DNA of 50,940 nt, taken from a bacterium. GTDB lineage: Bacteria > Patescibacteriota > Minisyncoccia > Phycocordibacterales > Phycocordibacteraceae. The first letter of the stretch is position 1, and each line of letters opens with the position of its first letter. A program made the translations under genes and the position numbers. The stretch covers positions 256,356-307,295 of the forward strand of contig JAHFML010000001.1 in assembly GCA_023269085.1 (NCBI GenBank). The letters run 5' to 3'. A model generated the notes under the pieces. That model ran no database searches, was not told the origin of the DNA, and saw only the letters and a list, made by a program, of their open reading frames with translations. This document shows, piece by piece, positions 1-50,940 of the stretch.

Positions 1-6161: not shown

Positions 6162-8324
6162 ATGACAACCAGAAAACACGGGAGAAATCTGTTCCTCTCT
6201 TCACTTCTCGTTCTTGCGGGCATCGGCTTCATCGCACTCGGCGGCATCATCATCGCGGTCGCCGTCTCACCGGTCCCTGATATAAGCTCCTTCGCGTCAC
6301 GCCAAGTTGATCAATCAACGAAGATCTACGACCGAACCGGCCAAGTGCTCCTCTATGACTACAACCGCGACGCGAAGCGTGATGTTGTTGCCCTTGGTGA
6401 CATGTCGCCGAATATCATCCAGGCCTCTATCGCTATCGAAGATTCAAGTTTCTATGAACATGGCGGTATTCGGTTTACATCGATTATTCGTGCGATGATG
6501 GTCGACGCACTCGGTGGTGCGATCGCACAAGGCGGGTCGACAATCACCCAGCAGGTAGTGAAGAATACGCTCCTCACGAACGAGAAGAGTATTACGCGCA
6601 AAATCCATGAGTGGATGCTTGCAATCAAGCTTGAACAGATTTATTCGAAAGATCAGATTCTCGAAACATATCTGAACAATATCCCCTACGGCGGCACGCT
6701 CTATGGCGTCGAGGCGGCATCTGAGGCGTACTTCGGCGTCTCGGCGAAGGATCTCACGCTCCCCGAAGCGGCCTATCTCGCAGCGATGACACAAGCTCCT
6801 TCTTATTACTCACCGAACGGTACGCACCGCGCCTTACTTGATGCTCGGAAGAATCTCGTGCTCGAACGCATGCACACGCTCGGCTTTATCAAGGACGATG
6901 TATACGCCGCGGCAAAAGCTGAAAAGGTTCTTTTTGCTCCTGCAAGTCGGAATGCGATCATCGCGCCTCATTTCGTCTTTTACATTCTCGATCAATTGAA
7001 GACTTTCTACGGCCCACAAGCGCTCACCACCGGGCTCAAGGTGACTACCACGCTCGACGCGGATCTCCAGGTCCACGCCGAATCAACGCTCAATACTTAC
7101 GCGAAAGAGAATCAGAAGAATTTCAACGCATCGAATGACGCCCTCGTCGCTATCGACCCCCCGACGGGGCAAATCCTCGCCATGGTCGGCTCGCGAGATT
7201 TCTTCGACACGACTATTGATGGGCAATACAACGCTTCCCTCTCGCTCCGCCAACCAGGATCGACGATGAAGCCGTTTATCTATTCTCTCGCGCTCTCGCG
7301 CGGCTACACGCGCGATACGGTCGTCTTCGACGTTCCGACTCAATTCTCTACCTCTTGTCGTCCGCAAGAGGTTACGAATAGCACCCCTCCCTGTTATGCA
7401 CCCGGCAACTTCGACGGCACCTTCCGCGGACCGATGACTTTTGAAACAGCGCTCGCTCAATCAATCAATATTCCAGCTATCAAGACGCTCTATCTCGTCG
7501 GCGTGCAGAATGCCGTCGCCTTTGCAAAATCATTCGGACTCTCTTCGCTCGGCGATGCTTCGCAGTATGGTCTCACTATCGTGCTCGGCGGCGGCGAAGT
7601 GCGTCTGCTTGATCTCACGAACGCGTATGCCACCTTCGCGAATGACGGCGTCAAGAATGCGGCGACCGGTATCCTCGAGGTTGCCGATGCTCAAGGGAAC
7701 GTTCTTGCGCATTACACATCTGATCAATCCAGCGTCGTGCCGATGAATATCGCCCGAGACATGTCCGCAATGCTCTCTGACGCGCCCGCTCGCGTGCCTG
7801 AATATGATTTGAATTCTCCACTCTCTTTTGCTAATTATGATGTCGCCGTCAAGACTGGTACAACCGATGATACGCGCGACGCGTGGGTTGTCGGATACAG
7901 CCCTTCGATCGCTATCGGCGTCTGGGCCGGCAATAACGACAACTCACCGATGGTGAAGTCTATCGCCGGCTTCATCGCCGCGCCGATGTGGCATGAGGTC
8001 ATGGCCTATGCGCTCTCGAAATATCCGAAGACCTACTTCGGCGAACCGAATCAAATCTCAGCAACCATTCCTCCTATCCTGCAAGGCAACTGGCGAGTGC
8101 CCGATAGCCAAGGCGCTATTCTCCCACACTCTCTTCTCTATTGGACGGATAAAAATAATCCTCAAGGCTCCACTCCCCCCACGGCGATTCAAGACTCGCA
8201 ATATGCCTATTGGGAGTACGGAATTTCGGCATACTACAGCGCTCATCCAGAACTCTTCACGAATCCCCCGCTCATGGTCCCTCTCACTTTCACTGCAATG
8301 GTTTCGACAACAACGGTGCAATAA
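6162..8324 (+). CDS. class A penicillin-binding protein (PBP1A family; glycosyltransferase plus transpeptidase)
   Basis: N-terminal TM helix; GT51 motifs IAIEDSSFYEHGGI and GGSTITQQVVKN; transpeptidase STMK, and KTGTT. 720 aa. Confidence 0.9.
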   Translation: MTTRKHGRNLFLSSLLVLAGIGFIALGGIIIAVAVSPVPDISSFASRQVDQSTKIYDRTGQVLLYDYNRDAKRDVVALGDMSPNIIQASIAIEDSSFYEHGGIRFTSIIRAMMVDALGGAIAQGGSTITQQVVKNTLLTNEKSITRKIHEWMLAIKLEQIYSKDQILETYLNNIPYGGTLYGVEAASEAYFGVSAKDLTLPEAAYLAAMTQAPSYYSPNGTHRALLDARKNLVLERMHTLGFIKDDVYAAAKAEKVLFAPASRNAIIAPHFVFYILDQLKTFYGPQALTTGLKVTTTLDADLQVHAESTLNTYAKENQKNFNASNDALVAIDPPTGQILAMVGSRDFFDTTIDGQYNASLSLRQPGSTMKPFIYSLALSRGYTRDTVVFDVPTQFSTSCRPQEVTNSTPPCYAPGNFDGTFRGPMTFETALAQSINIPAIKTLYLVGVQNAVAFAKSFGLSSLGDASQYGLTIVLGGGEVRLLDLTNAYATFANDGVKNAATGILEVADAQGNVLAHYTSDQSSVVPMNIARDMSAMLSDAPARVPEYDLNSPLSFANYDVAVKTGTTDDTRDAWVVGYSPSIAIGVWAGNNDNSPMVKSIAGFIAAPMWHEVMAYALSKYPKTYFGEPNQISATIPPILQGNWRVPDSQGAILPHSLLYWTDKNNPQGSTPPTAIQDSQYAYWEYGISAYYSAHPELFTNPPLMVPLTFTAMVSTTTVQ

Positions 8325-9425
8325 TTATTGATTCATCGGGGAGACGAGATAGAGGAGTGAGGTATCGTTCATTCCGCGAATAATGAGTGGCCGGCCGATG
8401 CCTGCGGCCGTGAGCGAAATACTCTCTGCTTGCGTGAGGCCGAGCACCGCCGAGAGATAGCGATGATTGAATGAGAGCTCGAGCGCGCTCCCTGACACGC
8501 GCGCGGGCAATGTCTCGTTCGACTCGCCAATGTCGGCATTCTTCGCGAAGAATGCGAAGTTATTCTTTTTCGGATCGAAGCTGATGCGAATTTTCTGGAA
8601 TGTGTCGGAGAAGATTGTCGAACGCTTAAGCGCTGATTCAAAATCTTTCCGTAAAACGACCGCTTCGACGATAGACTCTTTCGGAATTATCTGTCGATAA
8701 TCGGGGTACACGGCGTTCGTCAGCCGCGAGACGAGCATACCCTTCTCACTCACGAAGGCGCATTGATGTTCGTCGAAGGAAACAATAATTTCGTCGTCGC
8801 TCAAGGCTTGGGCTATTTCGAGCGCGTTCTTCGCTGGGATGAGGAACTTCCCTTGCGTACCGCTGTTCGAGAGCGGTACTTTCTTCTCGGCGAGCCGGAA
8901 CGAGTCGGTCGCGACGGCCGTCAGCACACCGCCTTCGATAGCGAGATAAATGCTCGCGAGCTCCGGCCGTACCGTCGAGTTCGACGCACAAGAAGCAATG
9001 GCGGTAAAAAGATTCTTTAGGAGCACACCCGGGACAATAATGCGGTTCTTGGGGTTCTCGGGGAATGGTATCGAGGGGAAGTCGGCATACGGCACAGTCT
9101 TGATCGAGCTCTTGCCGGTACCGCTCGTTATTGTGACGATATCGCCGGTATGTTCGAGAGAAATCTTCCCTTCTCCAGTGAGCGAGCTCGCTATCTGTTG
9201 GAGAATGACTGCCGGTATAGCGACAACTCCTTCGCTCACCACCTCACCCGAGAGCTTCAGATCGATGCCTGTTTCGAGATTCGTCGCACGCAGTTTGATA
9301 CCATCATCGCCGGTGATGATAAGGATCGACGAGAGCGCCGCAAGCGTCGCACTCTTCCTCTCGGCGAAGCGTGCCGCGATATGCACCGTTTCAGAGAATT
9401 CTTTCTTTTCTATTTTGATATGCAT
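8325..9425 (-). CDS. dnaN: DNA polymerase III beta sliding clamp
   Basis: MHIKIEKKEFSETVHIAARFAERKS.., three-domain length (366 aa), directly downstream of dnaA. AAGGA lies 5 nt before ATG 9425. The stop abuts the PBP1A stop. Confidence 0.88.
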   Translation of the reverse strand: MHIKIEKKEFSETVHIAARFAERKSATLAALSSILIITGDDGIKLRATNLETGIDLKLSGEVVSEGVVAIPAVILQQIASSLTGEGKISLEHTGDIVTITSGTGKSSIKTVPYADFPSIPFPENPKNRIIVPGVLLKNLFTAIASCASNSTVRPELASIYLAIEGGVLTAVATDSFRLAEKKVPLSNSGTQGKFLIPAKNALEIAQALSDDEIIVSFDEHQCAFVSEKGMLVSRLTNAVYPDYRQIIPKESIVEAVVLRKDFESALKRSTIFSDTFQKIRISFDPKKNNFAFFAKNADIGESNETLPARVSGSALELSFNHRYLSAVLGLTQAESISLTAAGIGRPLIIRGMNDTSLLYLVSPMNQ

Positions 9426-9539
9426 ACGAATCCTTATTAGGGGTGGTGATACCGTGGATAAGTCAGAATAATGAGGCACTAGCACACTTTCTCCGCACTA
9501 CGCCCGCCCAAGAACCTGGTGATAACCATCTAGGAAACA

Positions 9540-10889
9540 TCATACAAGAAGCGTGCGGATATCTTGAATATCTTTTGCTAACTCGCTATCCCCAAGTACT
9601 TCACGCTTTATCTTCTCACAAGAGTGGATAACCGTCGTGTGGTCGCGACCGCCGAGTTTCGTGCCGATGGTCGGGTACGAGATATTGAAGTCTTCACGCA
9701 GGAGGTACATGATGATTTGCCGTGGCCGGACCACCTCTCTGCGACGCGTCTTCTCATAGATACTGTCTTCGTCGATGCCGTAGAATTCTGCGACCTTATC
9801 GACTATATTCTTCACCGACACATTCTTCTGCGGCCGCGTGAAGGATCTGAGCGAATTGCGTACCTCGGCGATATCCGGCGTACCGCCCTTCGCTTGCGTG
9901 TGGCAGACGATATTATTCACCATCCCTTCAATCTCGCGTATCGAGCCTGAAAGCGTCGTGGCTATATACTCGACGACCTCATTAGTGAGCATTATGCCAT
10001 GCAGAGCAGCCTTCTTCCGCACGATAGCCATGCGTGATTCTATGTCTGGTTCGCCAATGTCGATCGACATACCGCTCGCGAGCCGGCTCTTCAAGCGGTC
10101 GAAGATATCAGGGATAGCGATCGGCGGCCTATCCGACGAGAAGATAATCTGCTTGTTCGTATCATGAAGCGTATTGAAGAGGTGGAAGAGTTCCTCCTGC
10201 GTCTTATCTTTCTTCGAAAGGAACTGAATATCGTCCATGATAAGCAGATCATATTGCCGATATTTATCCTTGAAGCGATTTGCGGTACCGGCTTGAAGCG
10301 AATCGGTAAAATCTACAGTGAATTTTTCTGAGGTGAGATAGAAGACTTTCCGTCCTGGGTACTGCTTCTTGAATTGGTTCCCGATAGCTTGAATAAGATG
10401 GGTCTTCCCTCTCCCTGTCTCCCCATAGATGAAGAGCGGATTGTAGGTGATGCCGGGCCGCTCGAGCGCCGCTTGCGCGGCCGCATAGGCGAGATTATTG
10501 AAAGAGCCGATGACGAAGGTGTCGAAGGTATAGCGCGGGTTCAGATTATCGCTCTTGTTGATATAGAAATCTTCAAGCGGGAGCTCGAGCGCGCCGCGCG
10601 TATTCTTGTTCTCGCGCGGCGGCTTTCGATGGTCATCCTTCACGATGACATACTCGATATTGCGGAATTCATACGAGACTTCCCGTACTATCTTTAAGAG
10701 AAGCGTGTTGAACTTCTTGATATACCAATCTTTGAAGAATTGGCTTGGAACGGCGAGATAGACGACCCCGTCGTCTATCTTGGTTATGAAGCTGTTACGG
10801 AACCAGGTGTTGAAATTTGCGGGAGATATGGAGAGCTCGACTTGCGTGAGGATATGTTCCCAAAGCTCTTTCAAGTTTCCTTTATCCAT
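9540..10889 (-). CDS. dnaA: chromosomal replication initiator DnaA
   Basis: LWEHILTQVELSISPANFNTWF, Walker A GETGRGKTHL, Walker B LLIMDDIQF, C-terminal domain IV ..GGRDHTTVIHSCEKI. 449 aa. Confidence 0.95.
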   Translation of the reverse strand: MDKGNLKELWEHILTQVELSISPANFNTWFRNSFITKIDDGVVYLAVPSQFFKDWYIKKFNTLLLKIVREVSYEFRNIEYVIVKDDHRKPPRENKNTRGALELPLEDFYINKSDNLNPRYTFDTFVIGSFNNLAYAAAQAALERPGITYNPLFIYGETGRGKTHLIQAIGNQFKKQYPGRKVFYLTSEKFTVDFTDSLQAGTANRFKDKYRQYDLLIMDDIQFLSKKDKTQEELFHLFNTLHDTNKQIIFSSDRPPIAIPDIFDRLKSRLASGMSIDIGEPDIESRMAIVRKKAALHGIMLTNEVVEYIATTLSGSIREIEGMVNNIVCHTQAKGGTPDIAEVRNSLRSFTRPQKNVSVKNIVDKVAEFYGIDEDSIYEKTRRREVVRPRQIIMYLLREDFNISYPTIGTKLGGRDHTTVIHSCEKIKREVLGDSELAKDIQDIRTLLV

Positions 10890-10897
10890 GTACTCCG

Positions 10898-10903
10898 AGT
10901 ATA
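10898..10903 (-). promoter_or_regulatory. TATACT -10-like hexamer, 8 nt before dnaA ATG 10889
   Basis: Plus strand reads agtata. No SD between the hexamer and the start. Confidence 0.4.
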
Positions 10904-10984
10904 CGCTGATTCAAAAATGCGTGCACACTGGCATTTCGGTGAGAACCTGTTAGTATCATGGGTATACCTTAATTTCCATAGCGT

Positions 10985-11128
10985 ATGGCCACGAAACGAA
11001 CCTATCAACCGAAGAAGAAGAAGCGCGCGACCACACACGGCTTCCTCGCGCGTACCGAGACCGCCTCGGGCCGCAAGATAATCCAGAAGCGCCGCCGCGT
11101 CGGCCGAGCGAAGCTCACGGTCGTCTAA
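10985..11128 (+). CDS. rpmH: 50S ribosomal protein L34
   Basis: [47 protein letters not shown] (47 aa; below the ORF-track cutoff). Canonical position divergent from dnaA. Confidence 0.92.
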
Positions 11129-11133
11129 TAACC

Positions 11134-11454
11134 GTGTTTGCGCGCCGCGAGAGGCTCGATCGTGCAAATTTCGAAACGGTTCTCTCGAGGGGGAAGCGGA
11201 TTGCTTCAGCGCATTTCAGCGTGGTCGCCTCGAACGAAGCACGGGGGTACGCGGTTGTGGTGCCGAAAAAGGTCGTGCGGCTCTCGGTTGCTCGCCATAA
11301 GGCGAAGCGCCGAGTCCTCGAGGCGCTGAGGGCTCTTCCCCTTTCCCCCTCCTGTATCGTATTCGTCCGCGCGTCAGTAGCCGATATGGCATATCGCGAT
11401 ATTGAGGTAGAATTGAAAAATGATATCGACCTTCTTTCACGCCGTTTTCTATAA
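11134..11454 (+). CDS. rnpA: ribonuclease P protein component
   Basis: GTG start. ..RLDRANFETVLSRGKRIASAHFSVV..VVPKKVVRLSVARHKAKRRVLEAL. Sits between rpmH and yidC. Confidence 0.85.
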   Translation: MFARRERLDRANFETVLSRGKRIASAHFSVVASNEARGYAVVVPKKVVRLSVARHKAKRRVLEALRALPLSPSCIVFVRASVADMAYRDIEVELKNDIDLLSRRFL

Positions 11455-12163
11455 TCCGATCTATAACGCGCTCGTCGCGCTCGTCGCGCTCGTGCCGGGC
11501 TCTGACGTGGGTATCGCCGTCATCCTCATCACGCTCGTGATACGGCTCATCCTGCTCCCCTTCTCCCTCTCGGCGGCGCGCACCCAGCGCGCGATGAAGC
11601 TCCTCGAGCCGAAGATTAAAGATTTGAAGGAGAAACATAAAGACAACAAAGAACGTGAAGCGATAGAGACGCTCGAACTCTACAAAGCGGCAGAAGTGAA
11701 TCCCTTCGCGAGTATTCTTGTCGCTTTCATCCAGATCCCAGTCCTCCTCGCGCTCTATTGGGTCTTCATCTATGAACCTTTTTCAGCCATCAATACCGCG
11801 CGGCTCTATACCTTCACACCCGTACCGCACGCCGTGTCGCTCCTCTTCCTCGGCGTCATCTCAGTCGCGAGCAAGAGTATGGTGCTCGCCGTCATCGCGG
11901 GTATAACGCAATACATTCAGGCGCATATGGCGCTCAAGGGCACCATGAACCCGTCAAACGGCGGCCCCGGAGGCAGCTTCCAGCAGGTTATCGGTATGCA
12001 GCTCAAATATGTCTTCCCTTTTCTTATTGCTGTTATCTCCTATACCACCTCGGCGGCCATCGCGCTCTACTTCATCACGACCAACCTTGCCGGTGCCGCC
12101 CAAGAGTGGCATGTCCGCCGCGTCATCGCGCGCGAGACGCACGAGTTGGAGCAGATGGCATAA
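11420..12163 (+). CDS. yidC: YidC/Oxa1-family membrane protein insertase (short form)
   Basis: GIAVILITLVIRLILLPFSLSAARTQRAMKLLEPKIKDLKEKHKDNKER.. and five hydrophobic segments. Overlaps rnpA by 35 nt. Confidence 0.9.
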   Translation: MISTFFHAVFYNPIYNALVALVALVPGSDVGIAVILITLVIRLILLPFSLSAARTQRAMKLLEPKIKDLKEKHKDNKEREAIETLELYKAAEVNPFASILVAFIQIPVLLALYWVFIYEPFSAINTARLYTFTPVPHAVSLLFLGVISVASKSMVLAVIAGITQYIQAHMALKGTMNPSNGGPGGSFQQVIGMQLKYVFPFLIAVISYTTSAAIALYFITTNLAGAAQEWHVRRVIARETHELEQMA

Positions 12164-12166
12164 TCG

Positions 12167-12187
12167 TGGACATCCGATGTCCAAGTT
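12167..12187. repeat. second copy of the 21-nt palindromic motif tggacatccgatgtccaagtt
   Basis: Exact match to the reverse complement of 27..47. Located 4 nt after the yidC stop. Confidence 0.85.
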
Positions 12188-12188
12188 G

Positions 12189-12215
12189 ACGGCGGGACTT
12201 GTTCCGCCGTTTTTA
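12189..12215 (+). terminator. intrinsic terminator after yidC
   Basis: acggcgg gacttgtt ccgccgt followed by TTTTa. Confidence 0.65.
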
Positions 12216-12304
12216 TGCAAGAACGGTACGAATACTTTCGGTAAGTTTAGTTTGTACTTCGACGAGACTAACCCCATTCCCTTCGGTAAAAGCTATATGC
12301 TCCT

Positions 12305-12604
12305 CTATCCAAAACACCAGTCCCGAAAAACATAAGCATTTGAAAAGCGCCCCTTGAGTTCGGGAGTTACGCCGAAGATAAGGGACCAAAGCGCGAGCGA
12401 GCGCTTGTCCCAGCGCCCCGGGAGCGGCTTCTCGACTACCGTGGCGATGGTCGATGCGTCATAGGTAGCGAAGAGCCAATCAGTCGCTGCTCTCGTACCG
12501 TGGTTGAGGACATTGGTGATGATGAGCGTCGCGTCACGATCGCGATCAAGCGATTCTGGATCGTATGACCAGAGGCAGGCGCGGACAAGAGGAGGCATAT
12601 TCAT
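12305..12604 (-). CDS. conserved hypothetical protein (99 aa)
   Basis: CLWSYDPESLDRDRDATLIITNVLNHGTRAATDWLFATY.. resembles a small domain family that I recall but cannot name with certainty. Has its own TGGTATAAT promoter. Confidence 0.55.
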   Translation of the reverse strand: MNMPPLVRACLWSYDPESLDRDRDATLIITNVLNHGTRAATDWLFATYDASTIATVVEKPLPGRWDKRSLALWSLIFGVTPELKGRFSNAYVFRDWCFG

Positions 12605-12610
12605 ACCTCG

Positions 12611-12619
12611 ATTATACCA
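12611..12619 (-). promoter_or_regulatory. consensus extended -10 TGGTATAAT, 6 nt before ATG 12604
   Basis: Plus strand reads attatacca. Confidence 0.55.
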
Positions 12620-12623
12620 TAAT

Positions 12624-13862
12624 TTAGAGCGAGTAGGCCCAGAGGGAGCGGTCGTTCTTGTTCACGAAGACGAGGGTGGTGCCGTTCGGGTCGACGGCGA
12701 GCGCGGTCGCGTCGAGGGCGCCTTTATTCGCTTGAGAGAAGTCGAGCACCATCTCGGCATAGCGGCTCGCGACATTCACCTTCCAGATCCTATCCGAGAA
12801 TGAGACGGCGCCTTGGTACCAGTCGTCAGGATACGCGAAGCTCGTGGGAGGGCTCATCGGCACGCCACAGTAGACGGCGGAGCTGTCGGCGGCCCAGACG
12901 CATTTGTCGGTGATGGTCCCTATCGGGAGCGCCGTGACCTCGCCGGTCGCGGCGTTCACGAGCTCGGTGCGGAGCGTGCTCGTGTTCGAGGTGTAGCTCA
13001 CGAGCACCCACGCTCCCGAGGGGCTCCCGAGGGCTGTGAGGCCGCTCAGCGGGCCCGCAATGCTCGAGAAGCGACCGAGACTATTCACCACATAGGCATT
13101 GCCTAGAAGCGTCGCTGAGGGCTTCGAGAAGGCGAGGTACTGATTCTTCCCCAAGAATGAGACGCGCACGGCGTTTAGCGGTGTGGTGAAGGCAGGGGTC
13201 GCCTTGGTGCCGTCAACATGGATCAATGAAACGGTAGAACGAAGACCGCTCGAGACCACGGTGAGGATCTGGGTCGGCGAGACGGCGATACCAGAGAGAT
13301 TCTGGGTGAGGAAGAAGCCCGCAGAGCTCGAGGAGGCGAGGGCGTAGGTGTTCACGGTCGAGAAGTCAGCGCCCGAGAGATACTGGACGAGCGCGCTTGA
13401 GCCGTCGGGGAGCCAGAGCGCCGACTGGAGGCCGGGGATCGTCTTGTTGTTGATGCGGGTGAGCACTTTGTCGGTCGCCGAATAGGAGAAGACATTGCCG
13501 CTCTCTCGTTCGAGATATTGGACCGAGACTTTTGAGGGGGTCGTCGTTGCGCCCTTCACCTTCACGACCTTGCTATCGAGGACGATCTCGCCCGGGACGA
13601 CCGGCCCCGCGCTTATCTGCACCAAACGGTTCGTTATGACGGTGGGGACGCCGGGCGTGGCGGTTGCTGCCGAGCCTGACCCGCCATTTTTTCCACCTCC
13701 GGTGCCAGAAGCACCCGTCTGCCCCGCTATGGGGAATTGTGAAGAGGGCGTGCCGCTCTGCCCCGTCGGCGACTTTGGGTTCAAGAAGAACATGATATAG
13801 ACCCCCGCCGCGATGGCGAGGATCACGAGGGCGACAGTGGCGATGATGAGTGTTCGGCGCAT
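12624..13862 (-). CDS. membrane-anchored extracellular protein, repeat-rich/beta-rich (last gene of the T4SS-like operon)
   Basis: Start MRRTLIIATVALVILAIAAGVYIMFF (TM anchor) lies 9 nt after the upstream stop, followed by a Gly/Ser/Thr-rich linker and about 330 aa rich in beta-strand-type residues. No catalytic motif seen. Confidence 0.65.
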   Translation of the reverse strand: MRRTLIIATVALVILAIAAGVYIMFFLNPKSPTGQSGTPSSQFPIAGQTGASGTGGGKNGGSGSAATATPGVPTVITNRLVQISAGPVVPGEIVLDSKVVKVKGATTTPSKVSVQYLERESGNVFSYSATDKVLTRINNKTIPGLQSALWLPDGSSALVQYLSGADFSTVNTYALASSSSAGFFLTQNLSGIAVSPTQILTVVSSGLRSTVSLIHVDGTKATPAFTTPLNAVRVSFLGKNQYLAFSKPSATLLGNAYVVNSLGRFSSIAGPLSGLTALGSPSGAWVLVSYTSNTSTLRTELVNAATGEVTALPIGTITDKCVWAADSSAVYCGVPMSPPTSFAYPDDWYQGAVSFSDRIWKVNVASRYAEMVLDFSQANKGALDATALAVDPNGTTLVFVNKNDRSLWAYSL

Positions 13863-13870
13863 AGGTATTG

Positions 13871-14494
13871 TTATTGTTGTTGGGGGCATTCCCCGTTTAC
13901 TGCACCTCCGTCCTTCTTGGCAGTACTCGTACAAGCGGCCGCACTGGTAAAGCATATCCATTTAGTATCCTTTGGAGCACCAGTTACCGCATCCGTGCCA
14001 GCCGAGTGCAAGTAACAGAACTGTCCAGAAGGAAGTTTTGGCGTTTGTGTAGGATTTGCGGCGCTTGGAGCGTATGCAGTGCCGGTTTCTACTGGGGCAG
14101 CGGGTGTAAATGTATTGAGCTTCGGGAGATTGAGCGAGAGGTTGAGGATACTTGGGTTGATGATAGAGAAGACGAGATAGGGCGAGAGGACGAGGACAAG
14201 GCCGAAGAGCGCCTCTTGGATACGCTCCTTGCCGGCGCCCTTCGCGCTTATCGAGTCTTGTGTCGCATACTCGAACCCGCCCCAGATGATCATGATGATA
14301 GCGGCTATGGCCGCGAAGCCGATGAGGTAGAGGTAGAGATTGTTGAAGAAGTCAGCAAGCGAAGTCGAATTGATAACACTCCTGCCATTGTCACTAGTGA
14401 GGCCGGGGATCGGCGCGAGCGGGGTGAAGCCTTCAGCGAGCGCGCGCGGCGCCGCGATGAGGCTCACGAGTGCGCCGAAGAAGAGATTTTTCAT
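13871..14494 (-). CDS. VirB2/TrbC-like T4SS pilin-type protein with Cys-rich C-terminal extension
   Basis: Signal peptide MKNLFFGALVSLIAAPRALA, then two hydrophobic helices (LYLYLIGFAAIAAIIMIIWGG; ALFGLVLVLSPYLVFSII). Start overlaps the upstream stop (ATGA). Confidence 0.6.
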   Translation of the reverse strand: MKNLFFGALVSLIAAPRALAEGFTPLAPIPGLTSDNGRSVINSTSLADFFNNLYLYLIGFAAIAAIIMIIWGGFEYATQDSISAKGAGKERIQEALFGLVLVLSPYLVFSIINPSILNLSLNLPKLNTFTPAAPVETGTAYAPSAANPTQTPKLPSGQFCYLHSAGTDAVTGAPKDTKWICFTSAAACTSTAKKDGGAVNGECPQQQ

Positions 14495-15522
14495 AGGCCG
14501 AAGAGGTTACTGCTCGGCTTCGCGCCGAAGGTTATCGAGAGGTCGGCTGAGTCCTCGGTCGTGTCGCCCGCCGCGGCGTTGACCGAGAGCGCGGCGCTCC
14601 CCTGCCCGGTGCCGACCGGGCGGAGCGTTATCGAGTTGCCGGCCTGTGCCGTGACACCATCCAGAGTCCACTGGATTTTTGGCATCTTGCCGAGAATCGG
14701 GAAGGAGTAGGGTGCGGCGAAGAGACTCGACTCTCTTGACCCGACGGTATATGAAGTCGAGAGTGCATGATCAAAGAGGATGCCGAGGAGCGGGTCTTGC
14801 TCGTAGACGCGCACGACAGGGTCAGTTGGCTCTATGCTGAGCGAGCCGCCGCCGACCAAATAGCCGTTCTGATCTTGGACGGAGACAGAGACCGCGCGCG
14901 CGCGATACTGGAGCGGCGAGGCGACAAGGATACTGCTCTTGCCGATACCCGAGCTGTTCGCGATCTGGGTATTGTCGACGGTCCACGCGTAAGAGAGTGT
15001 CGATGGATCAAGTGTTCTCCCGCCGGCGTCTTTGAAATTTGCCACAGCGACGACGCGGGTGTTCCCCTCAAGCGGGATAAGCGGCTTGCCGAGATACAAG
15101 GGTGGCGCTGACGCGACCGGCTCGGCGATGAGCGAGACATCCTGCGGTTGGATCACGACAGACTTCTTATAGACCGATCCTGCCGAGGAGATCGTTAAGG
15201 TGACATTCGTAACGCTACCGCCCTTCCCGAGCTGGACAAACATCGGTACGACACTGCCTTTGTAAATCTGTTTGCCGTTTTGCGTAGCGGTAAGCGTCGC
15301 GTTATTGAGGTCGAGCGAGGCAGAGAGCAGGGAGATAGAAACTTGGCTCCCCGGCGTCGGATATTGCGGGTCGACGCTAATAGTGAATGGATCAGACGCG
15401 GCGATAGAAGCGTCGAGCGACGAGACGTCAATCGTCGGGATCGCAGGGAGACCTGTTTGAGCAGATGTCAGCGATGGGAACAGCAAAACAAGAGAGAGAG
15501 CGGTGGCGAAATAGAAGCGCAT
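14491..15522 (-). CDS. secreted protein of unknown function (343 aa)
   Basis: Start MRFYFATALSLVLLFPSLTSAQ is a signal peptide. The mature part is Ser/Thr/Val-rich and Ig-like in composition. Translationally coupled to the pilin gene. Confidence 0.65.
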   Translation of the reverse strand: MRFYFATALSLVLLFPSLTSAQTGLPAIPTIDVSSLDASIAASDPFTISVDPQYPTPGSQVSISLLSASLDLNNATLTATQNGKQIYKGSVVPMFVQLGKGGSVTNVTLTISSAGSVYKKSVVIQPQDVSLIAEPVASAPPLYLGKPLIPLEGNTRVVAVANFKDAGGRTLDPSTLSYAWTVDNTQIANSSGIGKSSILVASPLQYRARAVSVSVQDQNGYLVGGGSLSIEPTDPVVRVYEQDPLLGILFDHALSTSYTVGSRESSLFAAPYSFPILGKMPKIQWTLDGVTAQAGNSITLRPVGTGQGSAALSVNAAAGDTTEDSADLSITFGAKPSSNLFGL

Positions 15523-15550
15523 AGTGCCAGTATACAATGCTGGCGGCACA

Positions 15551-16210
15551 TCAAGCGACCATACGCACATGGTCGGGGATTTCTTCACGAATCTCCTCAT
15601 CTTCGTTAGAGGCATCATTCGCCGCTTCATTTGCCGCCTCTTCCTTCATGCGAGCTTGGGAGAGCTGTGCGGCTTGTGCTTGACGTTCGCGAAGTTGTTC
15701 GGCGGCATGAGCTTTCTTCCAAGCCACGAGCGCCACGTGCTCTTTTTTTATTTGTGCTCGATAGAGCCGCCATAAGCTGAGTGAGAAGGTCGGGATGGTC
15801 CCGATGAAGGGGACCTCAGCCAGCATGAAGCCGCCAATGAACCAGAGCTTGCTCGTGGCGCTCGTCTTGAAGAGCCGCGGATTCGTGGTGAGTATCAGCA
15901 TACCGAGCGCGAGGAAGCCGATAAGGCCGAAGGCGATTGACATGACCGTTCCGAATGCGGCAAGCGGCGCGAGCGCAATCGAACCAACGACGGCCGCAGC
16001 ACCGACACAGGCGGCCTGAAGAGCCACGCCGATGAACCAGATATTCCCGACCTTCGACGCGCAGTAGGCAGCGAGGAGCGCCGGCCCGAAGAACCAGAAC
16101 AGCTCGAAGAACATGCGGAGAGCGTCGAAGACGATGGCGAGCGCGAGAATCGGCGTAGCCTTTCCCCACGTCATCGCCTTCGGCGGCTTGCTAGGATTGA
16201 CGCGAGGCAT
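15551..16210 (-). CDS. polytopic membrane protein with charged C-terminal coil (possible VirB6-like channel component)
   Basis: Four to five hydrophobic segments, then KKEHVALVAWKKAHAAEQLRERQAQAAQLSQARMKEEAANEAANDA. Overlaps the virB4 end by 20 nt. The VirB6 analogy rests on position only. Confidence 0.6.
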   Translation of the reverse strand: MPRVNPSKPPKAMTWGKATPILALAIVFDALRMFFELFWFFGPALLAAYCASKVGNIWFIGVALQAACVGAAAVVGSIALAPLAAFGTVMSIAFGLIGFLALGMLILTTNPRLFKTSATSKLWFIGGFMLAEVPFIGTIPTFSLSLWRLYRAQIKKEHVALVAWKKAHAAEQLRERQAQAAQLSQARMKEEAANEAANDASNEDEEIREEIPDHVRMVA

Positions 16211-18017
16211 AGCGGCTCTTCTCCTGCTTTATCGCGAGGAGTTGGGAGGGATCGGAGGTAATAATCTGGTCTTCGGTATAGCTCGCGACGATCTTTATCG
16301 CGACGTGCTTCATGCCCGCGAAGAAGAGCCCCTCCCCCACTCCGGCCTCAAGCAGAAGATATTTTTCTTCGTCGGTGAGGCTGAAGGTTTGTTGGAGGAC
16401 GTCAATAGTCGTCGGCGACTGTTTGAGGAGCATCTGGAGCGATGAGTTCGTGAGGATAGGTCGACCATAAGGGCTCTTCAAGAAGTCTTCGACGTCTTGG
16501 GTAATGGTGCAGACGCCGAGATAATATTTGCGGCCGCGCTTTGCGAGGCTGTAGAGGAAGGAGGCGGTGTCCTCGCTCTTCATCATCCACCACGCCTCGT
16601 CGATGATGAGGAGGCGCTTCTTCATCTCGTGGCGCACGGCGTTCCAGATATAGTGCGTGATGACGTACATAGCGATCGGCTTCAGCTCGTCCTCCATGTC
16701 GCGCACCGAGAAGACCGCGAACTGCTGCTTCAAGTCGATGTTGGTCGGCTGATTCATGAAGCCGGCGTAGGTGCCGCGGGTGAACTTCGAGAGACGCTCG
16801 ATAAGCGACTCGCTCCCCTCCATGCCCGAGAGCACCTGCTCGAAGTCGGAGAGCAAGGGCGGCTCCATGCCAGTGAAGTCGACGTTGCCCGTAATGTCCT
16901 TCAAGGCGTAGGTCTCGCTGATAGCGCGGTCGACGATAGCATCCTCCTCAGGCGAGAGGCCGGAGAGCATGATACGGAAGAGGCCCACGAGCGCGATAAT
17001 GTTGCTGCGCAGGATGTCCTTCGGGTCCTCCCCTTCCTTGACCGGCGGGAGGTCGAAGGCGTTGATGTGGTTGTCCGAGGAGAGCGAGATGTTGAAGGAT
17101 CGGCCGCCCGTCGCCTCGGCGAGTTGCTCATATTCGCGCTCAGGGTCGATGACGATGACGTCGGTGCCGAACATGAGGGAGCGGAGAATCTCAAGCTTGG
17201 TGGCGTAGCTCTTACCCGAGCCGGACTTGGCGAAGACGACCGAATTGTAGTTCTCAAGGGAGAAGCGGTCGAAGAGGATAAGCGACGCGTTGTGGCGGTT
17301 GATGCCGTAGAGGATGCCACGGTCGCTCGTGAGGTCGAAGGAGACGAACGGGAATATCGAGGACAAGGGCGATGAGTTGAGCTTCGAATTGACGAGGAGC
17401 TCGTCGGTGCCGATAGGCAGGCACGAGCGGAAACCCTGCTCCTGCTGGAAGAGGGCGGGCTTGGTGTAGACCAACTTCGCATCGAGGACTCCGCGGATAT
17501 CGCCCTCGGTCTTGGCTATATCCTCTTTCGTGTCGCCGTAGAGCGCAAGGTAGAGTCCGACATCGAAGAGCTTCTCTTGAGCCTGTTGGAGATTGTCGCG
17601 CAGGCTCTCAAGGTCCTGGTAGGCCGTGTCGAGGAGCGGGTCGCGGACGAGACCCTTCGCTTCCCTCTCGTTGATCTGGCTCTGGACCTCAGCGACCTTC
17701 TTCTGGAAGGCGTGGAGCGCCTGTTCGGTATCGACCGGATGGATGAAGATGGAGACATCGAGCACCTTGTCGAGATTGATGACCGGCGAGAACCAGCTGT
17801 CGGAGAGGAACCGCGGGTAGGAGATGGTATAAAACGTGCGTACGAACTTCTCGCCAAGCTCGAGCTCTCTTGAGCCGATCTTGAGCGCGGTCGGTGCTAT
17901 CGTGTCGACCAAATCGAGCGTGCTCTGAGCGTAAATATCCTTCGGTAGGACCGGCATGATCGACGGCGCCGTGTCGGCGGGGGTATTCTTGCGGTTGAGG
18001 AAATCAAGAAGGGACAT
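16191..18017 (-). CDS. virB4: VirB4/TrbE-family T4SS ATPase
   Basis: Walker A VFAKSGSGKSYATK, Walker B LLIIDEAWWMM, ..RKYYLGVCTITQDVEDF. 608 aa, with an N-terminal membrane-proximal domain typical of VirB4. Confidence 0.85.
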   Translation of the reverse strand: MSLLDFLNRKNTPADTAPSIMPVLPKDIYAQSTLDLVDTIAPTALKIGSRELELGEKFVRTFYTISYPRFLSDSWFSPVINLDKVLDVSIFIHPVDTEQALHAFQKKVAEVQSQINEREAKGLVRDPLLDTAYQDLESLRDNLQQAQEKLFDVGLYLALYGDTKEDIAKTEGDIRGVLDAKLVYTKPALFQQEQGFRSCLPIGTDELLVNSKLNSSPLSSIFPFVSFDLTSDRGILYGINRHNASLILFDRFSLENYNSVVFAKSGSGKSYATKLEILRSLMFGTDVIVIDPEREYEQLAEATGGRSFNISLSSDNHINAFDLPPVKEGEDPKDILRSNIIALVGLFRIMLSGLSPEEDAIVDRAISETYALKDITGNVDFTGMEPPLLSDFEQVLSGMEGSESLIERLSKFTRGTYAGFMNQPTNIDLKQQFAVFSVRDMEDELKPIAMYVITHYIWNAVRHEMKKRLLIIDEAWWMMKSEDTASFLYSLAKRGRKYYLGVCTITQDVEDFLKSPYGRPILTNSSLQMLLKQSPTTIDVLQQTFSLTDEEKYLLLEAGVGEGLFFAGMKHVAIKIVASYTEDQIITSDPSQLLAIKQEKSRYASRQS

Positions 18018-18022
18018 AGTAT

Positions 18023-18658
18023 TTATGAATCAAGACGGATCGGGTTTTCAAGCTCGCCCGGGTTGAAGGAACGGTAGAGAAGCTCGATAACCTCTTCGGT
18101 GCCGAGTGGCGTCGCGCGCACGCCCATGTTCGCGAGGCCGGCCATGACGAGCGAGAAGCGCTGTTCGAGCTGGGCGCGGTCCTCTTCGAAAGCGAGGTCG
18201 CCGGACACATCCTTCTTCTTCGTGTCAGCGTGCTGTAAGAAGCCGGTTGCGCTCGCAGTCGTGAGGTGTGGGGCATAGGAGACGACGACATAGAATGACT
18301 TGGTCATGATGTTCGTCTGGTCGGCAAAGGTGTTGATGAATTCGATGTACTCGCGGAGCTGGATGCGCATGAGCTCGGTCTTCTGATCGACCATCTTCTC
18401 TTCAAGAATGCTCAGATACGGGCGCAGGTCCATGCGCCGCGAATTGATGACGATCTGTATCGAGAAGTCGAGTGTGTTGAGGAAGTTCTGGAAGCCGAGC
18501 GTGATAGCCTCCTGTTCATCGCGCGATTTGAGGCCGAAGTTGACTGCCGAACAGATAAGGACGCCGCGGTAGCCGCCCTGCTTGAGCACCATGATGCCAT
18601 TCCGAATCTCTTTGATCGGGACGAACGCTTGCGTCTTTCCGGCGTGCGAAGTATCCAT
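18023..18658 (-). CDS. protein resembling the VirB4 N-terminal domain, without the ATPase domain
   Basis: FVPIKEIRNGIMVLKQGGYRGVLICSAVNFGLKSRDEQEAI..FSIQIVINSRR..SFYVVVSY parallels the order of elements at the N-terminus of the adjacent VirB4. ATG 18658 lies 1 nt after the prgI-like stop. Confidence 0.6.
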   Translation of the reverse strand: MDTSHAGKTQAFVPIKEIRNGIMVLKQGGYRGVLICSAVNFGLKSRDEQEAITLGFQNFLNTLDFSIQIVINSRRMDLRPYLSILEEKMVDQKTELMRIQLREYIEFINTFADQTNIMTKSFYVVVSYAPHLTTASATGFLQHADTKKKDVSGDLAFEEDRAQLEQRFSLVMAGLANMGVRATPLGTEEVIELLYRSFNPGELENPIRLDS

Positions 18659-18659
18659 G

Positions 18660-19088
18660 TTATATCGGGCGGCGGGCGGTGATCGAGGCGCCTGGTCGGA
18701 CATCGAGCGACCATGCGAGCTCAGAGAGCTTCCCGCGCGTAAGCCGCGCGTTCCGTATCGGAGTCGGGGTTACATCGGGCTGGACGGGCGTTTCGTTCTT
18801 CACGACGGGCGCGGCCTGCTTCCAGATCAGCAGTTTAGCTCCGGCGGTGTAGTTGAATGCCGCCTCGAGTATCTCGATGAACGGCTTGCCGTTCACCCTG
18901 TAGAACGCGAGAGCGGCGCCGAGCCCGGCGACGGGGAGTGAGAAGAGGAGCGCGAAGAAGAAGCTGAAGTAGGAGAAGAAGATGACGCAGAGCCCGCCCG
19001 CGCCAGCGATATAGATGAATTGGCGCAGGGTCAAGGGCCCGATGATCTTGTCTTCGACCTCAATAAATTGCGGAACCTGGTACTCCAT
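18660..19088 (-). CDS. PrgI-family (VirB3-like) membrane protein
   Basis: MEYQVPQFIEVEDKIIGPLTLRQFIYIAGAGGLCVIFF.. is the characteristic PrgI-family N-terminus, followed by two TM helices. Confidence 0.75.
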   Translation of the reverse strand: MEYQVPQFIEVEDKIIGPLTLRQFIYIAGAGGLCVIFFSYFSFFFALLFSLPVAGLGAALAFYRVNGKPFIEILEAAFNYTAGAKLLIWKQAAPVVKNETPVQPDVTPTPIRNARLTRGKLSELAWSLDVRPGASITARRPI

Positions 19089-19095
19089 TCCTTCT

Positions 19096-19104
19096 AGTAT
19101 ATCA
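19096..19104 (-). promoter_or_regulatory. TGATATACT extended -10-like motif, 7 nt before ATG 19088 (T4SS-like operon promoter)
   Basis: Plus strand reads agtatatca. Lies inside the 3' end of the M50 protease gene. Confidence 0.45.
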
Positions 19105-19728
19105 GGAAGCGCCGGTGATGAGATTGAAAATCCAGAGGACAAGATTGAAGAAGGGGCCAGAGAGGAGCGTCGAGAAGACGATGAGGAAGAGGACGAGCGT
19201 AATGAATCCCATGTGCCGGAGCGTGGTCTCGAAGTGATTGAGTCGTTGTGTTAGGTGCCACGGGAGCGCCGATCGGAGCGCGACGAAGCCGTCGAGCGGC
19301 GGGAACGGGATGAGATTGAAGAGGCCAAGAAATAAATTCGTGAAGGCGATAAGCGCGGCGAGCGTGAGAGCCGAAGCAGGAAGATTCGTGCCAAAGCGGA
19401 TGATAAGGCCGAATATGAGCGCGAGGGTGAGATTGGTCGCGGCGCCCGCGAGCGCGACGATCGTCTCGCCCCAGCGCTTGTTCGTCAGGTTGTAGGGGTT
19501 ATAGGGCACCGGCTTCGCCCAGCCGAAGAGGAGCGACGAGCCCGAGAAGATGAGGAGCGCGGGGATAACAACAGAGCCCATGAGGTCGATGTGCGGGAGC
19601 GGGTTGACGGTGAGACGGCCAGCCAAGCGCGCGGTCGGGTCGCCGAGCGCGTCGGCGGCGTAGCCGTGCGCCACCTCGTGGGCGATGACCGAGAGGATGA
19701 GGATGATGAGAGAGAAAAAGGTGACCAT
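19102..19728 (-). CDS. site-2 protease family (peptidase M50) membrane metalloprotease
   Basis: HEVAHGYAA (HExxH) in TM1, ..NPLPHIDLMGS.., multiple TM segments, NLIPFPPLDG motif. 208 aa. Confidence 0.85.
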   Translation of the reverse strand: MVTFFSLIILILSVIAHEVAHGYAADALGDPTARLAGRLTVNPLPHIDLMGSVVIPALLIFSGSSLLFGWAKPVPYNPYNLTNKRWGETIVALAGAATNLTLALIFGLIIRFGTNLPASALTLAALIAFTNLFLGLFNLIPFPPLDGFVALRSALPWHLTQRLNHFETTLRHMGFITLVLFLIVFSTLLSGPFFNLVLWIFNLITGAS

Positions 19729-19748
19729 GTTGCTCGATTTCTAGTCTA

Positions 19749-19757
19749 TGCTACCAT
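19749..19757 (+). promoter_or_regulatory. TGCTACCAT extended -10-like motif, 9 nt before rpmB ATG
   Basis: Direct reading. Confidence 0.4.
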
Positions 19758-19766
19758 ACCACCACT

Positions 19767-20009
19767 ATGGCACGAGCATGTGAAGTTACCGGTAAGAGCA
19801 CGCAAGTCGGCGGGCGGTACAGCAACCGCGTCCGCGCGACGCAGTTCAACCCGACCGGTAAGGTGCGCCGCAAGGCGAATCTCCAGAAGCGCCGCATCTA
19901 TGTCCCCGAGATAGGTAAGACCGTCGTCGTCGACCTCTCGATGAAGGGCCTCAAAACTATCAAGAAGAACGGCGCCTTCGCGACCTTGAAGAAAGCCGGG
20001 GTTATTTAA
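19767..20009 (+). CDS. rpmB: 50S ribosomal protein L28
   Basis: MARACEVTGKSTQVGGRYSNRVRATQFNPTGKVRRKANLQKRRIYVPE.. 80 aa. Confidence 0.9.
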   Translation: MARACEVTGKSTQVGGRYSNRVRATQFNPTGKVRRKANLQKRRIYVPEIGKTVVVDLSMKGLKTIKKNGAFATLKKAGVI

Positions 20010-20028
20010 TCTGTGGTATAGTAGTCGT

Positions 20029-20208
20029 ATGACTACGACAATGGCGAATGAAATACGGTCGTTCGTGCGCGAGAGCGTACATGAAGAGGTTGTGGCGACC
20101 TTGAGAGAAATTCGCGCGTCGCTCGTTCCCTTTGTCTCAAAAAGCGAAGCGGCTGAAATAAAAAAACTCTACAAGAAGCCGTCTCGGGAAGTGGCGCGAA
20201 CACTCTGA
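20029..20208 (+). CDS. candidate 59-aa protein
   Basis: MTTTMANEIRSFVRESVHEEVVATLREIRASLVPFVSKSEAAEIKKLYKKPSREVARTL. TGGTATAGT sits 6 nt upstream of the ATG. Just below the track cutoff. Confidence 0.35.
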   Translation: MTTTMANEIRSFVRESVHEEVVATLREIRASLVPFVSKSEAAEIKKLYKKPSREVARTL

Positions 20209-20253
20209 ATGAATAATGGAAGAGTTAATTACTAAGATGTCATCTTAAAACGG

Positions 20254-20766
20254 CTATCTTAGTGTAAAGGTCGTGCCATTAGGAGTGTAGGTGCCGGCGG
20301 GAGTCGAGGAGGAGATGGTGAGAGAGGCCGCGTCATATGAGATGGTGGCGACGCCCGAGGCGACGGGCGTGATGAGGATAGTTTTGTCGAAGATTATGGG
20401 CGCACCATAGGGCCGGTCGCGCTCGCCTATATTGAGCACCTCGCCGACCTTGTAACGGTCGCGGATAAAGGGGAGGCCACCGACATTTTTTGCCGAGTCG
20501 CCGGTGAGCAGGATTGTGTCGAGCGAGCGTTGCCACATAGGGAGCGCGGCGCCGAGCGCGCGGAGAATACTCGCGTCGCTTCCCGTGTCGATGAGCAGGG
20601 TCGCACCCGAGGGCGCTTGCACGAGAGTCGCGCTCCCCTTCCCCACGGTGAAAACCGTCGCGGTAAGGAGGCGCGGCGTGAGGACGCTTCTATATATAGT
20701 GTAATTCGCGACGAGGAGAGCACAGAAGATGAGTGCATATCCCAGAGTCGGCATCGTTCGCGGCAT
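20254..20766 (-). CDS. membrane-anchored ComEC-type metallo-beta-lactamase-like domain with degenerate active site
   Basis: VFTVGKGSATLVQAPSGATLLIDTG and LDTILLTGDSAKNVGGL align by eye to the ComEC MBL motifs (fLdVGqGda..LiDtG; lilTHxHxDHxGG), but HxHxDH is replaced by GDSAKN. Confidence 0.6.
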   Translation of the reverse strand: MPRTMPTLGYALIFCALLVANYTIYRSVLTPRLLTATVFTVGKGSATLVQAPSGATLLIDTGSDASILRALGAALPMWQRSLDTILLTGDSAKNVGGLPFIRDRYKVGEVLNIGERDRPYGAPIIFDKTILITPVASGVATISYDAASLTISSSTPAGTYTPNGTTFTLR

Positions 20767-20767
20767 A

Positions 20768-20776
20768 TGCTACATT
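20768..20776 (+). promoter_or_regulatory. TGCTACATT extended -10-like motif, 8 nt before sod ATG 20785
   Basis: Direct reading. Overlaps the start of the divergent gene. Confidence 0.4.
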
Positions 20777-20784
20777 CTATATCT

Positions 20785-21372
20785 ATGACCTACCCGACAA
20801 AAACATTCAATCTTCCGGTGCTGACAGGGATTTCAGAGAAGCAGGTGCAGGTGCATCTCGCGCTCTATGCGGGCTATGTGAAGCAGGTGAATCTCATCAG
20901 GGAGAAGATTCAAGAATTGAAAGATGCGAGTGTCGATACATATGTCATTGCCGAGTTGCGTCGGCGCTTCGCTTTTGAGTTCGGCGGCATGCGGATGCAC
21001 GAATATTATTTCGAACAGTTTGAGCAAGGTCCGACCTCACTCATTGAAGGCGGCGCATTCGCCGATGCGATTGGCGAGAAATATGGCGAGCAGTCGCTCG
21101 AGGCGCATGTGCGCGAGGTCGCGGGCAGTCGGGGCATCGGCTGGGTCGTGGTGTATGCCGACCCGGTGGCAGGCACACTGCACACGGTCTTCGTGAACGA
21201 TCATGAGGTGGGTCAGCTCGCGGGCTTGCCTATCCTCCTCGCGCTCGATCTCTGGGAGCATGCCTACATGGTCGACTATGTGCCGGCCGAGAAGAAGAAT
21301 TATATCGACGCGTTTTTCGCGAATCTCAACTGGAGCGTGGTCGAGAAGCGCTTTGATGAAGCGATGCGGTAG
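20785..21372 (+). CDS. Fe/Mn-family superoxide dismutase-like protein
   Basis: ..VQVHLALYAGYVKQVN.., FEFGGMRMHEYYF, LALDLWEHAYMVDY, YIDAFFANLNWSVVEKRF (SOD C-terminal signature). The track ORF has a spurious N-terminal extension. Confidence 0.75.
   Translation: MTYPTKTFNLPVLTGISEKQVQVHLALYAGYVKQVNLIREKIQELKDASVDTYVIAELRRRFAFEFGGMRMHEYYFEQFEQGPTSLIEGGAFADAIGEKYGEQSLEAHVREVAGSRGIGWVVVYADPVAGTLHTVFVNDHEVGQLAGLPILLALDLWEHAYMVDYVPAEKKNYIDAFFANLNWSVVEKRFDEAMR
21313..21366 (+). repeat. 54-nt direct repeat, copy 1 (functional sod 3' end)
   Basis: tttttcgcgaatctcaactggagcgtggtcgagaagcgctttgatgaagcgatg matches 23668..23721 with 3 mismatches. Confidence 0.9.
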
Positions 21373-21440
21373 AGAGGAATAAAACAGGAAAACATGTACG
21401 CAAGGTGCCCTGACGCGTGTGTTATGATAACGTCACAATC

Positions 21441-22175
21441 ATGAAACTGAAGGTCAGCATCAGTTTTGTTGTTATTGCGGTATTTGCAATAGCGAGTTGG
21501 TTTGTCTGGCAACGGGGACAGGCACCCAATTCGATTTCTTCAGCAATTCCGACCACGTCACAAACAACAAGTACAGTTACGGATATTGATTTCTCCAAAC
21601 TCGAGAAAGACCGTCTCTATACCGAAGAAGAAGGATCGTACTCGAATTTGCCTGCTGTGGGGAAAAGGGTGTTGTGGGCGGCGCTCGCGCCGCAATGCAT
21701 CGCCAACCCTGATGGCAACCACTGTGGTGACTGGAAGCAGACGATAGTTAACAGCAGTATCGTTGCGGTTAATAATAGTATCCTCCTCATGGAGATTCCT
21801 TCTGGAAAAGGAAGTTCCGGTTATTTACTATACGACCTAAAACAGAAAAAACAGCTAGGTGATACCCTTTCGTATTTCGGCACAAAAATAAGAAACGACA
21901 TGTTCATTGTGTATATAAATAATATGCCCGATAAGACCCAAGAGCTTCTCTATTATCGACCGGGAATGACGGCGTTCGCCCCTGTTCAAGGCTCAGACAT
22001 ACCTTCTGCCGAATCGTATTGGTACTACGGTGGCATGGGTAGTTTGATCTCAGAGGCCATGTTTACAGGAAACGTGCTGAACATAGTTCTTTTTACCGAA
22101 TGGAAGGGTGAAATAGGTTTGACTGTGCCGAAGAAGATTAAGACAGCCATGTTTGATCTAAGTCTTTCCCAATAA
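21441..22175 (+). CDS. membrane-anchored hypothetical protein (cassette cargo)
   Basis: MKLKVSISFVVIAVFAIASWFVW TM anchor. Low-GC coding (about 42% by spot count). No motif recognised. Confidence 0.6.
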   Translation: MKLKVSISFVVIAVFAIASWFVWQRGQAPNSISSAIPTTSQTTSTVTDIDFSKLEKDRLYTEEEGSYSNLPAVGKRVLWAALAPQCIANPDGNHCGDWKQTIVNSSIVAVNNSILLMEIPSGKGSSGYLLYDLKQKKQLGDTLSYFGTKIRNDMFIVYINNMPDKTQELLYYRPGMTAFAPVQGSDIPSAESYWYYGGMGSLISEAMFTGNVLNIVLFTEWKGEIGLTVPKKIKTAMFDLSLSQ

Positions 22176-22177
22176 AA

Positions 22178-22201
22178 ACACCCGCGCCATGGCGCGGGTG
22201 T
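22178..22201. terminator. bidirectional hairpin between convergent cassette genes
   Basis: acacccgcgcc at ggcgcgggtgt, with an A-run on one side that gives a T-run for the minus-strand gene. Confidence 0.6.
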
Positions 22202-22230
22202 TGGACTCATTGAGAGTCATAAAGAACAAG

Positions 22231-23574
22231 TTACAGCTGGCAGTTGTCCCACAAGCAGACGTTTTTCATACCAGTTGCCGCTTCGAGCGGATCGGCGCCG
22301 TATTCGCCCTTCCAACCATACGGATCGACCACTTTGTAATCGTTGATTGAAGTACCAGACGAGCCAGACACACGTTTCAAGACTTCGAAGTGGAGGTGAG
22401 GACTTCCTTGTACGCCCGTGTCACCGCTCAAGCCAATCACCGCACCTTTCATCACTGTGTCACCTGAATACACAGAACGTGTATTGAGATGAAGGTACTG
22501 CGTTATATAACCATTTCCATGGTCAATACCCACAGCACCAAACGCATCGCAACTAGAAAGACCTTTAGGTATGCATCGCTGTCCGGCGAAGTTGACCACC
22601 GTTCCCGTGGCAGCTGCTTTCACTGGTGTGCTGTAGTAAGCTCGGTAATCGTATCCCGGGTGAGCTTCGTAATTCAAAGCAACACCAGCAACACAATTAC
22701 TTGATCCACTACCGACAGTGCCACTGTAAAGACTAGTGAGTAGCGTTGACCACGTCGCGTTGCCTTTCTTCGAATAACACGCTTGTGGTGCCGTGCTTGG
22801 GTAAGCTGACGTTGCGTCAAACTCCTCTCCGGTAAAAGCGACGATCACACCATCTTTGCCGCTGTATACCGCGTTCATGTGATAGTCCACAACGCTGACA
22901 AGTCCTTGCGGCGTGTACGCACCATATGTATACGCAATATTTCCCGTACCAGAACAGTTGGGCGTGCTACATTCAAGCGGAAAGCCCAGATTCGCCCCGT
23001 TGTAGGTGACCACAAGCATCGGCCGGTAGAACGGGATGCTGTAGTCAGAACTCCGGAATACGTTGAACTGGTTGTTGGTACCAGCAGGCAAGAATACGAA
23101 CCCGTCATTTACATAGGTACCATTCTTCCATCCGTTGTAGATGCTGGTGATGTTGAGGCCATACCACGAATTGGGCGTTGGTGCAGGCACCGTGCCCAGG
23201 CTGTACCCTTGCAACTGGGTATAGTAGTCCTGACTCGTCTCACTCCACGGAGTCGTGAGCAGGTAGAGCGGCATAGCCACCGGTGTAGAAGAATCGCCGC
23301 GCGGGTATGCATACAGCCACATCACTGCTGAGGTGGCTGTCTGAGGGAGACCAGAGAGGTCAAATTGTATGAACATACGGTGCTGATCGCCCCAACCGCC
23401 GACTTGGAGCTTACTGTCATCAACGGATGTCCTGTTGTAGCTCGACGAGAGCCACATATCTTTCCCTGGTGACGAGCCGGGTTGAAACAGCACCTGATCA
23501 GCAAATACACCAGTCGTCATCGCCAAGCAGCACAACAGCAACAACATTTGCAGTACCTTGAACAAGTTTCTCAC
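22231..23574 (-). CDS. secreted M23-family metallopeptidase with N-terminal DNRLRE-like domain
   Basis: Signal peptide ..LLLLCCLAMTTGVFA. N-terminal ..KLQVGGWGDQHRMFIQFDLSGLPQTATSAVMWLYAY..TTPWSE. M23 motifs HPGYDY and GSPHLHFEV. GTG start with AAGGAGA 6 nt upstream. Confidence 0.8.
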   Translation of the reverse strand: MRNLFKVLQMLLLLCCLAMTTGVFADQVLFQPGSSPGKDMWLSSSYNRTSVDDSKLQVGGWGDQHRMFIQFDLSGLPQTATSAVMWLYAYPRGDSSTPVAMPLYLLTTPWSETSQDYYTQLQGYSLGTVPAPTPNSWYGLNITSIYNGWKNGTYVNDGFVFLPAGTNNQFNVFRSSDYSIPFYRPMLVVTYNGANLGFPLECSTPNCSGTGNIAYTYGAYTPQGLVSVVDYHMNAVYSGKDGVIVAFTGEEFDATSAYPSTAPQACYSKKGNATWSTLLTSLYSGTVGSGSSNCVAGVALNYEAHPGYDYRAYYSTPVKAAATGTVVNFAGQRCIPKGLSSCDAFGAVGIDHGNGYITQYLHLNTRSVYSGDTVMKGAVIGLSGDTGVQGSPHLHFEVLKRVSGSSGTSINDYKVVDPYGWKGEYGADPLEAATGMKNVCLWDNCQL

Positions 23575-23633
23575 AGCACTTCTCCTTTATTGAAAGAACA
23601 AGTCGCGCACAATTGCGCGACTTAGTGAGCGTA

Positions 23634-25259
23634 TTAGGAGGACTGCGGTGATGCAACCATCATGTTCTTTTTCGCGAATCTCAACTGGAGCGTGGTCGAG
23701 AAGCGTTTTGATGCGGCGATGACGATGAGTGCCGCATAAGCGAGAAGGACGAGCCAGAAAGGAAAGGCAGGAAGAGTAAAAGCCGCGAACGGAAGCGTCG
23801 CGGCTTTTTGTGCGAGGATGAGCAGATATTCGTTCGTGAGGTATGCCGGTAAAGCGAGCAGGATGCCGAGCGCGTGGACGCTTGCGGTGAGCGCCGTCGA
23901 ACCGAAGAGCATGCCCGCGAATCCGGCGAGAGCCGAGAGCGCCATCGTGAGTGGGACCATCGGCGTCGCGAGCATATTCGCGGGAATAGCGACAAGGGAG
24001 AGATTGCCGGTGTCATAGAGGAGGAGCGGGAGCACCGCGACTTGTGCGGCGAGCGTCGTCGCGATGACGTCGCGCCAGAAACCAACGCGAGCTTCAACAG
24101 GTGCCTTTTTTGAGAGCGTTCCGTCCCGCCTTAGGCGGGACTGCACTTGGCAAATAACTCTCAAAAAAGGCGACCTGCGTAGCTCGCTCAATAAACGTTC
24201 GATAATCGGCGCGAGCCAGATAAGGCCGGCGGTCGCGGCGACCGAGAGGCCGAAGCCCGGGTCATAGGCGAGATAGAGCGGGTTCCCCGCAAGCATGACG
24301 AAGACGACCGCGAGGAGCGCGCGACCGGCGACATACGCGCGGCCCGTCGCGCGCGCATAGAGGGCGATGAAGGCCATGAGCATCGCGCGCAGGGCGGTGG
24401 CCGCGAAGCCCGCGATGCCGACGAAGAGCAGTATCGCAAGCGCGCCCGCCGCGCCGCGCCACTTGCGCGAGAGTCGGGTGAGCGCGAGCGCGGCCATCAC
24501 CCACTCGGCGACAACCATGATGTTGTAGCCCGAGAGGACGATGATTTGCACGAGGCCGCTCCGCGTGAATGCGGCTTGGAGGTCGCTCCCGAGGCCCGAC
24601 TTCCCGCCGATGACGACGCCGCCCGCGAGTGAGGCAACGGGCTCGGGCAACACATTTGCGAGGCCGTTCAAGAATGCGTGCTTCACCTGCGCGAGCGCGG
24701 CCGGGAGCGAGTACCACGGTGCGGGGCTCGTCACACGCATGAAAGCGAAGTTGAGCATGAAGCGCACGCCGTCACGCTGAAGATATTTGTCGTAGCGAAA
24801 GACGCGTCCATTGTCGTCCGCAAAAGGCTCGGGGAGTGCGAGGGTGCCGGAGATGCGCACCGCGTCGCCGACCGCGACGACAGTCGTGCGCGGTGCGACG
24901 ACGAGAAGAATCGTTGACTCCCCTCCTCGCGCGACGCGGACCATGACGCGCTGACTCGCATCGCGCAGATCCGGGTCGGCGACCACGATGCCGTCATAGG
25001 CAACGCGATGCTTCACGTCGCTCGCGAATGCGCTCGGCGGCGGCGTGTCGGCAACGAGCGCACGCACCATGCCGAGGGCGATGAACAAAAAGAAAACCGC
25101 GCCGCTCGTGTACACAAGGCGCGGCGCTCGCACTCTTGCGCCGACACAAAGTCCGGTGAGCAAAAGGGTGAACAAAATAACGGGCCACCCGAAACTAAAA
25201 ACCGACCGTAAAAGTATCCCGCCCGCGAATCCGCCAGAGAGCGCGATGAGCCACGACAT
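23634..25259 (-). CDS. comEC: ComEC/Rec2-family DNA internalisation channel (no MBL domain)
   Basis: MSWLIALSGGFAGGILL.., DUF4131-like N-terminus and competence-domain TM bundle (..QIIVLSGYNIMVV.., ..TTLAAQVAVLPLLLY..NMLATPMVP). Start chosen after the rnhA stop. Confidence 0.85.
   Translation of the reverse strand: MSWLIALSGGFAGGILLRSVFSFGWPVILFTLLLTGLCVGARVRAPRLVYTSGAVFFLFIALGMVRALVADTPPPSAFASDVKHRVAYDGIVVADPDLRDASQRVMVRVARGGESTILLVVAPRTTVVAVGDAVRISGTLALPEPFADDNGRVFRYDKYLQRDGVRFMLNFAFMRVTSPAPWYSLPAALAQVKHAFLNGLANVLPEPVASLAGGVVIGGKSGLGSDLQAAFTRSGLVQIIVLSGYNIMVVAEWVMAALALTRLSRKWRGAAGALAILLFVGIAGFAATALRAMLMAFIALYARATGRAYVAGRALLAVVFVMLAGNPLYLAYDPGFGLSVAATAGLIWLAPIIERLLSELRRSPFLRVICQVQSRLRRDGTLSKKAPVEARVGFWRDVIATTLAAQVAVLPLLLYDTGNLSLVAIPANMLATPMVPLTMALSALAGFAGMLFGSTALTASVHALGILLALPAYLTNEYLLILAQKAATLPFAAFTLPAFPFWLVLLAYAALIVIAASKRFSTTLQLRFAKKNMMVASPQSS
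23668..23721 (+). repeat. 54-nt direct repeat, copy 2 (displaced sod 3' end, antisense to the comEC 3' end)
   Basis: In frame it reads FFANLNWSVVEKRFDAAMTMSAA*. On the opposite strand it encodes the comEC residues ..ASKRFSTTLQLRFAKK... Confidence 0.9.
24101..24175. repeat. nested palindromic element inside the comEC ORF (reading frame stays open)
   Basis: ccttttttgagag (24104-24116) / ctctcaaaaaagg (24158-24170), flanked by ggtg/cgacc, with an inner hairpin gtcccgcc tta ggcgggac. Encodes the basic segment RRSPFLRVICQVQSRLRRDGTLSKKAPVE. Confidence 0.7.
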
Positions 25260-25290
25260 AGGGGTATCGTAGCAGAGATTACCGATGAAA

Positions 25291-25710
25291 CTATTTCGCC
25301 CCCCTATCCATCGCTTCGTTCGCAAGGGCGTCGGCGTCGGCGTTCAGCGCGCGCGGGATGTGGGTGAAGGTTGTCGAGGCGAAGCGTGCGGCGAGCGGAG
25401 CGAGCCGCGCGTATTGCGCCTTCATCATGGGGTGCTTCACTTTATATACGCCGTTCGCCTGCTTCACGACGAGCTCGCTGTCCATCTTCACCGCGATAGT
25501 TGTTGCGCTGATTTTATTACCGACGATTTTTGCAACCGTTTCGAGCGCGAGAATCACCGCTTCGTATTCGGCGAAGTTGTTGGTGTTGGTCCCGAGGAAT
25601 TGCGACACGCTCGCGACGGGGCTCCCTGCTTCGTCGCGAATCATCGCGCCCGCTCCCGCGGGCCCCGGGTTCCCTCTCGATCCCCCGTCGGCGTGAATGG
25701 TGAAGTGCAT
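25291..25710 (-). CDS. rnhA: ribonuclease HI
   Basis: MHFTIHADGGSRGNPGPAGAGAMI.., NNFAEYEAVILAL, MDSELVVKQ, ALNADADALAN (DEDD residues in order). Confidence 0.85.
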   Translation of the reverse strand: MHFTIHADGGSRGNPGPAGAGAMIRDEAGSPVASVSQFLGTNTNNFAEYEAVILALETVAKIVGNKISATTIAVKMDSELVVKQANGVYKVKHPMMKAQYARLAPLAARFASTTFTHIPRALNADADALANEAMDRGAK

Positions 25711-25748
25711 GTGCGCAGTATACCTCGCGACAGGACTTCGTAAGTTCC

Positions 25749-27500
25749 TCACGTCGCTTTGATATCGATAAGGCGCAAGCGCACCGGCGAGCCGCGCCGG
25801 AAGGTGTCGCGTTCGAGGTGCACGAGCAAGTGGGCACGATCATTTATTGCGAGCCGTGTCGCTTCGTGCGCGAGCGCGCCTTTGGCAAAGAAGGTGACGG
25901 CGTCGATGGTCGCATTCGTTTCATCCCCGCCGATTTTTAATTTCAAATGCTCTTCAGATTTCCCAAAACGCGAAACCTCACGCACGAGCACATCGCGCAA
26001 TAGAAACACGGGCTTACTATTCTGCATGCCAAAAGGCGCGAGCTTCTCGATCTTTTTTAAAAATGATTCGGTCGCTTCGTGAAGCGCGATGCTCGCGTCA
26101 GCACGCGCGATGAGCGAGTCGGCGATCGGCGTGAGTCGCGCGTTTGCAGCGACGAGCCGATCTTCAAGATCGAAGACGGCATCATCGAGCAGAGAGAATC
26201 CGCCCGCGGCCGCGTGTCCGCCGAATTCGGCGAAGGTGTCTTCGGCCGCGCGCATGAGGTCGAGCGCGTGCGTCCTCCCGCCGCTCCGCATCGATCCCTT
26301 CAAGCGCATATTCCCTTCCCTCCCCCAGAGGAAGACTGGCCGCTCGTATTCGTCAGCGATGCCGCCCGCGACGAGGCCGAGGAGGGCCGGTCGCCACTCG
26401 GGGTCGCCGAGCGCGATGACACTTCGTATCTCGGCACGATCTTTGAGTCGCGATCGCACGGCGCGCGTAATCGCGCCCGCCTCTGCCTTGCGCGAGCGAT
26501 TCGCGGCCTCCAATTTTTTCGCAAGAGCATCCGCCTCGTCTTCGTCAGTGGTCGTGAACAAGCGGAAGGCGTCGCGCGCGTCGCCCATCCGGCTCGCCGC
26601 ATTGACGCGCGGCGCGAGCATGAAACCGATGTCATCTTCGGTGAGGCTCCTTTGATCGACGCGGGTCACACGACACAACTTTTGTAATCCGATGCGCGGC
26701 GACTTGCGCATCACGATGAGGCCATAGGTTGTGAGCACGCGGTTCTCGCTGGTGAGCGGCACCATGTCGGCGACGGTCGCGAGCGCTACCATGTCGAGCA
26801 GCCACTTCTCCCAACCTTTGGGTAGTGGTTCTTGCCCGCGCGCAACTTGTTCAGAGCGAAGTCGAGGAAGTGTCGCGCAGACCAGCTTCCACGCGACGCC
26901 CGCGCCGCAGAGTTCGTGAAAGGGATACGGCTCATCGACGCGAGCATGCGCATCGATGACGGCAAAAGCGTTGGGTAAAATAAATCCGCCGTTCTCATTT
27001 TGTAAGGGTAGGTGGTGATCGGTGACGATAACCTCCATGCCGAGCTCGCGAGCGCGCGCGACCGGCTCGAGATCCGTGATACCCGAATCGACGGTGATGA
27101 TAAGCTTCGTCCCGCCAGTGGCGAGCTTCTCGATGCCCTGTATATTCATACCGTAGCCCTCGGCGTGGCGATGTGGAATGTAATTCTCAAAATCGGCACC
27201 GACTTTTTGTAAGAAATCATGAAGCACGACCGCACCCGGGATGCCGTCGCAATCGTAGTCGCTCCAGACCGCAATCTTCTCGCCGGCAAGAATAGCATCG
27301 GCGAGCCGTTGCGCGGCCTTGCGCATGCCGGTCATCGTGAGCGGGTCGTGCAAATGCAAATCGTAGGATGGATTGAGGAATTGCTCGGCATCCTCGCGTG
27401 TCGCGACGCCACGGCGCGCAAGTAGCGCCGCGAGGAGATCGTCATAGTCGCGCAACACTTCGCGTTGCGCGTCGTCAAGGGGCTCGTGGAGCGGGAACAT
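25749..27500 (-). CDS. recJ: single-stranded-DNA-specific exonuclease RecJ
   Basis: DHH-family motifs ..IAVWSDYDCDGIPG.., ITVDSGIT, IVTDHH, DHHA1 ..GGHAAAGGFSL. 583 aa. Confidence 0.9.
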   Translation of the reverse strand: MFPLHEPLDDAQREVLRDYDDLLAALLARRGVATREDAEQFLNPSYDLHLHDPLTMTGMRKAAQRLADAILAGEKIAVWSDYDCDGIPGAVVLHDFLQKVGADFENYIPHRHAEGYGMNIQGIEKLATGGTKLIITVDSGITDLEPVARARELGMEVIVTDHHLPLQNENGGFILPNAFAVIDAHARVDEPYPFHELCGAGVAWKLVCATLPRLRSEQVARGQEPLPKGWEKWLLDMVALATVADMVPLTSENRVLTTYGLIVMRKSPRIGLQKLCRVTRVDQRSLTEDDIGFMLAPRVNAASRMGDARDAFRLFTTTDEDEADALAKKLEAANRSRKAEAGAITRAVRSRLKDRAEIRSVIALGDPEWRPALLGLVAGGIADEYERPVFLWGREGNMRLKGSMRSGGRTHALDLMRAAEDTFAEFGGHAAAGGFSLLDDAVFDLEDRLVAANARLTPIADSLIARADASIALHEATESFLKKIEKLAPFGMQNSKPVFLLRDVLVREVSRFGKSEEHLKLKIGGDETNATIDAVTFFAKGALAHEATRLAINDRAHLLVHLERDTFRRGSPVRLRLIDIKAT

Positions 27501-27527
27501 GTGCGAGCATTGTATACTGATTTACAT

Positions 27528-27950
27528 ATGAATGACACTGCACCAGATACGATCTTTATGAAGATTATTCGTCGCGAGATACCCGCCGAAATCGTCTATG
27601 AAGACGATGAAACGATTGCTTTTCTTGACAGCAACCCAGCAACGAAAGGACACACGCTCGTCGTACCGAAGGAATTCTCCGAAAACATTTTTGATATCGA
27701 TGAGGAGCCGCTTACAGCTGTGATGCGTACGGTGAAGAAGATTGCACCGGCGGTGCGTGATGCGGTTGGCGCACACGGACTTCACATCAACTCGAACCAC
27801 GGCTCTGCGGCCGGACAAGTCGTCCCGCATCTGCATATCCACCTCATCCCGCGTCACTCGCGTGACGAGTTCAATTTCTGGCCGCAACAACATCTCTCGA
27901 CTGCCGATGCCGCCGCTATCGCCACCGCCATCCGCGAAAAGATCGGGTAA
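27528..27950 (+). CDS. HIT-family (histidine triad) protein
   Basis: IFMKIIRREIPAEIVYEDDETIAFLDSNPATKGHTLVVPK and HLHIHLIP triad. TATACT sits 9 nt upstream of the ATG. Confidence 0.88.
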   Translation: MNDTAPDTIFMKIIRREIPAEIVYEDDETIAFLDSNPATKGHTLVVPKEFSENIFDIDEEPLTAVMRTVKKIAPAVRDAVGAHGLHINSNHGSAAGQVVPHLHIHLIPRHSRDEFNFWPQQHLSTADAAAIATAIREKIG

Positions 27951-27967
27951 CGGGAGTTACACGAAAA

Positions 27968-29116
27968 CTACCCCAACGCCTCGATCCCGACCAAGGTGCC
28001 CGCGGCGAGGAAGTCGAGCATCGCGCCGCCGCCGGTCGAGACGAAGGAGAACTGTGACAGGAGCCGGAGCTTCTCTATTGAAGCGATGGTGTCGCCGCCG
28101 CCGACGATAGAGCGCGCCTTGTGCCTTGCGAGGACCTGCGCGAAGTCGTCGGTGGCGGCGACGAAGCCGTCTTCATATTTCCCCAGTGGGCCGTTCCATA
28201 GGATAGTGCGCGCGTCGTCGGTGAGCGCATCGAGGAAGAGGCGCGTGCGCGTACCCGCATCGAGGATGACCTCGTCCTTGCGTATCTGATCGATTGTCAC
28301 GACGCGCTTCTCAGAATCCCGGTGCGGTGCGAGTAGGTCACCCGTGGTCGCGACGACAACATCGACGGGTAAGACGAGTTTGTGGTTGCCGAGAAGCTGG
28401 TGGATCTCGTCGCTCACGGTGCTCGAGACGAGCGACTTCCCCACCTCATGCCCCGCCGCTTTCAAAAAGTCGTTCGCGAGCGCACCGCCGACGAAGACGC
28501 GGTCATAGGTCGCGAGGAGTTTGGTGAGCACCGCCTCCTTCGTGCTAAACTTCGCGCCGCTGATGACCGCGAGCGACGGACGCGTTGGGATGAGCGCCTG
28601 CTTCAATTGCCGCACTTCTTCCGCGACGACGAAACCGGCATACGAGGGTAGGAGTTTCGGGACGCCGACGATCGATGCGTGAGAGCGGTGACAGGTATCG
28701 AAAGAATCTTGCACGAAGATATCGCCGAGGGCGGCGAGCTCTTTTGCAAATGCAGGATCATTGCCTACTTCGCCCTTATTGCGGCGCAGATTTTCGAGGA
28801 CGAGGATATGGCCGGGGAGGAGATTGCGAATCTGGTCGCGAACGCGCGGGCCGATCGTCTCGCCGAAGAACGTGACGTTCGGCAGGAGCCGGCCGAGCGC
28901 GCGCGCGACCGGCGCGAGCGTCTCGGTGCCCGCTTCACCAATGTGGCTCACGAGCACGACGCGCGCGCCGCGTTCTGCTAAGAATTGTATCGTCGGGAGC
29001 GCACGCTTGAGTCGAAAGATGTTCGCTACCTCGCCATGATCGAGAGGGACATTCATCGCCGTCCGCACGACAATCGGTATGTTCTGAAAGATTTTTATGT
29101 CGCGAACCGTGCGCAT
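27968..29116 (-). CDS. pgk: phosphoglycerate kinase
   Basis: VVRTAMNVPLDHGEVANIFRLKRALPTIQFLAERGARVVLVSHIG.., ..ISGAKFSTK.., ..GGGDT... 382 aa. Confidence 0.92.
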   Translation of the reverse strand: MRTVRDIKIFQNIPIVVRTAMNVPLDHGEVANIFRLKRALPTIQFLAERGARVVLVSHIGEAGTETLAPVARALGRLLPNVTFFGETIGPRVRDQIRNLLPGHILVLENLRRNKGEVGNDPAFAKELAALGDIFVQDSFDTCHRSHASIVGVPKLLPSYAGFVVAEEVRQLKQALIPTRPSLAVISGAKFSTKEAVLTKLLATYDRVFVGGALANDFLKAAGHEVGKSLVSSTVSDEIHQLLGNHKLVLPVDVVVATTGDLLAPHRDSEKRVVTIDQIRKDEVILDAGTRTRLFLDALTDDARTILWNGPLGKYEDGFVAATDDFAQVLARHKARSIVGGGDTIASIEKLRLLSQFSFVSTGGGAMLDFLAAGTLVGIEALG

Positions 29117-29117
29117 A

Positions 29118-29861
29118 TCAGGAAAGAGCTTTTACTATGTCGGTGAATGACGAAACGTTGGTCGACGCGTGTCCGACCAAGAATCCGTCGGCCATCGAGA
29201 CTGCCGCGAGATCGCGCACGTTCCCGCTCTCGACCGCGCCTCCATAGAGCACGTGCGTCTGACGGGAACTCTTCCCGGGCAGGAGCTCGGCAAGCACCTT
29301 GCGGATATAGAGGACCATCTCCGCGAGATCGTCGGGGCCGATAGACTCTTCGGCGGTCTTCCCTATCGCCCACAAGGGCTCATAGGCGATGCTGACCTCG
29401 GCGCGTTCTTTGGGCGCGAGCGCCGCGAGGCCGGCGGTAATCTGCTCGCGAATGAAGGAGAGATAGCGGCCTTCGGCATCGCGCTCGCTCTCGCCGACAC
29501 AAAGAATGGGGATAAGGCCGTGGGCGAAAGCGTGGGCGAGCTTCTCCGCGACTATTTCGTTGGTGTCTCCTTTCGCACGTCGCTCGGAGTGGCCGATGAG
29601 CGCATAGGTCGCGCCGGCAGTGGCGGACATGCGCGCCGTGATCTCACCCGTCACGGCACCACCCAATGTTACCGAAACGTCTTGCGCCGCGAAGGCAACA
29701 GATGATTTATTTCGAAGCGCGAGCGCACCGAGAAATGGCGAAGGCGGCGCGAGAATGATGCGCAGGTCGCTTACGCGCGCAAGCTTCTTGCTTGTCGCAA
29801 AGAGCGTCTTCCCTTTCGTAAGGTCTTCAACATACGCTTTCCAATTTGCGACGATGATCAT
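29118..29861 (-). CDS. tpiA: triosephosphate isomerase
   Basis: MIIVANWKAY.., ..ALIGHSERR.., ..IAYEPLWAIGTG-like AYEPLWAIGK.., ..YGGAV... 247 aa. Confidence 0.9.
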   Translation of the reverse strand: MIIVANWKAYVEDLTKGKTLFATSKKLARVSDLRIILAPPSPFLGALALRNKSSVAFAAQDVSVTLGGAVTGEITARMSATAGATYALIGHSERRAKGDTNEIVAEKLAHAFAHGLIPILCVGESERDAEGRYLSFIREQITAGLAALAPKERAEVSIAYEPLWAIGKTAEESIGPDDLAEMVLYIRKVLAELLPGKSSRQTHVLYGGAVESGNVRDLAAVSMADGFLVGHASTNVSSFTDIVKALS

Positions 29862-29886
29862 GCTATCAGCATACCATCCGCGCGAG

Positions 29887-31284
29887 CTATTTTTGTTGCC
29901 AGTCGACGAATTGCCACTGGGTCGAAGTCGTCGGCGTGAAGGGCGGCGGGTTCGTCGAGTTCTGCCGATCGAAGACGGAGGTGCCGCCCGGATAGCCCGC
30001 CCACGTACTCCAATACATCCAGTACGTTACCGGGCGGAGCATCGTAACGACCGTACCGAGCATGTTGAGATTCCCTTTCTGACTATACGGAGAGGTGGTG
30101 TAGAGGTTCACGCCGAAGGCGCCGGACTGCGCGACGAAGATGCCGTCCATCGTAAGGTTGGTCGGCGCGTTCGGTCCGATAAGAAGGTTATGTGATGCTA
30201 TGGCGGTGAGGCCAACGGAGCCGTCAAAGGCGGAATATACGAGATTGTTCGGCACGACGATATTCGGATTGACGCCCGGGTTGACCACATTCGCTGCAAT
30301 GACGGTCACCTTCTGCGTTATCGTACCCTCGATCCATGCGTTATCTTCGACGAAGATGACGCCGCAGTTGGCGGGTATTGCGTAGGTGCCGACGTTCGAT
30401 TCGTTGTTGATGAGCGTATAATCGCTGACGAAGCTACTCGCAGACCCGTCAGCAGGATAAGAGCTCAGAGTGGTAATCGTCGTCACTTTTCGTACGGTCA
30501 CCGTGTTGTTGGCATTGAAGATGAGGTGATAACCGAGATATGGTTTCGAGGCTGTCGAGGTACGTGCGAAGTAGAGGCCCGAAGATTGAGCGGTTGTCTT
30601 GAGAGAAGTGAAACTCGACGCGATCGCGGCGAAGTCGGTCTGCGGCGTCGGGAATTTCCACATGTTCTGGTTCGTTCCGCTCCCGAAGATTCCGGTAACC
30701 GTGCGAGAGGGCGAACAGCCGAATGAATAGTCACAGGTCCACGAAGATATCGACGAAGTGACTGGCGCATCAGGATCGCCGTCCATCTTGATGCCGCCAT
30801 TGCTGTGGAGCGGACCATAGATGGGGCCGCCGCCGAACCAGACACTCGTATTCAAGATCATATTGTAGCGAGCGACGGATGGCCGTGCGTAGCGCGCCCA
30901 GAGCGTCGTTGAGATGCTCGGTGTATCGCTTGCCGTACCAATGCTAGTCGTGTCGATCGACTGGATGACGCCGCAGGCGCTGTTGCCGAGGATCGAAAGC
31001 GAATAATTTCCTGCCGTGCCACCCTCGGGATCGTGGAAGGTGTGCACATAGGGTCCCGCATGTCCGGTCCCGTCGGTTATGTCACCCGGGAAGTGGGAGA
31101 GATACCAGCGATAGTGATCGAGGCCTGCCTCGGCAATATTGAACGCTTCAGATTTCGATCGCGTGTCGTTCTGTGCGCGGTTTTGCGCGAGTACGAAGCT
31201 GGAGAGCGCAACGAGGAGCGTGAAGAAGATCGCGCTGAAGACGATAACGAGGAGCATGATAGAGCCGCGAGAATGATTTTTCAT
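29887..31284 (-). CDS. PilX-like large minor-pilin/pilus-associated protein
   Basis: N-terminal RGSIMLLVIVFSAIFFTLLVALSSFVLAQNRAQ..SEAFNIAEAGLDHY resembles the PilX N-terminal domain. 465 aa, Gly/Ser/Thr/Asn-rich. Overlaps the upstream gene by 4 nt. Confidence 0.65.
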   Translation of the reverse strand: MKNHSRGSIMLLVIVFSAIFFTLLVALSSFVLAQNRAQNDTRSKSEAFNIAEAGLDHYRWYLSHFPGDITDGTGHAGPYVHTFHDPEGGTAGNYSLSILGNSACGVIQSIDTTSIGTASDTPSISTTLWARYARPSVARYNMILNTSVWFGGGPIYGPLHSNGGIKMDGDPDAPVTSSISSWTCDYSFGCSPSRTVTGIFGSGTNQNMWKFPTPQTDFAAIASSFTSLKTTAQSSGLYFARTSTASKPYLGYHLIFNANNTVTVRKVTTITTLSSYPADGSASSFVSDYTLINNESNVGTYAIPANCGVIFVEDNAWIEGTITQKVTVIAANVVNPGVNPNIVVPNNLVYSAFDGSVGLTAIASHNLLIGPNAPTNLTMDGIFVAQSGAFGVNLYTTSPYSQKGNLNMLGTVVTMLRPVTYWMYWSTWAGYPGGTSVFDRQNSTNPPPFTPTTSTQWQFVDWQQK

Positions 31285-31892
31285 AATTGGCTTTTCAGGT
31301 TACGGAGCGTCGCGCCGGCCGTGAGGGTGAAGGAGACCGGGGCGCGATTTACGTTGACGTCGACGACCAGCGTCGTCCTGATCGAAGCGATTTGAGAAAT
31401 GTTGACGGGCGTGGAGATGAGCGTGCCGGCCTCGTTGAAATATTGGAAGACAGCCGTGGCCGCACTGTTCACGACCGAAGTCGCGACGGTTGAGGTCGAG
31501 ATCGCTCCGCCAACGTAAGAGGGAGGATTTCCGGCACTTAGCACCACCGTGCGGTAGAGCGTCCCGCGGATGAGACGATAGGTTATGCGTTCTATCGCTG
31601 TGTCAGCGTTGGCATTAGCAAAGAAGGTGAGCGAAGAAGTCGCGGCGGTCATGACAGGATAGGATCCGTCGCTCCCATAAGAAGCTTCGCGCAGGTCGCG
31701 CATCGCGTTCTCGACGCCGCGGCGCGCTTGGGATATCGCAGTCGCCTCCTGGAGCGTGTAAGCGTTCGTCTGGTAGAAGTAGACGATAAGCTTACCGAGC
31801 GTGAGAAGTACGAGCGTGCTCACGGCGACGGTTACGATCGCCTCGACAAGGGTAAAGCCGGCCCAATGGTGGAGTGAAGAGCGCGAGGTCAT
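31281..31892 (-). CDS. prepilin-type N-terminal cleavage/methylation domain protein (pseudopilin)
   Basis: MTSRSSLHHWAGFTLVEAIVTVAVSTLVLL, a class III signal (G/FTLVE). ATG 31892 overlaps the upstream TGA (ATGA). The track ORF is over-extended. Confidence 0.8.
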   Translation of the reverse strand: MTSRSSLHHWAGFTLVEAIVTVAVSTLVLLTLGKLIVYFYQTNAYTLQEATAISQARRGVENAMRDLREASYGSDGSYPVMTAATSSLTFFANANADTAIERITYRLIRGTLYRTVVLSAGNPPSYVGGAISTSTVATSVVNSAATAVFQYFNEAGTLISTPVNISQIASIRTTLVVDVNVNRAPVSFTLTAGATLRNLKSQL

Positions 31893-33595
31893 GGCATGAA
31901 TATCGTTGCCGTTGCGGTGGGGCCATCGACGTGAATGTTCGCAACGGTTGTTGTTGCGTGTCCGCGCACCGATGCGATTGCGCTGTAGATACCCTCGGAA
32001 AGCGCATTGAAGAAGGCAATCCCGCAAGCCGAGGTCGGGACGGTCGCCGCGTAGTCGCTCTTCTTGAGCACGACGCGCGCCCCGCCAATGGCGCCGCCGC
32101 TCACGGTCTGCACGAGGACAGAGAGCGTGTTCGTCGAGGGCGTGCCGATGAGGAGTACGGTCGTGGTCGCGCTCGCGGGCGGGAGCTGATATGGCGCCGA
32201 TTGGCAACTCTCAATCAGATGCTCCGAGGAGAGTGCGAGCGAGTAGGCATCCCATTCGAGCGACTCGGTTTTCTTCCCTGCCGCACCGGTCGTATCAGTG
32301 AGAATTGTTTTGTAGATCGGCGTACTGCTCGCCGTACTGCCGATGATCTTGGTGCCGGTGAGCGTGAAGCCAACGTTCGCGAGCGATGGCGGCCCGCTCG
32401 TGTGCGAGAGCGACCAATCAGCAAGCGAGACCGGTGTCGAGGTCGAGACGCGCGTGAAAGAGGCTTCAAGAGCAAGGCCGGGATAACTCGAGGTCGCGAT
32501 TGCGGTGAGGAACACGGGGAATGTTGAGAACCCGGCGCTATTGCCCGCAAGTACGGTATCGGGAAGCGGGTTGCCGGCAGCATCATCGATGCGAATCGTA
32601 ACGCTCGAGTCCGCCGGCGCGGAGTAGCTGGCGTCAAGCAGTCCCCACCCATTGAGCGCGCTTGGCGTGATGGGGAGTGAGCGCGCTGTCCCCGTGAAGG
32701 CATCGGTCGTGAGCGTGAGCGTGCCGCCAGCAACCTGCGTGTCAGCTTGGCTCGCGAGGTTACTCACGTTCGCGAAGGTGTCGGTGAACGAGGTCGTTTG
32801 CGCCGGAGAGAAACTCGAGATGATGAGCGACGCGAGACGGTCGATCGCGAAGGTAGCGCTTGTCGTCTGATTCTTGACGATAGTGAGGAAGCCTGGAGTC
32901 GGATTCACGTTTTGCGCGGTACGCGCGTAAGTCTGTGCGCTTGAGTAGCCGTCGCGCGATACTTGTATCTGGTACTGTGTCGAGGTTGCCGCTCCATCGA
33001 TGAAGACCGTGCCGGCATTGTCGCTGAAGGTGGTGAAGTCGACCGCCGGCGAGATTGAGTCATTACGAATCCGCACGGTCGCGTCCTCGAGGTCTGCACC
33101 GGTCGCGGTTACGATATGGAGAGAGATCGTGCCACCGCCAGTCGATACCTCAATGCCCTGCGGCACGAAGTTGGACATAAGAGCGACCGATTTCGAGAGG
33201 CCGTAGATTGTGTAGGAAACTTCTGTCTTCACGAGCTTATAGTCGGTCGTAACATGGTTCGTGTCGCTCGCGCCGAGGCCGTCAGCCGGATCGTCTTTAT
33301 AGATAATGAACGTGCGGGTGTTGTAGGTAATGCCGTCGACGGTCGCCGTCGAATTTTGCGGCACGGTCCCCGAGGGGATGCCGCCTGTCGTGCCGAGCGT
33401 GTCGTAGGAGAGACCGTGGAGGTATTCCATCTGCGAACTCGCAAGCTCGGTCGCGGCGGCCTTCGCCTTGACCAAGACCGAGAGGACGAGCGAAGCGCGC
33501 AGGATGCCGAAGAGCGCGAGGAAGAGGGTGAGCATAAGCGCGATGCCGACGATGACATCGATGAGAGAGAAACCGCGGTCAAGTGAGCGACGCAT
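31889..33595 (-). CDS. giant pseudopilin (568 aa) with prepilin-type N-terminus
   Basis: MRRSLDRGFSLIDVIVGIALMLTLFLALF (G/FSLID), followed by long beta-rich regions, including CarboxypepD_reg-like stretches by eye. Confidence 0.8.
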   Translation of the reverse strand: MRRSLDRGFSLIDVIVGIALMLTLFLALFGILRASLVLSVLVKAKAAATELASSQMEYLHGLSYDTLGTTGGIPSGTVPQNSTATVDGITYNTRTFIIYKDDPADGLGASDTNHVTTDYKLVKTEVSYTIYGLSKSVALMSNFVPQGIEVSTGGGTISLHIVTATGADLEDATVRIRNDSISPAVDFTTFSDNAGTVFIDGAATSTQYQIQVSRDGYSSAQTYARTAQNVNPTPGFLTIVKNQTTSATFAIDRLASLIISSFSPAQTTSFTDTFANVSNLASQADTQVAGGTLTLTTDAFTGTARSLPITPSALNGWGLLDASYSAPADSSVTIRIDDAAGNPLPDTVLAGNSAGFSTFPVFLTAIATSSYPGLALEASFTRVSTSTPVSLADWSLSHTSGPPSLANVGFTLTGTKIIGSTASSTPIYKTILTDTTGAAGKKTESLEWDAYSLALSSEHLIESCQSAPYQLPPASATTTVLLIGTPSTNTLSVLVQTVSGGAIGGARVVLKKSDYAATVPTSACGIAFFNALSEGIYSAIASVRGHATTTVANIHVDGPTATATIFMP

Positions 33596-34809
33596 CAGAA
33601 TGCTGATGAGAGCGAATAAATAGGCGCGATCATAGCGACAGCGAAGACGCCGACGCCCGCGCCGATGAGGAGCATGAGGACCGGCTCGATGATCGTCGAG
33701 AGATCCTTCGTCTTCTCGGCGACGTCAGCTTCGTAGAACTCGGCTATCTGTTGCATCATCTCGGTCACGTTACCGGTCTCCTCACCGACCATGAGCATAT
33801 CGCTCATGAGGATAGGATAAAGCTTCGGATTATTCGCGAACGCTGCCGAGAGGAGCTCGCCCTTCTTCACGCGTGTTTCCGCTTCAGCAACGACGCGTGC
33901 AAATTTATCGGCATGGACGACCTCGCGCGTGATCGAGAGCGCCTCAAGCACGGGCACGCTTGAGGAGAGGAGCGAGGAGAGCGTCCGTGCGGCGCGCGCC
34001 GAGAAGGTTTCGCGGACGAGCTCTCCCACGACGGGCAGGTGGAGCGCTATCGTGAGCAGGACATTGTTCCCGACGCGCGAGCGAATGAACGCCACGCCGC
34101 CCACAATGAGCGCGAGGAGAGCTGCGAAGACGATAATGACGTGATGCACCAAGAAGCCGGAGAGCGCGACGATGGCCTGCGTCGCCGCCGGGATCCTCAC
34201 ATGGAGCTCGGTGAAGGTCGCGGTCAAGGTCGGCACGACGTAGATGAGCATCAGCACACCGACGATGACGATAGCCGTGATGACGATAGAGGGATAGATC
34301 ATTGCGCCCTTCACCTTGCGCGCGAGCTCCTCGGAACGTTCCATTTGGAGACTCACGACCTTGAGCGATTCAGTGAGCGAGCCGGACTCTTCGCCGGCTT
34401 TGACCATCGCGATGAAGAGCTCAGAGAATATCTTAGGATAGCTTGCGAGCGCCTCGTGGAAGGAGAGGCCGCGCTTGATGGAGTCAGAGAGACCGGTGGT
34501 GACCACCTTCATGCGCTTGTTGTCCGACTGTCGCTCGATGACCGAGAGCGCCCGCGCGAGCGAGAGGCCGGCGTGAAGCATCGCCGCTAGATTCTTCGCG
34601 AAGCGGATGATCTCGATGTGCTTCACGCCCGTGCCGAAGGAGATAGAGAGCCATGCGGGCATCGCGAGACCGCCGTTGCCTTCAGCAATCTTCACGACAC
34701 TTCCCTCTTCTTTTTGCACCTCCTCATAGACCGCGAAGCGCGACGGCGCGTCGATAACGCGATCTTCATCAGCCGCACCGCTCTTTCGTATCGTCACGCG
34801 AAATTTCAT
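33595..34809 (-). CDS. pilC: type IV pilus platform protein PilC (GspF family)
   Basis: Two GspF repeats (..FAKNLAAMLHAGLSLARALSVI..; ..TFSARAARTLSSLLSSSVPVLEALSIT..) and three TM segments. 404 aa. Confidence 0.9.
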   Translation of the reverse strand: MKFRVTIRKSGAADEDRVIDAPSRFAVYEEVQKEEGSVVKIAEGNGGLAMPAWLSISFGTGVKHIEIIRFAKNLAAMLHAGLSLARALSVIERQSDNKRMKVVTTGLSDSIKRGLSFHEALASYPKIFSELFIAMVKAGEESGSLTESLKVVSLQMERSEELARKVKGAMIYPSIVITAIVIVGVLMLIYVVPTLTATFTELHVRIPAATQAIVALSGFLVHHVIIVFAALLALIVGGVAFIRSRVGNNVLLTIALHLPVVGELVRETFSARAARTLSSLLSSSVPVLEALSITREVVHADKFARVVAEAETRVKKGELLSAAFANNPKLYPILMSDMLMVGEETGNVTEMMQQIAEFYEADVAEKTKDLSTIIEPVLMLLIGAGVGVFAVAMIAPIYSLSSAF

Positions 34810-34817
34810 TCATATAT

Positions 34818-34826
34818 AGAGTAGCA
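34818..34826 (-). promoter_or_regulatory. TGCTACTCT extended -10-like motif, 8 nt before pilC ATG 34809
   Basis: Plus strand reads agagtagca. Confidence 0.4.
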
Positions 34827-34831
34827 TGCAA

Positions 34832-34860
34832 TAAAAAAACTCGAACCGAAGTTCGAGCTT
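34832..34860 (-). terminator. intrinsic terminator after the small membrane-protein gene
   Basis: Minus strand: ctcgaac ttcg gttcgag followed by TTTTTTTat. Confidence 0.65.
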
Positions 34861-34934
34861 TGTGGGGATGACTTGACCGAGGTGCCATCCCAAAACCTCC
34901 TCCGTTATGCGCCACGGGAGCGGGCGTTGGCACG

Positions 34935-35276
34935 TTAGTGCCGTTGATTGTTTCCGCCGCGGCTACCACGACGGAGTGCTCGGAATCCGATCCAGAGCAC
35001 TCCGACCATGATGGCGATCTCGATCGCGAGATTCGCGATCGCCCGCGCACCGGCGGGGTCGTCGGTGAAAAACCACCACCCGCCGCCGAGTACGGCGGCG
35101 AAGGGCACCAGCCGGACGATCACTCGCCCGACGAGGTGGCCTGCCCCGTGCAGGCCATGAAGGATCGCCGCCCAAAAACCATGGGCGACGACCGCAACGA
35201 CCTGCCACAGAAGCGTGGCAAGCCAAACCACGAGCCGCCAAAGCCCGTGGCCAATAGCTTCTAAGAAGCGACGCAT
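34935..35276 (-). CDS. small polytopic membrane protein (113 aa) between pilB and pilC
   Basis: MRRFLEAIGHGLWRLVVWLATLLWQVVAVVAHGFW.. has three hydrophobic segments. Preceded by a near-consensus promoter. Very GC-rich, so coding status is uncertain. Confidence 0.45.
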   Translation of the reverse strand: MRRFLEAIGHGLWRLVVWLATLLWQVVAVVAHGFWAAILHGLHGAGHLVGRVIVRLVPFAAVLGGGWWFFTDDPAGARAIANLAIEIAIMVGVLWIGFRALRRGSRGGNNQRH

Positions 35277-35363
35277 CGCGTCCTCCCTTCCCTCAACGCA
35301 CTGCCCGGCGTGAGAGTTCAATGGATAAAAGGCGCGGGTACGCCAAACAAAATGCCTAGTACT

Positions 35364-35391
35364 AGTATACACCAAACGATATTCTTGTCAA
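35364..35391 (-). promoter_or_regulatory. sigma70-like promoter TTGACA-N16-TATACT
   Basis: Minus strand reads cTTGACAagaatatcgtttggtgTATACTag, about 88 nt upstream of ATG 35276. Confidence 0.5.
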
Positions 35392-35405
35392 GCCCCTTGC
35401 CTCCC

Positions 35406-37154
35406 CTACTCCGACACGGCGCGGAGGACCTCTTCGAGGCTGGTGACGCCCTTCGCCGCCTTGTAGATGCCGTCTTCAAACATGGTGAGCATGCCCTCCT
35501 TCTTCGCCTGCTCCTCGATAGCGTCGCTTGTGCTCGCGCGCAGGATAGTCTCGCGGATGGCGGACGAGACCGCGAGCACTTCGTGGATGCCGATGCGGCT
35601 CTTGTAGCCGTCTTCTGCTTCAGCGGTCGGCTTCGGGTGATAGAAGGGGATGGTGTCGAGCGTCACGTCGGACTTGATGATCTTCTCGTCTTTGAGCGCT
35701 TGGTAGGCGACCGCGAAGTCGGCGTCGCTCCCGACCTTGGCGCGCACGGCCGCGTCGGTGGTATAAGCCTCCTTCGTGTCCGCGAGACGGCGCACGAGAC
35801 GCTGGCCGACGATGACGCGCACCGTCGAGACGAGGAGGAAAGGTTCGACGCCCATGTCGATCATGCGCGGGATAGCGCCCGCGGCGCTGTTGGTGTGGAT
35901 AGTCGAGAGGACGAGGTGGCCCGTGAGGGCGGCGTTGACCGCGAGCGAGGCGGTCTCGTTGTCGCGGATCTCGCCGACCATGATGATATCTGGGTCTTGG
36001 CGCACGAGGGAGCGGAGCCCCGAGGCGAAGGTGAAGCCGATTTGCGGGTTCACCTGGGTCTGGTTGACGCGCTTCATCTGATATTCGATAGGGTCTTCGA
36101 CGGTCGAGATGTTCACATCCGGCTGATTCAAGATGTCGAGCATTGTGTAGAGGGTGGTCGTCTTACCGCTCCCGGTCGGCCCCGAGATGAGGATAAGGCC
36201 GGTAGTCGCCTTCAGCGCATGGTGGAGACGCTCGAGATTCTCGCCGTGGAAGCCGAGCGCCTCGAGGGTGAAGCCCTCCCCTGTCTCGCGCAAGAGACGC
36301 ATGACCGTCTTCTCGCCGAAGAAGGTCGGGAGAATAGAGACGCGGAAGGAGACGCGCTCAGCCTCGGTCTCCATCTTGAAGCGGCCGTCCTGCGGGAGAC
36401 GTTTCTCATCGAGCTTCAGGTTGGCGAGCACCTTGATGCGTGCGATGATTCCCGCGGCCGCGGCTTTAGGCAAGGTCATCGCATCGTGGAGGATGCCGTC
36501 GATGCGATACCGCACCAAGACCTCCTCCTCCATCGGCTCGATGTGGATATCGGAGGCGCCTTGGACGATAGCATGACGCAGGAGCGTGTCGACGATGCGC
36601 ACGATCGGGAGATCCTCGGCCATCTTTTTCAGATCGTCGCCCGAGAGGTCGGTGCCGCCCTCGTTCACGGCGCGGATCTTGCCTGCCTCGGTCGAGATGA
36701 TGTCGCCAAACTCATCCTTGAGCGACTTCTGGTAGCGCAGAAGCGCGTTCTTGATGCTCTCGGTGTCCGTGAGCCGCGGAATAATCTTGAGGCCGGTCTT
36801 CTTCCCCACTGCCTCGATAGAGGCGAGATCTTCGACATCGAGCATCGCTACCTCGAGCGTGCCGGCGTCCTTCTTGTAGGCGATGATGTTGTGCGTACGG
36901 GCGATCGGCTCGGGGATGAGCGAGAGGATCTCGGGCGGGATCTTGTACTCCTTCAGATTGACGAAGGCGATGCCGAGCACATACGCCTGGATGCGACGGA
37001 GCGCGTCTTCAGTAATGGCGCCTTGCGAGACGAGGATATCGCCGAGCGACTGGTTGCGCTTCTTCGCCTCGACGACGGCGGCGTCGAGGTCCTTCTTCGC
37101 GACGAGACCAGAGTCGATGATAAATTCTTTCAGCTCTTCATCGGAGACGTGCAT
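35406..37154 (-). CDS. pilB: type IV pilus assembly ATPase PilB (GspE family)
   Basis: MHVSDEELKEFIIDSGLV..SLGDILVSQGAITEDAL (T2SSE_N), Walker A GPTGSGKTTT, IIMVGEIRD, TGHLVLSTIHTN. Heads the pilC/pseudopilin operon. Confidence 0.92.
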   Translation of the reverse strand: MHVSDEELKEFIIDSGLVAKKDLDAAVVEAKKRNQSLGDILVSQGAITEDALRRIQAYVLGIAFVNLKEYKIPPEILSLIPEPIARTHNIIAYKKDAGTLEVAMLDVEDLASIEAVGKKTGLKIIPRLTDTESIKNALLRYQKSLKDEFGDIISTEAGKIRAVNEGGTDLSGDDLKKMAEDLPIVRIVDTLLRHAIVQGASDIHIEPMEEEVLVRYRIDGILHDAMTLPKAAAAGIIARIKVLANLKLDEKRLPQDGRFKMETEAERVSFRVSILPTFFGEKTVMRLLRETGEGFTLEALGFHGENLERLHHALKATTGLILISGPTGSGKTTTLYTMLDILNQPDVNISTVEDPIEYQMKRVNQTQVNPQIGFTFASGLRSLVRQDPDIIMVGEIRDNETASLAVNAALTGHLVLSTIHTNSAAGAIPRMIDMGVEPFLLVSTVRVIVGQRLVRRLADTKEAYTTDAAVRAKVGSDADFAVAYQALKDEKIIKSDVTLDTIPFYHPKPTAEAEDGYKSRIGIHEVLAVSSAIRETILRASTSDAIEEQAKKEGMLTMFEDGIYKAAKGVTSLEEVLRAVSE

Positions 37155-37163
37155 ATGTCCCTC

Positions 37164-37169
37164 ATTATA
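37164..37169 (-). promoter_or_regulatory. consensus TATAAT, 9 nt before pilB ATG 37154
   Basis: Minus strand reads gtgTATAATgagggacatATG. Confidence 0.45.
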
Positions 37170-37231
37170 CACGCGCGGCGCTTCGCGCCGCGCGCAGTGC
37201 ACACTGTTTTTTGAACGGCTCATCAAGTCGG

Positions 37232-37240
37232 TGATATACT
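37232..37240 (+). promoter_or_regulatory. TGATATACT extended -10-like motif, 6 nt before ATG 37247
   Basis: Direct reading. Confidence 0.45.
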
Positions 37241-37246
37241 ATCCGC

Positions 37247-37684
37247 ATGAAGCAGCGAGCCATGACAAAACCGGAGCCAACCATCACTGATGTAGCGAAC
37301 GCCGTACAAGATTTGGCTGAAGCAATGCAGACCGGATTTGCGAGACTTGAAGAACGGTTTGAGAATCGATTTGACGGTATTGACCAACGCTTTGACAAGC
37401 TCGAGGAGCGCGTCGGCGGCGTTGAAGAACATCTTGGAAATGTTGAAGAACGCCTCGGCGGCGTTGAAACACGCCTCGGCGGTGTCGAGGAGCGCACGGG
37501 CGGCGTCGAATACGAGCTGAATATGCTCACGCGCCGTGTCGGTTCACTCGAAGAGAGCGTCGACGATATGAAGGGCACGCTTCATGGCGTCGAGCGGGCG
37601 ATCGACAAAGACTCCGTCACCATCCTCGATCATGGCCGTCGCATCGTGGTGCTCGAGAAGTCAGTCTCTCCTGTTCTCGCATAA
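37247..37684 (+). CDS. coiled-coil protein with heptad tandem repeats (unknown function)
   Basis: ..RFDKL EERVGGV EEHLGNV EERLGGV ETRLGGV EERTGGV EYELNML... 145 aa. Confidence 0.7.
   Translation: MKQRAMTKPEPTITDVANAVQDLAEAMQTGFARLEERFENRFDGIDQRFDKLEERVGGVEEHLGNVEERLGGVETRLGGVEERTGGVEYELNMLTRRVGSLEESVDDMKGTLHGVERAIDKDSVTILDHGRRIVVLEKSVSPVLA
37403..37507 (+). repeat. 5 x 21-nt in-frame tandem repeat (E-E-R-L-G-G-V heptads)
   Basis: Units at 37403, 37424, 37445, 37466 and 37487, read directly. Confidence 0.9.
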
Positions 37685-37718
37685 TTTGCCACAAAAGTTT
37701 GCGCCTAGGATAAGTGCG

Positions 37719-37727
37719 TGGTACTAT
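37719..37727 (+). promoter_or_regulatory. TGGTACTAT extended -10-like motif upstream of the nusA leader
   Basis: Located 86 nt before nusA ATG 37813 and 13 nt before the leader hairpin. Confidence 0.35.
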
Positions 37728-37739
37728 AGCGCTATCCAG

Positions 37740-37763
37740 ATGTCCGTTCGCCGGACATTTTTG
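37740..37763 (+). terminator. hairpin plus U-run, either terminator or nusA leader attenuator
   Basis: atgtccg ttcgc cggacat followed by TTTTg. Lies between the candidate promoter and nusA. Confidence 0.55.
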
Positions 37764-37812
37764 TTAGACTACGAGAGTAGTAAAGGATATTAATCAGACA
37801 TACACATTCCAT

Positions 37813-39174
37813 ATGATTGACCTCAAGACCATGGGCGCCGTGCTGGGAGAATTCGAAGATCGCGGCATCACGCGCGCGACGATGCTCGACGCTATCGAGA
37901 ACGCGATGGCGACCGCCTACAAGCGCGAATACGGCAAGCGCGGCCAGGTGGTGCGCGCGAAGCTCGACCTCAACTCGGGCACGATTGCCTTTGAACAGGT
38001 GAAGACGGTTGTTGACGAGTCGAGCGTGCGCTTCCCCGTCGAAGGTGAAGAGATTGAAGAGGCGGCGCACGCGCACCAATTTCATACCGAAGAAGAGGTG
38101 CTCGCCGAGGGCGAGCTGCCGCGCTTTGACGCAGAGAAGCATATTCTGCTTGCCAACGCGAAGCTGATGAAGCGCGATGCCTCAGTCGGCGAAGAGATCA
38201 TCTTTCCACTTGAGCCGCAGGACGACTTCGGCCGTATCGCCGCGCAGACGGCCAAACAGGTCGTTATCCAGAAGGTGCGCGAAGCCGAGAAGCTCTCAAT
38301 GATGGAAGAATTCAGCGAGAAGAAGGGCGAGATCGTGAGCGGCATTGTCCAGCGTATGGAGCGCGGGGCGATCTTCGTCGATCTCGGCCGTACTACCGGC
38401 ATTATCCCCTACGAGGAGCAGATTCCGGGCGAGCGCTACCGCCTCGGCGAGCGCATCCGCGCCTATTTGTATGCCGTCGATGAGGGATTCCGCGGTGTCT
38501 ACCTGCGCCTCTCGCGCGCGCATCCGAAGTTCGTCGTGAAGCTCTTCGAGCTCGAGGCGCCAGAGCTCGCCGCCGGAGCTATTGAGGTCAAGGCTATCGC
38601 CCGCGAGCCGGGCAGCCGCACCAAGATCGCCCTCTCTTCGATCGATCCGCATGTCGACCCGGTCGGCTCCTTGGTCGGTCAGCGCGGCGTGCGCGTCTCG
38701 ACCGTGATGAGCGAGCTCGGCGGCGAACGCATCGACATCATTGAATGGAACGACGATGTCAAAGAGTTTGTAAAAGAAGCGCTCTCTCCCGCGACGCCGC
38801 TCTCGGTTGAGCTCGACGAGACGGAGCATCGCGCCACGGTCATGGTCGCTGAAGATGAGCAGTCGCTCGCTATCGGCCGCGGCGGACAGAATGTGCGCCT
38901 CGCCGCCAAGCTCACGGGCTGGAACATTGATATCGTCTCGACGGGAGGTGCTGACGTTGCTGAGAGCAATGGCGAGTCGGTCGCTTTTCTTGAAGAGGAC
39001 GAGGATCCTGCCGTCGTTGCGGGCGTCCTGCCGACCGAGAGCGTCGAGCTCTTCGAGAGCGACGTGCCGCAGACAACCGAGCTCCCGGCTGAAGAAGAGC
39101 TCGCCGAGCTCCCCGCGAGCGACGAGACCGTTGCGGATAAGGAGGAGGATAGGGATAAAGCGACGGATGAATGA
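37813..39174 (+). CDS. nusA: transcription termination/antitermination factor NusA with acidic C-terminal extension
   Basis: N-terminal domain ..ITRATMLDAIENAMATAYKREYG.., S1 (GEIVSGIVQRMERGAIFVDLG), two KH domains (..VGQRGVRVSTV..; ..AIGRGGQNVRLAAKLTGWNIDI). About 70-aa Asp/Glu-rich tail. Confidence 0.92.
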   Translation: MIDLKTMGAVLGEFEDRGITRATMLDAIENAMATAYKREYGKRGQVVRAKLDLNSGTIAFEQVKTVVDESSVRFPVEGEEIEEAAHAHQFHTEEEVLAEGELPRFDAEKHILLANAKLMKRDASVGEEIIFPLEPQDDFGRIAAQTAKQVVIQKVREAEKLSMMEEFSEKKGEIVSGIVQRMERGAIFVDLGRTTGIIPYEEQIPGERYRLGERIRAYLYAVDEGFRGVYLRLSRAHPKFVVKLFELEAPELAAGAIEVKAIAREPGSRTKIALSSIDPHVDPVGSLVGQRGVRVSTVMSELGGERIDIIEWNDDVKEFVKEALSPATPLSVELDETEHRATVMVAEDEQSLAIGRGGQNVRLAAKLTGWNIDIVSTGGADVAESNGESVAFLEEDEDPAVVAGVLPTESVELFESDVPQTTELPAEEELAELPASDETVADKEEDRDKATDE

Positions 39175-39206
39175 ACTGTGAAAGCCTAGTGCCTAAAGCC
39201 TAATCC

Positions 39207-39215
39207 TGCTATCTT
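39207..39215 (+). promoter_or_regulatory. TGCTATCTT extended -10-like motif, 6 nt before ppa ATG
   Basis: Direct reading. Confidence 0.4.
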
Positions 39216-39221
39216 TTACCT

Positions 39222-39746
39222 ATGAACCTATTACATGACGTTGATCCGGGTACCAAGAGTGAGATGAACGTGGTCATCGAGATCCCGAAGGACTCGCACA
39301 ACAAGTACGAGATCGACAAGGAAACTGGTCTCATCAAGCTCGATCGCGCGAATTACTCTGCCGCGGCCTACCCTTTCGACTATGGCTTCGTGCCACAGAC
39401 CTTGTGGGACGATGGCGATGCGCTCGACGTCATCGTCCTCACGACCTATCCGCTCGCGGTCGGCGTGCTCGCGACGGTGCGGCCGATCGCTATCCTCAAT
39501 ATGATCGATAACGGCGAGCCGGATGAGAAGGTCCTTGCTGTCCCCGCTGAAGACAAGCGTTGGGAAGATGTGCGCGAACTCGACGATCTGAACAAGCATA
39601 CGCTGAAGGAGATCGTACATTTCTTTGAGACCTACAAAGTCTTGAAGGGCAAGCCTTCACCGGTCGAGATCAACGGCTGGAGCGGCCGTGTCGAAGCTGA
39701 AGTGGCGTTTGAGCGGGCGCGGAAAATGTACGCCGATAAGAAATAA
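39222..39746 (+). CDS. ppa: inorganic pyrophosphatase (family I)
   Basis: VVIEIPKDSHNKYEIDKETGLIKLDR..YPFDYGFVPQTLWDDGDALDVIVL... 174 aa. Confidence 0.92.
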   Translation: MNLLHDVDPGTKSEMNVVIEIPKDSHNKYEIDKETGLIKLDRANYSAAAYPFDYGFVPQTLWDDGDALDVIVLTTYPLAVGVLATVRPIAILNMIDNGEPDEKVLAVPAEDKRWEDVRELDDLNKHTLKEIVHFFETYKVLKGKPSPVEINGWSGRVEAEVAFERARKMYADKK

Positions 39747-39747
39747 C

Positions 39748-39945
39748 ATGACTGAAGAAACAATCTATTCCGCCGCCACAGGCAATCCATCCCCCAAACA
39801 GCAGTCGTGGGGCGCGGTCATTTCGATTATCGTCATCGTGCTCATGATTGTCGTCGGTGCCTTCTATGCCTGGGGCAAGCGCATCGCAGAGCAGAAGGCG
39901 CTTACGACGCAGGCCGCCTCGTCGTCCGTAGCGCAATATCCGTAA
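39748..39945 (+). CDS. small single-pass membrane protein (65 aa)
   Basis: [45 protein letters not shown]... ATG lies 1 nt after the ppa stop. Confidence 0.5.
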
Positions 39946-39956
39946 TTTTTATCCCT

Positions 39957-40556
39957 ATGAAGTACACCAATCCGCGTGCGTCGATGATGATCCCGATGGT
40001 CATCGAGAAGAGCTCGTCTGGCGAGCGCGCCTACGACATCTATTCGCGTCTCTTGAAGGATCGCATCGTCTTCCTTGGCGGCCCGATCGACGACGATGTC
40101 GCGAATCTCGTCATCGCCCAGCTCCTCTTCCTCGAGGCCGAAGACCCGAAGAAGGACATCTCGCTCTATATCAATTCTCCCGGCGGCTCGGTCACCTCGA
40201 CCCTCGCGATGGTCGACACGATGAACCACGTGAAGCCCTCGGTCTCGACCATCTGCGTCGGCATGGCGGCCTCGGGCGGCGCTATCCTCCTCGCCGCCGG
40301 TGAGAAGGGCAAGCGCTATGCGCTCCCGAACGCCGAGATCATGATCCACCAGCCGCACGGCGGCGCCGAGGGTCAGGCGACCGATATCGAGATTACCGCG
40401 AAGCAGATTTTGAAGCTTCGCGAGCGTTTGAATAAGATGCTCGCCAAGAATACGGGCCAGACGCTCGAGAAAATAGAGAAGGATGTCGAGCGAGACTTTT
40501 TCATGACCGCCGACGAGGCAAAGAAATACGGTCTCGTCGATCAGGTGTTCAAATAA
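39957..40556 (+). CDS. clpP: ATP-dependent Clp protease proteolytic subunit
   Basis: ..[36 protein letters not shown] (Ser)..MIHQP (His)..[17 protein letters not shown]. The track ORF is over-extended upstream. Confidence 0.92.
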
Positions 40557-40574
40557 AAGTCAAAAATAAAAGAC

Positions 40575-40609
40575 GAAATCCCGCGGCGCCTCCGGCGCCG
40601 CGGGATTTC
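40575..40609 (+). terminator. intrinsic terminator after clpP
   Basis: gaaatcccgcggcgcc tcc ggcgccgcgggatttc followed by tcaTTTTg. Its core is shared with the hup terminator. Confidence 0.7.
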
Positions 40610-40617
40610 TCATTTTG

Positions 40618-40626
40618 TGCTACAGT
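40618..40626 (+). promoter_or_regulatory. TGCTACAGT extended -10-like motif, 8 nt before rny ATG 40635
   Basis: Direct reading. Confidence 0.45.
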
Positions 40627-40634
40627 CAGCTCGT

Positions 40635-42164
40635 ATGTCGCTCAAAATCATTCTCATTCTTCTCGCCATCTCGGGCATGGGCGGTATCATGCTCGGCTAT
40701 GTCCTGCGCGTCCTTATCGGCCTCGCGAGCCGCGGCTCTATCGAGCTCGAGGTCAAGCAGAAGCTCCTCCAGGCCAAGGAGCAGGCGGCCAAGATCGTCG
40801 CTAATGCCGAGTTCCGGAGCGCTATCGTCGAGACCGAGCGTCTCGCGCCGGTCGAAGAGCGTGAAGAGAAGGTTGTCTCGCGAGAAGAGCGTCTCGATGC
40901 TCGAGAAGAGTTCATCGACTCGCGCCAGCGCGATCTCGATGAGAAGGAGGCCGAGGTGCGCGCGCGCGAGCAGGTGGCCGAGCGTGCCAAGAGCGAGGCG
41001 AGCGACCTCGTCGCGGCCCGCACGCGCGAGCTCGCGAAGGTGGCGAATCTGTCCGAGGACAAAGCGCGCGAAGAGTTCTTCGCCGAGATAGAGCGGACCT
41101 ATGAGGAGTCGATCCTCTTGCGTCTCCAGAAGCTCGAGGCGCACGGCCGCGAACGTATCGAAGAGAAGGCGCGCGACCTGCTCACGACGGCTATCCATCG
41201 CCTCGGGAGTGCGGTGAACGCCGAGACGATGGCGCTCTCGGTCACCCTCCCCTCTGAGGAGGTGAAGGGCAAAATTATCGGGAAGGAGGGGCGCAATATA
41301 AAGGCCTTCGAACGCGCGACCGGTGTCGACGTCATCATCGATGACGTTCCGAACCGTATCTCGATTTCTTCATTCGACCCGCTTCGACGCGCGATAGCGA
41401 AGCTCGCCCTCGAGAAGCTTATTGTCGATGGCCGCATCCAGCCGACGCGCATAGAAGAGGTCGTCGAGAAGACGCGCGCCGAAGTGGCCGATGTGCTAAA
41501 AGAAAAAGGCGAAGCCGCCGCCTATGAGGCTGGCGTCGTCGGGCTCGACCCGAAGCTTATCGCGCTCCTCGGCCGCCTCCACTTCCGCACGAGCTTCGGC
41601 CAGAATGTGCTCCGTCACTCGATCGAGATGGCGCACTTGGCGGGGGTGCTCGCCGCCGAGCTCGGCGCGGATGTAACGGTCGCGCGCGCCGGCGCCCTCC
41701 TCCACGACATCGGCAAGGCGGTTGATCACGAGGTGCAGGGTACGCATGTCGAGATCGGTCGCCGTATCCTCGAGAAGTTCGGCGTCGACACACGCGTTAT
41801 CCAAGCGATGCAGTCGCACCATGACGAATATCCCTTTGAGACGCCCGAGTCGGTCATCGTGCAGGTTGCCGACGCTATCTCTGCGGGTCGCCCGGGTGCG
41901 CGGCGCGACACCGTCGACCGATTCCTCGAACGCCTCGGCGACCTCGAACGCCTCGCGGGCGCCTATGAGGGCGTCGAGAAGGTCTATGCTATCGCCGCCG
42001 GCCGCGAGATCCGCGTCTTCGTCAATCCGGGCCGGGTCTCTGACGTCGCGATGCACAAGCTCGCCCGCGATATCGCGAAGCGCATCCAAGACGAGCTCAA
42101 ATATCCAGGCGAGATCAAGGTCAATATCATCCGCGAGAACCGCGTCGTCGAGTTCGCGCGGTAG
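40635..42164 (+). CDS. rny: ribonuclease Y
   Basis: N-terminal TM helix, long charged coiled coil, KH (..GKIIGKEGRNIKAFERATGVDVIID), HD domain (..LLHDIGKAVDHE..). 509 aa. Confidence 0.92.
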   Translation: MSLKIILILLAISGMGGIMLGYVLRVLIGLASRGSIELEVKQKLLQAKEQAAKIVANAEFRSAIVETERLAPVEEREEKVVSREERLDAREEFIDSRQRDLDEKEAEVRAREQVAERAKSEASDLVAARTRELAKVANLSEDKAREEFFAEIERTYEESILLRLQKLEAHGRERIEEKARDLLTTAIHRLGSAVNAETMALSVTLPSEEVKGKIIGKEGRNIKAFERATGVDVIIDDVPNRISISSFDPLRRAIAKLALEKLIVDGRIQPTRIEEVVEKTRAEVADVLKEKGEAAAYEAGVVGLDPKLIALLGRLHFRTSFGQNVLRHSIEMAHLAGVLAAELGADVTVARAGALLHDIGKAVDHEVQGTHVEIGRRILEKFGVDTRVIQAMQSHHDEYPFETPESVIVQVADAISAGRPGARRDTVDRFLERLGDLERLAGAYEGVEKVYAIAAGREIRVFVNPGRVSDVAMHKLARDIAKRIQDELKYPGEIKVNIIRENRVVEFAR

Positions 42165-42175
42165 TTATTTGTGAT

Positions 42176-42454
42176 ATGATGAATCACATGAATCAAGTTG
42201 CAAAAAAGACAGTAGATATAAAGACTCGCTACGGTGTTTTCTCGTGCATCTTTGAGCCGGAACGCGACATGGGTGGTTATACCGCTGAAGCTCTTGGTCT
42301 CTCGGGCGCGTTGTCGTGGGGCAAGACGCTCGTTGAAGCAAAGCGACATGTTGTCGAGGCGATCGAAGTTGCCGTTGAGGGTGATTCGGTTATCGCGGCG
42401 CATAAGGCGGGCTATGTAAGCTTGCGCAGGGTGCCCGCGCGTGCGCTCGCATGA
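42176..42454 (+). CDS. hicB: HicB-family antitoxin
   Basis: ..FEPERDMGGYTAEALGLSGALSWGKTLVEAKRHVVEAIEVAVE.. (UPF0150/HicB fold pattern). 4-nt overlap with hicA. Confidence 0.75.
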   Translation: MMNHMNQVAKKTVDIKTRYGVFSCIFEPERDMGGYTAEALGLSGALSWGKTLVEAKRHVVEAIEVAVEGDSVIAAHKAGYVSLRRVPARALA

Positions 42455-42675
42455 GCATACTACCCATACTCACCGCTCGTGAAGTGTTGCGCCGCTTGTC
42501 GCGCGCAGGGTTTCAGGTAGTGAGCCAGCGCGGGAGTCATACGAAATTGTGGAATCCTATCACCGGCAGGAGCACAGGCGTGCCGCTCCATGGCGGAAAC
42601 ACCATCGGCCGAGATCTGTTGCACAAGATACTGAAGCAAGCAGGTCTGTCGCTCGAAGAGTTTTTGAAACTGTAG
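42451..42675 (+). CDS. hicA: HicA-family mRNA interferase toxin
   Basis: LTAREVLRRLSRAGFQVVSQRGSHTKLWNPITGRSTGVPLHGGNTIGRDLLHKILKQAGLS, the YcfA/HicA signature with GSH. 74 aa. Confidence 0.8.
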   Translation: MSILPILTAREVLRRLSRAGFQVVSQRGSHTKLWNPITGRSTGVPLHGGNTIGRDLLHKILKQAGLSLEEFLKL

Positions 42676-42689
42676 TCTCGATACAAAAA

Positions 42690-42743
42690 AGATCAAGGTC
42701 AACATCATCCGCGAGAACCGCATCGCCCTCGTTCGCGGGGTAG
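42690..42743 (+). pseudogene. second copy of the rny 3' coding end
   Basis: agatcaaggtcaacatcatccgcgagaaccgcatcgccctcgttcgcggggtag aligns to rny 42112..42164, with a 1-nt indel and several substitutions near the end. Confidence 0.85.
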
Positions 42744-42770
42744 CAATACATAGGGTAGTCCTATGTATTG
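42744..42770. repeat. 27-nt palindrome between rny-end copies 2 and 3
   Basis: caatacatagg gtagt cctatgtattg. Confidence 0.8.
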
Positions 42771-42787
42771 TCGAGTTTGCGCGGTGA
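42770..42787 (+). pseudogene. third, partial copy of the rny 3' end
   Basis: gtcgagtttgcgcggtga versus rny gtcgagttcgcgcggtag (VEFAR*). Confidence 0.7.
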
Positions 42788-42821
42788 TTCCACCCTTATC
42801 CACTCGCCCTGTAAAGCCCTC

Positions 42822-42849
42822 TTGCATAATGGCGCGTACTTTCTATACT
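42822..42849 (+). promoter_or_regulatory. sigma70-like promoter TTGCAT-N16-TATACT for hup
   Basis: Direct reading. 34-nt leader to ATG 42884 without an obvious SD. Confidence 0.5.
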
Positions 42850-42883
42850 TTAGAAGTATTATCCATACAATAATTAAAAGATC

Positions 42884-43156
42884 ATGAACAAAGCAGATAT
42901 TGTCGACAAGGTTCACGGCGTTCTCGGCTCGACCAAGGCCGACGCCGAGCGTGCCGTCGAGACGGTCATCGACTCGGTCGTTGGCGCACTCAAGGGCGGC
43001 GACGAAGTCTCGATCGCCGGCCTCGGCATCTTCGCGACGAAGGCGCGCCCCGCGCGTCAGGGCCGCAACCCGCGCACCGGCGAGACGATTCACATCGCCG
43101 CGACCCGCACCGCGAAGTTCCGCCCCGCCAAGGCGCTCAAGGACGCGGTGAAATAA
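42884..43156 (+). CDS. hup: HU-family DNA-binding protein
   Basis: MNKADIVDKV..KADAERAVETVIDSV..GDEVSIAGLGIF..RPARQGRNPRTGETIHIAATRTAKFRPAKALKDAV. 90 aa. Confidence 0.93.
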   Translation: MNKADIVDKVHGVLGSTKADAERAVETVIDSVVGALKGGDEVSIAGLGIFATKARPARQGRNPRTGETIHIAATRTAKFRPAKALKDAVK

Positions 43157-43166
43157 GGTTAGAGAT

Positions 43167-43217
43167 AGAAATGCAACAGCACGCGGCGCCTCCGGCGCCG
43201 CGTGCTGTTGCATTTCT
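43167..43217. terminator. 24-bp-stem bidirectional terminator between hup and the convergent membrane-protein gene
   Basis: agaaatgcaacagcacgcggcgcc tcc ggcgccgcgtgctgttgcatttct. Confidence 0.7.
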
Positions 43218-43945
43218 TATGCCGCCCCTACCCCGAGCAGGTCGTGGCGCATCGCCTTACTTGGTCGCGGGAGCTTCGCGAAGAGGATGCCCGAGAGGAC
43301 ATAGAAGAGCATATGAATCAGGATAGCGTATACGATGCCGGCCTGAACGAAGATGATGAGGAAGGTGAAGGCGAAGCCGCCGAGCGCGGCGTAGGTCGTG
43401 TAGTAGATGCCCCAGAACATCCCTGCCGTGCGGAAGAGATAGAGATGCGCCGCGGCGAAGAGCACGACGAACACGCCGACGATAGTCGGGTAGGCCACGC
43501 CGCTCGTCGCGAGCGTGAGGATCATCGCGCCGGCGATAAGCTGTTGGAAGACGACATCAGCGATCTTCGCGATGATATAGCGCTCGCCTAAGGTCAGCAT
43601 CCCCTCTTCGGGCGAGAAGGCGAGGAGCCACTCGGGCCGGCCCGCGTGTTCTCGAGTCTCTCGGTAGAGGCCGGGGAAGATGACAAGCAACATGAAGGTG
43701 AGGAAGAAGTAATGCGTCGGCGTCACCTGCGCGAAGAGCGCGGCGGTCTGCGTCGGGAACATGAGCCCGACGACGAGCGACCACGCCGCGAAGTAGCCGA
43801 GCGAGCGCCACGGTGCGCCAGCGAAGGTGAGATGGAAGTGTTTGTTGAAGAGGTAGAAGTGAATAGCTCGCGCCGTCGCTGATAAGAGCACGAGCGCGCC
43901 GACCGGCACGATGAGATTTATATGGGCGGTGATGAATTGCATCAT
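43217..43945 (-). CDS. polytopic membrane protein, unknown function (242 aa)
   Basis: Seven or so hydrophobic segments. Start ATGATG lies 1 nt downstream of the tRNA-Gly 3' end. No motif recognised. Confidence 0.65.
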   Translation of the reverse strand: MMQFITAHINLIVPVGALVLLSATARAIHFYLFNKHFHLTFAGAPWRSLGYFAAWSLVVGLMFPTQTAALFAQVTPTHYFFLTFMLLVIFPGLYRETREHAGRPEWLLAFSPEEGMLTLGERYIIAKIADVVFQQLIAGAMILTLATSGVAYPTIVGVFVVLFAAAHLYLFRTAGMFWGIYYTTYAALGGFAFTFLIIFVQAGIVYAILIHMLFYVLSGILFAKLPRPSKAMRHDLLGVGAA

Positions 43946-43946
43946 G

Positions 43947-44017
43947 TGCGGGATAGGAGAATCGGACTCCTGCTCTCAGTTTGGAAAACTGACGTTCTAC
44001 CATTAAACTAATCCCGC
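43947..44017 (-). tRNA. tRNA-Gly (anticodon TCC), no encoded CCA, non-canonical T-loop
   Basis: GCGGGAT TA GTTT AATGGTA GAAC G TCAGT TTTCCAA ACTGA GAGC AGGAG TCCGATT CTCCT ATCCCGC A. Manual cloverleaf, 71 nt. The loop register gives UCC, not CCA. Confidence 0.8.
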
Positions 44018-44078
44018 CTCATAGCGAGAATACCATTTTTGCGTTTACACCGCGAAGCTCGATTATCGAGCGAAGTGG

Positions 44079-44087
44079 TGCTAGCCT
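44079..44087 (+). promoter_or_regulatory. TGCTAGCCT extended -10-like motif, 6 nt before ATG 44094
   Basis: Direct reading. Confidence 0.4.
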
Positions 44088-44093
44088 TTGCAT

Positions 44094-45227
44094 ATGCAAC
44101 GCCTCACGCCCTACGCGGGCATCATTGCCGCCGTCATGGTCGCCCTCGCGGTGCTCGCCTTCCGTTCGCCTACGGGCTCCCCCGTGCCACTTGTCGCGAC
44201 GACCACCGCGCCTTCGCTTACTGTCCTCCCTACTTCCGTCGCGACATCATCGGCTATTCAAGATGCCGCCGCACATCAAGCGATAGCAGCAACAACGCAT
44301 CCTGTCGCGCCCACCGCTCACAAAAAGGCCGTTTCAGCCGTTGCCTCCGTCTCTGCCCCAACACCAGAGCCGGTCGCGTCGGCAACTCCCCTGCCCCAAT
44401 CCGGCAACGGCTCGCTCGATGCGGCGGCCTCGACCCTGCGCAATGCGCTCGTGAATATCCTCTGCTCGGTCCCCGCGGGGAGCCGCCTCCACGCCATCTC
44501 GGGGAGCGGCATCATCATCGACCTCAAGGGCATCATCCTCACCAACGCGCACATCGCACAATACTTCCTCCTCGCGGATAAGGGCGTTTCCTGTGCTATC
44601 CGCACCGGGAGTCCGGCAGTGGATACCTACAAAGCCGCGCTTATCTACCTCTCGCCGCTCTGGGTCAACGCCAATCCGACCGTGCTCACCGAGGCTCTGC
44701 CGAGCGGCACGGGCGAATACGACTTCGCGCTCCTCGCGGTGACAAGCGGCGGGCCGGCAAATGCGTCGTTCCCCTTCATCCCGCTCGCCGCGACGCCGCC
44801 GACCACAGCCATCCCAGTCGTTATCGCCTCGTATGGCGCTCAATTCCTCCAGTCCGAACAAGTGCGCACTAACCTCTCCCCAACCATCGTATTCGGCTCG
44901 GTAAAGGACATCTTCACCTTCGGGACCAACAGCATCGATGTCCTTGATCTCGGTGGCTCGGCCGCAGCACAGGAGGGCTCTTCGGGCGGTGGGGTCGCTG
45001 CGGCGTCGGGTGAGCTGGTCGGCACCATCACGACGAGCACCGTGACCGGCTCGACCGACACGCGCTCCTTGAGCGCCATCACCGCCTCCTATATCCGCGC
45101 CGAATTCGCCCGCGAGACCGCGAGCACGCTCACTTCGCTGTTCGCCCAGCCGACCGCCGCCTCGATTGCCGACTTCGCCCACGAGATCCCCCTTCTCGAG
45201 TCGATCATCACGGCGAATTTACGATAA
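44094..45227 (+). CDS. membrane-anchored trypsin-like (S1) serine protease
   Basis: TM anchor ..YAGIIAAVMVALAVLAF, catalytic His GIILTNAHIAQY, Asp YDFALLAV, Ser AQEGSSGGGV. 377 aa. Confidence 0.8.
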   Translation: MQRLTPYAGIIAAVMVALAVLAFRSPTGSPVPLVATTTAPSLTVLPTSVATSSAIQDAAAHQAIAATTHPVAPTAHKKAVSAVASVSAPTPEPVASATPLPQSGNGSLDAAASTLRNALVNILCSVPAGSRLHAISGSGIIIDLKGIILTNAHIAQYFLLADKGVSCAIRTGSPAVDTYKAALIYLSPLWVNANPTVLTEALPSGTGEYDFALLAVTSGGPANASFPFIPLAATPPTTAIPVVIASYGAQFLQSEQVRTNLSPTIVFGSVKDIFTFGTNSIDVLDLGGSAAAQEGSSGGGVAAASGELVGTITTSTVTGSTDTRSLSAITASYIRAEFARETASTLTSLFAQPTAASIADFAHEIPLLESIITANLR

Positions 45228-45233
45228 ACCAAG

Positions 45234-45767
45234 CTACACCGCGCTCTTTTGCGGCACGAGCAATCTCCAGAGCATCGTCAGGAGTGTCCACGCGGCTAGG
45301 GCCATGCCGATCAGCCCGACATAGCCGAAGATATTGTGGAAGTCTATTCGAGCAGAGAATGTCATTTGTTCAGGCTTGTCGAGAAACCCTTGCACGAGAG
45401 AGATTGTCTGTTCTTTTTCTGCCGAATTCACGTTGCCCGTCCCGAAGAGGGAGAGCGGTATGTCTCCCGAAGGCGTGTAGAAGACGACAGAATCCACCGC
45501 GACAGATCTGGTGCGTACCATGCCCGCTGACGATGAGCGCGACTGTACCGTGCTCGAATGCTTCCCTATGCCGGTAACGCCAACAGCCTCGTCATGAAGC
45601 GCGTAGAGGCCGAGAAGGTGCTCGTCTGCAAGAGAACAATTAGGCGCAGAACCGACAGCAGAGCGAGAACATGCTACCGACATGGTCGTCCAGCCGACGA
45701 AGAGGAATCCGATCGACACAACAGCGAGGAATACGAACCCGAAGAAGCCCGCCAGTATTTTTTTCAT
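45234..45767 (-). CDS. membrane protein with N- and C-terminal TM helices, unknown function
   Basis: MKKILAGFFGFVFLAVVSIGFLFVGW.. and ..GYVGLIGMALAAWTLLTMLW. TATACT sits 8 nt upstream of the ATG. Confidence 0.6.
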   Translation of the reverse strand: MKKILAGFFGFVFLAVVSIGFLFVGWTTMSVACSRSAVGSAPNCSLADEHLLGLYALHDEAVGVTGIGKHSSTVQSRSSSAGMVRTRSVAVDSVVFYTPSGDIPLSLFGTGNVNSAEKEQTISLVQGFLDKPEQMTFSARIDFHNIFGYVGLIGMALAAWTLLTMLWRLLVPQKSAV

Positions 45768-45794
45768 ATGCTACCAGTATACACCCATGTTTTG

Positions 45795-45821
45795 TCGGGC
45801 CGTCTGGAGTTGAACCAGACC
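45795..45821 (-). pseudogene. 3' fragment of a tRNA-Pro-like gene (T-arm plus acceptor 3' strand), att-like remnant
   Basis: Minus strand reads GG TCTGG TTCAACT CCAGA CGGCCCG A. The acceptor strand is identical to tRNA-Pro at 47906. The T-stem differs by compensatory changes. No 5' half is present. Confidence 0.7.
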
Positions 45822-45853
45822 TAATACATTGTAGATACCTAGCGTCCACAACT

Positions 45854-45892
45854 CGGATCCCTCACTCGAGTCCCTCATCACCGCGAATTTGT
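45854..45892 (+). pseudogene. duplicate of the S1 protease 3' coding end
   Basis: ..ctcgagtccctcatcaccgcgaatttg tag (LESLITANL*) versus the gene end ctcgagtcgatcatcacggcgaattta cga taa (LESIITANLR*). 4 mismatches in 27 nt, 3 of them synonymous. Confidence 0.75.
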
Positions 45893-45899
45893 AGCCGCG

Positions 45900-46688
45900 T
45901 TATTTCTTGCTTTCAAAATAAGCCTCCGCAACTGTCTTTGCGTCGCTAAAGTTTCTCCATGCGAGCTCAAAGATCTGTCTGAACGATTGCGCGAAATCGA
46001 GACTTTCGATAATCACAATCTGCGATGCGCCGAGCAGGTCGATACGAACGAAGTCCAAAGCAGAATCAATAGAAACCGTGGGAGCGTATGCCTCTCGCGG
46101 GAGTACCTTAAGGTTGCTGTAATGTTCGGGCCCGTTATCCTTGATAATTCCCTCAAGTGACTCGTCGGTGGTGGTAAAACCGCGCAGTTTCGTTCCGTAT
46201 TTCTTATGATGTGCGTTCCATTCGAAGAAAAGTTGAAGCACTTCCGGGCTTGCTTGCGACGCCGAGGCGAAGAAACCGATGATTTCTTTCCCGCGCAGCT
46301 CTTTTTCTCGGTATTCGAGCGCTTGGCGCATACCGCCGACACCGTCGAAATACAGCGTGCGTGCTTTCTGCTGGCCAGTATTGTCTTTGTAGAGCGAGAG
46401 GAGCTCGGGCAAGGTCTCTCGTGCGGCGACAAACCGAGCTTCGGCCTTCTGCATCAATTCTTCAGGCGAAATGGCTGCGTAGCGCTTCCTTTTTTCGCGC
46501 GGGATGTAATACGCTAAGCCCTTCTCGACCAATTCGTCCAAAATCACGTAGGCAGTAGGCTTCTTGAGCCCAGATTTCATCGCGACACCATAGGCAGACC
46601 CGTTCCCGAGCTGGAGGAGCGCGATATATACGCGGGCTTCCTTTTCCGTGAGTCCAAGAGGCGATATCTTGTTAATCAGTTCGTCCAT
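45900..46688 (-). CDS. TrmB-family transcriptional regulator
   Basis: LGLTEKEARVYIALLQLGNGSAYGVAMKSGLKKPTAYVILDELVEKGL (TrmB wHTH) plus a C-terminal TrmB_C-like half. 262 aa. Confidence 0.75.
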   Translation of the reverse strand: MDELINKISPLGLTEKEARVYIALLQLGNGSAYGVAMKSGLKKPTAYVILDELVEKGLAYYIPREKRKRYAAISPEELMQKAEARFVAARETLPELLSLYKDNTGQQKARTLYFDGVGGMRQALEYREKELRGKEIIGFFASASQASPEVLQLFFEWNAHHKKYGTKLRGFTTTDESLEGIIKDNGPEHYSNLKVLPREAYAPTVSIDSALDFVRIDLLGASQIVIIESLDFAQSFRQIFELAWRNFSDAKTVAEAYFESKK

Positions 46689-46934
46689 AGCGTGATAGGG
46701 TCAGTATATATCGGAATAATTATATAGTCAATAAAAATATTGATATTCAGCACATATCGTAAATAGCATTGTATATACGCCATTTATATGGTAAACAGGT
46801 AGGTAAGATATAGCCATAACTCTTGACTATTGACTGGCGTTGGTATATGATGCGTGTAGATGATAAGTGAGTAGCTTATCTGCACCTTGAACCGGATCCG
46901 CGGGAATACCCCGCACAACATTGAGGAGATAGTC

Positions 46935-47432
46935 ATGTCCACAAACGCCCGTACCACCCGCGTCATCATCGTCGAAGATAAAGCCGATGAGCTGGGGAAA
47001 GCCATTACTGCTGTTAAGGCGGCGTTCGGGGAAAACGTCCTGATCAACACGGCAGGCACGTACGTCGGCTTTCGCAGAATCTCTGTCCCCCTCTTCATTG
47101 AGAGGGACGGCTGGAAAGAATACGAGGATGTTTTCGTCCTCACCGACATGATGTTCCCCGAAAAGGAGGGAGGAAAAGAAGAGCCGAATGGTCTTCTTGT
47201 GCTAGAGAACTGTATCTTCCATGGACATTTTGTCGCCGTGTGCAGCGATCTGTGTAATGGACACAATGCTGCGTGGCTATATCCTGCACTTAAGGCGTTG
47301 GGGAAGATGCACCCGCTTGGCAGCATACCGAAGGAGACGGGGTCAAAAAATTGGTCTCGTTGCATTGAAAAATTGGTGCAGTTTCGTGACCATTATCTCA
47401 GGAGCGATGCACCTGCTCCTTCCCAAGGGTGA
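46935..47432 (+). CDS. stand-alone receiver (CheY-like)-fold-like protein, speculative
   Basis: GGAGA 6 nt before the ATG. RVIIVEDKADELGKAI..VFVLTDMMFPEKEGG..NGLLVLENC..FVAVCSD follows the beta-alpha pattern and acidic pocket of receiver domains. No output domain. Confidence 0.45.
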   Translation: MSTNARTTRVIIVEDKADELGKAITAVKAAFGENVLINTAGTYVGFRRISVPLFIERDGWKEYEDVFVLTDMMFPEKEGGKEEPNGLLVLENCIFHGHFVAVCSDLCNGHNAAWLYPALKALGKMHPLGSIPKETGSKNWSRCIEKLVQFRDHYLRSDAPAPSQG

Positions 47433-47590
47433 CCCCGCGATTCTCTTCCGCGTGTAGATGAGACAGGTTTCGAGACATACCTGGGTAAAAAGTCTCGATA
47501 GGGGGAGCCTCGCTCCTCCTCTTTATAAAGTTTCTGAAATGATTTCGGGAACTTTTAGAGATCTGCTCTTTCCACCTCAGGAGAATTGAA

Positions 47591-47845
47591 ATGAAATTCA
47601 AGATTGTGTTGGGCGTGTTGGTCGGGTTCGTCCTCTTTGCGGGCATGCTGTGTGGACCAATCGTGATGTATTGGTTCCTCGGCATGACCGGGACGGTAGG
47701 CGACCTCCCACGGTTTGTCCAGACGTTTGTCGCGTATCTTGCCTGGCACGCCTCGATCATTGTCCCGCTCTTTGGCATCATTGGGGCCTATCTGTTCGCG
47801 GACCGCTTTCTCACCAGAGAAGAACGTGAACGGCTGAAAGGATGA
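47591..47845 (+). CDS. small two-to-three-TM membrane protein (84 aa)
   Basis: AGGAGA 7 nt before the ATG. MKFKIVLGVLVGFVLFAGMLCGPIVMYWFLG... Followed by a terminator. Confidence 0.6.
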   Translation: MKFKIVLGVLVGFVLFAGMLCGPIVMYWFLGMTGTVGDLPRFVQTFVAYLAWHASIIVPLFGIIGAYLFADRFLTREERERLKG

Positions 47846-47864
47846 TTCCTGACCAAGTACGCCC

Positions 47865-47889
47865 AAACCCACCAGTAATGGTGGGTTTT
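47865..47889 (+). terminator. intrinsic terminator
   Basis: aaacccacc agtaat ggtgggttt t. Confidence 0.65.
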
Positions 47890-47905
47890 CCTATTAAATG
47901 CTTAG

Positions 47906-47976
47906 TCGGGCCGCCGAGAGTCGAACTCGGCCAACATCCTCCCAAAGGATGCGTACTACCGCCATACGCCGGCCCG
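47906..47976 (-). tRNA. tRNA-Pro (anticodon TGG), no encoded CCA
   Basis: CGGGCCG GC GTAT GGCGGTA GTAC G CATCC TTTGGGA GGATG TTGG CCGAG TTCGACT CTCGG CGGCCCG A. C1-G72 and G37 are typical of tRNA-Pro. Position 8 is G rather than U. Confidence 0.8.
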
Positions 47977-48020
47977 CTTGCCTCGAGCGTTGTCGAGGGG
48001 CTCTTTGCACTCTAGCAGGT

Positions 48021-48416
48021 TTATACGATTTGCGGCAGATACGAGACGCGCGCCATGCCATCGCGCCTGCGGAGCCAGACGAGCGCGCCGTCGACCTGCC
48101 AGTCCCCCTCCCAGCGTTTCTCTAGGACATACCACTCCCCCGTCCGCGCAACTTTGCGGATCTTCGCCTCGTGCAAGTTTATCGAAGGGTCATACTCGTC
48201 GCCCGTGTGCGCCGCATCGGCAAATTCGTCAACCAGAATAGTCTTCACCTCGACGAAGTGGAGCGTATCTTCGCTCTCGGCGATGATATCGAGCTCGCCC
48301 GTCTTACGAGCAATATTTCGGTCGCGGATGGTGAATCCGTGCCGTTTCAGGTACTCGGCGGCGACCTTTTCCCCCAAATTTCCGACCTCTTTGCGGGTAT
48401 ACGCAGAAATGTTCAC
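48021..48416 (-). CDS. yraN: YraN-family (UPF0102) endonuclease-like protein
   Basis: GNLGEKVAAEYLKRHGFTIRDRNIARKTGELDIIAESEDTLHFVEVKT, the YraN signature. GTG start. Confidence 0.8.
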   Translation of the reverse strand: MNISAYTRKEVGNLGEKVAAEYLKRHGFTIRDRNIARKTGELDIIAESEDTLHFVEVKTILVDEFADAAHTGDEYDPSINLHEAKIRKVARTGEWYVLEKRWEGDWQVDGALVWLRRRDGMARVSYLPQIV

Positions 48417-48489
48417 GGCTTTTAGAAATAGGGCTTAGATACTGGATAATTTTAGGACGCTCGTTCAAAAATGCTTCACAGACATTCGT

Positions 48490-48522
48490 CCTTTATCCCC
48501 AATACTAACACCTTTATCCCCA
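48490..48522. repeat. two direct copies of cctttatcccca, 21 bp apart (each contains TTATCCCCA, 8/9 to the DnaA-box consensus)
   Basis: 48490-48501 and 48511-48522, in the yraN / tRNA-Gly spacer. Confidence 0.7.
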
Positions 48523-48573
48523 GTTTTTACGAAAGTCTTTTAGTGCGTGCACAGCGTAGCTTAAGCGAAGTTG

Positions 48574-48644
48574 TGCGGATAGGGAGAATCGGACTCCCGT
48601 CTCATCCTTGGCAAGGACGTGTTCTACCACTAAACCATATCCGC
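48574..48644 (-). tRNA. tRNA-Gly (anticodon GCC), no encoded CCA, non-canonical T-loop
   Basis: GCGGATA TG GTTT AGTGGTA GAAC A CGTCC TTGCCAA GGATG AGAC GGGAG TCCGATT CTCCC TATCCGC A. 71 nt. Confidence 0.85.
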
Positions 48645-48682
48645 GTGAGCATATACTAACACAAAGCCTGGTTATATTTCTA

Positions 48683-48700
48683 GTGCCCCCGCCAGGACTC
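48683..48700 (-). repeat. 18-nt exact direct repeat of the tRNA-Arg 3' end (att-like remnant)
   Basis: gtgcccccgccaggactc equals 48840..48857. Confidence 0.85.
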
Positions 48701-48809
48701 TTTCCCTACGGGAACGGTATACCTTGCGGATTTTCTCTTCGCTTCAGAAAGCTCGATAAAATGCTCGCAAGGTCTTCTCGTCCTGGACGCACGCCTCCCA
48801 GGCGTGCTC

Positions 48810-48847
48810 GGGGGCACAAAAGCTCGCGGACTCTCTTTTGTGCCCCC
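48810..48847 (-). other. 13-bp perfect hairpin that incorporates the tRNA-Arg acceptor 3' strand and trailer
   Basis: gggggcacaaaag (48810-22) / cttttgtgccccc (48835-47), with a 12-nt loop. Confidence 0.7.
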
Positions 48848-48912
48848 GCCAGGACTCGAACCTGGAACGACAGTTCCGAAGACTGTTGTGATATCCATTT
48901 CACTACGAGGGC
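48841..48912 (-). tRNA. tRNA-Arg (anticodon TCG), no encoded CCA
   Basis: GCCCTCG TA GTGA AATGGATA TCAC A ACAGT CTTCGGA ACTGT CGTT CCAGG TTCGAGT CCTGG CGGGGGC A. 72 nt. Confidence 0.85.
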
Positions 48913-48930
48913 GTCTCTCTATACTACGCT

Positions 48931-50406
48931 ATGTGGTACGATACTTCCATGTTGCACAGGATACCCCATGAGGTGCGAGTCGTTGGCGAAGCGCTCGAGA
49001 AGGCCGGCTTCGAGGCATATCTCGTGGGCGGTTGTGTCCGCGATCTCTTCGTCGATCGTGTGCCAAAGGATTGGGATCTGACGACGAACGCCACACCGGA
49101 GCAGATCCAGGCCGTATTCCCTGATTCTTTTTATGAAAATGACTACGGTACCGTCGGCGTGAAGACGGGGAGTGACGATCCGCGTACCGCCATCATCGAG
49201 GTGACGCCCTACCGTACCGAGTCGGGCTACTCTGACAAGCGCCGCCCCGACTCGGTCGCCTTCGGTACTTCCCTGCTTGAGGATCTCGCCCGACGCGACT
49301 TCACGGTGAACGCGATCGCCTTCGACCTTCAAGGACATCTCATCGACCCCTACGACGGTCAAAAGGACATAAAGGACAGACTCGTGCGTGCGGTCGGCAA
49401 CCCCTCAGATCGCTTCAACGAAGATGCACTCCGCATGCTCCGCGCGGTCCGCCTTGTCGCCGAGCTCGATTTCGGCATTGATGGCGCCACGGCCACCGCC
49501 ATCAGCGAGAACAGTGAGCATTTGAAGCATGTTTCCCGTGAAAGGGTCCGGGATGAGCTCCAGCGGATGCTGGAGTCAAAGAACCCCATGAATGCGCTCG
49601 TCTTGGCGCAAAGGCTCGGTATCCTTGAATATATTGCGCACGATCTCACCCGGGGCGTTGGCATCGCGCAGAATCAGGCGCACTCGTATGATGTCTTCGA
49701 GCATCTTATGCGCACGATGCAGCATGCGGCGGACAAAGACTGGGCGTTTGATATCCGTCTCGCAGGGCTCTTCCATGATGTCTCGAAGCCCGAGACGCGC
49801 CGGACGAATGAAAAAGGAGAGTGGACCTTCCACGGCCATGAGGTTGTCGGTTCACGTGTAACGAAGAAGGTGCTTGAGGATCTCCGCTTCCCTCGCGAGA
49901 CTATCGACAAGGTCGTCAAACTGGTTCGGTGGCACATGTTCTTCTCTGACCCCGACCAGATAACCCTCTCGGCCGTCCGGCGCATGATAACGAATGTTGG
50001 GGAGGAAAATATTTGGGACTTACTCAACCTCCGCATCTGCGACCGCGTGGGGACCGGTCGGCCCAAGGAACAACCCTTTCGATTTCGTAAGTATAAGGCG
50101 ATGGTCGAACAGGCGCTCCGCGACCCGATATCGGTCACGATGCTCAAGACCGATGGGAAGCATATTATGGAGATGTTCCACGTGAACCCGGGGCCGAAGA
50201 TTGGCTACGTGCTCAATGCGCTTCTTGAAGAGGTTCTTGATAACTCTGATTTGAATACTCTCTCGTATCTCGATACGCGAACGGCTGAATTGCTTGCTAT
50301 GCCAGAAGACGAGTTGCGGAAGTTAGGAGAAGCGGGGAAACAGAGGCGGGAAGCGGCTGAAGATGAGGAAATAAAGCACATAATGGAAAAGAACCACGTC
50401 TGCTAA
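48931..50406 (+). CDS. cca: CCA-adding tRNA nucleotidyltransferase with HD domain
   Basis: AYLVGGCVRDLFVDRVPKDWDLTT, RRDFTVNAIA, ..EDALRMLRAVR.., HD region LFHDVSKP. The alternative start at 48949 cannot be excluded. Confidence 0.88.
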   Translation: MWYDTSMLHRIPHEVRVVGEALEKAGFEAYLVGGCVRDLFVDRVPKDWDLTTNATPEQIQAVFPDSFYENDYGTVGVKTGSDDPRTAIIEVTPYRTESGYSDKRRPDSVAFGTSLLEDLARRDFTVNAIAFDLQGHLIDPYDGQKDIKDRLVRAVGNPSDRFNEDALRMLRAVRLVAELDFGIDGATATAISENSEHLKHVSRERVRDELQRMLESKNPMNALVLAQRLGILEYIAHDLTRGVGIAQNQAHSYDVFEHLMRTMQHAADKDWAFDIRLAGLFHDVSKPETRRTNEKGEWTFHGHEVVGSRVTKKVLEDLRFPRETIDKVVKLVRWHMFFSDPDQITLSAVRRMITNVGEENIWDLLNLRICDRVGTGRPKEQPFRFRKYKAMVEQALRDPISVTMLKTDGKHIMEMFHVNPGPKIGYVLNALLEEVLDNSDLNTLSYLDTRTAELLAMPEDELRKLGEAGKQRREAAEDEEIKHIMEKNHVC

Positions 50407-50456
50407 AAACAAGGTTCGACCTTAAGAAATCTGGGCCAAAGGTCGAACCTTGTTTT
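50406..50456 (+). terminator. long-stem hairpin after cca
   Basis: aaaacaaggttcgacct ..19-nt loop.. aggtcgaaccttgtttt, a 17-bp stem ending in TTTT. Confidence 0.55.
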
Positions 50457-50743
50457 GTTCCACGTGGAACAGAAAACACAAAAGCCACCCAAGGGTGGTC
50501 AGAAGCGAAAAGGAGCAAAGGGCGTTGATACGGTGCTTCCAACCCGAGAAATGTGGGCGGCTTTGTTATAGATTCGATTCAAGCGCTTTCACGTAGAACA
50601 CCGTGTCCGGTTGTTGTAGAGCGGATACGCCGCGAACGTAGACAGGTGCACAGTCAGCGTCGATGAATGATGATTGGTTTTGAAAGAACTATAGAAAGAT
50701 CTATCGGCTCTGGGAGTAAGCATACCGCGCTCAAGGACAGTGT

Positions 50744-50774
50744 AAAGGACACCCCTGTGGATAACGTGTCCTTT
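50744..50774. promoter_or_regulatory. perfect DnaA-box 9-mer (TGTGGATAA) presented in the loop of a 9-bp inverted repeat, next to an AT-rich tract
   Basis: aaaggacac ccc TGTGGATAA c gtgtccttt, followed by ataaatataggcatatatactgctgagtattactcgtataaataag. Confidence 0.4.
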
Positions 50775-50822
50775 ATAAATATAGGCATATATACTGCTGA
50801 GTATTACTCGTATAAATAAGAG

Positions 50823-50939
50823 TTAAGTGACATTCCGTGTGCATGATTTCTCTCGATTCCAGTCCTCAAGAAAGAGCGCGATGAGCACTCTCTGACGCTC
50901 GGTCGGCAGTCCGCGATGTCTCCGCAGATGCTCTTTGAG
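50823..50939 (-). CDS. C-terminal end of an unidentified protein (N-terminus beyond the window)
   Basis: The reverse frame stays open to the window edge: ..LKEHLRRHRGLPTERQRVLIALFLEDWNREKSCTRNVT*. No motif recognised. Confidence 0.3.
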   Translation of the reverse strand, partial: LKEHLRRHRGLPTERQRVLIALFLEDWNREKSCTRNVT

Positions 50940-50940
50940 C

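Follow-up and report, generated by a model that had tools for sequence, protein, structure and literature searches.

Patescibacteria may make up a quarter of bacterial diversity, and few of their machines have proved essential in a member of the phylum grown in culture, the origin-proximal T4SS being one. Two published descriptions stand closest to the locus considered here. The phylum-wide genomic study of Patescibacteria T4SSs by Quinonero-Coronel et al. (2025, Microb Genom; PMC12102498) describes a monophyletic family that has no relaxase and, in Paceibacteria, is found close to dnaA. Wang et al. (2023) described the T4SS locus SEML1_0006-0019 of Ca. Southlakia epibionticum ML1 (Saccharimonadia) (PMC10633639), in which the T4SS, including its pilins, is essential for epibiotic growth (PMC10633639; PMC12857230). 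In a cultured relative, uptake of host RNA has been described, along with tubular structures, possibly T4SS pili (bioRxiv 10.64898/2026.06.21.733656).

The 50.9-kb stretch of DNA that we analysed (the window) carries a seven-gene cluster that almost certainly belongs to the published family, as the Paceibacteria-type version of the chromosomal, non-conjugative T4SS characteristic of Patescibacteria (CPR). An earlier, sequence-only reading of this DNA had pointed to similar minimal VirB4 clusters in ultra-small episymbionts; the precedent holds but was put too weakly, the cluster being not merely similar to, but a member of, a family described phylum-wide in 2025 (PMC12102498). With that family it shares a VirB4 of MPF_FATA affinity, an adjacent TrsD homologue, a PrgI/VirB3 protein, a PF18895/VirB2-like pilin, the lack of a relaxase or T4CP nearby (among the scanned ORFs of the window) and a chromosomal site by dnaA, dnaN and rnpA. 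The patescibacterial affinity of the VirB4 was judged by profile score and identities, and set against the portions of PMC12102498 used here the cluster shows no essential difference.

Gene content and relation to described systems

All seven ORFs proposed for the minus-strand cluster are present and packed as first described:

g1, 18660-19088, minus strand, 142 aa: PrgI/VirB3-like small membrane protein
g2, 18023-18703 or 18023-18658, minus strand, 226 or 211 aa (ATG at 18658): TrsD-like protein
g3, 16191-18017, minus strand, 608 aa: VirB4 ATPase body
g4, 15551-16210, minus strand, 219 aa: small polytopic membrane protein
g5, 14491-15522, minus strand, 343 aa: secreted protein, signal peptide and three predicted Ig-like domains
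g6, 13871-14494, minus strand, 207 aa: VirB2-like T4SS pilin
g7, 12624-13862, minus strand, 412 aa: bitopic protein, TM helix, linker and predicted 7-bladed beta-propeller
P1, 19096-19104, minus strand: extended -10-like element TGATATACT
P2, 15529-15536, minus strand: extended -10-like element TGTATACT

A 1-nt spacer separates g1 from g2 (a 44-nt overlap if the earlier g2 start is used) and 5 nt separate g2 from g3; g3 and g4 overlap by 20 nt, 28 nt lie between g4 and g5, g5 and g6 meet in an ATGA overlap, and a gap of 8 nt precedes g7.

Profile searches bore out the PrgI, VirB4 and pilin assignments of the sequence-only reading. The PrgI/VirB3-like g1 matches PF12666 with 41.1 bits (Pfam gathering score 27); its N-terminus, MEYQVPQFIEVE, is near-invariant among relatives, and in 76 of 80 loci it was detected immediately before g2. 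The likeness of g2 to a VirB4 N-domain is confirmed by the profile of the VirB4 N-terminal region (NF045975, 4e-12), with further matches to CD1110 (5e-8) and TrsD (NF041427, 1e-4). As proposed, g3 is a VirB4 ATPase: it scores 372.6 bits with the CD1110 family profile NF045971 (cut-off 325), its translation shows intact Walker A (GSGKS) and Walker B (LLIIDE) motifs, and it matches the VirB4 C-terminal domain of PDB 4AG5 at 1.2e-40. Residues 20-211 of g2 align with residues 35-201 of an unsplit VirB4 from Clostridium perfringens, and residues 29-568 of g3 with its residues 205-754, so that together the two are collinear with the unsplit protein. The g2 and g3 matches lie in different open frames in 79/79 loci, with the g3 ATG 1-12 nt after the g2 stop in loci with a correctly placed g2 frame. 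Judged by these alignments, the VirB4 was split anciently, and g2 is its TrsD-like half, the detached N-terminal domain.

A single promoter-like element had been proposed for the cluster, at 19096-19104. That element is real, but the count has to be revised, as there are two conserved promoter-like elements. P1 sits 7 nt upstream of the g1 ATG, a position from which g1-g4 would be transcribed with no leader or almost none. In 59 of 73 related loci the hexamer TA[TC]A[AC]T precedes the prgI ATG by 6-8 nt (with TGn in 35 of those), against a background of 11% of all ATG ORFs of at least 150 aa. P2 sits 6 nt upstream of the g5 ATG, and at least 25 of the 49 related loci have its hexamer at the same distance before g5, compared with 0/46 before g6, 4/33 before g7 and 2/79 before g3. 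P2 is likely a leaderless promoter for g5-g6-g7, and we infer that P1 and P2 divide the cluster into two transcription units, one for the motor and one for the extracellular proteins.

The core order PrgI, TrsD-like protein, VirB4 is common to this cluster and the Southlakia locus (genes of 903, 882 and 1839 nt in Southlakia), as are PF18895 pilins and the lack of a relaxase or coupling protein, and the Southlakia locus likewise lies at the start of the chromosome (PMC10633639). Only Southlakia has two ~1000-aa proteins (one of them TrbL/VirB6-like), an NTF2-like protein, large lysozyme/peptidase proteins and six tandem short pilins (PMC10633639), whereas the cluster in the window has a 219-aa polytopic protein, one long Cys-tailed pilin, a three-Ig protein, a propeller protein and no hydrolase.

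In the MPF_FATA modules of Firmicutes (CTn2/CD1110 type), PrgI also lies directly upstream of a CD1110-family VirB4. Our comparator for these modules was pSXP-169_2 of C. perfringens (NZ_CP143494.1), whose VirB4 is 32% identical to the g3 body over 554 residues. Only pSXP-169_2 carries MobC, a relaxase, VirD4 (CD1115), an SLT transglycosylase and an unsplit 783-aa VirB4, and it has no VirB2-like pilin. The nearest plasmid VirB4s are 28-35% identical to g3 and all come from monoderms. A missing VirB7/9/10 core is normal for monoderm-type (MPF_FATA-related) systems. Archaeal Ced, which uses VirB2-like pilins, and Helicobacter ComB are likewise minimal VirB4-centred machines that work without a relaxase or coupling protein, and in both nucleic acid is moved inwards. 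Membership of the Ced system by sequence was considered and rejected (CedB, 35.5 bits against a cut-off of 700; CedD, 23.7 against 600).

Conservation and chromosomal setting

Across the best 80 of at least 572 relatives (species genomes carrying one), which form the set compared here, the g3 ATPase is 71-92% identical. By lineage name, 76 of these best 80 are Patescibacteria/CPR and the remaining 4 just "bacterium" or "uncultured bacterium." The cluster is flanked by dnaN-dnaA-rnpA-yidC on one side, with the dnaA end 1.7 kb from g7, and by an M50 protease on the other. Window annotation and synteny across the 80 species agree with the earlier view that these are housekeeping flanks and that the cluster is not an ICE. 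The order g1-g7 beside yidC-rnpA-dnaA-dnaN is kept in essentially every sufficiently flanked locus of the 80; synteny on the dnaA side holds in 58, the remaining loci being too short. Median identity is 81% for VirB4 and 75% for DnaA, with VirB4 the higher in 55 of 56 loci. These comparisons of related loci show that the arrangement is vertically inherited and that purifying selection on the ATPase is at least as strong as that on DnaA.

It had also been claimed that no relaxase, coupling protein or envelope-spanning core lies nearby, and a Pfam scan of the 41 larger ORFs of the window (smaller ones, e.g., 42761-43213, 45234-45767, 45900-46688 and 46784-47365, were outside it) found no relaxase, VirD4/TcpA coupling protein, integrase or VirB8-11 domain, although a T4CP or relaxase elsewhere on the 307-kb contig is possible. 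No repeats suggesting att sites were seen in the window annotation, and the scanned ORFs gave no sign of the relaxase and coupling protein that, with att sites beside the cluster, would make it an ordinary ICE. The window also encodes type IV pili (PilB twice, PilC).

Pilin, extracellular proteins and channel candidate

The reading of g6 as a VirB2/TrbC-like pilin is backed by matches to T4SS_pilin PF18895 (28.7 bits against 26.6) and TrbC (1.5e-3), and the orthologue at one related locus (L050) reaches 30.6 bits with PF18895. The protein consists of a signal peptide, two hydrophobic helices flanking a basic loop, a Pro/Thr linker and a 4-Cys C-terminal domain. Its orthologues can be aligned only over ~120-150 residues from the N-terminus. 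Beyond these come tails of hypervariable sequence and length (whole proteins of 140-473 aa), most of them rich in Cys; the number of Cys reaches 19, and 8 of 62 orthologues have at most one. From these alignments, g6 is a conserved VirB2-like core with a hypervariable Cys-rich tail.

The other three membrane or extracellular proteins, g4, g5 and g7, had been described as having no recognisable function. None of them has a family match in Pfam or NCBIfam, but folds or features can now be assigned to each. The secreted 343-aa protein g5 has the expected signal peptide and, in an AlphaFold2 model (mean pLDDT 79.4), three tandem Ig-like beta-sandwich domains. Its top Foldseek matches in the PDB are three-Ig-domain proteins (CD22 d1-3, phage Hoc and SiiE; E ~1e-7), with whole-chain TM-scores that are low because the domains are loosely arranged. 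It was detected in 73 of 80 loci, its C-terminus (..NFFGL) is conserved, and none of its 554 homologues is named.

For g7, the TM anchor and beta fold seen earlier both stand, while the length is 412 rather than 413 aa. In the predicted architecture a TM helix at the N-terminus is joined by a Gly/Ser/Thr linker, disordered over ~residues 28-67, to a 7-bladed beta-propeller outside the cell (AlphaFold2 mean pLDDT 83.6, pTM 0.77), and the top Foldseek matches of the model are 7-bladed propellers (3C5M/3PE7 and WD40 proteins; E ~1e-10, TM 0.5-0.66). Residues C321 and C332 and a YPDDW motif are invariant, and g7, detected in 65 of 80 loci, is in each of them the final gene ahead of yidC. We considered g5 and g7 as VirB8/TcpC-like scaffolds and rejected the assignment: neither is NTF2-like, one consisting of Ig sandwiches and the other of a propeller, and g7 shares only the bitopic topology. 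As modelled, the two folds are generic and do not identify a function.

A protein with at least two predicted TM segments follows virB4 in 51 of 65 loci examined; these proteins measure 113-553 aa, mostly ~120-290 aa. The family alignment of g4 (A3) retains FD.L and IPxI..P..T motifs, and the cytoplasmic tail of g4 itself is charged and contains an AAND motif. The C-terminal tail [AP]AND...AA was found in 21 of 6526 ORFs, all at the g4 position; by this distribution the g4 C-terminus is family-specific and ssrA-tag-like. Sequence searches of the PDB, like those of Pfam and NCBIfam, gave no match for g4. Neither g4 nor any of 36 family members had any Pfam match, TrbL/VirB6 and PrgH included, and a PDB search with the g4 family profile likewise returned no match. 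We regard g4 as a candidate channel subunit, a VirB6 analogue by position only.

In the portions used here, the main text of PMC12102498 makes no mention of a three-Ig protein, a beta-propeller protein, a variable Cys-rich pilin tail, an ssrA-like tail on the polytopic protein or two leaderless-type promoters, and these are the new details of the present cluster. It adds nothing categorically new, being a compact example with seven genes in two transcription units. What it offers is a set of parts, namely a variable domain of the pilin that faces the host, two extracellular scaffold proteins whose folds are modelled with confidence and a channel candidate with a possible degron. These parts could help to direct structural and genetic studies of the recently cultured Paceibacteria/Minisyncoccia.

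Possible roles in host contact

The cluster probably encodes a T4SS/pilus system that is kept beside the replication origin for host-cell interaction and not for conjugation. We propose that P1 would drive g1-g4, a cytoplasmic-membrane motor and channel in which PrgI and TrsD would dock the VirB4 hexamer and the polytopic g4 would replace VirB6 as channel subunit, and that P2 would drive g5-g7, the extracellular parts. Judged only by homology with other T4SSs that form pili, VirB4 may pull the pilin from the membrane and polymerise it to give a hollow tube. The basic inter-helix loop of the pilin would line the lumen of this tube, and the hypervariable disulfide-rich C-terminal domain would coat its outside as a host-recognition surface. 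The TM-anchored propeller and the three-Ig protein could form a wall-spanning base or adaptor, standing in for the VirB8 and VirB1 scaffolds. Such a machine would serve host contact and macromolecule transfer between episymbiont and host rather than conjugation. We consider this explanation as a whole, from family membership through the motor and extracellular units and the pilus to host-contact transfer with import favoured, to be reasonably probable. Its least supported step is the direction of transfer: import of host material (nucleic acids or nucleotides) is possible, and we prefer it to effector export only tentatively.

Effector export itself, in which proteins would be injected into a bacterial or archaeal host, either manipulating or killing it, as by the Xanthomonas or Legionella systems, seems to us rather unlikely. 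Effector delivery has been speculated upon by authors in the field (PMC11665869; PMC10633639), and Brucella VirB and Bordetella Ptl function without a T4CP (PMC12102498). Against this, no coupling protein was found nearby among the scanned ORFs of the window, no effector or immunity gene candidate is conserved beside the cluster because its flanks are housekeeping genes, and effector-translocating T4SSs are very rare in monoderms (PMC12857230).

A pilus for adhesion or host recognition only, in which VirB4 would just assemble a variable adhesive fibre without a substrate channel, would suit the hypervariable Cys-rich pilin tail, the Ig-like and propeller proteins, which are typical binding modules, and the lack of a substrate-recruiting ATPase. 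We think it improbable, given that the window already carries type IV pili genes for adhesion and motility and that the extreme conservation of VirB4 and a Southlakia essentiality separate from that of T4P (PMC12857230; PMC10633639) suggest more than another adhesin. Similarly doubtful, taken jointly, is a distinct minimal T4SS sub-type in which a host-penetrating tube imports host RNA or nucleotides. Here the single pilin with its hypervariable, disulfide-rich head, the three-Ig protein and the tethered propeller would replace the extended VirB6, VirB8 and VirB1 parts, and g4 would be turned over via its built-in ssrA-tag-like degron (AAND...AA), so that the conduit would be open only during attachment.

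The CD1110 (MPF_FATA) conjugation type of the VirB4, and the C. perfringens plasmid module, in which the same PrgI-VirB4 core is accompanied by MobC, relaxase, VirD4 and SLT hydrolase, might suggest that the cluster is what is left of a decayed integrated conjugative element or plasmid transfer module from which relaxase, coupling protein and hydrolase have disappeared. This reading is hardly credible and already largely refuted by seven intact genes, an order and a chromosomal site beside dnaA that recur in 80 different species, a VirB4 better conserved than DnaA, a window annotation free of integrase or att-like repeats, and a published phylogeny that gives a single vertically inherited Patescibacteria clade (PMC12102498).

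Metatranscriptome contigs from the same groundwater sample, in a low-depth assembly with possible DNA carry-over, map to g7, g5, g3 and g1/g2, and one contig spans the M50/g1 junction.

Gene content of the cluster and its split VirB4

The seven co-directional minus-strand ORFs described in the sequence-only reading are present in the window, with boundaries read from the sequence, and they are closely packed, successive junctions being a 1-nt spacer, a 5-nt gap, a 20-nt overlap, a 28-nt gap, an ATGA overlap, and an 8-nt gap.

T4SS-like genes of the window, in transcription order
18660-19088, minus strand: g1, PrgI-like protein, 142 aa
18023-18703 (alternative start 18658), minus strand: g2, VirB4 N-terminal region, 226 or 211 aa
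16191-18017, minus strand: g3, VirB4 ATPase, 608 aa
15551-16210, minus strand: g4, polytopic membrane protein, 219 aa
14491-15522, minus strand: g5, protein with predicted Ig-like domains, 343 aa
13871-14494, minus strand: g6, pilin, 207 aa
12624-13862, minus strand: g7, protein with a predicted beta-propeller, 412 aa

That reading had proposed profile searches as a check on its PrgI, VirB4 N-domain, VirB4 ATPase, and pilin assignments, and each is backed by them. g1 matches PrgI (PF12666; 41.1 bits against a gathering score of 27), g2 the VirB4 N-terminal region (NF045975, 4e-12; CD1110, 5e-8; TrsD, 1e-4), g3 the CD1110-family VirB4 (372.6 against a curated cut-off of 325), and g6 the T4SS_pilin family (PF18895), barely over threshold at 28.7 versus 26.6; g4, g5, and g7 gave no match in these searches. 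The solved structure closest to g3 is the C-terminal domain of Thermoanaerobacter VirB4 (4AG5; 1.2e-40).

Set against the unsplit VirB4 (783 aa) of a Clostridium perfringens plasmid, the two VirB4-related genes align in succession, residues 20-211 of g2 to its residues 35-201 (E 4e-7) and residues 29-568 of g3 to its residues 205-754 (32% identity, E 6e-85), and they are therefore two halves of one ancestral VirB4; g2 is the homologue of the "TrsD" of the literature. A frameshifted or pseudogenised VirB4 is ruled out by this collinearity, by the placement of the g2 and g3 matches in different open frames at 79 of 79 loci, and by the distance of 1 to 12 nt from the g2 stop to the g3 ATG wherever the g2 frame is correctly placed (a few rows of the junction table carry a misplaced g2 match, and the spacing covers the correctly placed ones).

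Conservation, chromosomal position, and known systems

Relatives of g3 were found in at least 572 genomes in a scan of one genome per species. The best 80 of these share 71 to 92% identity with g3; 76 of the 80 bear Patescibacteria/CPR-lineage names (Kaiserbacteria, Paceibacterota, Parcubacteria, and Minisyncoccia), and four are labelled just "bacterium." Co-conservation of the cluster across related genomes, which had been put forward as a check, was borne out when all window proteins were compared with the 80 loci by tblastn. The order PrgI, VirB4 N-domain, VirB4 ATPase, (g4), g5, pilin, g7 is conserved, as is the position on the dnaA side: beyond g7, practically all loci with sufficient flank carry yidC and rnpA, encoded on the opposite strand, and further out dnaA and dnaN. 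The M50/L28/SOD side is common only to the ~25 closest relatives.

Median identities are 81% for the VirB4 ATPase, 75% for DnaA, 58% for g2, 56% for DnaN, 51% for g1, 44% for the pilin, and about 35% for g5 and g7, and the ATPase (16191-18017) exceeds DnaA (9540-10889) in 55 of 56 loci. These comparisons mark the cluster as a core machine passed on by vertical descent and not as a mobile element in decay. The ATPase also stands far above DnaN in conservation, which is unusual for a secretion ATPase.

Window annotation confirmed the housekeeping flanks. The larger ORFs form a normal chromosomal gene set that includes RuvB/RuvC, a class A PBP, dnaN, dnaA, rnpA, yidC, an M50 protease, L28, SOD, ComEC, RecJ, PGK, TIM, PilC, two PilB-type ATPases, NusA, ClpP, RNase Y, and the CCA enzyme, and there are four tRNAs, the Rfam scan having returned tRNAs only. 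The reported lack of a relaxase, coupling protein, and VirB8-11 near the cluster also held: a Pfam scan of the 41 larger window ORFs detected no relaxase, VirD4/FtsK-type coupling protein, integrase, VirB8-11, or SLT hydrolase. Upstream of the cluster, at a distance of 3 kb, lies a gene for a secreted M23 peptidase that also bears a CBM96 domain (22231-23574, minus strand). The product may be a wall hydrolase; as a VirB1 substitute it was rejected, since none of the 80 loci has it in synteny, and so it lies outside the system.

Cumulative GC skew is lowest at about 9-12 kb, the position of dnaA, which places the start of the cluster within about 2 kb of the probable origin and is consistent with an oriC between dnaA and rnpA. 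Right of the minimum the skew is positive, and the T4SS genes, being on the strand opposed to it, would thus be transcribed origin-ward.

The closest published parallel comes from a survey of 3,035 Patescibacteria genomes (Quinonero-Coronel et al. 2025; PMC12102498). It reports VirB4 in 2,417 of the 3,035 genomes, all within a single clade nested in MPF_FATA. TrsD is the commonest VirB4 neighbor, with PrgI/VirB3 and VirB2-like pilins next in frequency; hardly any relaxases or nearby T4CPs were seen, and the Paceibacteria cluster is close to dnaA, dnaN, and rnpA. The g1-g7 cluster has every testable defining feature of this published Patescibacteria T4SS and, within the ORFs scanned, does not show the defining features of a conjugative element. 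The nearest conjugative comparator, the C. perfringens plasmid, encodes PrgI and an unsplit VirB4 together with MobC, a relaxase, VirD4, and an SLT hydrolase, and has no pilin. The observation of a minimal T4SS-like cluster is confirmed, and its interpretation as non-conjugative is supported.

With regard to function, Tn-seq found a homologous locus in Southlakia, including its pilins, to be essential for epibiotic growth (Wang et al. 2023; PMC10633639). Its PrgI-TrsD-VirB4 core has the same order as that of the window, but its accessory genes are unlike those found here, comprising large VirB6-like proteins, an NTF2-like protein, hydrolases, and six pilins. Reviews give the function of the Patescibacteria T4SS as unknown (PMC12857230, PMC11665869), and a 2026 preprint describes host-RNA uptake in a cultured relative together with tubular structures that may be T4SS pili (bioRxiv 10.64898/2026.06.21.733656). 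The most likely mechanism would be a VirB4-driven, pilus-forming, wall-spanning conduit for host interaction, and we lean toward one that imports host material. What is added here is incremental: the predicted g5 and g7 folds, the variable pilin head, the g4 tail, and the two putative promoters.

Surface and membrane proteins

The sequence-only reading had found no recognizable function for the three non-ATPase extracellular or membrane proteins. This stands insofar as none has a family match, but folds could be modeled for g5 and g7, and a tail motif was found in g4. The g5 alignment comprises 70 sequences, all of them unnamed "hypothetical" proteins. Its model (mean pLDDT 79) predicts a signal peptide and three Ig-like beta-sandwich domains, and the best PDB structural matches (CD22 d1-3, phage Hoc, and SiiE) all have three Ig domains; this model rules out g5 as a TcpC/VirB8-like double NTF2 protein. 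For g7 (67 sequences, with two Cys and a YPDDW motif invariant), the model predicts an N-terminal TM helix, a disordered Gly/Ser/Thr linker, and a 7-bladed beta-propeller (pLDDT 84, pTM 0.77) whose best structural matches are oligogalacturonate lyase and WD40 propellers. As modeled, both proteins are unlike NTF2/VirB8.

Conservation of the pilin is limited to the first 120-150 residues, which hold a signal peptide and two hydrophobic helices with a basic loop. Beyond these the sequences cannot be aligned, the tails ranging from none to more than 300 residues. Cys is abundant in most tails, reaching 19 residues, although 8 of 62 have one Cys or none. Sequences fused to the C terminus of F-pilin are exposed on the surface of the pilus, and by analogy, a tail such as that of g6 would coat the exterior of a pilus.

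In 51 of 65 loci examined, the gene after virB4 encodes a polytopic membrane protein, whose length ranges from 113 to 553 aa and is mostly about 120-290 aa. The family diverges fast (14-45% identity) but retains a few motifs. Neither Pfam, run on g4 and 36 family members, nor a PDB profile search returned TrbL/VirB6 or any other match; an assignment as VirB6 is thus unsupported, and g4 can be called a VirB6 analogue by position only. Its cytoplasmic tail (15551-15640) carries AAND(E/N)-type motifs. Most relatives (the g4-position ORFs of L003-L072) have AAND(E/N)x(Y/F) and then a terminal ..AA 5-15 residues on, as in AANDNVRRNLSRAA, so that the C terminus resembles an ssrA tag. Among 6,526 ORFs of the window and 80 loci, a C-terminal [AP]AND...AA occurs in 21, all 21 at the g4 position; g4 of the window, which has AAND but ends in ..VA, is outside this set. 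Such a tail may serve for docking, or act as an intrinsic degron for ClpXP/FtsH. A tmRNA gene, sought to compare the ssrA tag of the lineage with the g4 tail, was found neither in 44 related loci nor in the window.

In the distant relative L050 (2730-7412 and 11812-11825), as in L052, L053, L058, L060, L070, L079, and L080, a g5 homologue directly follows virB4, leaving no space for g4. Co-directional ORFs precede prgI in L050, one of them of 1560 aa, without a Pfam match or recognizable T4SS domains. Where g4 is missing, another protein may serve as channel subunit, or the gene for it may lie elsewhere.

Putative promoters and neighboring genes

A single promoter-like element had been proposed for the cluster. 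That element, TGATATACT (19096-19104), 7 nt upstream of the g1 ATG, is real and conserved: of 73 relatives, 59 have a TA[TC]A[AC]T hexamer 6-8 nt before the g1 start, preceded by TGn in 35, compared with 11% of other ATG ORFs (≥150 aa) in related loci, and it is kept even with a different upstream gene. It is not the only one, as a second, TGTATACT (15529-15536), lies 6 nt upstream of the g5 ATG. The g5-type element recurs in at least 25 of 49 loci and is practically missing before g3, g6, and g7. We infer two leaderless or near-leaderless units, g1-g4 probably encoding motor and membrane parts and g5-g7 extracellular parts. Matches in a generic sigma-70 promoter/terminator scan, which misses -10-only elements, were no commoner than in shuffled sequence. 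Metatranscriptome contigs from the same groundwater sample map at low depth to g7, g5, g3, and g1/g2, and one spans the M50/g1 junction; they hint at expression of the region in situ, leaving start sites unplaced.

Between g7 and yidC lies a gene for a 99-aa DUF6922 protein (12305-12604, minus strand; PF21956, 1.4e-9), preceded by an extended -10-like box, TGGTATAAT, at about 12616-12624. It has no counterpart in the 80 related loci and is a genome-specific insertion at the cluster end with its own box. All three boxes (TGnTATACT/TATAAT; 19096-19104, 15529-15536, and about 12616-12624) lie 6-7 nt before start codons, with no Shine-Dalgarno sequence at a usable distance. The arrangement, shared by ~11% of ATG ORFs of ≥150 aa, suggests that leaderless transcripts may be frequent in this lineage.

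The window also carries type IV pilus/competence genes (two PilB-type ATPases, PilC, ComEC, and RecJ). These and unannotated ORFs occupy 656-2329 (plus strand) and 23634-25325, 25749-27500, and 29887-37226 (minus strand); an ORF run without annotation (29887-33595) includes one member with CarboxypepD_reg domains. Of 80 relatives, 22 have ComEC no more than 10 kb away from the T4SS. A PemK/MazF-like toxin gene (4374-4769, minus strand; PF02452, 4.4e-8) and a small upstream ORF form a probable toxin-antitoxin pair amid housekeeping genes.

Follow-up and report, generated by a model that had tools for sequence, protein, structure and literature searches.

A two-gene cell-wall-hydrolase cassette at the ancestrally overlapping ends of sod and comEC in a patescibacterial genome

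How did two convergent genes, which in related genomes share their 3' ends on opposite strands, come to be separated by a cassette flanked by copies of the shared segment? This question is raised by the sod-comEC junction in the window, the whole stretch of 50,940 nucleotides that was analysed (Table 1). The source is an uncultured groundwater bacterium of the Patescibacteria, of Paceibacteria/Kaiserbacteria type. Among oxidative-stress genes, sod is the only one that is widespread in these bacteria (PMC8672522), and comEC codes for the DNA-uptake channel.

Table 1. Coordinates of the features at and around the sod-comEC junction of the window
Feature	Position	Strand	Basis or remark
ORF for a homologue of the C-terminal (metallo-beta-lactamase) part of ComEC, separate gene	20254..20766	-	tblastn
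sod, Fe/Mn superoxide dismutase, 195 aa	20785..21372	+	Pfam Sod_Fe_C (2.2e-17), Sod_Fe_N
Relic of ancestral comEC stop (..FAKNASI*)	21300..21302	-	antisense to sod codons N-Y-I
Repeat copy 1, sod side	21313-21366		functional 3' end of sod
Partner, 244 aa, N-terminal TM anchor and predicted beta-rich extracytoplasmic domain	21441..22175	+	translation, AF2 model
GC-rich palindrome, 11-bp stem, between the convergent cassette genes	22177..22202	.	hairpin search
Secreted CBM96 (DNRLRE) + M23 peptidoglycan endopeptidase, 447 aa, GTG start	22231..23574	-	Pfam, NCBIfam
M23 leader / cassette left arm	23575..23667	-	RBS, TTGTTCTTTC motif, 8-bp hairpin
comEC, 541 aa, DUF4131 + Competence domains	23634..25259	-	Pfam Competence (5.7e-41), DUF4131 (1.9e-12)
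Repeat copy 2, comEC side	23668-23721		minus strand codes for ComEC residues ..AASKRFSTTLQLRFAKK
Relic position of ancestral long-class sod stop	23737..23739	+	now within comEC coding sequence

The preliminary description of this locus had reported two 54-nt direct repeats with three mismatches, and these were recovered as such: 51 of the 54 positions are identical (94%), including the first 38 nt without exception, and the window holds just these two copies, against a shuffled expectation of 0 (100 shuffles). All three mismatches (3/3) fall within the last 16 nt, a clustering that would suit the edge of a recombination or conversion tract and is compatible with conversion as well as with a young event. 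The reading frames formerly assigned to sod, comEC and both repeat copies were also unchanged when the translations were read again. Copy 1 lies inside the last 60 nt of sod, whose product ends in ..FFANLNWSVVEKRFDEAMR, i.e. ..EKRFDEAMR; its antisense reads ..SSKRFSTTLQLRFAKNASI*, and the minus-strand ORF 21300..21512 to which this belongs ends exactly as the ComEC homologues do. Copy 2, read in the sod frame, gives FFANLNWSVVEKRFDAAMTMSAA, although the ..TMSAA of this reading is weaker evidence than it appears, since the conserved ComEC helix encoded on the opposite strand largely dictates it. Both genes enter the cassette DNA for a few codons, sod passing from ..AM into R* and comEC from ..AKK into NMMVASPQSS*; the left arm of the cassette supplies the last 11 comEC codons and the stop (23634-23636), so written that ComEC in the window ends in ..ASKRFSTTLQLRFAKKNMMVASPQSS*.

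The relatives give direct access to the uninterrupted state. Among the 73 related loci that carry sod, 69 have a convergent sod/comEC overlap of 47-97 nt (70 nt in 35 loci, 85 nt in 17 and 79 nt in 8), and the stop positions of both genes are conserved over at least 69 genomes. The ComEC tail is the antisense of the sod C-terminus (..SKRFSTTLQLRFAKKASI) in 101 of 119 ComEC homologues, and 31 of 119 homologues have the long-class ending, ..(K/Q)(M/T/I)SAA*. When positions 21313-23667 are deleted in silico, the two genes of the window regain an overlap of 85 nt, a common class among the relatives, with a 199-aa SOD ending in ..TMSAA* and a ComEC ending in ..FAKNASI*. These comparisons show that, in this clade of Paceibacteria, the ancestral arrangement has sod on the opposite strand directly after the Competence part of comEC, with a tail-to-tail overlap of 70-85 nt, so that the last ~20-28 ComEC residues are the conserved SOD C-terminal helix read in antisense. 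More distant loci (L070 and L073) have neither overlap nor cassette; their ComEC tails are unrelated, and an ordinary terminator separates the genes. L076 has a fusion at this place.

The core of the preliminary description, an original tail-to-tail overlap with the cassette inside it, is therefore confirmed directly by the relatives, in which the overlap is present and not replaced by an uninterrupted junction lacking it; the overlap length of ~70 nt that had been estimated is too short, the reconstruction giving 85 nt. The repeat is sod coding sequence in two window copies and not a common intergenic element unrelated to sod. The proposed loss of the last ComEC residues was likewise borne out, as homologues and in-silico deletion agree on the ..FAKNASI* ending, and the C-terminus has evidently changed from ..FAK(N/K)ASI* to ..FAKKNMMVASPQSS*. 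The sod end, in turn, had been thought regenerated, but its native form was not restored: the 5-residue tail after ..KRF has a length seen in 0 of 119 homologues, and this end too is rewritten, to the atypical ..DEAMR*. The sod homologues number 3107, the closest (80% identity) being in Paceibacteria/Kaiserbacteria MAGs.

The inserted DNA has a GC content of 0.49 (49%, not the ~42% stated earlier), while the flanks have 0.58-0.61. Domain searches confirmed the content previously ascribed to it, a TM-anchored hypothetical protein and a secreted M23 peptidase; these two ORFs are all that it contains, and neither a recombinase nor a transposase is among them, nor do inverted repeats occur at the cassette ends. 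Contig depth is 53.4 over the cassette, against 54.1 and 48.6-53 over the flanks (1:1). Identical Logan contigs were obtained from two independent runs, each breaking exactly 30 nt into the repeat cores, as is expected at k=31, and a contig from a third run (23661-23902) extends from the cassette through the entire core and on into comEC. At the level of k=31 contigs, the 1:1 depth and this one junction-spanning contig give no indication of empty sites or circles, and the cassette appears to be fixed and integrated. Sequence comparison places an accessory two-gene module within the sod-comEC overlap, and because each side retains one copy of the overlapped segment, sod and comEC each have a private 3' end.

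The M23 gene gave Pfam matches to Peptidase_M23 (3.4e-21; PF01551 at 75.7 bits, the cut-off being 28.7, which places it in peptidase family M23) and CBM96 (3.3e-10) and an NCBIfam match to DNRLRE_dom (2.9e-23), and its N-terminus resembles a signal peptide. In a PDB profile search the zoocin A endopeptidase (5kvp, 2e-22) ranked first among solved relatives; TagE, ShyA and lysostaphin came next. The zinc ligands H305xxxD309 (HPGYD) and H393xH395 (HLH) are intact, all four residues being invariant in 16 of 16 aligned sequences; intact HxxxD and HxH set M23 proteins apart from degenerate LytM factors (EnvC and NlpD, for example). Given these invariant ligands and the kinship to zoocin A and lysostaphin, the enzyme is probably active, and it may be an exported peptidoglycan hydrolase with a lytic or remodelling role. 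A hairpin of 8 bp in the leader (23602-23621), promoter-proximal and 5' of the M23 gene, is kept in 8 genomes, with compensatory changes in 4 of 8 pairs and 98.4% of cells paired, a conservation reached by 0 of 500 shuffles.

The partner protein had no match in Pfam, NCBIfam or PHROG, and profile searches against PDB and Pfam returned neither a match nor detectable similarity to known immunity proteins. An AF2 model computed from an alignment reaches a pLDDT of 87; no PDB fold was found at E<=0.001, TM-scores being <=0.3, and Pfam, NCBIfam, profile and fold searches did not place it in the FemABX family. The family is small, with only 46 clusters among 1.84 billion representatives, evolves fast and has no known relatives. 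An RNA contig over 21473-21582 from a metatranscriptome of the same sample indicates that the partner gene is transcribed. It is convergent to the M23 gene in at least seven genomes (the window, L083, L084, L085, L105, L107 and L108), and this conserved adjacency is what suggests that the partner could be a cognate membrane-anchored protector or regulator of the peptidase. The palindrome between the two genes is likely a bidirectional terminator; sub-threshold Rfam terminator-like matches were found at this position only.

Bacteriolytic M23 exoenzymes are known to be encoded next to a self-protection gene, as in the zoocin A (zooA/zif) and lysostaphin (lss/lif) loci. The cassette resembles these loci in pairing a secreted M23 zinc endopeptidase that bears an added targeting domain with a tightly linked second gene, here on the opposite strand, and in its patchy distribution and deviant composition. 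It differs in that the partner is a membrane-anchored, beta-rich protein of ~240 aa and not a FemABX-type cytoplasmic transferase, and in that the targeting domain is CBM96/DNRLRE and not SH3b.

Whether the cassette occurs at other loci or in other genomes had also been posed as a question, and the module was found in the L083 and L094 junctions as well as elsewhere. In L083 the order is comEC, M23 (71% identity), partner (34%) and sod, with a repeat of its own (51 nt, 94%); in L094 it is comEC, M23, two other TM proteins and sod, with a repeat of 64 nt (77%) that covers the whole overlap and retains the native comEC stop. The same junction of L004 holds a different cassette (TM + M23; repeat 64 nt, 70%). 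L083 and L094 have a common left junction, TAA followed by TCCACA, and the 5' halves of their M23 genes are 80-84% identical (comEC 59-71%), beyond which they become unalignable. The left arm of the window matches the left arms of L083 and L094 loosely (L088 was also aligned), and only with a deletion of ~13 nt; with so loose an alignment, common descent of the window and L083/L094 insertions is plausible but unproven. The insertion-bearing genomes are not mutual nearest relatives and occur dispersed among genomes that have the overlap. Beyond this junction, the module occupies at least six other neighbourhoods (at least seven counted in all). In L085 it is flanked by a perfect 21-nt repeat that is half of a terminator; flanking repeats are missing at most of the other sites, and duplication is therefore not a general hallmark of module movement. 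In L085 the M23 protein is 68% identical, as against 55% for L28, 46% for RecJ and 35% for ComEC; such high identity between hosts that are far apart may be due in part to strong constraint and not to transfer. Module GC ranges over 0.37-0.49, host GC over 0.38-0.63. By these comparisons the cassette is, in all appearance, an accessory islet circulating horizontally, and its presence at the L083 and L094 junctions and at other loci means that the insertion is probably not private and recent to the window genome.

The two repeat copies are more alike within genomes than between them, the pattern of concerted evolution. Over 48 nt, 45 positions agree within the window and 45 within L083, whereas between genomes 31-42 of 48 agree (65-88%); a serine codon is AGC in both window copies and TCG in both L083 copies, and the repeats of the window and L083 are 73-77% identical. 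The pattern suggests gene conversion, or else that re-acquisition was recent. Homogenisation after insertion is needed at least for L083, since its copies are 94% identical, yet its left junction is common with L094, where the copies are 77-83% identical.

We consider it fairly probable that an ancestral overlap received a horizontally acquired two-gene module with hydrolase and partner functions, and that the overlap was duplicated and its copies kept alike. The module would circulate horizontally among Paceibacteria and enter by recombination without a dedicated recombinase, most likely following DNA uptake, with the almost invariant 3' sequence of sod as the anchor. The overlap would be duplicated in surviving insertions because only such products leave sod and comEC functional; the copies would then have stayed, or again become, 94% identical via gene conversion or recent re-acquisition, and the 38-nt exact core would permit precise excision. 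A bolder form of this history is doubtful in our view: a recombinase-less islet of Paceibacteria that moves by uptake and annealing to short conserved host sequences and leaves long, variable duplications. The sod/comEC overlap would be its preferred landing pad, as this sequence is doubly constrained and nearly invariant across species, and the flanking copies, kept alike by gene conversion, would make the insertion precisely reversible. These duplications would measure 21 nt where the target is a terminator and 51-85 nt where it is the sod/comEC overlap.

The 94% identity of the window copies could also mean that the event is recent, that is, a young and independent insertion in the window lineage which brought a donor's short sod tail by Campbell-type or homology-facilitated illegitimate recombination after transformation, with the conserved sod 3' end as its anchor and with no gene conversion. 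The repeat shows 38 exact nucleotides, then three clustered mismatches, and its homology edges are sharp; the tail after copy 1 (..AMR*, GAATAA..ACATG) is loosely like the L083 tail and spacer and not like the continuation of copy 2; cassette GC lies 9-11 points under the flanks; and the nearest ComEC relatives of the window keep an intact tail. Yet L083 reaches the same 94% despite its left junction in common with L094, the nearest known cassette (M23 71%, partner 34%) leaves no recent donor in sight, and the mismatches are comEC-side changes off the ComEC consensus (SS to AS), fitting drift of a relaxed copy. On balance we regard a young insertion as possible but unlikely. It is much less probable that the cassette is left over from a site-specific integrative element, or a satellite of one, whose integrase, encoded elsewhere, would target the sod 3' end. 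Integrative elements that enter gene 3' ends carry a substitute gene end and are bounded by direct repeats (attL/attR), and CIMEs are their integrase-less derivatives. The cassette recalls them in the direct repeats of a conserved gene's 3' end with the 38-nt exact core at both ends, the replacement sod end that leaves the target intact, the precise excision that could be supported, the GC below the flanks and the use of the same junction by several genomes. It departs from them in that its two ORFs include no integrase, and the family has no conserved core: the window and L083 repeats differ, that of L085 is an unrelated terminator half, and those of L094 and L004 are 70-77% alike without an exact core. 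The repeats measure 21, 51, 54 and 64 nt with edges that vary between genomes, contig depth shows no sign of empty sites or circles, and, the target being a gene overlap, the repeat here also serves a second, convergent gene.

Transposons and casposons likewise bracket foreign DNA with target-site duplications, and here too a duplicated target stretch brackets the cassette and both interrupted frames continue into the insert; the cassette, however, lacks a transposase, Cas1 and terminal inverted repeats, and we know of no transposase family with duplications as long and variable as these (21-64 nt). A transposon or insertion sequence was rejected on these grounds. Recombination between the repeats would yield exactly the overlapped junction, and the scatter of insertion genomes among overlap genomes would suit an ancestral state with cassette and without overlap, the overlap arising secondarily by inter-repeat deletion. 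We find this extremely improbable: before any overlap, a second copy of sod coding sequence in comEC would have no reason, the overlap is present in 69 of 73 loci, L070 and L073 lack cassette and overlap alike, with unrelated ComEC tails and an ordinary terminator, and the site is occupied by two unrelated cassettes. A chimeric join at the short repeat, an artefact of assembly or binning, is the least probable explanation and close to negligible. The contig is metagenomic and a 38-nt core is not resolvable in k=31 graphs; against this stand the identical contigs of two runs with equal depth over flanks and cassette, the third-run contig across the right junction, and the same architecture assembled independently in other studies (L083, L094, L004).

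Convergent overlaps in bacteria are usually of a few bases, and long ones are often annotation errors. Here sod and comEC are likewise two real genes sharing 3' sequence on opposite strands, but the overlap is long (70-85 nt), its two stops are conserved in at least 69 genomes, and it has been undone naturally by insertions (the window, L083, L094 and L004) and by fusion (L076). It is conserved in a large clade of ultra-small bacteria living in groundwater and ties sod to the DNA-uptake channel, and it appears to have been undone at least twice by cell-wall-hydrolase cassettes, the overlapped segment being duplicated every time. According to these natural variants the ComEC tail sequence seems dispensable, as it is drifting in L004 and L094 and replaced in the window, and short duplicated coding segments may undergo concerted evolution. 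The M23 hydrolase, patchy and probably exchanged horizontally, is a candidate by which episymbiotic Patescibacteria would attack hosts or competitors or remodel their envelope. No molecular system of a new kind needs to be invoked, and the finding is one of tidy genome evolution.

On the far side of sod, the separate ORF homologous to the metallo-beta-lactamase part of ComEC had 0 matches in Pfam or NCBIfam, and its translation reads ..LLTGDSAKNVGG.. with no HxHxDH motif. Its tblastn homologues lie immediately past sod in most related loci, and the L085 counterpart is assigned to Pfam Lactamase_B.

The layout described previously, in which a two-gene cassette bracketed by direct repeats separates the convergent genes for superoxide dismutase (sod) and ComEC, was confirmed (see table). 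The cassette encodes a secreted CBM96-M23 peptidase (here M23) and a membrane-anchored partner. Neither a further copy of the 54-nt repeat or of its 38-nt core (0 expected from 100 shuffles) nor a second copy of the M23 or partner gene was found in the window. The four reading frames quoted in the preliminary description were all right, and the inserted DNA is indeed lower in G+C than its surroundings, although the value is 49%, not 42%, against 58-61% in the flanks. Starting 23 nt past the sod stop, an upstream ORF of 16 codons runs into the start codon of the partner with an ATGA overlap, and in the related locus L083 the partner starts about 15 nt past the sod stop; this arrangement suggests that the partner gene is co-transcribed with sod. 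Further upstream, the flank is syntenic with L083, with genes for L28 and an M50 peptidase followed by PrgI-like and TraC-like genes, which belong to the type IV secretion cluster that PMC12102498 describes for Patescibacteria. Two stretches of the window, 19000-19215 and 19762-20176, are represented by RNA contigs.

Features of the sod-comEC junction and of related module sites
Locus	Feature	Position	Strand or detail
Window	Flank syntenic with L083	18660-19728 and 19767-20009	
Window	ORF related to metallo-beta-lactamase (MBL) part of ComEC	20254-20766	-
Window	Fe/Mn superoxide dismutase gene (sod)	20785-21372	+
Window	Direct repeat, 54 nt (sod-side and comEC-side copies)	21313-21366 and 23668-23721	51/54 identical, first 38 nt exact
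Window	Upstream ORF, 16 codons	21395-21445	
Window	Partner, 244 aa, N-terminal membrane anchor	21441-22175	+
Window	M23, 447 aa: signal-peptide-like N-terminus, CBM96/DNRLRE domain, Peptidase_M23 domain	22231-23574	-
Window	Hairpin	23602-23621	
Window	comEC, DUF4131 + Competence	23634-25259	-
Window	Palindrome in comEC	24087-24187	-
L083	Hairpin	434-453	
L094	Hairpin	3300-3319	
L088, L110, L085, L105	Hairpin		
L084	Hairpin		80 nt upstream of M23
L004	Cargo at comEC/sod junction	7548-9945	
L085	Direct repeat, 21 nt	2075-2095 and 4769-4789	perfect
L085-L087	M23/partner pair		between 184-aa gene and RNase H, upstream of comEC
L084	M23/partner pair		between GlyRS/664-aa genes and RecO
L106/L107	M23/partner pair		adjoins NusA
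L108	M23/partner pair		between HisRS-like gene and YbeY-FtsA-FtsZ
L110/L111	M23/partner pair		between Nramp and ABC ATPase
L088	M23 C-terminus fragment	2342-2506	
L105	M23 C-terminus fragment	2522-2767	

The assembly is sound at this junction. The M23 protein is present on Logan contigs from two runs, SRR14366756 and SRR14366760, in which the organism reaches about 50x, and one of these contigs equals window 21321-23697 exactly, ending 30 nt inside each repeat core because the graph was built with k=31. Contig depth is equal in flanks and cassette: one run gave 54.1, 53.4 and 48.6-53, and the other about 47-51. A third run, of low coverage, has one contig (23661-23902) that spans the entire core, reaching comEC from within the cassette. 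It follows that the cassette is integrated and that essentially all genome copies carry it. In the three DNA runs, whose k=31 Logan contigs do not resolve the 38-nt core, depth showed neither a deficit nor an excess that would point to an unoccupied site or an additional circular form. A metatranscriptome of the same sample yielded a contig at 21473-21582, within the partner gene. The exact SOD protein of the window has no record in other assemblies.

It had been proposed that sod and comEC originally overlapped tail to tail and that the cassette entered this overlap, and comparison with relatives supports this interpretation with amendments. The organism is a Patescibacterium, and its homologues carry the names Paceibacteria, Kaiserbacteria or Minisyncoccota. 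A ComEC alignment was run against one genome per species, which gave 80 loci; sod is convergent to comEC in 73 of them, and in 69 of these 73 the ORFs share 47-97 nt, most often 70 nt (n=35), 85 nt (n=17) or 79 nt (n=8). ComEC ends in A(S/Q)(I/T/M/R)* in 101 of 119 homologues, with SKR(F/L)S close to the end in 94, and the consensus ComEC tail ..SSKRFSTTLQLRFAKKASI* is exactly what the conserved SOD segment ..NYIDAFFANLNWSVVEKRF encodes in antisense. The SOD C-terminus itself falls into a short class, with 3-4 residues past ..KRF (76/119), and a long class of 9 residues ending in ..(K/Q)(M/T/I)SAA* (31/119). When 21313-23667 is removed in silico, a 199-aa SOD ending in ..TMSAA* and a ComEC ending in ..FAKNASI* are restored with an overlap of 85 nt, the second commonest class among relatives. 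The ..TMSAA* reading adds little by itself, since it follows nearly automatically from a conserved ComEC helix (..YAALIVIA..) on the opposite strand. Taken together, the overlaps of relatives, the antisense ComEC tails and the reconstruction make the ancestral overlap well supported. The sod end, said to have been regenerated by the insertion, was instead rewritten as well: the window tail ..KRF-DEAMR* has five residues, a length absent from all 119 homologues. In the two relatives without overlap, the ComEC tails are unrelated. An intermediate of tandem duplication, with the overlap doubled and no cargo, was sought and occurs at none of the 80 loci. Papers on Patescibacteria in which sod and ComEC both appear name them separately, with no description of this arrangement.

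The cassette is not confined to the window; the search for it at other loci, suggested in the preliminary description, returned both other carriers at the same junction and other neighbourhoods. L083 has the comEC tail, M23 (71% identical), partner (34%) and sod (72%) in the order and orientation of the window, with a direct repeat of its own (51 nt, 94% identity). In L094, comEC is followed by M23, two other membrane-anchored proteins and sod; the CBM96 half of this M23 is closely related and its catalytic half is different, and the repeat (64 nt, 77% identical) spans the whole overlap with the native comEC stop kept. L004, whose flanking genes (RecJ 71%, L28 88%) make it the nearest genome to the window in the collection, carries different cargo at the same junction, a second cassette unrelated to that of the window: a TM protein and another protein whose N-terminal domain is M23, both encoded in the direction of comEC, between 64-nt repeats that are 70% identical. 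The comEC tail copy of L004 has drifted (..SSKRFRATPQLRAARRVSI*), and its TM protein is weakly similar (E 2e-4) to PsbP-like proteins of L094.

The M23 homologues were also placed within their own contigs, which located M23/partner pairs in the further neighbourhoods given in the table. In L085, as in L086 and L087, a perfect 21-nt direct repeat (CATCGGGACGGGTTTTGTTTT), which corresponds to the 3' half and T-run of the terminator of the upstream gene, brackets a module insert of 2.7 kb; flanking repeats of at least 12 nt were found at no other of these module sites. About 500 nt of palindrome-rich DNA separate the left 21-nt copy from M23. Several features are signs of horizontal movement. M23 is 68% identical between the window and L085, against 55% for L28, 53% for M50, 46% for RecJ and 35% for ComEC, and module G+C is 0.37-0.49 against 0.38-0.63 in host flanks. 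The four insertion genomes are not mutually nearest by ComEC and SOD identity, each having closer relatives with an intact overlap. Between L083 and L094, nucleotide identity is 80-84% in the 5' half of M23 and 59-71% in comEC, and the sequences are unalignable beyond that, a mosaic pattern. A viral or phage origin was considered and rejected: when the M23 alignment was scanned against IMG/VR, the sole match was weak and confined to CBM96, so that viral contigs yielded no relative, and the PHROGs match concerned the generic M23 domain only. Fragments of the M23 C-terminus in L088 and L105, about 45% identical to residues 348-446, sit between the partner gene and a gene for a PsbP-like TM protein, and look like remnants of cargo turnover within the module. 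Repeats in L096 (1-140, 2870-3009) were discarded, as these contig ends are mutually reverse-complementary, probably an assembly palindrome.

The close match of the two repeat copies can be read in two ways. Over 48 nt in the sod sense, the copies within a genome match at 45 positions in the window and in L083, 40 in L094 and 33 in L004, against 31-42 between genomes, and synonymous states (e.g., serine codon AGC vs TCG) are common to both copies within one genome. L083 and L094 have an identical left junction, the comEC stop TAA followed by TCCACA and then by an alignable arm, yet the comEC-side copy of L083 resembles its own sod-side copy and not the comEC-side copy of L094, a pattern characteristic of gene conversion that followed the insertion. 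It is possible that the window insertion is simply young and its repeats are alike by recency; its left arm aligns only loosely with those of L083 and L094, and a deletion of about 13 nt, which would have removed the native comEC stop, is needed. Conversion after insertion is nevertheless likely in the window too. Among its three mismatches, the comEC-side copy has changed away from the ComEC consensus (SS to AS), and one is synonymous in both frames.

The insertion lies in the overlap, and the overlapped segment stands on both sides of it. The cassette contains neither a recombinase nor terminal inverted repeats, and the repeat differs between genomes both in core sequence and in its edges (FF..AM in the window, AN..stop in L083, the whole overlap in L094 and L004), which argues against a dedicated att site and a transposase. 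The cassette resembles a small genomic islet with flanking direct repeats, and does not group with att-site elements or transposons. It was probably acquired through recombination, most likely after DNA uptake, with the nearly invariant 3' end of sod as the anchor, and both genes would be retained only where the overlap was duplicated. Precise excision of the RecA type would be possible at the 38-nt exact core and would bring back the ancestral junction. A conserved long convergent overlap resolved by duplication is an unusual, not an unprecedented, event.

The M23 domain retains its zinc ligands, and among solved structures it comes closest to two bacteriolytic enzymes, zoocin A and lysostaphin, and to the Vibrio endopeptidases ShyA and TagE. 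The partner family comprises only 46 clusters among 1.84 billion representatives. Searches of Pfam, NCBIfam, PHROGs and PDB profiles, and of Pfam member by member, gave one weak PsbP-like match, in one member. A single-sequence AF2 model of the partner was useless (pLDDT 41), whereas the alignment-based model was confident (pLDDT 87) and predicts a membrane-anchored beta-rich domain; this fold had no PDB match at E<=0.001, and weak partial propeller-like likeness only (TM-score <=0.3). From these features we infer that M23 is an exported peptidoglycan hydrolase and the partner, located at the membrane surface, its cognate protector or regulator. Such a pair would work like a bacteriolysin/immunity locus, but is distinct from FemABX-type immunity. 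In eight genomes, an 8-bp hairpin, with compensatory changes at 4 of its 8 pairs, is followed by TTGTTCTTTC and then the RBS of the M23 gene, hairpin and TTGTTCTTTC lying between a TGnTAnnAT-like -10 element and the RBS. In this peptidase family the hairpin possibly acts as a regulatory element of the 5' UTR or as an attenuator; that of the window lies 12 nt past the new comEC stop and may also terminate comEC. Known RNA families gave only sub-threshold, terminator-like matches in 20000-25500.

Two further observations concern ComEC itself. A near-perfect palindrome of about 100 nt (MFE -62 kcal/mol, z = -8.4), single-copy in the window, lies in frame within a ComEC loop (..RRSPFLRVICQVQSRLRRDGTLSKKAPVEARV..), and ComEC homologues vary in length exactly at this site (499 vs 525-545 aa); it is reminiscent of the in-frame palindromic elements (RPEs) of Rickettsia. 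The other observation comes from the window (20254-21372, 23634-25259) and loci L007, L017, L020, L029 and L076. In this clade ComEC is split into a Competence part and a separate MBL-like ORF, the latter without HxHxDH in the window, and sod lies between them in antisense orientation. In relatives without sod, the Competence and MBL-like parts are adjacent. L020 retains an ..SSKRFS relic, and L076 has a deletion of sod, its ComEC parts being fused in frame via an antisense-sod relic (..SSKRFSATSQLRLAKNASISARS..).
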